Part shown: positions 1 to 30,169 of the stretch, piece after piece
Position numbering within the stretch: the first letter of the stretch is position 1
Layout of the letters: the number at the start of each line of letters is the position of its first letter
From: Pseudomonadota bacterium
GTDB taxonomy: Bacteria > Myxococcota > JACRCW01 > JAFGSX01
Direction of reading: 5' to 3'
NCBI GenBank assembly: GCA_043821645.1
Contig: JBDRCO010000048.1
Location: forward strand, 1-30,169
Length of the DNA: 30,169 nt
Notes under the pieces: generated by a model
The model's input: the letters and a program-made list of their open reading frames with translations, nothing else
Told to the model about the DNA's origin: nothing
The model's database searches: none
Made by a program: the position numbers and the translations under genes

Positions 1-681
1 GTGCTCGAGGGTCGCGCAACCAACCGTGAGATCGTGGTGGTGGGCGCCCACTACGACAGCGCTCCGGGCAGCCCCGGCGCCAACGACAACGCCACGGGCG
101 TGGCCACCGTCCTCGAGCTCGCGCGCCTGTTGCAGGACAGGCCTCGCCAGCGCGAGTTGCGGCTGGTGGCCTTCGTCAACGAGGAGCCCCCTTACTTTCA
201 GACCGAGAACATGGGGAGCCTGGTGTATGCCCGCGAGCTCGTCAGCCAGGGAGCGCCCGTCGTCGCCATGCTGACACCCGAGACACTGGGCTACTACAGC
301 GAGGCGCGGGGCAGTCAGCACTATCCGTTTCCCTTCGGCCTGCTCTACCCGGACACCGGCAACTTCGTCGGCTTCGTCGGCAACCTGGGTTCGCTCTCCC
401 TGGTCCGGCGTTGCGTTGGCAGCTTTCGCCATCACGCCGCTTTTCCGAGCGAAGGCGCCGCGGTGCCCGCATCCATCGAAGGGGTGGCCTGGTCTGACCA
501 CTGGGCGTTCTGGGAGCAGGGCGTGCCAGCGCTGATGGTCACGGACACCGCCCCGCATCGCGATCCCCACTACCACACGGCAGGGGACCGCCCGGATCAC
601 GTCGACACCGAGCGCCTCGCGCGCGTGGTACAGGGTCTCGCCGGAGTGGTTGACGATCTGCTCAACGATCGTCGTCGCTGA
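1..681 (+). CDS. M28 family metallopeptidase (aminopeptidase-like), 5'-truncated by the window edge
   Basis: Zinc-ligand motifs VVGAHYDS, GANDNATG, FVNEE, WSDH and YHTAGD occur in the canonical M28 order. The 3' end overlaps the convergent gene by 20 nt. Confidence 0.92.
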   Translation: MLEGRATNREIVVVGAHYDSAPGSPGANDNATGVATVLELARLLQDRPRQRELRLVAFVNEEPPYFQTENMGSLVYARELVSQGAPVVAMLTPETLGYYSEARGSQHYPFPFGLLYPDTGNFVGFVGNLGSLSLVRRCVGSFRHHAAFPSEGAAVPASIEGVAWSDHWAFWEQGVPALMVTDTAPHRDPHYHTAGDRPDHVDTERLARVVQGLAGVVDDLLNDRRR

Positions 682-2038
682 GCTGCGGCTTCTGCGCTGG
701 GTGCTTGCCCCTGCCGTCGTACAGCGGCCGTAAGAGTCGGACGTTGTCGAGGGCTCGCCAGGCCTCGCGCCGGATCGCGAGGTACTCAGCATCCGCGCGC
801 TGCTCCAGGCGCCGCCGCCCCATCTCGACGGTCTCGAAGGCGCCAAGCATGCCGCCAGTGGCGTCCTCCCACGTCGCGCTACGATCGAAGAAGTACAGCG
901 CCCTATCGACGAAGGACTCCCCGGTCTGGGTCTGCGTCGCCGCATAGCGCACGGCCGCTGTCACCTCGTAGACCCCCTGGGCCAGACCCCCGAGGGTCGC
1001 TGCCAGCACGGGACGGTGGCCGCGGCTCCACAGCTGGTACGCCACGTAGCCGCCGGACCAGAAGTGGTAGGGCGAGGAACGACGGTCACCAGGCCGGTAG
1101 GTGTGGGCCGGGTAGTGCAGCAGCATCTTGTCCTCGTCACCGAGGACACGCATGCGCAGCTGCTTCAGGCGCAGGAAAAGGATCTCCAGCTGCGCGGCCT
1201 GCACCGCATCCAGCAGGTAAACGTCGTAGATGTGAGGATAGTTGCGAAAGGCATAGGCGATGAGCCAGATCGCAAGTCCCGGATCGGCCTGGGTGGCGTC
1301 GAGGGCGAGGTCCTGCAAACGCGTGTGATCCTCGGGATCCTCCACGAAGCGCTGGTAGCGATCGATGAAGACCCGCAGCGCAGGCATGGCCCTCGCATCG
1401 GTCACCCCCTGCTGTCCGAGCCGGTAGCTCAGACCGTTGATCGCGTACTGCACGCGCGGGAAGGCGCTCTCGATATCCATGGCCTCGACGTAGTCATCGA
1501 GCAGCCGCACCAGCTCGTCCCTGGCGCTATCGTCGAGGACACCCAGGCCCATGACGGTCCCGCGCACCTCACGCCGCAGGCGGGCAAGCCGGGCGGGAAG
1601 CACCGGGCAGCGCTGCTTGATGGCGCGAATCTCGTCGTGATAGGCGCGCGCATGACGCTCCCACAGCCCGTCCAGATCTGCGCGCAGGGCCGGTACCAGG
1701 CGACCCGTCTGTTCCAGCTCGTCGGGGGTGAAGACATCCTGCGGCAGGTAGGCGAAGCGTGCTTCTGGCAGATCCTCGACGCGGCCGTGCTGCACCAAAC
1801 AGAAGCGCTTGAGTCCTCTCAGATGCAGGTCCGCGAAGACCAGGGCGCGAAGCCTCAGGGCCCGCTGTCCCGCCGCGCTGCGGGTCATCTCGAGCACGGC
1901 GTCCAGCGGTACGGCCGGGTCCAGAGCCGCGCGAAACATCACCTGGCCGAGCACTGCAGCCCTGGTATCCGGGGGCAATGGTGCGTCGCTGTCGTTCGGC
2001 AGCACGCCAAGTATCCCGAGGAGCACCGCTGTGATCAT
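662..2038 (-). CDS. Hypothetical protein (458 aa) with hydrophobic N-terminus and C-terminal YHFW motif domain
   Basis: Long ORF whose ATG overlaps the stop of the upstream gene (ATGA at 2035-2038), indicating translational coupling. N-terminus is MITAVLLGILGVL. Confidence 0.75.
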   Translation of the reverse strand: MITAVLLGILGVLPNDSDAPLPPDTRAAVLGQVMFRAALDPAVPLDAVLEMTRSAAGQRALRLRALVFADLHLRGLKRFCLVQHGRVEDLPEARFAYLPQDVFTPDELEQTGRLVPALRADLDGLWERHARAYHDEIRAIKQRCPVLPARLARLRREVRGTVMGLGVLDDSARDELVRLLDDYVEAMDIESAFPRVQYAINGLSYRLGQQGVTDARAMPALRVFIDRYQRFVEDPEDHTRLQDLALDATQADPGLAIWLIAYAFRNYPHIYDVYLLDAVQAAQLEILFLRLKQLRMRVLGDEDKMLLHYPAHTYRPGDRRSSPYHFWSGGYVAYQLWSRGHRPVLAATLGGLAQGVYEVTAAVRYAATQTQTGESFVDRALYFFDRSATWEDATGGMLGAFETVEMGRRRLEQRADAEYLAIRREAWRALDNVRLLRPLYDGRGKHPAQKPQLSDDDR

Positions 2039-3900
2039 GGTTCGTGATCTCTATGGCAGATCATATATCCAAAGTCCGCGCCCTGCTGGTGCAGCGTGAT
2101 CGCAGCCTCATTTTCATCGAACACGAGGCCAAGGTCTCCGTCGTGAAATGCCTGGTAGGATAAATACATGGGCGTCATCAGTCGCCGGTAGTGGCGTCCC
2201 ACGATCCGGCTAGCCCCGAGCACAGCGTCTTGACCAACCCCCTGCCGCGCCAGGCGGCATGCGATCCAGGCCTCGGTCCAGTAGTGATAGCTCTTGAGCA
2301 GCGGCGGTTCCCGCCGCAGGGCGGTGTTCGCGTCGACAGAAATGTGGTGACCCCACTGCTTTAGAGACCTCATGTCCGCGCGCTGGAGCTCGAAGTGAAT
2401 CATGGCTCCCCAGAAGAAGAGCGGAGCCACCAGATCGAGCCGTCCGTCATCGATCAGGGCCGGCGCCAGGTCGTACAAGGCGTAAAAGCGGTTGGAAGCG
2501 TAGCCTCCGAGGATCTGAAGCGTCTGTTCGACGAGTGCGGGATGTGCACCGACGAGATCTGGGAGGCGCTGACCTGGAACGACCCCGACCTGATCGTGCG
2601 AAGCGCCACAGGACGCGTCCACCGGCGCGGGAGCACAGTCCGTGCAGATCGCGCCATAGATCGCTGGCGCCAGGCAGCCCAGGGCAGGATCCGCGAGACG
2701 AATGAGTTCGGACGCAAATACCGGCTGATCCGCCTGACGTGGCTGTAACCAGTAAAGCGCCTGCCAGGCAGCTGCCCGCGTGTTGCTGTCATACCCGAGC
2801 GTCTCGCCCAGAAACACCACGTCGTGAACGAGAGGAAGGGCTGCGCCCAGCGTCGCCTGGACCCTGTCCTCTGTGGCCAGGACAGGCCCAGGCCCTGGCA
2901 CCTGCAACAGCAGCCCGTCGAGGGCGCGCGCAAAGGCCAGGGCGAGGATCTGCTGGCGTGCTGTGAGCGCCGCCACGCTGAGCACGCCAAGGGGATCCCG
3001 GCGCACCGCCTGGGCCTCGTAGAGCGCAATGTCGAGGAGCAGGCCGATGTCGAACAGTGCCCAGCTCTTATCGTGCGTCTGGCTCGCGATACACAGCAGA
3101 GTCTCGTGCAGTGCGACGGGCCGACCCGCATGCAGCGACAGGTACTGCCCCAGCCGGGCCAACTCGCGTTCCCACTGCCGCTTGCGCAGGTACTCCTCGA
3201 CTTGCATGTAGGAGTGACGACGGGACAGAGAACGGGCAAAGGCACCCTGCAGCATCCAGTGCCGGGCCGTGGCGTCCTGCGGGCAAAAGGCGGGTACAGC
3301 GCGCTCGAAGTCCGCGTCGAAGCGGCGCAGCCAGGGCCGCTGGCGACGGGCTTGCTGGGCGTACACGAAGGGGCTCCCCACACGCAGTGAGGCGTCGAGC
3401 AGATCCGACAGGGCCAGCAGGTCTGCCGTCGTGAACAGCAGCTCGACACCAGGAATCGCCGTGTGATGCGTTTCCAGATAGACCGTGCGCAGTCCTGACC
3501 TCCAGGGCGTTTCCTGGGTGGCAACGGCCTCTCGTCGAGCCTGTCGCCAGGCCGTTTCGTCGTCGAGACAACGAAGGTCTGAGCCGACGACAAGCGCGAA
3601 ACGAGCTCCCAGGCACTGCGCCTGGGCCAGGCGGTCTCCGACAGCGGTTCCGAGGTCGAAGCGAACCACGAGCTGGATACCTGGCCGAGAGCGCACAGAG
3701 TTGAAGACGCCGCGCAGATCCCGCAGTGCCTCGTCCGCCCCGAGGACCAGACCGAGATCGCCGGCAAGCAGGGCACGACCTGCCTTTGCGCGCTCGGCCA
3801 GCAGCACGGCCCGCAGGTCGAGCCCCGGCGTCGAGGCCATCAACCCGAAGAGCAGCGGACATCCCAGACAGAGCGCGATGCGATGAGCTCGTCGATGCAC
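2035..3900 (-). CDS. Hypothetical exported/membrane-anchored protein (621 aa) with C-terminal YHYW motif domain
   Basis: Longest ORF in the region, GTG start. Basic-then-hydrophobic N-terminus (MHRRAHRIALCLGCPLLFGLMAS). ATGA-coupled to the downstream gene. Confidence 0.72.
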   Translation of the reverse strand: MHRRAHRIALCLGCPLLFGLMASTPGLDLRAVLLAERAKAGRALLAGDLGLVLGADEALRDLRGVFNSVRSRPGIQLVVRFDLGTAVGDRLAQAQCLGARFALVVGSDLRCLDDETAWRQARREAVATQETPWRSGLRTVYLETHHTAIPGVELLFTTADLLALSDLLDASLRVGSPFVYAQQARRQRPWLRRFDADFERAVPAFCPQDATARHWMLQGAFARSLSRRHSYMQVEEYLRKRQWERELARLGQYLSLHAGRPVALHETLLCIASQTHDKSWALFDIGLLLDIALYEAQAVRRDPLGVLSVAALTARQQILALAFARALDGLLLQVPGPGPVLATEDRVQATLGAALPLVHDVVFLGETLGYDSNTRAAAWQALYWLQPRQADQPVFASELIRLADPALGCLAPAIYGAICTDCAPAPVDASCGASHDQVGVVPGQRLPDLVGAHPALVEQTLQILGGYASNRFYALYDLAPALIDDGRLDLVAPLFFWGAMIHFELQRADMRSLKQWGHHISVDANTALRREPPLLKSYHYWTEAWIACRLARQGVGQDAVLGASRIVGRHYRRLMTPMYLSYQAFHDGDLGLVFDENEAAITLHQQGADFGYMICHRDHEP

Positions 3901-4028
3901 CTAGCTTGCCTCTATTCGCGTCGCGGGCGAAAGCCCTCGATCGACCCGCAGCGATGCACTATATCCCAGGTGGTGCACCTTGACGCCGCGCACAGGTCCA
4001 CGGGGGACTCTCTGTCGGGAGCTGGCTC

Positions 4029-5102
4029 ATGGCCGTGACCGTTTATCGTTGCCCCTCGTGTCAAAAGATTTACGACTTCACGGTCTTCGTGTGCCCGGAC
4101 TGCGAAGCCATCGTCAACCACACCTTGATCGAGTCTGCGCCAAAGCCACCCAAGGAGCCCACGGTCATCCGGCGCATGCTGTCTCCGACGGACGCGGGAC
4201 TCGAGAAGCCTGAGGCGACCTATCCGGGCAAGGAACCCGTACCGAAGCGCACGGAGGTCACCTCGCCGACCGTGGTCATGCCCTATCCCGAGCCCCGGGA
4301 CGGCGTGCCCAGCCTGCGCACCGACATCGACCTCAGGGATCTTCAGTTGACCGTGTACGAGGCCTTCGTGGTCTCTCGCGTCGACGGCAGCACGACCGTT
4401 GATGCTCTGCGCAGCGAACTGGGCCTGTCCAAGCTCGAGATCAGCGTGGTCCTGGGGACGCTCAAGGAGAAGGGCATCGTCCACGTGCACGAACCCACCA
4501 CGGGTCCAAAGTCAGCGCCGCCCCGTGCTTCGCAGGTCCCGACCCTGGATCCCGCATTCCTGACTCCTCTGGCCGAGGAGCCGAACCCCGCGCCTGCATC
4601 TGTTCCACCTCCGAGGGCTGCCAGCACGAGCGAGCCCCCACCCCCGGCGTCGCGGCCCACGCTGCGCCCCGTGCCCCCACCTGCACGTCGAGCCACCGCA
4701 CCCAAGCGCAAGCTGGTGCTGGGTGCACCGGGCACAGAGCGCCTGGACGGCGCGGGGCCCGCCGGGTTCGAAATGCTGCCGAAACGCGAGTCCGTGGCGG
4801 CTCCCGAGGGGCCCCTGCAGGAAGCCATCCGGCTGGAGAAGTTCGGCGACCTTGCCGGCGCCATCCGGGTCCTCGAGAAGGCCATCACGTCGTCAAGAGC
4901 ACCTGCGGCCCTTTACAACAGGCTGGCCATCGCGTTGGTCAAGGAGAAGCGCGACTACTTCAGAGCCGAAGAACTGCTGAACAAGGCCCTTGCCCTCGAG
5001 CCAGGCAACTCGTCCTACTCCAACAACCTGGCCAAGGTCCTGATGATGATCGCGTCGTACAGCGGTCTGGTGCCTATCCCCGACGACGTCAAGAAGTGGT
5101 AA
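4029..5102 (+). CDS. Zinc-ribbon / winged-helix-like / TPR protein
   Basis: N-terminal CPSC...CPDC, then YEAFVVSRVDGSTTVDALRSELGLSKLEISVVLGTLKEKGIV (wHTH-like), a Pro-rich linker and C-terminal TPR helices (ALYNRLAIAL...KALALEPGNSSYSNNLA). RBS GGGAG upstream. Confidence 0.8.
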   Translation: MAVTVYRCPSCQKIYDFTVFVCPDCEAIVNHTLIESAPKPPKEPTVIRRMLSPTDAGLEKPEATYPGKEPVPKRTEVTSPTVVMPYPEPRDGVPSLRTDIDLRDLQLTVYEAFVVSRVDGSTTVDALRSELGLSKLEISVVLGTLKEKGIVHVHEPTTGPKSAPPRASQVPTLDPAFLTPLAEEPNPAPASVPPPRAASTSEPPPPASRPTLRPVPPPARRATAPKRKLVLGAPGTERLDGAGPAGFEMLPKRESVAAPEGPLQEAIRLEKFGDLAGAIRVLEKAITSSRAPAALYNRLAIALVKEKRDYFRAEELLNKALALEPGNSSYSNNLAKVLMMIASYSGLVPIPDDVKKW

Positions 5103-5123
5103 CGCGAGCCGTCTGGCACCCGC

Positions 5124-8100
5124 TCAGCGGCCGAACAGACCCTTGGCCTTCTTGGCCGCATCCTTCTTGGCCTTCTCTGCTGCCGCCTTGGCCTTCTTCT
5201 CGGCTTCCTTCTTCTTCTTGTCGGCCTCGGCCTTGATCTTTGCCTCGGCCTCCTTCTTCTGCTTCTCGGCGAGGTTCTTCGCCGCGTCGGCCTGCTTGCG
5301 GGCCTCGGCCTCGGCCATCTTCTTGGCCTCGTCAGCCTTCTTGCGTGCCTCGGCTTCGGCTTGAGCCTTGGCCTTGTTCGCAGCGGCCTCGGCCTGCTTC
5401 TTGGCATCATCGATCTTGGCGTCGACCTGGCCCTTGGCGTCGTCGATGAGCCCGGTCACGCTGCCGCCCAGGATCGACGAGGCGAGCCCCTGCACGTCGA
5501 TGCCCGTCACCCGGGGCTTGTCCCAGGTGCCACCGATCTTGAGCGGCACGGCCAGGGGCTTCTGCACCAGATTCTTGCCCAGAGCTGCGTTGATCACCGC
5601 TGGCGCCAGGAAGGCCGTTCCCGTCAGATCCAGGGTCCTGTCCAGGGCACCGCCGCCCGACAGCTCGAGCTCACCAAAGCCCGTCTTGCTCCGCACGGGC
5701 TTCTTGAGCGAGAACTTCCCCTTGGCGAAGCGCAGCCAGGCGCTGAGGTCGCGCAGGGTGGTGCCGCCGGGGTCCAGCTTGAAGCCCTTGTAGCCCTTGA
5801 ATCCGCTCTTCGCGAGGACGGCCTTGAGGGGCGTACCGATGGGGCCGAGCACATCCAGGGACTTGATGGTAAGGGCCTCGGTGTTGAAATCCACGGGGCC
5901 ATCCAGGCTGGTGGTGAGGTCGTCGAGCGACAGTCCGCGCCCCGTGACGTCGATGTTTTGATCCACCAGTCCACTGAACACCTGCCCCATCGAGGTGTGC
6001 GCGGCCAGTGCCTGCCCCAGGTCGACATGCGTGGTCTTGAACTTGAGGGTGTAGCCGGTGTAACTGGCCGGCAGATCAAAGCGCGAACCCGCCGCCGAGA
6101 TTCGGCCTCCGTAGATATCGAAGTCCAGCGCCTCGAAGGTGACCACGCCATTGACCATGGTCAGCTTGCCCACGAAGTTCTTGCAGTCCATCCCCTTGAA
6201 CCGGGCCTGGCCAATGCGCAGGGCCCCCTGGCCGCTCACCGTGGCCAGCAGCTCGCGGGTAGACGCCGACAGGCCGTGCGGGTTGTCGTCGGCCGTCGAG
6301 GAGTCCTTGCCCGCAGGCTTGGCTTCTGCCGCATCCTCCTCGCCAAGCAGCTCGTCGATGTTGAGGTAGGGGCTCTGGATGTCGAAGCGAAAGTTCGGGC
6401 GCTGCAGGTTGGTGATGCCCAGGGTGCCCTGGATGCGCGCCTTGTCGTAGACGAGCTGGTCGATGCGCACGTCGGCGACGATGGTCGAGGTGTCGTCAGG
6501 ATTGCCCTTGAAGGTGGCGCCACCCTTGAAGGAGCCGCCGGCAGGTAGCGAGGAGGCACCAGGCACCGTGCGTCGAATATCATCGAAGGCCACGTCGAGC
6601 CTGGGCACGTTCACGTCGAGCGCCGGGCTCGTGCCGTCCAGACCGCTGGCACCGCCCGTGGCCGAGATGGAGGTCGAATTGAGCGTGAGGTTGGCGCGCT
6701 GGATATCCGCACGTGCCGGGGTCTTGAGCATCGCCAGGTCGAGCTTGAGAGGCATACCTGCCGGTTTGTCCAGCACCTTGCTGCCGTCGTCACCGGTGCT
6801 CTGCAGAGCCAGGCCGTCGAGGTCTGTCTTCACCGCCAGGCTCAGATTCTCGCCCTGGGGTTGAACCTGGGCATCGATGAGCCCGCTTCCGCGAGCACTG
6901 AAACCGCTGAGGTTGACGTCGAGATCGCTGAGCTTGACGCTGGCCTGGGCCTGCTGCTTGTCGCCCTGGGCGCTCGCCCGGGCCACGATCTCGAAGCTGC
7001 CGTCGACCTTCTTGCCGCCACCGAGGGCCTCGGCCACCGCGGGCAACAGCTCCTTGAGGGAGGCCACGCGGATCGGTCCGGTCTTGAGATCCGCGGTCAT
7101 CGGCGCGCCAGCCGCCGTCCCCAGGCTCAGCGACCCCGTGAGGCGGGCCGTGTCCACCGCGAGCTGGAAAGCTGGCACATCGAGCCTGTCGCCTGTTCGC
7201 TTGCCGGCAAGCTTGAGGTTGAGCGCGCTCCCGGCCTTCTTGTCGAAGGCGTCGGCCCAGGCCACGTGGGCCCGGTCGAGGTCGAGGCCAATGTCCACGG
7301 CACTGGCGTTGCCGTTGACCTGGGCCTGGATGGGTCCGGCCAGGGTGAGCTCGGCGGGCAACAGTGCACTCTTCGACGGCACCACGGCCACCACCCGCGC
7401 CAGGTCCTGCACCAGCAGCTTGAGGTCGGCGTTGACGAGGCCGGTGGGGCTCAGGCTTCGCGCGTCGAGGGTACCGCGGAGATCGACGCCGGTGCCGGTG
7501 ACAGCGAGGCTCCGGATCTGGTAGCTCGGCGCCTCGAGGTCCACCCGCGCGTCGAGCTGGACGTCGAGGTCGAGGCTCTTGCCCTGCACACCACCCTGGT
7601 GCAGCACCACACCAGCAGCCTGGATCGTGCCTGTCGAGGCGAGGAGCTTGAGATCCCGTGAGGCCTCGACCTTGAGATCGAGGGACAGCTGGCCCGCGGC
7701 GGGTGCCAGGGCGTCGGCAGGGAGCAGTCCGCCCCAGGGCCCCAGCGCCAGGGTTCCCAGGACCAGGGCCGCCTGAAGGTCGGGCATGGGTGAAAACGAC
7801 AGGTCCTTGCGCAGCTCGGACAGAGTCACCTGGAGCGAGATGGGGCTGCGGCTGGTCCCATCCTCGAGCACGGCGCGCAACGACAGCGCGATGGGCGCGC
7901 CCAGGCGAATGTCGCGAAGCTCGATGAAGAGATCGCTCACTGCCAGCGGACGCCCCAGGCTGGCGTCATCGATCTCGATGCGCGCCCCCTCGATGGCCAC
8001 CCGCTCTACACGCGCACCCTCGAGAGCCGTCAGATCCGCAGGTGTGTCCTCTGCCGGCGCGGGCGCGTGCTCGGCCGAGCCCGACGCCATGTGGTCCAGC

Positions 8101-8498
8101 ACGTCCTGAAAATTCCAGATCCCTTGCTTGTCCCGGGCCACGCGCAGGGTGAGCCCCTTGAGGGAGATCTCACGCACGGTCAGCTTCTTGCCCAGGGACA
8201 GGATGGCGTCGAGCAGATCGACGCGCACCTCGACCGACCCCAGAGCGAGCTGGTCCGCGGTGGAGCCTTGCGGGCCGGCCAGGGCGATGCCTTGCAGGCG
8301 AGCCTCGAGCCGCGGCAACACCGTGCTCGTCACCTCGCCCAGCTTGACCTGGCGCCCCAGCTTCTCGCTCACCAGGGTCGCGATGCGATCCTTGTGCGCG
8401 TTGATCAGAGCGTCGGGCTTGATCAGCAGCAGGGCCGCGCCGGCCACGAGCACGAGCAGACCAAGCACGATGGCGAGGGCGAGGACGAGCTTCTTCAT
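5124..8498 (-). CDS. AsmA family protein (bridge-like lipid transfer protein) with Lys/Ala-rich C-terminal tail
   Basis: Start MKKLVLALAIVLGLLVLV at 8498 after GGAGA. AsmA N-terminal signatures (SEKLGRQVKLG, RDKQGIWNFQD), a long beta-strand-rich body and the C-terminal VPLKIGGTWDKP motif. Confidence 0.88.
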   Translation of the reverse strand: MKKLVLALAIVLGLLVLVAGAALLLIKPDALINAHKDRIATLVSEKLGRQVKLGEVTSTVLPRLEARLQGIALAGPQGSTADQLALGSVEVRVDLLDAILSLGKKLTVREISLKGLTLRVARDKQGIWNFQDVLDHMASGSAEHAPAPAEDTPADLTALEGARVERVAIEGARIEIDDASLGRPLAVSDLFIELRDIRLGAPIALSLRAVLEDGTSRSPISLQVTLSELRKDLSFSPMPDLQAALVLGTLALGPWGGLLPADALAPAAGQLSLDLKVEASRDLKLLASTGTIQAAGVVLHQGGVQGKSLDLDVQLDARVDLEAPSYQIRSLAVTGTGVDLRGTLDARSLSPTGLVNADLKLLVQDLARVVAVVPSKSALLPAELTLAGPIQAQVNGNASAVDIGLDLDRAHVAWADAFDKKAGSALNLKLAGKRTGDRLDVPAFQLAVDTARLTGSLSLGTAAGAPMTADLKTGPIRVASLKELLPAVAEALGGGKKVDGSFEIVARASAQGDKQQAQASVKLSDLDVNLSGFSARGSGLIDAQVQPQGENLSLAVKTDLDGLALQSTGDDGSKVLDKPAGMPLKLDLAMLKTPARADIQRANLTLNSTSISATGGASGLDGTSPALDVNVPRLDVAFDDIRRTVPGASSLPAGGSFKGGATFKGNPDDTSTIVADVRIDQLVYDKARIQGTLGITNLQRPNFRFDIQSPYLNIDELLGEEDAAEAKPAGKDSSTADDNPHGLSASTRELLATVSGQGALRIGQARFKGMDCKNFVGKLTMVNGVVTFEALDFDIYGGRISAAGSRFDLPASYTGYTLKFKTTHVDLGQALAAHTSMGQVFSGLVDQNIDVTGRGLSLDDLTTSLDGPVDFNTEALTIKSLDVLGPIGTPLKAVLAKSGFKGYKGFKLDPGGTTLRDLSAWLRFAKGKFSLKKPVRSKTGFGELELSGGGALDRTLDLTGTAFLAPAVINAALGKNLVQKPLAVPLKIGGTWDKPRVTGIDVQGLASSILGGSVTGLIDDAKGQVDAKIDDAKKQAEAAANKAKAQAEAEARKKADEAKKMAEAEARKQADAAKNLAEKQKKEAEAKIKAEADKKKKEAEKKAKAAAEKAKKDAAKKAKGLFGR
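5127..5430 (-). repeat. Low-complexity Lys/Ala/Glu helical repeat (AEAEARKKADEAKK-type) inside the AsmA C-terminus
   Basis: The translation shows repeated AEAEARK[KQ]AD and AKK/AEK units. Confidence 0.8.
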
Positions 8499-8669
8499 GA
8501 GAGGTCTCCCGCAGGGGGGCGTGCACAAGGGCAGGACCCCGGAATGCCCGGCATGCTAGATCGTCACAGAGGGCGCGTCATCCGTGGACCCAAGGCGTGG
8601 ATGCGGAGACGTGAGGCCGGACCCGGCGACAGGTCCGGAACCTGCAACCCGCCAGGTCGCGAGGTTCCC

Positions 8670-9401
8670 ATGCGAGCGTGGCTGTTCGAGAGGCGTCTGA
8701 CCGTCATGCTGCTGGCCTTCGCTGTGGCCCTGGCCGGCGCGAGCACGCAAAAGCTGTGGACCTCGGCCGAGGCACACTGGACGCGACCACTGCTTCGCCT
8801 CGTCGAGGGGGAGGCGTGGTCCGCTGCGGTCCTGGTCGTCACGGGGTTGCTGTGTGTGCTGGCCTTTGCGTTGCGCACCGCGGCCGAGGCCAGGCTGCGC
8901 GCGGTGGTCTATGGCCAGGGACAGGTCCAGGGTCTCGTCGTGGACGGGCCCTTTGCCTGGCTGCGCAACCCGCTGTACCTGGGCACCTGGTTGTTCTTCT
9001 CCGGCGCCACCCTGCTGTGGCTGCCCCTGTTCGCGGCCCTGCTGCTCTGTGCGCTGTTTGGATTCACCCTCGATGCCATCGTGCACCACGAGGAGGGTCT
9101 GCTCGCGACCCAGCACGGCGAGGCCTACGCTCGCTACTGCGCGCGAGTGTCGCGGTGGAGCCCCTGGCCACGGCGCGCGCCTGGCACGGTCACCCCCGGC
9201 GCATCCGCATGGCTGTGGGCGAGCCTGGGAAACCTCGGACTGCTCAGCCTGGGCCTGTTCCGCATCACCGTGGCCCTGGGTGCTGATCCCCGGCCTGCCG
9301 GCGCGCTCAACCTGTTCTGCATTGGCCTCTGGCTCGGCGTGATCGCCTGGAGACGGGTGCAGGCAGTTCGGCTTGAGCGAAGACAAGGGTCCGTGAATTG
9401 A
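8670..9401 (+). CDS. Isoprenylcysteine carboxyl methyltransferase / PEMT-like integral membrane methyltransferase
   Basis: LVVDGPFAWLRNPLYLG and HEEGLLATQHGEAYARYCARVSRW are the ICMT/Ste14-family motifs. Several TM helices. ATG at 8670 follows GAGG; the longer ORF from 8067 overlaps asmA. Confidence 0.85.
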   Translation: MRAWLFERRLTVMLLAFAVALAGASTQKLWTSAEAHWTRPLLRLVEGEAWSAAVLVVTGLLCVLAFALRTAAEARLRAVVYGQGQVQGLVVDGPFAWLRNPLYLGTWLFFSGATLLWLPLFAALLLCALFGFTLDAIVHHEEGLLATQHGEAYARYCARVSRWSPWPRRAPGTVTPGASAWLWASLGNLGLLSLGLFRITVALGADPRPAGALNLFCIGLWLGVIAWRRVQAVRLERRQGSVN

Positions 9402-9515
9402 GACGAATCCTGATTTTCCGTGCGACCTTTGACCGTCCGTGGCGTCCCCAAAGCAGACGAGACGAGCCTCGACGCCAGCATGGGGGGCTGGTTCGCAATG
9501 ACTGAGGAGTGTGCG

Positions 9516-11030
9516 ATGCGCTTGACCACCTGTCTTGCCATGACCCTGGTCGCGATCGTGGCCTGCACGCCGGACCACGCACTCAACAAGGATGTCGGGC
9601 ACGGCCACTATGACTCAGGGACGGTGGACGCGGCCGTCCTGGACACCTTCTCTGGCTTCGACACCACCACCGCGGACACTGCCAGCGGGACAGATGCCAG
9701 TCTGACCGGAGATGCAGCGGCATGCTCCCGCAGCTGTGGGCTGCACGAGCAATGCAACACCTCGAGCGGCGAGTGCGAGTGCGTCGACACCTTTCACCGC
9801 TGCAGCATGGCCTGCGTGGACAGTACCTCGACCGCGCACTGTGGCAGCTTTTGCGACCCCTGCCCGACGACGGCCAACGGCACGGCCAGCTGCGATGGCG
9901 TGGCCTGCAGCATCACCTGCGACCAGGATTATCTTTTCTGCGGCGCGCGCTGCGCGCTGTGTCCCACCGAGGGCGTGGCGACGACGACCTGCGCCAGCGG
10001 GAGCTGTGTGGTCGCGACCTGCCAGCAAGGCTACCAGCCCTGTGGGGATGGTTGCTGCAGCTTCAGCCTCGACATCGTCGAAGCGGGGGCGAAACCCCGC
10101 ATGGCCCTGGATGCCCTGGACCTCCCCTGGCTCGTGTATCTGCAAAATGCGACCACCCTGCGCCTGGCATCGCCCTCTTCCACGGGCTGGCAGACCGGGA
10201 CGGTTGTGCAGGACACAGCGGATGTCATCCAGTTCCCGGACATCGCCCTCGACGACACCGGCATCCCGCACGTGGTGTATGCGCTCAACCATACGTACGC
10301 GAGCAGCAGCGTCGTGCATGCGGTGCGGGAGACCAGTGGATGGGTCTTCGAGACCGTTGTGCAAGCTTCTGGCACTTTTCTGGACACGCACCTTGCCATC
10401 GACGGCGATGGGCTGGTGTCGGTGGTCTTCCACAATTGGGATGATGGAACACTGCTGCTGGCCTCGAACCCCGCCGGCCAGTGGAGTGTCGAGGAGGTGG
10501 CCCAGGGCTACCAGCTCGGTCGCTACTGCGACGTGGAACTCGACGACAGCGGAGCGCCACACCTGAGTTTCATGGCCAACAACGAGCTCCGCTACGCCTA
10601 CCACGACGTGGCCGGGTGGCAATTCCAGGTCGTCGCCGCGGAAGCGGGGACCCAGTACATCTCCGACACCACCTTGCGCTTCGGACCCCAGGGCCGACCG
10701 CGCATCGGGGCCTTCAGGAGTTCACCGCGCACCGTGCTGTACGCGGCCTACAATGGTTTGACCTGGGACGTGGAGGATGTGCAATCCAACCTGGGCACGT
10801 TTGCGGGTGGGGTGTCCATGGACCTGGCCGCCGACGGCATGTTGCACCTGAGCTACTACGCTTACGACGCCGGCGAGATCCGACACGCTTCGCGGAGCAG
10901 TTCCGGATGGGTGGTCGAGGTCGTGGACAGGACCCAAGCCGATGAGCACAGCCAGATCCTCGTCGATTCCGGGGGCGGCCTCCACATTGCCTACACCGAC
11001 GGCAGCGGCAAGGTGATCCACGCGCACTGA
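9516..11030 (+). CDS. Cys-rich lipoprotein with C-terminal beta-propeller-like repeats
   Basis: GAGGAG RBS, lipobox LVAIVAC, Asp/Thr/Ala linker and a Cys-rich stalk (HCGSFCDPC etc.). About 6-7 repeats of (I/L)A(L/I)DxxGxPH(L/V)x(Y/F)...W follow. Confidence 0.82.
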   Translation: MRLTTCLAMTLVAIVACTPDHALNKDVGHGHYDSGTVDAAVLDTFSGFDTTTADTASGTDASLTGDAAACSRSCGLHEQCNTSSGECECVDTFHRCSMACVDSTSTAHCGSFCDPCPTTANGTASCDGVACSITCDQDYLFCGARCALCPTEGVATTTCASGSCVVATCQQGYQPCGDGCCSFSLDIVEAGAKPRMALDALDLPWLVYLQNATTLRLASPSSTGWQTGTVVQDTADVIQFPDIALDDTGIPHVVYALNHTYASSSVVHAVRETSGWVFETVVQASGTFLDTHLAIDGDGLVSVVFHNWDDGTLLLASNPAGQWSVEEVAQGYQLGRYCDVELDDSGAPHLSFMANNELRYAYHDVAGWQFQVVAAEAGTQYISDTTLRFGPQGRPRIGAFRSSPRTVLYAAYNGLTWDVEDVQSNLGTFAGGVSMDLAADGMLHLSYYAYDAGEIRHASRSSSGWVVEVVDRTQADEHSQILVDSGGGLHIAYTDGSGKVIHAH

Positions 11031-11056
11031 CCCGCCGTCACTCCAGGACCTGGGAC

Positions 11057-11917
11057 TCAGTTGAAGCCGTAGTTGTAGGTCGGCCTGTCGCCCTGGCGGT
11101 CGACGATGGCCCAGTGCAGGACATCGGACAGCTCCGCGATGCGCAGGCAGAAGCACCAGGCTGTGTCCGGACGCTCACCGTTCTCCGGGGGATAGCCCCC
11201 GGTCGGGTTGCTCGGGTCCCAGGAGCCCTGGCGCACCAGCTCGAGCCTGGTGGTCGACCTGTTCATGACGTGGCGCACGGCCGCATCCAGGTCCGATGGA
11301 ACACCCGGCAGGGGCCCGGCGTCCTGGAGCAGCGCTCGGGGGCTCTCGACGTCAGAGCCGTCGCCAAGGAAGCTGGTGAGCGCTTCTCGCAGGGCCCGCT
11401 CGAAGTCCACGCTGCCACCACAGGTCGCCAGCTGCGCCTCGACCTCGGGCTGCGGGAAGTCGACGTGCAGATCCGTCAAGCCGAACTCGGCCAGCACACG
11501 CTGCGCGATCGCCGCCACGTCGGTTGCGCCTGCTGTGCCCGTCGTGACGACGGGAGGCACGGGGCTCGGCGTCCCCCCATCCGGTGACGGCGGCGGGGCT
11601 GGAGGCTGGGTTCCCGCGCCGGCCAGCCGCGTCTGCCAGCCCTTGAGCGCGGCCACCGAGGACAGGGTGTGCCGGAAGTGCTCGTCGGCGGCCGGCGTCC
11701 AGTGGAGCTGCTCGCGCAGCAAGCGCACCGTGCGCTTCTCGACCTCGGTGTACGCGTCCTTCTGGCCAGGTGCCACGTCCAGCACCTTCTCGAGCAAGCT
11801 CTCGGCGTCAGCCCGGCTGATCCGCCCGTCGCCCTGGCGCTCGACCGCCTTGAGCGCGGCCTCGTACAGCGCACGGTCATAGGTCTTTCCCTGGATGGTG
11901 ATGTGGTAGCTCGCCAT
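11057..11917 (-). CDS. Hypothetical two-domain protein (286 aa): N-terminal YDRAL/GDGRIS domain, Pro-rich linker, C-terminal YNYGFN domain
   Basis: ATG at 11917 after AGGTG. MASYHITIQGKTYDRALYEAA...QGDGRISRADAE...YTEVEKRT...WTPAADEHFR resembles a conserved uncharacterised bacterial domain recalled from memory. Confidence 0.75.
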   Translation of the reverse strand: MASYHITIQGKTYDRALYEAALKAVERQGDGRISRADAESLLEKVLDVAPGQKDAYTEVEKRTVRLLREQLHWTPAADEHFRHTLSSVAALKGWQTRLAGAGTQPPAPPPSPDGGTPSPVPPVVTTGTAGATDVAAIAQRVLAEFGLTDLHVDFPQPEVEAQLATCGGSVDFERALREALTSFLGDGSDVESPRALLQDAGPLPGVPSDLDAAVRHVMNRSTTRLELVRQGSWDPSNPTGGYPPENGERPDTAWCFCLRIAELSDVLHWAIVDRQGDRPTYNYGFN

Positions 11918-12120
11918 GGTGTCACCTGCAGGCAAATGGCCTGTCCTGGTCCAGACTATCCTGTGGTGGGAGAGATTGTTGCCCAGAGTGGTCGGACCTG
12001 GCAGATCCGCCAGCCGCAACAAGAGGGAGACCTCGGGGCGAGGGGGCAATGCTCCAACTGCCCTGAGAACCTGCGCAAAGCGACAGCCAAACTGCGCAGC
12101 TGAGTCCGGTCCGGGCGTCA

Positions 12121-12175
12121 CATGGATATTGCAACTAATCGTTATGTAAGATTTTTTCCGAAACACAGCAACATG
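12121..12175. promoter_or_regulatory. AT-rich patch in the divergent intergenic region, probable promoter region
   Basis: GATATTGCAACTAATCGTTATGTAAGATTTTTTCCGAAA stands out against the GC-rich background and lies between divergent genes. No exact sigma site assigned. Confidence 0.4.
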
Positions 12176-12233
12176 ACCCGCTGGCCCATCCTGTGCAGTT
12201 CACCCACCTGCCACAGCAGCGGAGGTCGACCCA

Positions 12234-13226
12234 ATGACAGGACGAAGCGCACTGGCCATGACGATGGGGATCGGGTTTGTGCTTGCCACTCTTCACCCGG
12301 CCGTCGCCGCGCAGCCCGAACCAGCAGGGGTAGAGGTGAATCTGGGCCAGGTCTGCCGAGGCCTGCTGGCGCGGGGTAGCGCCGAGGTGATGCTGCGGCA
12401 GGTGCGCACCCCCGCCGAGCGCCGCATCCGCTCGGGGCGCCCGGCCACCGAGTTATGGATGAGCCTGGCCCCGGTCGAGGGCGAGGGGCGCCTGCACCGC
12501 CTCGAGGTGGTGCTGCATCCACGCCGCGAGGGGCGCATAGGCCGGACCCTGACACTCCCCGGGTCGAAGAGCGAACAGGACCCCCAGGTCACCGTGCGCG
12601 CGCAGGTCGTGGATTGCGGGGTCGAGGCCAACACCACCCAGGAACTGGCGCTGTTTCTGGATGCACCGCGCAGTACAGGTCGACAGGACGGATCACGTCG
12701 GGAGGCCGAAGCTGGCGCCGACACCCTGGACCGGGACCCAGGATCTGGTCCCACCCTGCCTGGGTATCTCTTCGATCGCCGGCGCGCCGTCGAACAGCGA
12801 CGCCGCTGGTGCGAGCAGCGTCGCGACCCATACGACACGCTGTACCTGGGCTCGGGCTTTGCCGCCCTGCCCTGGCTGTCGCAGCCCGGCTGGGTCTATG
12901 TGTCGACTCAGTTCGACCAGAGCGCCCCGGTGGGCTTGCAGCCGGCCGTGTGGACCCGCGCAGGCTCCCTGCCCAGCCACCTGTGGCCGCGCTACCAGAT
13001 GCCCGAGTGGGTCGCGATGCAGAGCATCCACGCCGAGGACCTGCCACGCATGCGCAGCATGGGCCCCTACACCGTGGGCGACTGTCGGCCCGCGATTCGC
13101 GACGACCATTACAGGTGGGCCGAGGCCCAACCCGAGCCTGCTGGCGGCGAAACTGGCGGTGGCGACGGGTCCGGCGGTGGAAGCGGAGCGCCTGCGGCAG
13201 GGAGCGCGGCAGCGGATCCCCGCTAG
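12234..13226 (+). CDS. Hypothetical secreted protein (330 aa)
   Basis: GGAGG RBS, Sec-type signal peptide ending PAVA-AQ, Gly/Ser/Ala-rich C-terminal tail. Confidence 0.7.
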   Translation: MTGRSALAMTMGIGFVLATLHPAVAAQPEPAGVEVNLGQVCRGLLARGSAEVMLRQVRTPAERRIRSGRPATELWMSLAPVEGEGRLHRLEVVLHPRREGRIGRTLTLPGSKSEQDPQVTVRAQVVDCGVEANTTQELALFLDAPRSTGRQDGSRREAEAGADTLDRDPGSGPTLPGYLFDRRRAVEQRRRWCEQRRDPYDTLYLGSGFAALPWLSQPGWVYVSTQFDQSAPVGLQPAVWTRAGSLPSHLWPRYQMPEWVAMQSIHAEDLPRMRSMGPYTVGDCRPAIRDDHYRWAEAQPEPAGGETGGGDGSGGGSGAPAAGSAAADPR

Positions 13227-13260
13227 CGCGAGGGCCCGGTCAGAGAAGGTCGGCGAAGGC

Positions 13261-13962
13261 TCAGTTGAAGATCATGTCGCCGGCGAACATGCGGGGCTGC
13301 GGCTCCACGTGCTCGAAGATCTTGGTGGTGCGCACCTTGCCGGTCTTGACGTCGATGACGTCGATGTGCACCGCGATGCGCAGGCCGTCGGTGATCTGCG
13401 GCTGGGCGTCGGCGCACAGGCCCACGAAGCCGGCGGCGATCATGCGGATACCCAGCATGACCAGGCCCGGGCTGCGGTAGTTCAGGCGCATGACCCGGTA
13501 CGACAGGATGACGTCGGCAGGCTGGATGCGGCCGGTGGCGGCGAGGCTGGGATCGCGGGCGTCCAGCTTGCCGCTTTCGGTGTACTCCAGGTACATCGCG
13601 CGCATCAGGTCCTCGTCGCGCTCGACCACGTCGCTGATGCCCTCGGAGCGCAGGCCGTCGACCATGGCATCGTAGGTGATGGCGTCCAGGGCGCCGTCGC
13701 CGTTGCTGGCGTTGTTCTTGTTGACCACCCACACCCGCTCCTCGGGGGCAATCTGCAGGTCCTTGAGCGCACCCTTCTTGAAGGCCTCGCGCAGGCCGCG
13801 GGCGTACAGGAACTTGCCCTCCTCGGTGGGCAGGAGCATGGGGTCGCCGCCACCGGTGATCATGGCGAGCGGGTCACCCAGATCCGGCAGCGGGAGGCAG
13901 CCGCCCAGACCGGCAGCGAGGCCCAGCACGAGAGCGGTCGAGAGGATGGTTCGGGTGGTCAT
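13261..13962 (-). CDS. Lipoprotein with CsgG/HfaB/TolB_N-like alpha/beta domain
   Basis: AGGAG RBS and lipobox LAAGLGGC. DVVERDEDLMRAMYLEYTESG...ATGRIQPADVILSYRV and VHIDVIDVKTGKV match the CsgG-like pattern. Confidence 0.72.
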   Translation of the reverse strand: MTTRTILSTALVLGLAAGLGGCLPLPDLGDPLAMITGGGDPMLLPTEEGKFLYARGLREAFKKGALKDLQIAPEERVWVVNKNNASNGDGALDAITYDAMVDGLRSEGISDVVERDEDLMRAMYLEYTESGKLDARDPSLAATGRIQPADVILSYRVMRLNYRSPGLVMLGIRMIAAGFVGLCADAQPQITDGLRIAVHIDVIDVKTGKVRTTKIFEHVEPQPRMFAGDMIFN

Positions 13963-14012
13963 GGCCGTTGTGCTCCTGTCGCGATGCGCGTTTCTCGTCG
14001 AGGGGTTCGAAA

Positions 14013-14816
14013 TCACTTGATCAGGTTGCTGACCCACTGGGTCCACTGATCGATGCTGAAAAAGCTGCTCCCCGGATCCAGGTTGAGCGGCATGGCACCG
14101 CACTTGGCATCCTGGATCAGCCGGGCCGGGTACTGGTTGTTGCCATCCTTGCGCTCGATGTCGAGGGCGCGGAAGGTATTGACGGTCTGGTTGCCCTGGC
14201 AGCTCAGGGTGACGTCGACATCCAGCCTGTACACGTCCTCGCCCAGGGGCTGCACGCGGTGCACCTGCACGGCCACGTCGTCGATGCGCGGGGTCTTCAG
14301 CAGCAGATTGCGCAGGTGCTCGGGGCGCTTGTCCGGACGCTCGCCGAAAGCGCGATCGATCTCGCGGGCTTCCATGGCGCCATGACCCCGAGACCGCGCG
14401 TCCACTGCATCCAGTCGCCCTACCAGGCGGTCCTTGACCGGCTGCCGCAGGTGATCCCAGTTCTGGCTGTGCTCGGGCACCGGGTCGTCGTGCACCGCTT
14501 TCCACGCCGTGGGACGCGCCAGCAGAGGCAGGTAGATGCGCACCAGCTCCTGGCGGAAGCGCGCGTTCAGGTCGCGCTCCATCTGGTCCGTGAGCATGGG
14601 TGGATAGCCCTCTTCCTGAACCGGCGCTTGTGCCGCGGCGGGCCGGGGCGTCGGCGCAGGCGTCGGCAGCAAGGAACCCTCTCCCGCAGCCGGAGGCGTC
14701 GGGTTCTTGACCGCGGCGGCTAGGCGGCGGTCGCGGGGCGCGGCGCTGGCGTCGGAGGCCAGCAGCCCGGCCACGCAGGCCGAGGCGAGCAAGAGAGCAG
14801 CCGGCTTGAACTTCAT
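14013..14816 (-). CDS. Hypothetical secreted protein (267 aa)
   Basis: Signal peptide MKFKPAALLLASACVAGLLASDASA, Pro-rich linker, globular domain with two Cys. Co-oriented with the downstream lipoprotein gene, 50 nt gap. Confidence 0.72.
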   Translation of the reverse strand: MKFKPAALLLASACVAGLLASDASAAPRDRRLAAAVKNPTPPAAGEGSLLPTPAPTPRPAAAQAPVQEEGYPPMLTDQMERDLNARFRQELVRIYLPLLARPTAWKAVHDDPVPEHSQNWDHLRQPVKDRLVGRLDAVDARSRGHGAMEAREIDRAFGERPDKRPEHLRNLLLKTPRIDDVAVQVHRVQPLGEDVYRLDVDVTLSCQGNQTVNTFRALDIERKDGNNQYPARLIQDAKCGAMPLNLDPGSSFFSIDQWTQWVSNLIK

Positions 14817-14906
14817 GGTCGCACCCATCACCCTCGGTTGGAGCGCCACCCGCCGATCATCACGATCGCCAAAGCCACGCTGTCCTGTGGATGTCGGTGG
14901 CGGACG

Positions 14907-15125
14907 CTAGTCGCATCCGGAGACGGGTGAAAGCGAAAAAAAATCTGCCCTGGGGCCGGAGGTGATCAGAACGAGGCGTCGAACGCGCCGGCCGTCACCC
15001 AAGATGGTGGTGTCGTGGCTCATGCGCGTTCCTGTGGAGCTGAAGCTGCCAAAGGTCTTGGGGTCGTCTCGCTGGGTGAAGACAAGCCGTGAAAGGGACG
15101 AGCCGAACAGGCGCACGCGTGACAT
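14907..15125 (-). CDS. Possible small protein (72 aa)
   Basis: GGAGG lies 5 nt before the ATG and the ORF fills otherwise empty space upstream of the co-oriented secreted-protein gene. No recognisable motif. Confidence 0.3.
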   Translation of the reverse strand: MSRVRLFGSSLSRLVFTQRDDPKTFGSFSSTGTRMSHDTTILGDGRRVRRLVLITSGPRADFFSLSPVSGCD

Positions 15126-15344
15126 GAACGCCTCCGATAGTGGTGAGGCGCTGGGACCTCAGCGCAGCCGAGCGGGCCGCCAGGGCACATCCCGAGCTGT
15201 AGACCAAGGCGGGACGCACGCTGGCCAGAATTTCCCTTTAGTATCGAAAGGTTCTCACTGCATGCCAGGAGCGGCAGGCCTGCGTCCAGGCCCCCCGCCA
15301 AAGTAGCATCCATTGGAATACATGGAACAAGCCGTGGTAAACCA

Positions 15345-15363
15345 GCGGGCGCAAGCCCGTTTT
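15345..15363 (+). terminator. Terminator-like hairpin in the leader of the dikinase gene
   Basis: GCGGGC-GCAA-GCCCGT followed by TTT: 6-bp stem, GNRA tetraloop, short U tract, ending just before the AAGGA RBS. Confidence 0.4.
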
Positions 15364-15379
15364 CAAGGATTTGGTGCCC

Positions 15380-18300
15380 ATGACAACGATCAACACCACT
15401 CGTCCTGGCACGAACGTTCCACCCATCACAACGACCACGACACCGGTCGACGACGCGCCCAAGGAACTCGGGGTCAAGGCGCCGGAGAGCCCGGACGCGC
15501 TCAAGCGCGACGAGGTCGGGCGGGCGGCGGCCAAGAAGCTCATCGACGTGGTCAGCGCCAACAAGGACGTCGCAGGCACGGGTCAAGAGAGCGCGGCCAG
15601 GGGCGACCCCCGGGTCACCGAGCGGCGCGGCGCCCTGTCCACCCTCATCGCCGAGAAGAGCGGCCGCGGGCCCGTGTTCATGGGCATGCTCGACGCCCTG
15701 GGCAGCAACGTGGCCAACGACGTCAAGTGGTTGATGTCGGCGGACCGCGCCGACTACAAGCTGGATGGCGACAGCAAGCAGTTCGACTGGGCCAAGAGCG
15801 ACATGAGCGGCCCATCGGCCATCAAGAAGGAGTTCGACAAGCGGGTCAAGAAGGGCCAGGAGCGCGCCAAGGGTATCGACGACCAGAGCAAGAGCTTCCT
15901 CGACGTCAGCGACTCCTCGGTCATCGGCCTGAGCTTCATCCAGGACCCCAAGCTGCGCGCCGAGTCCATGATGGACACCCTGCTGCAGTTCAGGGCCCGC
16001 ACCGACAAGGCCAACCAGGCCGAGGTCACCAGCGGTGACAACGCCACCCGCATGGACCAGATCGCACCGGCCCTGGTGGCCGAGCAGCGCATCCTGCTGG
16101 CCTCGGCCGACCTCGCCGTCGACGACCCGGTCAAGATGCGCGAGTTCGCGCTGCTGCGCGAGGTCATCGCTTCGCACCCGACCTCGTCGGTGAACGGCAT
16201 CTTCGACGCCCGCAATGCGGTCGGCAAGCTGTTCATGGACGGCAACGACAACTACTCGAGCACCACCCACGACATGGCGTGGATCAAGGAAGAAAAGGCG
16301 CCCGGCGCCACGGCCTCGGCCTACAAGGCCATCCACCACAACTTTTCCCGCGACACCCCGAACAACATCGCCTGCACCATCAAGGAGTGGGTGTTCCCGG
16401 TGGGGCCCGCCGAGCACCGCGAGAAGCTATTCCTGACCCTGTGCGACGCCGTGACCCAGGCCCGCGCCGGTCAGGGTGACGCCGTCAAGAAGCAGCTGCT
16501 GGCCCTGGGTGCGCCGACGAAGGACACGCTCCAACCGCTGCTCGACAAGCTGGCCTCGGCCAGTGGCACGGGCGTGGCCGACGCCATCGCCACCTTCATG
16601 GTCGAGAACGCCCAGAAGCCCCTGTGCGCCAGCCCGCGCAAGGCCCTGGATCAGATGGCCAAGAAGGCTGCGGACCTGGCCTCGGGCATGTACCACTACG
16701 ACAAGCCAGGCGAGTACAAGAAGATCCGCGAGGCGATCGCTGGTTACGGCGAGCCGCTGGCGACGCAACTCAAGGGCCTCAAGGACGCCATCAAGGACCT
16801 CCCCGACGAGAAGATCGGCGAGGCCATGCAGAAGTGGCTCAAGGACAACGAGAGCCTGACCCTGGTCGGCAACGTCGAGGGCAACCTGGCCATGTTCGCG
16901 CGCCTGTACCGCGCGGTGTGCGCCGACCAGCCCAACGTCGACACCCTCGAGAAGAACATCTTCAAGGCCGGCGACGCCTGGCCCGAGGTGGCCGACGTCA
17001 TCGCGCGCCTGCGCGCGGGCAATGACCTGGGCGCGCTCAAGGAACTGGGCGAGGCCCGGCTGGCCCTGCGCGACGCCGTGGTCAATGCCAAGACCGGCTT
17101 CGAGCGCCACGAGCTGATCAAGTTCGACGCCCAGCTGTCGCGCCTGACCTGCACCGAGCTCGGAGCCGCCGTCGACCGGGTGGCCGACCTCAAGACCGAC
17201 GGCCAGAAGAGCGAGGCCCTGCTCGGGGTGCAGACGGCCCTGCGCGCCGCCATCGCCAGCGGCCTGCACACCATCAAGTCCGACGACGACACCGGGGCCC
17301 GGCGCAGCACGCCCCTGGACCAGGTGCTGACCCAGGTCGACGCGGCCATCGCCTCGGGCAAGGTCAACGAGGACCAGTACCGCGAGCTCATGTGCGCCGT
17401 GTACAAGTCCACCGCCAGCACCATCCAGAACATGCGCGCCTTCGCCGATCTGCGGGCCGCCGACGTGGCCTCGGGCGGCGTGCAGCTCGACCCGATGTTC
17501 ATGGACCAGTTCGTCAAGCAGAGCCCCCTGCACTACGCCAGCGCCCTGGCCCAGAAGGGCATGCGCGTGGGCCTGCGCGAGAAGATCACGCCGCGCAGCA
17601 TCGAGAACGTCGAGGGCATGCGCGTGCTCAACAGCGTCGGCCCGGTGGTCTTCACCAGCGTGGTCACCGCCGAGAACTCGAAGCAGCTGGCCGAGATGGG
17701 CACCAGCAAGGACCAGCTCGCCGTCCTGTACAAGCTCGAGGAGAAAAAGATGGTCGCCGTGGGCGGCCTGTTCGTCGACACCGAGAACGCGCCTGGCGGC
17801 ACCAGCCACCTGAACATGGACGCCATGAACAACGGCATCCCGGTGGTGGCGCTGCCCGAGCTGCGCACCAAGTACGCCGAGTTCTTCCAAAACGCCGAGC
17901 GCGAGGGCGGCGTGTACATCGACGACCACGCGGGTGGCTTCCGCATGCTCACCGTCGACAAGGCCATCGAGGAGGGCCTGATCCCGGGCGGCGTGGCCGG
18001 TGACCCGGTGGCCAGCAAGGCCGCCATCGACAACCTGCGGCCCGGCGTCAACCGCAAGATCACCTTCCTCAAGCCCACCGACGACGGCAAGGCCTGGGAC
18101 GTGATGGCCAGGCACGACGCCATCATCAACGACGACCGCGTCACCCGCGTCATCGAGATCTACTCGCCTCAGGAGGAGGTCGCAGGCATAGGCCGCGGCT
18201 GCCCGACCTGGGCCGAGCTGGCCAAGCTGGGCACTCACGCCCGCCACCTGGCCGGCGAGAAGGGCACGGTGTTGGCCCTGCTCAGTGCGCATCCGGTGCT

Positions 18301-19408
18301 GGGCAAGTACGTGCCCCAGGGCTCGGAGATCACGCCCGGCGACATCCGCGACATGCTCAAGGTGGCCAGGGCCGACGACGGGCGGAGCATGGCCGAGCTG
18401 TGGGACAGCGTGTGGACCCAGGATCCCAAAGTCGGCATCGTCACCGACGACAACTACCTGGACAGCGCCTTTTACACCGACGCCCAGTACCGCGCCGAGA
18501 CCCGGAAGAAGCTGCAGGATCAGACCCGCGACAAGCTCGAGGCCGCGTTCATCGACCAGAGCGGCGACCCGCCCAAGCTCACCGCCGAGGGCGAGAAGAT
18601 GTACGCCAACCTGATGAAGAACCCGGCCCTGATCGAGAGCGAGACCGGCAGCCTCATCTTCCGTTCGAGCTTCACCGGCGAGGACAGGCCCGGCAAGTCG
18701 GGCGCTGGCCAGTACGAGAGCTACGTCGACCGCAAGATGGCCAAGCGCCTGTACGGCGAGCCCAAGACCAACGAGATGTTCGGCATCTACGAGGCCGCGC
18801 GCAAGGCGCTGGACGAGGCCAAAAAAGGCGGCGACCAGGCGATCATCAGCGCTGCCCAGGCCGAATACGACAAGGTGCGCGACGCCCACATCGCCTTCAT
18901 GGGCCCGGCGCGGCTCAAGTCGGCCATCGGCGTCATCGAGTCCACCTGGATGCCCGAGCCCATCGAGAACAACGTGGCCGAGGGCTTCTTCCTCAAGTAC
19001 ATCGGGCCCACCGTGGCGGTGCAGGACTGCCTCAAGCCGGACATCTCGGGCGTGACCATCTCGCGCGACGTCGAGACCGGCGCCCGCGGCCAGGTCACGG
19101 CACAGATCGTCAAGGGATTCGGCGGTGGCGTCGACGGCGGCAAGACCACCGAGGCGGTCATCGGCCAGGGCACGACCCAGCTCAAGATCGTCGACGGCCA
19201 GCCCGCGGACGGCAGCGACGTCACGGTGCAGGGCATCCAGGTCAGCGACCAGGACATGCAGACCCTGCGCACCATCGTGCTGGAGACCGAGAAGTTTTTC
19301 CACGAGACCATCGAGCCGGGCAAGGGCTACGCCGTGGACATGGAAGTGGCGCGCCACAACGGCGAGTGGAAGGTCGTGCAAGCCCGCGTCATCATGATGG
19401 ACAAGTAG
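15380..19408 (+). CDS. Dikinase of the PEP-utilising superfamily with glucan-water-dikinase-like domain order (helical N-terminal region, phospho-His domain, C-terminal ATP-grasp), 1342 aa
   Basis: Phospho-His motif GGTSHLNMDAMNNGIPVV (His codon 17807-17809) precedes the ATP-grasp motifs AGEKG (18251), VPQG, RSSFTGED...AGQYES (18662), VAVQ...SGV, GFGGGVDGG, DMEV and VVQAR. There is no PEP/pyruvate TIM barrel. AAGGA RBS; strongly biased codon usage. Confidence 0.88.
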   Translation: MTTINTTRPGTNVPPITTTTTPVDDAPKELGVKAPESPDALKRDEVGRAAAKKLIDVVSANKDVAGTGQESAARGDPRVTERRGALSTLIAEKSGRGPVFMGMLDALGSNVANDVKWLMSADRADYKLDGDSKQFDWAKSDMSGPSAIKKEFDKRVKKGQERAKGIDDQSKSFLDVSDSSVIGLSFIQDPKLRAESMMDTLLQFRARTDKANQAEVTSGDNATRMDQIAPALVAEQRILLASADLAVDDPVKMREFALLREVIASHPTSSVNGIFDARNAVGKLFMDGNDNYSSTTHDMAWIKEEKAPGATASAYKAIHHNFSRDTPNNIACTIKEWVFPVGPAEHREKLFLTLCDAVTQARAGQGDAVKKQLLALGAPTKDTLQPLLDKLASASGTGVADAIATFMVENAQKPLCASPRKALDQMAKKAADLASGMYHYDKPGEYKKIREAIAGYGEPLATQLKGLKDAIKDLPDEKIGEAMQKWLKDNESLTLVGNVEGNLAMFARLYRAVCADQPNVDTLEKNIFKAGDAWPEVADVIARLRAGNDLGALKELGEARLALRDAVVNAKTGFERHELIKFDAQLSRLTCTELGAAVDRVADLKTDGQKSEALLGVQTALRAAIASGLHTIKSDDDTGARRSTPLDQVLTQVDAAIASGKVNEDQYRELMCAVYKSTASTIQNMRAFADLRAADVASGGVQLDPMFMDQFVKQSPLHYASALAQKGMRVGLREKITPRSIENVEGMRVLNSVGPVVFTSVVTAENSKQLAEMGTSKDQLAVLYKLEEKKMVAVGGLFVDTENAPGGTSHLNMDAMNNGIPVVALPELRTKYAEFFQNAEREGGVYIDDHAGGFRMLTVDKAIEEGLIPGGVAGDPVASKAAIDNLRPGVNRKITFLKPTDDGKAWDVMARHDAIINDDRVTRVIEIYSPQEEVAGIGRGCPTWAELAKLGTHARHLAGEKGTVLALLSAHPVLGKYVPQGSEITPGDIRDMLKVARADDGRSMAELWDSVWTQDPKVGIVTDDNYLDSAFYTDAQYRAETRKKLQDQTRDKLEAAFIDQSGDPPKLTAEGEKMYANLMKNPALIESETGSLIFRSSFTGEDRPGKSGAGQYESYVDRKMAKRLYGEPKTNEMFGIYEAARKALDEAKKGGDQAIISAAQAEYDKVRDAHIAFMGPARLKSAIGVIESTWMPEPIENNVAEGFFLKYIGPTVAVQDCLKPDISGVTISRDVETGARGQVTAQIVKGFGGGVDGGKTTEAVIGQGTTQLKIVDGQPADGSDVTVQGIQVSDQDMQTLRTIVLETEKFFHETIEPGKGYAVDMEVARHNGEWKVVQARVIMMDK

Positions 19409-19465
19409 TCACGACGTCCCCGCGCGGCGCGGCGACACCGACGGACATCGGGATCGAGAGACACC

Positions 19466-19810
19466 ATGCCTTACACGACGACGGCCAAGCAGTTCATCGA
19501 GGGCGGCAAGTTGCAGGACCTGCTGGGTCACCCGGCGACCAGTGGCCTGAAGGCTCTGATCAAGCTCGCCATCAGCGGCGACGACGGCGGCACCTGGTAC
19601 TACGACGTGGGCGACAAGAAGCTCAGCAAGAAGTCCACGGCCAAGCCCAGCTGCATCATCGAGGCCCAGGACATCGACTTCATGGCCCTGGTCGAGGGCC
19701 GCATGAGCCCTTCGGACGGCATGATCACCGAACGCCTGCATGTTGCCGGTGACACGACCCTGGTCACGCGCCTGATGACGGCGCTGAGCCAGGTGCAGCA
19801 GCAAGCTTAG
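19466..19810 (+). CDS. SCP2 sterol/lipid-binding domain protein
   Basis: IKLAISGDDGGTWYYDV...PSCIIEAQDIDFMALVEGRMSPSDGMITERLHVAGDTTLVTRL is the typical SCP2 pattern. Confidence 0.88.
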   Translation: MPYTTTAKQFIEGGKLQDLLGHPATSGLKALIKLAISGDDGGTWYYDVGDKKLSKKSTAKPSCIIEAQDIDFMALVEGRMSPSDGMITERLHVAGDTTLVTRLMTALSQVQQQA

Positions 19811-19967
19811 CTTGTCGCACGGACCCTTGACCTAGGCGGCCGACGGGTGGCGCCGAGCAGGGGGGCCCCCGCCGCGCGCAGGGACGAGCACGGTGGGGGA
19901 GGCGAGGTGACAGGACCCGTCGAAAGAGCGTGTAAGCGGGTCGGTGCGAGATGATATCGGGGGCCGC

Positions 19968-20846
19968 GTGACGACGATCTCGAGCACCACCCAGCAGACC
20001 CTGCGCGCCGTGTTCGGCGACCGCGTGCCCGCGGACGCGACGCAGGCCCTGGGTATGCTCGATGCGAGCCCGCTCAGGCCTCGAGATCCCACGGCGCTGC
20101 AGGCCCTGCGCGCGGCGGTGCTCGAGGGGGCGGCGCGATCCCTCGAGGAGCTCAAGCAGAGCAACCCGACCCTGGCCGCAACCATCCCCCCACCCTCCTC
20201 GGTCGCGCACCAGCCCATGCCACCGGCCATGGCCTTGCGCCTCAGCGAGCTGCAGCGCATCCGTGACGCGACACCCGCCGATGGCCTGCAGCGCACCGTG
20301 AGCCTGGCCCGGGCCCGCGAGCTTTTCGACATGCTCGCCGCTGCGCCCGATATCCCCCACGACTTCATCGACGAGGGCTGCCACTACCGGGCCCACGTCG
20401 AGAACAAGCGCCTTGAAGAGGCTGGGGTGTTCAGCGAGAAGATCTTCATCGTGCCCGACGGCGGCGATCTGCGCATGAACAGCGAGCACTCGCCGATCGG
20501 CTTCACCCTGGCCATGTTTCACACCGCGCCCTGCATCGCGGTCAAGCTCGACGACGGCAGCATCGAACGACGGGTGCTCGACCCCAGCATGGGGGACCAT
20601 CCCCTGACCATCGACGAGTGGTCCACCACCATGCACGGCCTCAACGGCAAGCCTTGCTCCTTCGTGGTGCTGCCGCGCTTTGCCATGCACCTGATGGACC
20701 GCGACAATCCACCCGCGACCTGGCGCCAGGCCGACCTCGACGACGCCCTGGCCTGGAACACGCAATACAAGGCCCTGCAGCAAGACATGCTGGACAGCGG
20801 TTTCTACGACAGCCTCAAGGAGATGGCCGGCGCCGCTGGGGGGTGA
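19968..20846 (+). CDS. Protein-glutamine glutaminase (deamidase) family protein, no signal peptide
   Basis: IPHDFIDEGCHYRAH (Cys, 20379), KIF, MFHTAP (His, 20520) and VLDPSM (Asp, 20580) form the Cys-His-Asp triad of protein glutaminases, with a His-Asp spacing of 20. GTG start at 19968 preferred; 19944 is an alternative. Confidence 0.85.
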   Translation: MTTISSTTQQTLRAVFGDRVPADATQALGMLDASPLRPRDPTALQALRAAVLEGAARSLEELKQSNPTLAATIPPPSSVAHQPMPPAMALRLSELQRIRDATPADGLQRTVSLARARELFDMLAAAPDIPHDFIDEGCHYRAHVENKRLEEAGVFSEKIFIVPDGGDLRMNSEHSPIGFTLAMFHTAPCIAVKLDDGSIERRVLDPSMGDHPLTIDEWSTTMHGLNGKPCSFVVLPRFAMHLMDRDNPPATWRQADLDDALAWNTQYKALQQDMLDSGFYDSLKEMAGAAGG

Positions 20847-20907
20847 GCGCCGTCGGATGTGCAACCGACGGTTATAGGGTGCCCAGTGCACCCGCAGGGG
20901 GGGAGCG

Positions 20908-21159
20908 ATGTCAGGACCACGCGAGACCAATCCTGATGCCTTGCCACTCAAGGGCAGCGTGCTGCAGCTCAGCGAGCCCCGCGACGGCAAGCACCGGGTC
21001 ACCTTCAAGGAGCTGGCGTCGATCTACTACGTCGACGACACCCACCCCGAGCGCGACCGCATCCTGGTCGCCCTGCAGCGCTCCCTCGACACAGGGGAGG
21101 TGCTGCGCCTGACCTACTCGATCCGGGACAAGTGCTTGACGGGGTTCGACGAGGGCTGA
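20908..21159 (+). CDS. Small protein resembling the inhibitory pro-domain of protein glutaminase; candidate immunity protein
   Basis: GGAG RBS. RVTFKELASIYYVDDTHPERDRILVALQRSLDTGEVLRLTY aligns by eye with the recalled pro-region pattern VxFxxxAxxYxI...LxxAxxxxxPVxI. Confidence 0.68.
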   Translation: MSGPRETNPDALPLKGSVLQLSEPRDGKHRVTFKELASIYYVDDTHPERDRILVALQRSLDTGEVLRLTYSIRDKCLTGFDEG

Positions 21160-21181
21160 GGCCCCTTTTCCCTTGCCGAGA

Positions 21182-24100
21182 TCACGGAGCCACGCAGATG
21201 GTCGCAGGCAGTGTCGACGTCGTGTTCGACAGCGCCACGGTGGGCGACGCAGCGTTGTAGCGCACCGTGTAGACCTGCGTCGGAACCTCGGGGGGAGCCG
21301 GGCACAAGCCATTGCAGGTATGGGTCCAGTAGGCATGGGTGGCGGTGACCTGCTTGGCGATGTCGCTGTCAATGTAGGGTGATCCCGAGCATCCCGTCGA
21401 CGCTGTGGCGGTGGCGAGCGCCTGCAGCTCAGTGAGCGTCGGAAGTCTGAAGTTCGAGTGGAACAGCGTGGTCAAACCTTGGCAGTAGCTGTATGCCTGG
21501 GCCCAGGTCCTGAAGGTGGTGCAGGTGGCCGGCACGTAATACAGCGCGCCATTCATCCTGTCGAAGACGCAGGTGTAACCTCCCCCCACCGCGAGGCACT
21601 GCGACCAGCCGTAGAACCTGTCCTGGCAGGTCCGGTCGTAGCAGATATCGTGCTGCGTGCTCGCGTCGCCATCGTTGCACGGTGTTCCGTCCGTCTTCGG
21701 ATCCCAGGTATTGCTGCCAGAGCACACCTCGCAAAAGTTCGAGGGCCGGTCGGCTCCCTGGCTGGTACAGGCTCCGGCCTCGAGACAGCTCGCTGTGCTG
21801 CTGTCCCAGTCGTGCCCGCAGGTGCTGCCACCCGTGCACAGATCTGCGGTGCAGGACAGCGTGTCGGCCGTGCAGGGTTCACTCGGGGCCTTTGGCGACC
21901 ATCCCAGCGGTCTCAGGTCCGGATCGCAATGCTCGCACTCGATCGCCGGATTGGTGAACCCTTCGGCCCGGCAATTTCCGTTGATGTAGCACTGACCTGC
22001 CGCCACCGACGAGAAGAGGCACTGCCCTGGATTGGAGCCGGAGCCACCATCACAGCGGTCCACGGTGCAGGCAAGCCCGTCGTCGTTGCAGGATGTCCCC
22101 AGGGGCTTCGGGTCTGCATGGCACTCGTAGGTCGTGCTGGTCAACTTCACGCACAGACCGTCATTGCAGGCATCGTCGAGCGAGGTGCAATTGGGTGTAC
22201 CTGGGCCAGGCTGGCAGTCCCCCGAGAGGCAGTGATCCCCGAGGGTACAGGGGTCGTCGTCGCTGCAGCTCGCCGCGTCGTCGTCCGCCAGCACGCAGGC
22301 ATGGCTGGGGCAGGTCCACTTCTGGCACGTCGGCGCCGTGCCACAGTCCTCGGGGAGGTTGCAGTTGCCCGTCACACACAGGCCGCCGGCCGAGCAGACC
22401 TTGCCGATGCCACACTCCGGTGTGTTGAGGCAGGGGGTGCAATCGCCGCTCCTGCAGATCTTGGTGCCGGACGCGCACAGGGTTCCATCGGTGACGGCAT
22501 CACCCGTCTTCTGGCCGGCGCCGTCACAGTGATCGTTGATGGTGCATTCCTTGCCGTCGTCGACCTGACCGGTGCCCCCAGTCCAGAAGGCGCAGGTTGT
22601 GCTCCCGCCCACGCATTCGCCCGTGGTCAGGCAACCGCTCACCGGCGTCCAGGTGCAATCGCTGTTGGGATCGGTGCTGGCGTCAGCCCAGCGACAGCCG
22701 CCGAAGTCGTCGCAGACCTGGCAGTCGCTGGGGCAGTCGTCGTGCGGGTCCTGCCCCGAGGCCACGAAGCTGCACTGGATGGCGCTGGCCGGTCGCTGGC
22801 AGGTGCGACAGGTTCCACAACGCGTACCTACGGTCTTGTCGACCCAGGCGTCCAGGGTTCCATCGCAGTACTGGCAGGGGTTCGCAGGATTGGGGTCACC
22901 GTGCAGATAGCAGATCCCATCGAGGAAACATCCCGTCCACGATGTCTTTTCCTCGAGGGTGCAGTCGCCTGGGCCCGTGCCATGGCACACGCCGTTGGCG
23001 CAGGAGTTTCCGGTGCAGGTGTAGCTCGCCCCTGCGCACACGCCGGGAACGGTGGCGCTGCAGGTATCGCCCTGGGTACAGGCCAGGTTGTCGTTGCAGC
23101 CCTGACCAGGATTCGGGCTCCAGGCAAAGGGCGTGGTCAGCCGAGTGCATCGGGAACACACGTCGTTGGCCTTCGTGTCGCCCTCGTCCAGTACCAGGCC
23201 GTCGATCCAGCAGGCTCCATCAACACAGGCGCCTCCCGCACAGACCCGACCTGTCCCGCACTCGCCAGCGAGGCAGTCACGGCACTCGAAGGTGTCGCAG
23301 ATGCGCTGCCCGCCCGCACACTGGTTGTCGTTGGTGCAACCCACGCAGCTCTGACTCGAGGTATTGCAGGTCATGCCCTGGCCCGTGCAGTAGCTGTCAT
23401 CGCCGGTCGTGCAATCCACACAGGCCGCCTGGTCGCACACGCGACCGAGTGCGCATTCTACCACGTCGTTGCACTGGGCCAGGACGCAGGACCCGGACAC
23501 ACACAGCACGCTCGACGGGTAGCCGTTGACCTGGCAGTCGTCGAGGGTGGCCAGAGCGTCGTTGGCGCAAGCGCGACAGGTGTAGTCCTCGCACACGCCA
23601 TTGCTGGGCGAGCTACAGGGCTCGGCGTTGGGGAAGCAATTGCCGGCCTCGCAGCGCCCGGTGTCGACGTCGCACACATAACCACTCGCCACGCCGGCCC
23701 GCGCCAGGCACTCGGCGGTGGACTGGCACGAACGGCAACGAGAATCGCTGCCGCACACCGGACGGTCTGCCGGGCAGCCCGTCGAGTCCAGGCAGTTGGC
23801 CTCGACGCAGCGTCCGGATACACACAGGGTGCCGGCCGCGTAGCCGCCGTGCAGGCTGTCCAGGCAGTCCGGAGCCTGATCGCAGGTCTCACAACGTCCC
23901 GCCGTCGAGCACACCAGCTTGACCAGCTGGCAATCCGTGCCGGCCGTGCAGGTGGTGGGAGCGCAGGTACCATCGCTCTGGCAAGCGAGCGCGGAGTCGC
24001 CATAGGCGTCGCGGCAGGCCTGGTCGTCTGTGCCAGGAACACAGGCGGTGCACAGGCTCGACGTCGTGCACAGTCCACCGGAGCAGTCTGCCGCCGCCAT

Positions 24101-24628
24101 GCACGCGTCGCACACACCGTCGACGCAGCCCTCCCCGCTCCGGCACTCCTGCGCCACTCGGCAACTGTTGCATTCGCCAGTGGTGGTACGACAGCCGAGA
24201 CCGTCGTCGCACTGCACAGCACCCGTGCACGGTCCGCACACGCCGCCGACGCAACCCTCTCGCAACGAGACCCGGCAATCGGCGCCACCGTGGCAGGTGC
24301 CGCAATGGCCCTGGTAGCAGCCCTGGCCGCTCGGGCATTGCTCCGCGCCGGTGCAGGAGCCGCCATCACCCACGACGACATCCGCCGCGGCACCATCCGT
24401 GCCCGCCGCGTCTGTCGTTGCCCGATCTGCAGATCCTGCGTCCGAGAGGGCGCCATCCACGGCTGCTGCGTCCAGGGTGAGGCCGTCCTGTGCCACGGTA
24501 TCGGTCGTCGCGGCGTCGCGCGGGGTCGAGCCGTCTGCATTGCTGGGGGTCTCGGGTGGACAACCCAGCCCAAGGAACGAGGTCGCCACGACAACACACA
24601 CGAGGACAGTGCGACGGGACATGATCAT
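21182..24628 (-). CDS. Large Cys-rich repeat lipoprotein with C-terminal DUF1566/Lcl (C-type lectin fold) domain
   Basis: Lipobox FLGLGC, Asp/Ala linker and >100 Cys in repeats. C-terminal TWAQAYSYCQGL...FRLPTLTELQAL...YWT. Alternative start at 24622. Confidence 0.85.
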   Translation of the reverse strand: MIMSRRTVLVCVVVATSFLGLGCPPETPSNADGSTPRDAATTDTVAQDGLTLDAAAVDGALSDAGSADRATTDAAGTDGAAADVVVGDGGSCTGAEQCPSGQGCYQGHCGTCHGGADCRVSLREGCVGGVCGPCTGAVQCDDGLGCRTTTGECNSCRVAQECRSGEGCVDGVCDACMAAADCSGGLCTTSSLCTACVPGTDDQACRDAYGDSALACQSDGTCAPTTCTAGTDCQLVKLVCSTAGRCETCDQAPDCLDSLHGGYAAGTLCVSGRCVEANCLDSTGCPADRPVCGSDSRCRSCQSTAECLARAGVASGYVCDVDTGRCEAGNCFPNAEPCSSPSNGVCEDYTCRACANDALATLDDCQVNGYPSSVLCVSGSCVLAQCNDVVECALGRVCDQAACVDCTTGDDSYCTGQGMTCNTSSQSCVGCTNDNQCAGGQRICDTFECRDCLAGECGTGRVCAGGACVDGACWIDGLVLDEGDTKANDVCSRCTRLTTPFAWSPNPGQGCNDNLACTQGDTCSATVPGVCAGASYTCTGNSCANGVCHGTGPGDCTLEEKTSWTGCFLDGICYLHGDPNPANPCQYCDGTLDAWVDKTVGTRCGTCRTCQRPASAIQCSFVASGQDPHDDCPSDCQVCDDFGGCRWADASTDPNSDCTWTPVSGCLTTGECVGGSTTCAFWTGGTGQVDDGKECTINDHCDGAGQKTGDAVTDGTLCASGTKICRSGDCTPCLNTPECGIGKVCSAGGLCVTGNCNLPEDCGTAPTCQKWTCPSHACVLADDDAASCSDDDPCTLGDHCLSGDCQPGPGTPNCTSLDDACNDGLCVKLTSTTYECHADPKPLGTSCNDDGLACTVDRCDGGSGSNPGQCLFSSVAAGQCYINGNCRAEGFTNPAIECEHCDPDLRPLGWSPKAPSEPCTADTLSCTADLCTGGSTCGHDWDSSTASCLEAGACTSQGADRPSNFCEVCSGSNTWDPKTDGTPCNDGDASTQHDICYDRTCQDRFYGWSQCLAVGGGYTCVFDRMNGALYYVPATCTTFRTWAQAYSYCQGLTTLFHSNFRLPTLTELQALATATASTGCSGSPYIDSDIAKQVTATHAYWTHTCNGLCPAPPEVPTQVYTVRYNAASPTVALSNTTSTLPATICVAP
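21620..24360 (-). repeat. Cys-rich tandem protein repeats
   Basis: Six CxDxxxCTxxDxC-like units (CNDNLACTQGDTC, DDGKECTINDHC, CSDDDPCTLGDHC, CNDDGLACTVDRC, CTADTLSCTADLC, CNDGDASTQHDIC). Four C[WFYL][ILE]xGx..CxxC units. Many CxxxxxC..GxxCxxGxC units. Confidence 0.75.
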
Positions 24629-24806
24629 CTCGGACCCCCAGGCAACACGGGCGGCAAGAAGTGAAATAGTAGTCTAGCAGGGCGCCCACCGAGGGTCGAG
24701 GCAGCGGGTCACGGACGCAGTTCGCCATCGCGGCCGTGGATGCTAGGCTGGCGGCTCACTCGGAAACGGGCACTGCTTGGAGGGTGTCCAATCGGGGGTT
24801 CTGGCC

Positions 24807-25664
24807 ATGGCGAAACATTCATGTCTTCCGGGCACGGCCATGATGCTGCTGCAGCTGGCATCGGCAGTTGCGCTGGCCCAGGCTCAAACACAGACGGCGA
24901 GCGACAAGACGCCGCCTGCCCCGCCCTCCATCCTTGTCCTCAAGACCCGCGTCACGGGCAAGGCAGCTGAGTCCGTTGACGCCACCACTCTGAGCAACCT
25001 GGCCGCGACGATCTTCAATGACAGCGGCCGCTACCAGGTGTCCAGCTACGAGGATGTGGTGGCGATGCTCGACGCCGAGCAGCAGAAGCAGCTGGCTGGC
25101 TGTGACGACGTGAGCTGCATGGCCGACATCGGCAGCGCCCTGGGTACACAGTTCCTTCTGTACACGCAAGTGGGTGAGGCCGGGGGCGTCACCGTGGTCA
25201 GCGCGAGCGTCATCGAAGCAGCCAAGGCGGCCGCCGTGGACAGGCAGTCCGTCTCCATCGACAACTCGCGGCAGATCGTCGATGCGGTGGGTGTGGTGTG
25301 CAAGCGCTTGCTCGGCGAACAGGCCGAACTCCCGGCGCCTCCCCCGTCGGCCGCCAGCTTCGACCCGTGGTTCGTGGCCTGGCCAGCGCTCGGCACAGGC
25401 GTGGTGGCGGGCATCGTCGGCCTCGGAGGCACGGGGGCCGCGCTGTACTTCAGCGGCGCGGCGCAAGATGCCCAGGACAGCACCGCCTTTGAGGCCTACC
25501 GCGGTAGCGGACACACGGCGAACACGGTCGCCCTCATCGGCTATGTCGCAGGTGGTGTACTGCTCCTGGGGGGTGCAAGCGCGGCTGTCCTTGGGCTGTT
25601 ACGAGGGTCCGGTGACGACGGATCCACAAGCGGCGGCTCCTCTGCAGAGGAGGTGAAGCCATGA
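24807..25664 (+). CDS. Exported protein with TolB_N/CsgG-like domain and C-terminal Gly-rich hydrophobic helices
   Basis: Signal peptide ...LASAVALA, then EQQKQLAGCDDVSCMADIGSALGTQFLLYTQVG, a pattern typical of myxobacterial proteins, and two Gly/Ala-rich hydrophobic segments. ATGA-coupled to the next gene. Confidence 0.75.
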   Translation: MAKHSCLPGTAMMLLQLASAVALAQAQTQTASDKTPPAPPSILVLKTRVTGKAAESVDATTLSNLAATIFNDSGRYQVSSYEDVVAMLDAEQQKQLAGCDDVSCMADIGSALGTQFLLYTQVGEAGGVTVVSASVIEAAKAAAVDRQSVSIDNSRQIVDAVGVVCKRLLGEQAELPAPPPSAASFDPWFVAWPALGTGVVAGIVGLGGTGAALYFSGAAQDAQDSTAFEAYRGSGHTANTVALIGYVAGGVLLLGGASAAVLGLLRGSGDDGSTSGGSSAEEVKP

Positions 25665-26923
25665 AGCGCACACACCACCGACCGGTGCATTCCACGCTCG
25701 GCCTGCTCATCCCTGTCTCCCTGACCCTCGCACTCGCACTGACCACGGGTACCTGCGTCCCCATGCCTGGCGATCCCGGTGAGCCCTGTCACACGAAGTT
25801 CGGCTGCGGTGATCTGACAGTGTGCGTTCCCAGGGACGGCGTCGGCGTTTGTGTTCTCGTCGTCGAGGTCTGCGGCAAGGACTGCGAGGCCGGACAGCAC
25901 TGCGATCCCGAGACCAAGAAGTGCGTCACGCCTGTCACGGTCTGCAGCGAGGGAGAGACCCGCGCCTGCGGCACGTGTCAGGACGGCCTGGAGACCTGCC
26001 ACGACGGCCAGTGGGAAGCCTGCGAGGGCGCGAGTGCCGGGGTCGAGATCCCCTGCGACAACAATGACAACGACTGCGATGGAGTGGCCGACGAGGACTC
26101 GTGCTCCGGGAGCTACGCGCTATCCTGTGACACCGGCCGCGGCCTGTGCCAGAGCACCGACGACGGCAGCTGTGGCTACCTGGCACGCGGCCCCGAGGAC
26201 GGGAGCGCCGCGCGAATGTGCCTGGTGAGCGGGGGTAACTTCCAGCTCGGCGAGCCTGCCCAGCAGACCTCGCTCGATACCTTCCTGCTCGATCGCGACG
26301 AGGTCACCAACGCGCGCTACCTCGCCTACTACCTGGCGCTGAATAGCAGTCCGACCATGCAGCACCAGGCCCTGCCCACTTGCTCGCCCGACAGTCTGGG
26401 CAAATCCTGGACCGAGACGGCCCCCTACCATCCAAATGGCCTCGCGGATCACCCCGTCACCTGCGTCAGCGAGTCCCAGGCCGCGGCATTCTGCCTCTGG
26501 GCTGGCAAGCGCCTTCCCGTCGAGAAGGAGTGGGAGGCCGCGGCTGCCGGAGAGAATGGCTTAACCTTCCCCTGGGGAGACAGCTTCATCAATGGCCGCG
26601 CCAACTGCATGGACGCGTCCTGTCACGATGTCTACACCCTCGACACCTGCGTGCAGGGACTCACCACCTGCCCGGACACGGCACCGGTGGAGAGGCTGAG
26701 CGAGGCGCCCGTCGACGGCAGGTCTCCCTTTGGCCTGACCCACATGGCGGGCAATGTCGCCGAGTGGACAGCTGCGATCGGCGCCAACGCCGCGGCCAAG
26801 GGCGGCAGCTTCGACGACGTGTCGGCGACCCTCCGCCACTGGGAGCGCGACTGGCGCCTGGCGGACGCCGAGCTCCCCACCATTGGCTTCCGTTGCGCAC
26901 TCACGCCGCCCCTGGGCCAGTGA
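25661..26923 (+). CDS. FGE-sulfatase (SUMF1/EgtB/PvdO) domain protein with N-terminal Cys-rich and MopE-like metal-binding repeat
   Basis: FLLDRDEVTNARY, HPVTCVS, AAAFCLWAGKRLPVEKEWEAAA, FPWG, SPFGLTHMAGNVAEW, KGGSF and IGFRCA. EIPCDNNDNDCDGVADE repeat. GAGGAGG RBS. Confidence 0.9.
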   Translation: MKRTHHRPVHSTLGLLIPVSLTLALALTTGTCVPMPGDPGEPCHTKFGCGDLTVCVPRDGVGVCVLVVEVCGKDCEAGQHCDPETKKCVTPVTVCSEGETRACGTCQDGLETCHDGQWEACEGASAGVEIPCDNNDNDCDGVADEDSCSGSYALSCDTGRGLCQSTDDGSCGYLARGPEDGSAARMCLVSGGNFQLGEPAQQTSLDTFLLDRDEVTNARYLAYYLALNSSPTMQHQALPTCSPDSLGKSWTETAPYHPNGLADHPVTCVSESQAAAFCLWAGKRLPVEKEWEAAAAGENGLTFPWGDSFINGRANCMDASCHDVYTLDTCVQGLTTCPDTAPVERLSEAPVDGRSPFGLTHMAGNVAEWTAAIGANAAAKGGSFDDVSATLRHWERDWRLADAELPTIGFRCALTPPLGQ

Positions 26924-26952
26924 CAGGCCAACCGAGACCGAGAGGAGATCCG

Positions 26953-27588
26953 ATGAAGTACGTCATACAAGGCTTTGCCATCCTCGTCCTGCTCGCCGTG
27001 GGTCTGTGGGTGATGTGGCCGTCAGCGGACCCGGCCCGGACCGGCGACACGGACAAGGGCCTGACCGCGAGTGCGAATCTTCCGGGCGCAGACATCGCGC
27101 CGCCGGATCCCAGCAAACCCGTCGACACCATGGACCCGGCACTGCGCGCCAAGCTGCTCGCGGCTCTGGCTGCGCGCGTGGCCCAGGCCCAGGCGCAGCG
27201 CGCCACCGCACCGGACGCCACCGCGAGCGAGCCACCGCCACCGCGCAGTCCCGAGTGGAAACGCGAGCTCAAGGGCTTTCTCAAGAGCAGCTCGCGCGAG
27301 CTTCAACCACTGGTTCTTGGCTGCGTGTCCACGGCGCTGAAAAAGAATCCGGACCTGGGCAGCTCGGGCGGCTCGGTCAAGCTGCACCTGCAGGGCTCAC
27401 CGGGCCTGGGCACGGTGGTGTCCCAGGTCGAGCTGGTCGGACCCCAGGGCGCCATCGATGCGCCGGAGCTCAGAAGCTGCATCGAGGAGAAATCGTTCTT
27501 CATGCGCATGAGCGCCACCGCACCTGCGGGTACCGACGAGGGCGGACCCACCGTGCTCGGCTTTCCGCTCATGATCCCTGGCCGCTGA
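26953..27588 (+). CDS. Membrane-anchored protein with AgmX/PglI C-terminal (TonB_C-like) domain
   Basis: GAGGAG RBS, N-terminal TM helix, Pro/Ala linker, then LQPLVLGCVSTALKKNPDL.G.VKL...ELRSCI two-Cys pattern. Confidence 0.68.
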   Translation: MKYVIQGFAILVLLAVGLWVMWPSADPARTGDTDKGLTASANLPGADIAPPDPSKPVDTMDPALRAKLLAALAARVAQAQAQRATAPDATASEPPPPRSPEWKRELKGFLKSSSRELQPLVLGCVSTALKKNPDLGSSGGSVKLHLQGSPGLGTVVSQVELVGPQGAIDAPELRSCIEEKSFFMRMSATAPAGTDEGGPTVLGFPLMIPGR

Positions 27589-27597
27589 CGGCCACCC

Positions 27598-30169
27598 TCA
27601 GAACTCGACGGTCCCCACCGTGAAGGTCTCCTTGCGGTCGGTCAGACGCAGGGTGACGCTCTTCTTCTGCTCGTTGGGCCTGCCGTAGTTTGTGTAGATG
27701 TCCAGCTGCAAGGTCACGGCGCCAATCATGGACTGGGCACTGGATCCAAAGAAGTTGGTCTGCACCGTGTACTCGCCGTGCATGGCCTTCTTGAGCACGT
27801 ACTCCTCCGGACCGTAGCCCTGTGTGAAGTCGCGGGACACCAGGCCACCGATCGTGGTGCGGTTGTGGCCGTAGTAAGCCTTCTCGCCCGACGGCTCGAT
27901 CACCCACAGGTCCATGTCGGTCAGGTCCGCGTCCCAGGTCATGACGATGCGGGTGTCCACGTCGAGGTTCTTGATCAGGCGCGGGTCCAGGGGAATCTGC
28001 GTCACGCCCTTCTTCTTCGCCCGCGGGATCATCCGATTCAGCTCCATCAGCGCGATCACCTCGATCTCGTCGAAGCGGTCCCAGCGGTTCATGACGACAT
28101 GCGTGAGCAGCTCCAGGGCGCGCGGGTAGTCCTCGAGCTCGCCGAGCACCAGCGCCAGGTCGCGATAGGATTGCGGTTCCTCGGGGCGCAGGCGCAGCAC
28201 ATCCTCGAAGGCCTGGGCAGCCAGCCTGAGCTCACCCAGCTGGGCCAGGCGATGCGCCAGCACGCGCAGCAGGGGCGCGTCCTCGAGCTCGATCTCCGCG
28301 ATGTTGGTCAGGACACGCAGGGCCACCGTCGGTTGCTTCTCGCGATAGAAGAAGTCAGCGCAATCCAGGAAGAATGCCGGCGAGCTGCCATGCTTCTCGC
28401 GCAGTGACAGGTACGCGCGATACCTGTCCCTGGCCGGCTTGGCCTGCAGCTCTCTGAGGTAGGGTGTATCTGGCTGCCAGGGCGCGAGGGCAATGGCAGC
28501 CTGGGGACCCGCCGCCACCCCGTCGCCATCCTTCTTCTCCTTGGCCTTGCCTTCCGCTTCCCCACCCTCGCCCCTGGCCAGGCGCGCCGGCGCCTCCTCC
28601 ATGGCACGCGACTCCATGTCAGGCGCAGGTGACGACGGTGCCATGTCCGCCATCGCCGGCGCTGCGCGTGGCTGGGCGAGGGACTTCTTGCTGGACTCCT
28701 CGCCGTAGCGAAAGTTCTTGGGATACTTGTAGACCGCCTCCCACCACTGAACACGCTGCTGCCACAGCTCGAGGATGCGCGTCAGCTTCTCCTGCTTCTG
28801 CTGCTCCTCGAGGCTGCGCTGCTGTGCCGCCTGTGCCAGGTACTGCGTGCGCATCTCGGGCAAGGACGCGGGCGGCTCGATCTGGTGTGTCACGTACTGG
28901 TCCAGAGACTCGAGCACGATGAGCGAGGTGGCGGGCGTGACCAGGCCGAAGCGCTTACCCAGGGCCACCATGGCCTCGCGATTGCGCTTGGGTGACACCA
29001 GAAGCTCGCCGAGCTGCTGCTGTGCCCAGAATCTCGTCAGCAAGGTTCCCTTCACGGCGCTCTTGCGCTCGACGACGACCTTGTCCTCGCGCAGCACCTT
29101 GCCAGCCACGCCATAACGAATGGCCAGTTGCGCGCGCTGTCCACGAAGCTGACCGCTCAGGGCAAAGGCCCCCTGCACGGGCGTCGAGGTCCGGGGATAC
29201 ACATGCCCCACATCCACCGCGGGGGCCTCGGAGGACAGAAAGGAGAAGGTCGCCACGCCGATGGCGCCCAGGACGTCCTTCATCGCGACCCGATCCAGGT
29301 TGAACTGCTGGCCGCCGCTCGCCCGCGCGATCTGATCGAGCAGGGCCGTGTTGTTGCCCGAACCGACGCTGATGGCGTACAGGGGGGCCTTGAAACCCTG
29401 CGCCAGCTCGCTGCCTATGTTGGACAGGCCGTCGCTGAAGAGCAGGTACAGGTCGGGTGACGCCTGGCCAACGGGCGGTGCCATGGAAGAAAGCTGGGTA
29501 CCTCCGTCGTACACGATCTCGCGCAGCGCTACGAGCAGAGCCTTGCTGTCTCCGCGCTCCACCGTGAAACGCTGCGCTTTTTCTGTCGCGTAATGAAACG
29601 GGACGAGTTCAACCTCGACACGACCAGGTAGGCTGGCGAGGTACTTTTGCAGGAACTCCAGCTCGCGCGCATGATCCCCGGTCCCCCGGGAGCGCGAGAC
29701 ATCCCAGAGCACCGTCATCCGGCGCGGCACGATGGCCCTGCGCGCAGCCACATCGCGAGGATCGGACACGGCGCTGCGCACGCAGAACACGACCTGGCCT
29801 TCGGGATTCTCCTCGACCAGAACCTGGGAGCCCGGGCGCGCGGGCACATCGACCACGAGCTGCGCGCTGACCCCGCCCTTGCGCAGGGTGGTCGCGGCCA
29901 GGTAACTCGACCCCGACTTCTTGAAGCTCAGCTTGGGACCAGACCAGCTCGACGAGGGAGCACCCTCAGCGCCCTGGACCTCGACCCGCAGGTTCAGCTC
30001 CTCCAGGTCCTTTCCCGTCGCCACTGGCAGCAGGTAGCGTAGCCCCGAGGCGCTCTGGGCCAGCTCGCTCACGTAGCGCACGCGCACCGTCCGCGTCCCC
30101 TTGGGAGGCAGCGGGTAGACCCGGGTCCTGAAGTTGTTGCCCTTGGTCCATTCGATGAGGCCCGGATCG
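27598..30169 (-). CDS. VIT / vWA-like / TPR / DUF2135 (YfaP-like) protein, 5'-truncated by the window edge
   Basis: The frame is open to the window end (DPGLIEWTKGNNFRTRVYPLP, end of VIT). MIDAS-like VLWDVSRS, YDGGT and LLFSDG; TSLIVLESLDQYV; TPR (LRPEEPQSYRDLA); C-terminal DMDLWVIEPSGE...DFTQGYGPEEY. Confidence 0.9.
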   Translation of the reverse strand, partial: DPGLIEWTKGNNFRTRVYPLPPKGTRTVRVRYVSELAQSASGLRYLLPVATGKDLEELNLRVEVQGAEGAPSSSWSGPKLSFKKSGSSYLAATTLRKGGVSAQLVVDVPARPGSQVLVEENPEGQVVFCVRSAVSDPRDVAARRAIVPRRMTVLWDVSRSRGTGDHARELEFLQKYLASLPGRVEVELVPFHYATEKAQRFTVERGDSKALLVALREIVYDGGTQLSSMAPPVGQASPDLYLLFSDGLSNIGSELAQGFKAPLYAISVGSGNNTALLDQIARASGGQQFNLDRVAMKDVLGAIGVATFSFLSSEAPAVDVGHVYPRTSTPVQGAFALSGQLRGQRAQLAIRYGVAGKVLREDKVVVERKSAVKGTLLTRFWAQQQLGELLVSPKRNREAMVALGKRFGLVTPATSLIVLESLDQYVTHQIEPPASLPEMRTQYLAQAAQQRSLEEQQKQEKLTRILELWQQRVQWWEAVYKYPKNFRYGEESSKKSLAQPRAAPAMADMAPSSPAPDMESRAMEEAPARLARGEGGEAEGKAKEKKDGDGVAAGPQAAIALAPWQPDTPYLRELQAKPARDRYRAYLSLREKHGSSPAFFLDCADFFYREKQPTVALRVLTNIAEIELEDAPLLRVLAHRLAQLGELRLAAQAFEDVLRLRPEEPQSYRDLALVLGELEDYPRALELLTHVVMNRWDRFDEIEVIALMELNRMIPRAKKKGVTQIPLDPRLIKNLDVDTRIVMTWDADLTDMDLWVIEPSGEKAYYGHNRTTIGGLVSRDFTQGYGPEEYVLKKAMHGEYTVQTNFFGSSAQSMIGAVTLQLDIYTNYGRPNEQKKSVTLRLTDRKETFTVGTVEF

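What the first reader, a model, noticed from the sequence alone, without database searches (positions are those of the whole stretch)
15380..19408. Bacterial dikinase with alpha-glucan water dikinase (GWD/PWD)-like architecture
Seen: ~750-aa helical N-terminal region, then the phospho-His motif (His810), then a C-terminal ATP-grasp domain, with no pyruvate-binding barrel. Known: PEP synthase and PPDK run ATP-grasp, His, barrel; rifampicin phosphotransferase runs ATP-grasp, substrate domain, His; substrate region, His, ATP-grasp is the order of starch-phosphorylating GWD/PWD in plants, algae and apicomplexans. Segments of the N-terminal region echo GWD motifs as I recall them: YKAIHHNFSRD (16322-16354) vs WHQKLHNNTSPDD; LKELGEARLALRD...HELIKFDAQL (17036-17137) vs LLEAREELR...DLLFLDIAL; ARLYRAV vs YMRTLKAV. 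Inference: a prokaryotic GWD relative that phosphorylates glycogen, another glycan or a macromolecule, relevant to the origin of GWD. Automated pipelines would probably label it PEP synthase. Other uncharacterised His-first bacterial proteins probably exist, so the novelty lies in function rather than uniqueness.
Basis: partly seen in the sequence, partly recalled or inferred. Interest (0 to 1): 0.82.

Follow-up and report, generated by a model that had tools for sequence, protein, structure and literature searches.

The report
New Myxococcota dikinase with SCP2 partner
A very large enzyme of uncultured myxobacteria that most likely passes phosphate from ATP through a swinging histidine onto a still unknown target; it has the same domain order as plant starch kinases, but no kinship to their starch-handling part could be shown.

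Summary
Window 15380-19408 (+) encodes a 1342-aa protein with three parts: an all-helical region of about 735 aa, a small domain carrying an invariant APGG(T/N)SH histidine, and a C-terminal PPDK_N ATP-grasp. There is no PEP/pyruvate barrel.

The GWD reading is not supported by any test I could run:
- The helical region matches no Pfam family and no solved structure.
- A profile search of 1.84 billion proteins gave only 50 matches. Those I inspected are bacterial proteins with the same His-then-ATP-grasp order.
- Pfam's GWD1 phospho-His family (PF22973) does not hit this gene.
- There is no starch-binding module.
- An ATP-grasp tree leaves the deeper relationship open.
- I could not obtain plant GWD sequences, so a direct comparison is missing.

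New context: an SCP2 lipid-carrier gene lies directly downstream in all 14 loci of this subfamily that have DNA there, counting the window. A cysteine-protease-like protein and a small protein lie close by in 10 of 15 loci.

Best reading: a new swivelling-His "X, water dikinase" whose acceptor is probably a hydrophobic compound handed over by SCP2. This is a new variant of a known kind, of moderate interest.

The parts
15380..19408 (+). Dikinase gene (1342 aa from the ATG at 15380; an in-frame TTG at 15371 gives 1345 aa, the numbering used in this report)
   Evidence: ORF list and translation; AAGGA upstream of the ATG; identical database protein P0002 and 60 relatives
15380..15532 (+). Variable, low-complexity N-terminal leader (residues ~4-54)
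   Evidence: Column conservation 0.30-0.39 in the 39-row alignment; the conserved core starts near residue 60
15533..16630 (+). First helical part of the presumed acceptor domain (residues 55-420). Invariant polar residues: R85 R86 D117 D202 Q206 R208 R227 R281 N282 Y318 H322 N324
   Evidence: Invariant columns; all-helical AF2 model, pLDDT 88.3; no Pfam family
16631..16885 (+). Insertion found only in close relatives (residues 421-505)
   Evidence: Occupancy 0.19-0.51 across the 39 rows
16886..17578 (+). Second helical part (residues 506-736). It ends in a four-helix bundle (about 608-736, window 17192-17578) that abuts the His domain. Invariant residues: R563 D586 D707 F710 K716 H721 Y722
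17579..18010 (+). Phospho-histidine swivel domain (residues 737-880). Invariant A807 P808 G809 G810 S812 H813; His813 codon at 17807-17809
   Evidence: Invariance. His813 opens a short helix in the AF2 model. hhalign against PEP-utilizers domains: probability 78%, E 1.7e-5, 92 columns, His on His. Codon check
18050..18163 (+). Three-stranded beta element between the His domain and the ATP-grasp (residues 894-931)
   Evidence: DSSP of the AF2 model: strands at model residues 195-203, 210-218 and 226-232
18176..19405 (+). ATP-grasp nucleotide-binding domain (residues 936-1345), with a helical insertion at about 1120-1175 found only in close relatives
19466..19810 (+). SCP2-family gene (114 aa), 58 nt downstream on the same strand; presumed partner
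   Evidence: Pfam SCP2 E 4.7e-12. It follows the dikinase in 11 of 11 related loci with enough downstream DNA and in L057 and L058. Pfam confirms it in 9 of those loci
19944..20846 (+). Protein-glutaminase-like gene (Gln_deamidase_2; start codon uncertain); accessory, found in only some loci
   Evidence: Pfam PF18626 E 2.6e-16; NCBIfam protein-glutamine glutaminase E 1e-8, below its cut-off. Also follows SCP2 in L012, L013 and, cut off by the contig end, L001
20908..21159 (+). Small ORF (83 aa) after the glutaminase-like gene; a similar 73-aa ORF sits in the same place in L012
   Evidence: ORF pick and sequences; no family hit

Best explanation
The gene encodes a new kind of swivelling-histidine 'X, water dikinase'.

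Inferred from the family chemistry: the C-terminal ATP-grasp binds ATP and transfers the beta-phosphate to His813 (His810 from the ATG), releasing AMP and Pi. The small His domain then swings to the large N-terminal helical domain, which binds the acceptor, and passes the phosphate to a hydroxyl group.

The acceptor is unknown. My best guess is a hydrophobic or lipid-like compound, either an endogenous lipid or a hydrophobic metabolite or antibiotic. It would be handed over by the 114-aa SCP2 carrier protein encoded directly downstream. The glutaminase-like and cysteine-protease-like neighbours may belong to the same module, but their role is open.

Shown: the domain folds, the invariant catalytic residues and the gene linkage. 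Inferred: the chemistry, the swivel and the nature of the acceptor.
For: ATP-grasp:
- Pfam PPDK_N hits the query at E 4e-15 and 39 of 39 family members.
- K964, R1098, D1323, E1325, Q1337 and R1339 are invariant in 39 sequences. Mapping them to the PPDK catalytic residues K22/R92/D321/E323/Q335/R337 is recalled. Entries 1jde (K22A) and 2dik (R337A) show that two of these are studied catalytic positions.

His domain:
- APGG.SH is invariant.
- hhalign against 20 PEP-utilizers domains gives probability 78%, E 1.7e-5, 92 columns, with the histidines in register.
- His813 sits at the start of a short helix, as PMC13553574 (sections 6 and 13 read) describes for GWD, PPDK and RPH.

Acceptor domain: about 680 conserved helical residues carry many invariant Arg/Asp/His/Asn/Tyr. 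The last helices abut the His domain, the place where PMC13553574 (section 14 read) puts the phosphate-transfer interface in GWD.

Hydrophobic acceptor:
- An SCP2 gene follows at 58 nt on the same strand. It follows in 11 of 11 related loci with downstream DNA and in 2 of 2 loci of a 31%-identical branch.
- It gives a weak hit to the SCP2-type lipid chaperone UbiT (E 0.0047, below cut-off).
- Known acceptors of the closest structural relatives are hydrophobic hydroxyl compounds: rifampin for RPH and polyphenols for BsPPS (PMC13553574, section 14). That HpeI (9goj), the phenol dikinases and phenylphosphate synthase act on phenolic compounds is recalled.
Against:
- A more distant branch of the family (~30% identity) has no SCP2 gene downstream in 5 of 5 loci. 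SCP2 is therefore not needed by the fold as such.
- SCP2 domains bind many ligands, and Pfam membership says nothing about which.
- Many invariant arginines in the helical domain would also suit an anionic or polymeric acceptor.
- Pfam's PEP-utilizers model hits 0 of 39 members even at E <= 5. With only 12 sequences the hhalign E was 0.024. The His-domain homology thus rests on one profile-profile result plus the motif and the model.
- Sterols and hopanoids are unlikely acceptors. Only 8 of 26 dikinase-bearing genomes have a squalene/oxidosqualene cyclase match, and the window's own genome has none.
Confidence: 0.45

Rival explanations
1. It is a prokaryotic relative of alpha-glucan/phosphoglucan water dikinase. 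The helical region would be a diverged GWD central domain, and the enzyme would phosphorylate glycogen or another glucan.
For: - It has the same domain order as GWD, with a helical domain abutting the His domain through a short linker and a four-helix bundle next to the His domain. PMC13553574 (sections 6 and 8 read) describes the same for StGWD1.
- The ATP-grasp fits RPH better than PPDK, as reported for StGWD1 (PMC13553574, section 13).
- In a tree of 48 ATP-grasp domains the family falls on the same side as bacterial PF22973 (GWD1_pHisD) proteins, with SH-aLRT 90 (LG+G4) or 80 (C20).
- The best local hhalign match between the helical domain and the N-terminal domain of those PF22973 proteins pairs the invariant IHHNF histidine with their invariant histidine.
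- The own genome has glycogen phosphorylase, a CBM48 enzyme and four GH57 matches. A GH57 gene lies 3.3 kb upstream in 3 related loci.
- A 2026 review (PMC13666283, passages read) says the agent of prokaryotic glycogen phosphorylation is unknown.
Against: - No CBM or other beta-rich module is present: Pfam finds none and the model is all-helical.
- PF22973 does not hit this gene, with 0 matches in the own genome at E <= 0.001, and it is not among the listed families for the 39 members.
- The family's His domain is nearer to ordinary PEP-utilizers domains (E 1.7e-5, 92 columns) than to PF22973-type domains (E 0.0049, 63 columns). It keeps the GG(T/N)SH motif rather than their QT.LSH.
- The N-terminal profile finds no GWD-like protein among 1.84 billion.
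- No structural match was found.
- The one search match is not significant (E 0.08, probability 0.7%, 13 columns).
- The tree split is weak, and the alternative topology is not rejected (p-AU 0.339).
- The helical region is about 680 aa with some 35 helices, against 444 aa and 20 helices in StGWD1.
- No glucan gene is conserved next to it.
- The own genome gave no GlgA-type (PF08323) match, nor did 4 other carrier genomes out of 26.
Confidence: 0.12
2. It phosphorylates a protein or peptide, as part of a protein-modification module with the neighbouring cysteine-protease/transglutaminase-like protein, the protein-glutaminase-like protein and the small proteins.
For: - A 466-563-aa protein with invariant Cys (G.G.C..Q), His (HGW) and Asp (DRTW) lies next to the dikinase in 10 of 15 loci. 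In the window's genome it sits elsewhere (contig C76), directly preceded by a small WxxHSE-motif protein that was also picked beside it in 4 of those loci.
- Two of 11 members give a weak Transglut_core hit (best E 0.038).
- A Gln_deamidase_2 gene plus a small ORF follows SCP2 in the window and L012; the deamidase alone was picked in L013, and L001 is cut off by its contig end.
Against: - None of these neighbours is universal, and in the window's own genome the pair is unlinked.
- The catalytic-triad reading is motif-level only. hhalign against the glutaminase-like neighbours gives E 0.031, and a PDB profile search finds nothing.
- No known member of this dikinase superfamily is recalled to act on a protein other than itself.
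- The strictly linked gene is SCP2, a small-molecule carrier.
Confidence: 0.1
3. It is an ordinary PEP synthase or pyruvate phosphate dikinase, as an automatic label might suggest.
For: PPDK_N hit. Weak NCBIfam hits to PEP synthase models at E 1.5e-4, 20 bits against cut-offs of 598-883.
Against: - There is no PEP-utilizers_C barrel and the domain order is reversed.
- The genome carries two other PPDK_N genes, on contigs C87 and C106. PEP-utilizers domains are found on C106, C23 and C51 but not on C87, so only the C106 gene shows both domains.
- NCBIfam scores are far below the cut-offs.
Confidence: 0.02

Closest known systems
Rifampin phosphotransferase (RPH, Listeria monocytogenes; PDB 5HV1/5HV3/5FBS)
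   Different: The order in RPH is ATP-grasp, acceptor domain, His; here it is acceptor, His, ATP-grasp. The helical acceptor region shows no match to RPH's rifampin-binding domain. Sequence identity in the ATP-grasp is only 18-20%.
PEP synthase / pyruvate phosphate dikinase (PDB 2OLS, 8A8E, 1DIK)
   Different: No PEP/pyruvate TIM barrel, and the domain order is reversed. Pfam PEP-utilizers does not hit (0 of 39).
Alpha-glucan water dikinase GWD1 / PWD (StGWD1; PMC13553574)
   Same: Order: helical acceptor domain, short linker, His domain, ATP-grasp. A four-helix bundle sits next to the His domain. The ATP-grasp is of the RPH-like kind. (Paper sections 6, 8, 13 and 14 read.)
   Different: No CBM45/CBM20. 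PF22973 GWD1_pHisD does not hit. The motif is GG(T/N)SH, not the PF22973-type motif. The helical region is about 50% larger. No sequence or structural match to the central domain was obtained. The conserved neighbour is SCP2, not a glucan gene.
Bacterial PF22973-type His-first proteins (~690-800 aa; loci L038-L043, L045, L047, L048)
   Same: His domain before a PPDK_N ATP-grasp. Found in Myxococcota. They fall on the same side of the ATP-grasp tree, with SH-aLRT 80-90.
   Different: Their N-terminal domain is different and much shorter (about 270 aa). hhalign between the N-terminal domains is not significant. The His motif is QT(Y/P)LSH. Two of them have lipoprotein-like signal sequences.
Phenol-type dikinases (phenylphosphate synthase; HpeI, PDB 9GOJ; BsPPS)
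   Different: Those systems are split into subunits or follow the RPH order. None is known to me to use an SCP2 partner or a ~680-aa helical domain.

Membership tests
Swivelling-histidine dikinase superfamily (PPS/PPDK/RPH/GWD) | PPDK_N-type ATP-grasp nucleotide-binding domain | tested here: met
Swivelling-histidine dikinase superfamily (PPS/PPDK/RPH/GWD) | Conserved ATP/Mg-binding residues of the ATP-grasp | tested here: met
   K964, R1098, D1323, E1325, Q1337 and R1339 are invariant in 39 sequences and are aligned to the RSS..ED, D.E and Q.R motifs of PPS/RPH. The PPDK residue numbers are recalled.
Swivelling-histidine dikinase superfamily (PPS/PPDK/RPH/GWD) | Small mobile domain with a catalytic histidine in a GG.TSH-like motif at the start of a short helix | tested here: met
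   Invariant APGG.SH. hhalign probability 78%, E 1.7e-5, His in register. The helix starts at His813 in the model. Caveat: the Pfam PEP-utilizers HMM itself hits 0 of 39.
Swivelling-histidine dikinase superfamily (PPS/PPDK/RPH/GWD) | ATP + X + H2O -> AMP + X-P + Pi through a phospho-His intermediate | not testable with these tools
   Needs an enzyme assay
GWD/PWD glucan water dikinases | Order: acceptor domain, His domain, ATP-grasp | tested here: met
GWD/PWD glucan water dikinases | GWD1-type phospho-His domain (Pfam PF22973) | tested here: not met
   No PF22973 match in the window's genome at E <= 0.001, while the same search found 11 other genomes. Not among the listed families for the 39 members at E <= 5. 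hhalign to bacterial PF22973-type domains is weaker (E 0.0049) than to PEP-utilizers (E 1.7e-5).
GWD/PWD glucan water dikinases | N-terminal starch-binding module(s) (CBM45 or CBM20) | tested here: not met
   No CBM family in Pfam at E <= 1. Residues 40-736 are modelled as helices only. I believe (recalled) that Pfam has no CBM45 model, so for CBM45 the test is the absence of any beta-rich module.
GWD/PWD glucan water dikinases | Central helical domain homologous to StGWD1 residues 483-926 (PDB 9HA9/9QVI) | tested here: inconclusive
   Not listed by Foldseek, VIA wide or VIA second look, nor by a PDB sequence-profile search. The N-terminal profile found no GWD-like protein. I could not confirm that 9HA9/9QVI are in the libraries (the Foldseek copy ends 2026-04-08; the paper appeared 2026-08). 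No plant GWD sequence could be obtained for hhalign.
GWD/PWD glucan water dikinases | Phosphorylates alpha-glucans | not testable with these tools
   Needs an assay. Context gives no support: no glucan gene is conserved nearby.
PEP synthase / PPDK | C-terminal PEP/pyruvate-binding TIM barrel (PEP-utilizers_C) and the order ATP-grasp, His, barrel | tested here: not met
   No such Pfam hit at E <= 1, and the protein ends with the ATP-grasp. NCBIfam PEP synthase scores are about 20 bits against cut-offs of 598-883.
Rifampin phosphotransferase (RPH) | Order ATP-grasp, rifampin-binding domain, C-terminal His domain | tested here: not met
   The order is reversed. The helical region does not match any RPH chain.

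The most novel reading that the evidence does not exclude
This is the first example of a soluble, AMP-forming dikinase that phosphorylates a membrane lipid or other hydrophobic metabolite presented by a dedicated SCP2 carrier. It would use a ~680-aa helical acceptor domain of a fold not yet seen in solved structures. That would be a new route of lipid or metabolite phosphorylation, confined to uncultured Myxococcota, and possibly the nearest bacterial sister of the His-first lineage that gave rise to the starch dikinases.
Probability: 0.3. Interest if true: 0.7.

Novelty: new variant of a known kind. Interest (0 to 1): 0.5.

Why it matters
Swivelling-histidine dikinases are a small set of enzymes, and each known acceptor (pyruvate, starch, phenol, rifampicin, polyphenols) opened its own section. 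This family adds a large, well-conserved acceptor domain with no detectable relative. It also has a strictly linked SCP2 carrier, which points to a hydrophobic acceptor that nobody has looked for.

If instead it proved to be a diverged GWD central domain, it would bear on two open questions. One is where the starch dikinases came from. The other is how prokaryotic glycogen becomes phosphorylated, which a 2026 review (PMC13666283) calls unknown.

Either outcome can be tested with a simple autophosphorylation and acceptor screen.

Tried and rejected
- Pfam, NCBIfam and PADLOC on the protein and its neighbours gave nothing for the helical region, the ~527-aa partner or the small proteins.
- PDB sequence searches, with the single protein and with the family profile, hit only the ATP-grasp.
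- On the N-terminal model, Foldseek pdb, VIA wide and VIA second look returned only generic helical bundles. No GWD entry was listed.
- ESM Atlas on residues 55-745 gave one unnamed hit at 0.76, which is no lead.
- Word-index protein searches reached only the family itself.
- A last attempt to fetch plant GWD through the PF22973-type bacterial alignment ('longer' lengths) found nothing. A PDB profile search with that alignment hit only PPS/RPH. I used bacterial PF22973 proteins as stand-ins.
- LysM: the Pfam LysM hit in 3 of 39 members lies inside the ATP-grasp region (for example residues 1045-1076 of P0033), not at the N-terminus. It says nothing about a cell-wall location.
- Sterol or hopanoid acceptor: rejected as a general explanation. 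Only 8 of 26 carrier genomes have a cyclase match, against 170 of 401 overall.
- Glycogen by gene content: not decisive. Twenty-one of 26 carriers have a GlgA-type match. The own genome has none, but it does have a phosphorylase, a CBM48 enzyme and GH57.
- Kinship between the ~527-aa partner and the glutaminase-like neighbour: not significant (hhalign E 0.031).
- The promoter and terminator scan was uninformative.
- Literature searches found no paper describing this family. This holds only for the open-access library that was searched.

Full report
**1. What is there**

Window 15371/15380-19408 (+) is one ORF of 1345/1342 codons.
- GC3 is 0.95 against GC2 0.43.
- An AAGGA lies about 10 nt before the ATG at 15380.
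- An identical 1342-aa database protein starts at that ATG.

**2. Domain anatomy**

Pfam finds only PPDK_N (residues 1007-1341, E 4e-15) and no PEP-utilizers_C barrel at E <= 1. NCBIfam PEP synthase models score about 20 bits against cut-offs of 598-883.

I built AlphaFold2 models using a 39-row family alignment:
- Residues 40-800: pLDDT 88.3, pTM 0.83. All helices up to about residue 736, then the first strands of a small domain.
- Residues 700-1345: pLDDT 87.3. A beta-rich domain of about 130 residues in which His813 opens a short helix, then a three-stranded element, then an ATP-grasp.

The ATP-grasp (residues 936-1345) superposes as follows:

The best Foldseek E-value is 2.2e-12.

I aligned the query with 38 of its 60 relatives. 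The following are invariant:
- A807 P808 G809 G810 S812 H813.
- K964, R1098-S1099, E1104-D1105, K1109, Q1114, D1323, E1325, Q1337, R1339.

The second group lines up with the RSS..ED, D.E and Q.R motifs of PPS and RPH.

The His domain is too diverged for Pfam's PEP-utilizers model, which hits 0 of 39 members at E <= 5. A profile of 80 family His domains (62 kept by hhalign's filter) does align with 20 PEP-utilizers domains from Myxococcota PPS, PPDK, enzyme I and RPH-like genes. The probability is 78%, E 1.7e-5, over 92 columns, with the histidines in register. With only 12 family sequences the same alignment had E 0.024.

**3. The helical region**

Residues 55-736 are conserved across the family apart from an insertion at 421-505. 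Many polar residues are invariant:
- R85 R86 D117 D202 Q206 R208 R227 R281 N282 Y318 H322 N324.
- R563 D586 D707 K716 H721 Y722.

The region has no Pfam family and no PDB sequence match.

Structure searches also found nothing specific:
- Foldseek gave no hit at E <= 0.001.

A profile of residues 55-745 (12 sequences cut from the window and 11 loci) was run against 1.84 billion representative proteins. It found only 50 with E <= 0.001. I scanned 15 of the weaker or odd-sized ones with Pfam:
- 10 carry a C-terminal PPDK_N above the cut-off.
- 1 carries it weakly.
- 1 has an acyl-CoA dehydrogenase C-terminal domain, probably a chance helical match.
- 3 have no family.

The two I read by eye (P0099, P0107) are bacterial-type sequences with their own ..SH histidine motif and ATP-grasp. 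The ESM Atlas gave no lead.

**4. The GWD question**

The JBC 2026 paper on StGWD1 (PMC13553574; I read the abstract and sections 6, 8, 12, 13 and 14) describes:
- A 444-residue central domain of 20 helices in three clusters (PDB 9HA9, 9QVI).
- A four-residue linker to the His domain.
- An ATP-grasp that fits RPH better than PPDK.

The protein here resembles that arrangement: a helical domain, a short linker, a bundle next to the His domain, and an RPH-like ATP-grasp.

Every direct test I could run was negative or open:
- No 9HA9 or 9QVI row appeared in any structure search. I could not confirm that these entries are in the libraries. The Foldseek copy ends 2026-04-08, and a February 2026 review (PMC12892837, passages read) still calls the GWD1 structure undetermined.
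- Pfam does hold a GWD1 phospho-His family, PF22973. I learned this from an ESM Atlas row. It does not hit this gene. The window's genome has 0 matches at E <= 0.001, while 11 of 401 Myxococcota genomes do match, 4 of them above the cut-off.
- Those matches define a second bacterial His-first family of about 690-800 aa. It has a QT(Y/P)LSH motif and a different N-terminal domain of about 270 aa.
- The His domain here is nearer to ordinary PEP-utilizers domains (E 1.7e-5) than to those PF22973-type domains (E 0.0049, 63 columns).
- The family's ATP-grasp HMM scores PPS at 1e-8 to 1e-13 and RPH-like proteins at 1e-4 to 4e-15. Of the 9 PF22973-type proteins it hits only 3, at 7e-8 to 9e-4.

I built a tree of 48 ATP-grasp domains:
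- Rows: 12 family, 12 distant family, 9 PF22973-type, 5 PPS, 5 PPDK and 5 RPH-like.
- Rows dropped: 3 of 8 fetched RPH-like loci, in which the HMM found no ORF, and 1 of 6 PPDK loci that lacked the anchor motif.
- Result: family plus PF22973-type fall on one side, with SH-aLRT 90 (LG+G4) or 80 (C20 mixture, quick search; the careful search did not finish).
- The alternative that groups the family with PPS and RPH-like is not rejected (p-AU 0.339).

hhalign of the helical region against the N-terminal domain of the PF22973-type proteins gave one curious match. It pairs the invariant IHHNF histidine with their invariant histidine, but it is not significant: E 0.08, probability 0.7%, 13 columns.

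No tool returned a plant GWD or PWD sequence. There is no starch-binding module.

**5. Family and distribution**

All relatives that carry a name are from Myxococcota or 'Deltaproteobacteria' MAGs.
- The N-terminal profile is present in 26 of 401 sampled Myxococcota genomes and 18 of 154 genera.
- A pattern scan of one genome per species found 15 loci, all of them such MAGs.
- The window's genome is a 7.07-Mb, 140-contig assembly, 94.7% complete. It has two other PPDK_N genes.

**6. Gene context, the main new clue**

An SCP2-family gene (Pfam E 4.7e-12) starts 58 nt after the stop codon on the same strand.
- By tblastn it follows the dikinase in 11 of 11 related loci that have at least 350 nt of downstream DNA. 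The other 4 of the 15 loci end at or within 300 nt of the gene.
- Pfam confirms it in the 9 of those loci whose ORF I picked.
- It also follows in 2 of 2 loci of a branch only about 31% identical (L057, L058).
- A further branch at about 30% identity lacks it in 5 of 5 loci with at least 2.9 kb downstream. This was checked by tblastn and by Pfam on 17 picked ORFs.

A protein of 466-563 aa lies next to the dikinase in 10 of 15 loci.
- It has no family hit and has invariant Cys, His (HGW) and Asp (DRTW).
- Where the small ORF was picked (L002, L007, L008, L013, L014) it is directly preceded by a 73-106-aa WxxHSE...YW protein; the same small protein also sits beside the dikinase in L005, where no large partner was found.
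- In the window's genome this pair sits on another contig, C76:192584-194425.
- Two of 11 members give a weak Transglut_core hit, best E 0.038.

A Gln_deamidase_2 gene follows SCP2 in the window, L012, L013 and (cut off) L001, with a small ORF after it in the window and L012. Nothing upstream of the dikinase is conserved between the window and the related loci.

A GH57 gene lies 3.3 kb upstream on the other strand in three closely related loci only. PADLOC finds no defence family.

**7. Acceptor hypotheses tested by gene content**

- Squalene/oxidosqualene cyclase: 170 of 401 genomes have a match, but only 8 of the 26 carriers do, and the window's genome does not. Sterols and hopanoids are therefore unlikely acceptors.
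- GlgA-type glycogen synthase domain: 21 of 26 carriers have a match, but the window's genome does not.
- That genome does have a glycogen phosphorylase, a CBM48 enzyme and four GH57 matches. Glucan metabolism is present, so gene content does not decide the question.

**8. Reading**

What is shown:
- An ATP-grasp with a complete set of conserved nucleotide and metal residues.
- A swivel-type His domain with an invariant histidine.
- A large conserved helical domain abutting the His domain.
- A tightly linked SCP2 gene.

What is inferred: the ATP -> His -> acceptor chemistry with release of AMP and Pi, the swivel, and the nature of the acceptor.

I commit to 'a new X, water dikinase whose acceptor is a hydrophobic hydroxyl compound delivered by SCP2', at about 0.45. 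Within that, the dikinase chemistry stands at about 0.8 and the hydrophobic acceptor at about 0.4-0.5. A glucan dikinase of GWD kinship gets about 0.12, a protein-modifying role about 0.1, and an ordinary PPS/PPDK about 0.02.

**9. Novelty**

Four literature searches turned up no description of this family. A 2026 review (PMC13666283, passages read) states that no glucan-phosphorylating machinery is known in prokaryotes.

The chemistry and two of the three modules are known. The acceptor domain, the SCP2 partnership and the family itself are not described. I rate this a new variant of a known kind, of moderate interest. It would rise if the acceptor proves to be a lipid, or if kinship with the GWD central domain is shown.

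Noticed in passing
Loci L038-L043, L045, L047, L048 (other Myxococcota genomes): A second bacterial His-first dikinase family of about 690-800 aa. It has a ~270-aa N-terminal domain with an invariant His in a Y.(I/Y/M)H(Y/H/W).F motif, then a PF22973 GWD1_pHisD-like domain (QT(Y/P)LSH), then PPDK_N. L045 and L047 begin with lipoprotein-like signal sequences ending in Cys, which is odd for an ATP-using enzyme.
   Followed up: partly
Own genome G000:C76:192584-194425 (L016, L017); also L002-L004, L006-L008, L012-L015: A conserved pair: a 73-106-aa WxxHSE...YW protein followed by a 466-563-aa protein with invariant Cys/His/Asp (G.G.C..Q, HGW, DRTW) and no family assignment. The large protein lies next to the dikinase in 10 of 15 loci, with the small ORF picked beside it in 5 of them, but the pair is unlinked in the window's genome. 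It may be a transglutaminase/papain-like enzyme with a small partner.
   Followed up: partly
window 19944-21159 (+): A protein-glutaminase-like gene (Gln_deamidase_2, E 2.6e-16) followed by an 83-aa ORF. The same pair follows SCP2 in L012 (73-aa ORF); in L013 only the deamidase was picked. It could be an enzyme with an inhibitor or immunity-type partner.
   Followed up: partly
P0033, P0036, P0037 (family members; e.g. residues 1045-1076 of P0033): The Pfam LysM hit that leads NCBI to name some relatives 'LysM peptidoglycan-binding domain-containing protein' lies inside the ATP-grasp region, just before the RSS motif. It covers only 32 of 43 model positions, so the name is probably misleading.
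   Followed up: partly
window 5124-8528 (-): An 1134-aa AsmA/DUF748/YhdP-like protein (AsmA E 9e-30). This is the family of envelope lipid-transport bridges. It lies 7 kb from the dikinase and is not conserved in the related loci.
   Followed up: no
window 25661-26923 (+) and 27598-30087 (-): An FGE-sulfatase-domain protein (E 3.7e-32) and an 829-aa protein with TPR repeats and DUF2135. These are ordinary neighbours, not conserved with the dikinase.
   Followed up: no
L063 4127-7086 and L065 6441-9363 (distant branch of the family, genus g64): In the ~30%-identical branch the dikinase is followed by an FMN-dependent alpha-hydroxy-acid dehydrogenase gene instead of SCP2. A SnoaL-like gene and a GMC oxidoreductase gene follow on the other strand. 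This hints that different branches may act on different small molecules.
   Followed up: no
L057 6616-6834, L058 6534-6845 (G044, G050): tblastn aligns the first ~75-107 residues of the ~527-aa partner protein to DNA just upstream of, and on the same strand as, the dikinase start in these two loci. The dikinase there may carry, or be preceded by, the partner's N-terminal segment.
   Followed up: no

Follow-up and report, generated by a model that had tools for sequence, protein, structure and literature searches.

The window, a 30,169-nucleotide stretch of DNA, contains a gene encoding a myxobacterial protein-glutaminase (PG)-type deamidase followed directly by a gene encoding an 83-residue homologue of the PG pro-domain, an adjacency that is conserved among related loci. 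The two genes moderately favour a reading as an enzyme/inhibitor module, in which a PF18626 deamidase lacking a pro-domain of its own would be bound and inhibited by a separate, trans-acting homologue of that domain. In PG itself the pro-domain is attached and activation is proteolytic; the small gene product here is instead probably a detachable inhibitor. The features of the locus, all on the forward strand, are as follows.

15371..19408, +, 1345-residue protein with a C-terminal PPDK_N domain (PF01326, E 4e-15), a conserved upstream neighbour in some relatives, with homologous giant ORFs upstream in loci L001 and L002
19466..19810, +, SCP2-domain gene (PF02036, E 4.7e-12), a conserved upstream neighbour in some relatives, in the same position in L001 and L002
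19968..20846, +, PF18626 PG-type glutamine deamidase gene, 292 residues (ORF, Pfam, homologues, AF2 model), with an alternative GTG start at 19944
19968..20282, +, N-terminal helical domain of the enzyme, approximately residues 1-105, in the position where relatives carry the pro-domain (AF2/DSSP)
20379..20381, +, Cys138 codon (TGC), catalytic nucleophile (sequence, phmmer alignment, homologue alignment)
20520..20522, +, His185 codon (CAC) (sequence, phmmer alignment, homologue alignment)
20580..20582, +, Asp205 codon (GAC) (sequence, phmmer alignment, homologue alignment)
20897..20905, +, G-rich Shine-Dalgarno-like run (GGGGGGGAG), ending in GGAG 2 nt before the small-ORF ATG (from sequence only)
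20908..21159, +, gene for the 83-residue OB-fold protein, a free-standing PG pro-domain homologue and putative trans inhibitor or immunity protein (family search, AF2, PDB matches, hhalign, linkage)
21016..21018, +, Ala37 codon (GCG), in the loop between beta2 and beta3; corresponds to Ala47 of the PG pro-region (combined profile register)

A deamidase without a cis pro-domain

The enzyme belongs to protein-glutaminase family PF18626 by its domain, its triad positions and its fold, and deamidation of protein glutamine is its predicted activity. The Pfam model (Gln_deamidase_2) matches residues 125-230 of the 300-residue form that results from the GTG start, with an E-value of 2.6e-16 and a score of 60.2 bits where the cut-off is 25; in a genome-wide search with PF18626 the enzyme scores 62.9 bits. 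The database copy (P0001) and the homologues begin at the 292-residue position. Against NF040782, the NCBIfam PG equivalog for the Chryseobacterium-type secreted pre-pro-PG, the enzyme reaches 34.8 bits, below the cut-off of 250. The AF2 model (pLDDT 87.8) has protein-glutaminase as its best PDB folds: Foldseek ranks 1-6 are all PG entries, with E-values from 2.8e-9 to 3.6e-8, and the match to 2ksv has an E-value of 2.8e-9 and a TM score of 0.72 normalised to the target.

The intact Cys138-His185-Asp205 set that the first-pass annotation saw in the deamidase can be read directly from the codons, and all three residues are unchanged in each of the 19 enzyme homologues (46-100% identity). By phmmer, they align to chain residues C42, H83 and D103 of mature protein-glutaminase (2ksv/2zk9), positions that we take to be the PG catalytic triad.

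The N-terminal part of the enzyme is of a different kind. In the AF2 model its first ~105 residues are all-helical, with DSSP helices at 6-16, 24-33, 41-65, 67-71 and 86-101. The domain has no match in Pfam, an Atlas search with it returned nothing usable, and comparison with the small-protein/pro-domain profile gives an hhalign probability of 0.2% and so shows no relationship. Foldseek alignments of the enzyme model to pro-PG span only ~175-198 columns and cover the catalytic part only. The region had been described as helical and unrelated to the pro-domain, and that description is borne out: it is not a canonical pro-domain, and the evidence supports an enzyme without a cis pro-domain of its own.

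The enzyme had also been described as lacking a signal peptide, and a crude Kyte-Doolittle test agrees, as it finds no hydrophobic N-terminal segment on either the enzyme or the small protein. Over the first 45 residues, the maximum 10-residue mean reaches 1.06 in the enzyme and 0.92 in the small protein, and relatives that do carry signal peptides reach 2.4-3.6 on the same measure.

A promoter and terminator scan of the locus gave nothing informative. In one metatranscriptome run, contigs cover only positions 19694-19885, on neither gene, and a second run has none; these data have no bearing on expression.

The small protein as a stand-alone pro-domain homologue

The enzyme ends with a TGA at 20844-20846 and the small ORF begins with the ATG at 20908, which leaves a gap of 61 nt. 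This spacing, and a putative ribosome-binding site belonging to the small gene itself (the G-rich run at 20897-20905), are as first annotated. A search of 1.84 billion representative proteins yields 25 stand-alone relatives of the small protein. Six long matches from this search were excluded, their scores being sums of weak matches to repeats (four PAS-repeat proteins, one DUF5801 and one SpaA), and the C-terminal extension of protein P0019 was rejected as a relative at a BLASTP E-value of 3.8. The distribution of the family is patchy, with members in 9 of the 401 Myxococcota genomes searched.

The AF2 model of the small protein (pLDDT 88.1) was made from an alignment of small proteins only and with no templates, so that its match to pro-PG is not circular. 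A Foldseek comparison with the pro-PG structures, which had been proposed along with the original idea, places 3a56_A, 3a54_A, 3a56_B and 8z3i at ranks 1-4 among 350,542 PDB chains, the best match having an E-value of 8.9e-4, a TM score of 0.74 and an rmsd of 2.6 over 77 columns. The next matches, to AB5-toxin B subunits, follow at ~3e-2. VIA re-alignment with 3a56_B gives a Z of 9.7 and an rmsd of 2.2 over 73 aligned residues (model 8-82 on chain 19-91), and when VIA is run exhaustively over 48,161 chains, 3a54_A takes rank 1 with a Z of 9.4, and rank 2 is at 8.2. Pro-PG is first in all three PDB structure searches, always inside the pro-region (chain residues ~19-93), with a lead over generic OB folds of just ~1.2 Z. 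One Atlas structure match of the small protein lies in a cluster with PF18626 in 100% of its members.

Profile comparisons lead to the same domain. Compared by hhalign, the small family aligns with the N-domain of a 40-member cis-fused PG family (96.6%, E 6.7e-10, 72 columns) and with a truncated fused protein, P0054 (96%, E 3e-9). The profile of the cis family in turn matches 3a54_A with an E-value of 2.4e-41 in a single HMMER alignment over chain residues 35-280, through the pro-region. Small-family profiles built from 7 and from 32 sequences gave no pro-PG match at E <= 10 when run directly against PDB sequences; the LSm7, TagU and OrfX2 entries that came up in the PDB have E-values above 1 and are treated as chance.

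The register of these alignments bears on the proposed inhibitory loop. When the cis-family profile is aligned by HMMER to PDB chains 3a56/3a54, the PG pro-region motifs quoted in the first-pass annotation are there, and its choice of Ala37 as the counterpart of the loop alanine stands, with the combined register placing Ala37 on PG Ala47. At this column 26 of the 32 small-family members have Ala, and the next residue is Gly, Ala or Ser in all 32. From the structure searches and the profile link to the cis family, the proposal that the pro-domain is here a separate downstream gene is upheld, and the 83-residue protein is supported as a stand-alone homologue of the PG pro-domain.

Linkage, secretion context and other roles for the small protein

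A survey of homologous gene pairs shows that the arrangement is not peculiar to the window. A PF18626 gene lies directly upstream of the small gene in eight of the nine loci with enough upstream sequence (the window, L001-L004, L012, L018 and L019, with L013 as the exception). In a tally that leaves out L012, the junction is a stop/start overlap (ATGA or GTGA) in five pairs, 4 nt in one and 61 nt in the window. The divergences of the two partners correlate (r = 0.94 over 28 locus pairs), and the loci that keep the pair fall on at least three distinct branches of the enzyme tree, a tree without support values. In four close enzyme relatives, L035-L038 (A1-profile E 1e-73 to 1e-81), no small-protein gene was detected in the ~3-kb loci, even at E <= 5, so that the partner cannot be obligatory. 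Intact catalytic motifs were observed in L036 and L038. In the metagenomic pairs L018 and L019, both partners have signal peptides, a finding that suits an exported enzyme with its pro-domain in trans no less than a toxin and its immunity protein.

Pro-domains often serve as folding catalysts, and it may be that the small protein, as the homologue of one, is mainly a trans folding chaperone (foldase) for the deamidase, with inhibition incidental. The five stop/start overlaps would favour co-production of the partners, and those of L018 and L019 would meet in one compartment after export. However, the enzymes of L035-L038 exist without a partner, so the deamidase fold does not need the small protein; AF2 also models the enzyme confidently alone, which is weak evidence, and the cassette of one relative, G012, is laid out as effector plus immunity. 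A predominantly foldase role is accordingly rather unlikely, and the inhibitor reading is preferred.

In G012, the gene order is vgrG, then a PAAR and PF18626 deamidase, then a small-family protein, laid out like a type VI effector-immunity pair. The window's small gene is likewise co-oriented with the enzyme gene and directly downstream of it, as expected of such a pair. The secretion context is different, with neither TssC (VipB) nor VgrG (Phage_GPD) found in the source genome, which is 94.7% complete. The window enzyme carries PF18626 only, and no T6SS or secretion marker was detected on it or in the window. The first-pass annotation had cast the small protein as a trans-acting immunity protein in a toxin/antitoxin-style pair, and this part of its proposal holds only in part: it gains from the G012 cassette, and for the window's own pair an immunity role is weakened by the absent TssC and VgrG, the partner-less relatives and the pairs with signal peptides.

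It could also be that the pair acts entirely inside the cell, as a toxin-antitoxin-type module in which the deamidase hits the producer's own proteins when an unstable small protein has been broken down, export playing no part. The missing signal peptides on both window proteins, the missing T6SS core genes, the tight coupling of the genes in relatives and the patchy distribution of the small family would all suit such a module. Type II antitoxins bind DNA and are usually encoded first, but here the toxin gene comes first, and the product of the second gene is an OB-fold protein in which no DNA-binding domain and no HTH or RHH match was detected. The relatives are tied to T6SS or Sec export, the genome has just one copy, and PADLOC run on four operon proteins had no matches. 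This makes an intracellular module unlikely.

The source genome does encode two FHIPEP (FlhA/SctV) proteins, and the enzyme, with no signal peptide and an uncharacterised N-terminal domain, could in principle be passed to one of two type-III-like systems, or to another export machine, by a small protein that acts as a secretion chaperone or adaptor and not as an active-site inhibitor. Type III chaperones are typically acidic, but the small proteins are mostly basic (pI 7.9-9.5 in seven of eight). Homology indicates a cleft-covering pro-domain, no secretion genes occur in the window, and a chaperone of this kind is quite improbable. Least credible, and already disfavoured, is the idea that the adjacency is meaningless and that the small ORF encodes some generic OB-fold protein with no relation to the enzyme: OB folds are common, generic ones score close behind pro-PG and the direct PDB profile searches missed pro-PG, but the pair is kept across separate branches of the enzyme tree, the profiles link it to cis-fused PG proteins and the Atlas cluster is uniformly PF18626.

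Proposed mechanism and relation to known systems

The PG pro-region blocks the active site of its enzyme. In the enzyme/inhibitor reading, the first gene would encode a cytoplasmic papain-fold PG-family deamidase that converts protein Gln to Glu via a thioester on Cys138 and with His185 and Asp205. At its N-terminus, the place of the pro-domain in relatives, it would have a helical domain specific to its lineage, and the second gene would supply the missing pro-domain as a separate OB-fold protein. Since the pro-region of pro-PG lies over the active site, its homologue, the small protein, would most likely cover the catalytic cleft, with the conserved beta2-beta3 loop Leu36-Ala37-Ser38 (followed by an invariant Tyr40) aimed at Cys138. 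The enzyme would be silent until the partners separate, whether the enzyme is exported, the small protein degraded or the pair broken up by displacement, and in at least one relative (G012) the arrangement appears to be used as a type VI effector and its immunity protein. The analysis establishes the fold and family of both proteins, their relation to PG and its pro-domain, and the conserved adjacency; for the window pair, binding and inhibition, any toxicity and the way the partners part are what we infer. The suggestion of the first-pass annotation that this may be a PG-type deamidase which does not require proteolytic activation is plausible.

A broader idea can be put forward tentatively. 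It may be that splitting off the pro-domain of a zymogen can give rise to an immunity protein, and that PG-type deamidases constitute an as yet undescribed class of delivered toxin (that of G012 delivered by T6SS, the window enzyme via its helical N-domain), for which the antidote is the ancestral OB pro-domain plugging the catalytic Cys with an Ala loop. If the small protein does inhibit the enzyme, a covalent zymogen pro-domain has become a detachable inhibitor or immunity protein, and the protein-glutaminase of the food industry is tied to interbacterial toxins. Inhibition would also mean a PG-type deamidase that could be turned on and off through the addition or removal of a small protein instead of by proteolysis. 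A family of ~75-105-residue hypothetical proteins in several phyla would gain a name and a predicted role, and a PAAR-linked type of deamidase effector would be flagged.

The closest known systems are pro-PG of Chryseobacterium proteolyticum (3A54/3A55/3A56; mature form 2ZK9/2KSV) and the Flavobacterium PG (8Z3I), with which the window enzyme shares the catalytic fold and the Cys-His-Asp positions, and the small protein the pro-region fold with Ala37 at the Ala47 position. According to the abstract of PMC6132073 and general background, the PG pro-domain is covalently attached at the N-terminus of an enzyme that carries a signal peptide and needs proteolysis for its activation. In the window, by contrast, the pro-domain has a gene of its own, both proteins lack a signal peptide, and the N-domain of the enzyme is helical and unrelated.

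A papain-superfamily enzyme gene followed by the gene for a small specific inhibitor is also the arrangement of SpeB-Spi in Streptococcus pyogenes and of staphopain-staphostatin, and Spi is called a 'propeptide analogue' in PMC2873492. SpeB and staphopain, however, are Sec-secreted proteases that keep a propeptide of their own, whereas the window enzyme is a deamidase and has no pro-domain in cis. The small protein also differs from the staphostatins, with an OB fold where theirs is lipocalin-like. The T6SS PAAR-toxin/immunity cassettes are comparable through G012, in which a small-family member occupies the immunity position, but the window enzyme has no PAAR domain and its genome no detected TssC or VgrG. 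In the literature searched, outside subscription journals, we found no account of a PG-family enzyme whose pro-domain or immunity protein acts in trans. An eCIS toxin paper (PMC11297309) cites the PG structure only for the concept of the triad, and neither PMC11148199 nor the first 300,000 characters of Zhang 2012 mentions glutaminase or propeptide.

The cis-fused 'protein-glutamine glutaminase family proteins' (350-430 residues, at least 291 proteins) have the PF18626 domain in common with the window enzyme, and their N-terminal OB-like module matches the small ORF. They differ from the window in that the module is fused, apparently twice in tandem. The ten sequences inspected have no signal peptide. 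At the column equivalent to Ala47, the cis-fused family has His, Gln, Ser, Asn or Thr, not Ala.

The deamidase and the gene behind it

The pair is encoded by two open reading frames on the same strand:

19968-20846 (+): enzyme ORF, 292 aa
20908-21159 (+): small ORF, 83 aa, beginning 61 nt past the enzyme stop

The enzyme matches PF18626 (Gln_deamidase_2; E 2.6e-16, 60.2 bits against a Pfam cut-off of 25), and this is the one PF18626 copy in the window's genome. An alternative GTG start at 19944 would add eight residues; the shorter start is used by the database copy and by all homologues. In a phmmer search of PDB sequences, the only matches are protein-glutaminases (PG; 8z3i, 2ksv/2zk9, 3a54 and 3a56), and the protein scores 34.8 with the NCBIfam equivalog for Chryseobacterium protein-glutaminase, far under the cut-off of 250. 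The phmmer alignment sets Cys138, His185 and Asp205 on C42, H83 and D103 of mature PG, and all three are invariant in 19/19 homologues, in agreement with the intact triad claimed in the first-pass annotation. In the AF2 model (pLDDT 87.8), the N-terminal part, to about residue 101, contains five helices and precedes an alpha/beta domain; the model's best PDB fold matches are PG entries without exception (E 2.8e-9 to 3.6e-8), in alignments of ~175-198 columns, the size of the mature enzyme. The helical N-terminus, checked as a canonical pro-domain, is unrelated to the small-protein module (hhalign probability 0.2%), as had been proposed. The reported lack of a signal peptide is consistent with a crude hydropathy test, in which an N-terminal hydrophobic segment is absent from both window proteins.

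The small ORF represents a genuine gene. The gap noted earlier is read directly from the sequence, and a G-run ending in GGAG before the start is a plausible candidate for the RBS ascribed to it. Searched by itself, the protein matches nothing in Pfam, NCBIfam or the PDB sequences, and its close database relatives number just two; tblastn against genome contigs places a homologue directly behind an enzyme homologue in four of four Myxococcota loci, a fifth (L005), a weak partial enzyme match, lying outside that count. A seven-protein family profile searched against 1.84 billion representatives (E <= 1e-3) gave 32 matches: 25 stand-alone proteins (73-106 aa), one truncated fused protein (P0054) and six long repeat proteins, set aside as noise. 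The AF2 model from the 32-sequence alignment is confident (pLDDT 88.1) and has five beta-strands, the third and fourth separated by a single helix, with Ala37 in the beta2-beta3 loop.

Relation to the protein-glutaminase pro-region

The small protein is a detached PG pro-domain, a conclusion on which three independent lines agree: structure, a fused form and a bridge to the crystal structures. When its model, made without templates or PG sequences, was compared with 350,542 PDB chains using Foldseek, a check suggested earlier, ranks 1-4 were all PG crystallised with its pro-region (pro-PG; 3a56_A, 3a54_A, 3a56_B and 8z3i), the best match (77 columns) having E 8.9e-4, TM 0.74 and rmsd 2.6, ahead of generic OB folds (AB5-toxin B subunits) at E ~3e-2. 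Re-alignment on pro-PG with the structure-alignment tool VIA gave Z of 9.7 and 9.4, with model residues 8-83 on chain 19-93, inside the pro-region. In an exhaustive VIA search of 48,161 representative chains, 3a54_A ranked first (Z 9.4; rank 2, Z 8.2), a modest lead of ~1.2 Z over generic OB folds, and 8z3i ranked 13th (Z 6.8), its match also falling inside its pro-region.

The fused form, P0054, has the small-protein module at residues 62-118, ahead of a PF18626 domain, and the small family aligns with it at an hhalign probability of 96% (E 3e-9). Its family, which spans many phyla, numbers at least 291 proteins (~350-430 aa), several bearing the database name 'protein-glutamine glutaminase family protein'. 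Against 40 members of this cis family the hhalign probability is 96.6% (E 6.7e-10, 72 columns), and the cis-family profile matches 3a54_A (E 2.4e-41) in one alignment that covers chain 35-280 and therefore passes through the pro-region; the pro-region motifs given in the first-pass annotation are present in it. Chaining the two profile alignments sets the invariant Tyr40 on PG Tyr50 and Ala37 on PG Ala47, the register originally proposed. At the Ala47-equivalent column 26 of 32 small-family sequences have Ala, and the column after it holds Gly, Ala or Ser in all 32. Small-family profiles alone did not reach pro-PG among PDB sequences at E <= 10.

In PG, the active site lies beneath the pro-region, with Ala47 as the covering residue, and the A47Q variant traps an enzyme-substrate state. 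The same column in the cis family (residue 111 of member P0055) holds His in 20 sequences, Gln in 11, Ser in six, Asn in two and Thr in one (n=40), and the natural Gln recalls the engineered A47Q pro-PG, a substrate-state trap according to PDB titles.

Predicted inhibition in trans and its genomic settings

By analogy with PG, the small protein is probably a trans inhibitor of the enzyme. The latter, a predicted Cys-His-Asp glutamine deamidase, would find its missing pro-domain in the small protein, most likely seated on the catalytic cleft, its Leu36-Ala37-Ser38 loop placed at Cys138, and would be held inactive until the two part. As regards homology, the idea of a pro-domain in a separate downstream gene is borne out by structure, fused form and profile bridge; its inhibitory action is predicted. 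It is unlikely that the small protein serves instead as a foldase for the deamidase.

The closest precedents include pro-PG, where the pro-domain is in cis and not in a separate gene, and SpeB-Spi, in which a small inhibitor gene lies beside a papain-superfamily protease gene; PMC2873492 calls Spi a 'propeptide analogue'. Other near counterparts of the window pair are the cis-fused PG family and PAAR-toxin cassettes. What is new is a PG-family deamidase that has lost its cis pro-domain, which persists as a separate gene, an arrangement of which the literature searched gave no description; the portion of PMC10318531 available notes PF18626 near Dot/Icm genes and nothing further. Also new is that, in one lineage, the separated pro-domain gene takes the place of the immunity gene beside a type VI effector:

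L020 6144-9583 (-), contig of genome G012: type VI-like cassette, VgrG, then PAAR-PF18626 deamidase, then small-family gene (domain matches)

This order is standard for a type VI effector and its immunity protein. The enzyme has an N-terminal PAAR motif (E 1.4e-14), the small gene lies in an AT-rich region where its true start is ambiguous, and the cassette seems to encode a type VI effector whose toxin domain is a PG-type deamidase. The layout is the strongest support for the suggestion that the pro-domain acts as an immunity protein, although for the window itself that suggestion is weakened, as TssC and VgrG were not found in its genome (94.7% complete). PADLOC gave no matches at the window locus. 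An intracellular toxin-antitoxin-like module is an unlikely reading of the pair, somewhat more so than a foldase.

Two metagenomic pairs in low-GC DNA (L018 248-1305 and L019 2159-3306) have overlapping stop and start codons and signal-peptide-like N-termini on both enzyme and partner, and look like an exported enzyme with its pro-domain supplied in trans. A secretion chaperone is a quite improbable identity for the small protein; there are no secretion-system pointers in the window. Two full-length FHIPEP (FlhA/SctV) genes occur elsewhere in its genome (contigs C86 and C70), which therefore has two type-III-like export systems.

Pairing, distribution and neighbouring genes

Nine loci have a single-domain small-family member with enough upstream sequence to be informative. 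A PF18626 gene is directly upstream in eight (window, L001-L004, L012, L018 and L019), and L013 has a lone, divergent member; L017, at a contig edge, is uninformative. L012 aside, five junctions show overlapping stop and start codons (ATGA or GTGA), one has a 4-nt spacing, and in the window the spacing is 61 nt. Divergence of enzyme and partner is correlated (r = 0.94, 28 locus pairs), the pattern expected of co-inherited genes. Adjacency by chance is hardly credible.

Among 401 Myxococcota genomes sampled, nine have the small family and 38 have PF18626, the latter at 50 places, for 30 of which loci were fetched. Six of these have an adjoining small gene, one is cis-fused (L024), one is cut by a contig end (L023), and in 22, PPC or ankyrin domain architectures among them, the module was undetected even at E <= 5. 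The partner gene is absent from the ~3-kb loci of four close relatives of the window's enzyme, all in one taxonomic family (L035-L038), the catalytic motifs being intact in L036 and L038. A catalytic-domain tree (FastTree, midpoint-rooted, no support values, all 62 input sequences retained) has the cis forms together in one clade and the enzymes with a partner gene spread over three separate branches.

Three Myxococcota ORFs (L014 1462-2169(-), L015 985-1722(+) and L016 400-1671(+)) have the small module twice in tandem, with the PF18626 domain absent within these ~3-kb loci and weak EGF-like matches on one ORF; these ORFs may encode double pro-domains that exist as free proteins.

Two features lie upstream of the window pair:

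15371-19810 (also L001 103-4073, L002 1-3971): gene for a giant protein (1345 aa in the window), PPDK_N C-terminal, and SCP2 gene
19841-19918: repeat, ~78 nt, between the SCP2 and deamidase genes

In L001 and L002 the four genes are all contiguous or overlapping, suggesting a single operon in L001; the PPDK_N and SCP2 neighbours are not conserved in L003 and L004. The repeat occurs at seven places in the genome, counting this one, which matches the other six at 76-97% identity; the hairpin predicted for it does not outperform shuffled sequences (z -1.07), and metagenome contigs connect the repeat to other flanks, where summed depth is higher. Downstream, a convergent gene (21182-24628(-)) encodes a cysteine-rich protein of 1148 aa that has a hydrophobic segment at its N-terminus and matches Lcl_C weakly, below cut-off.
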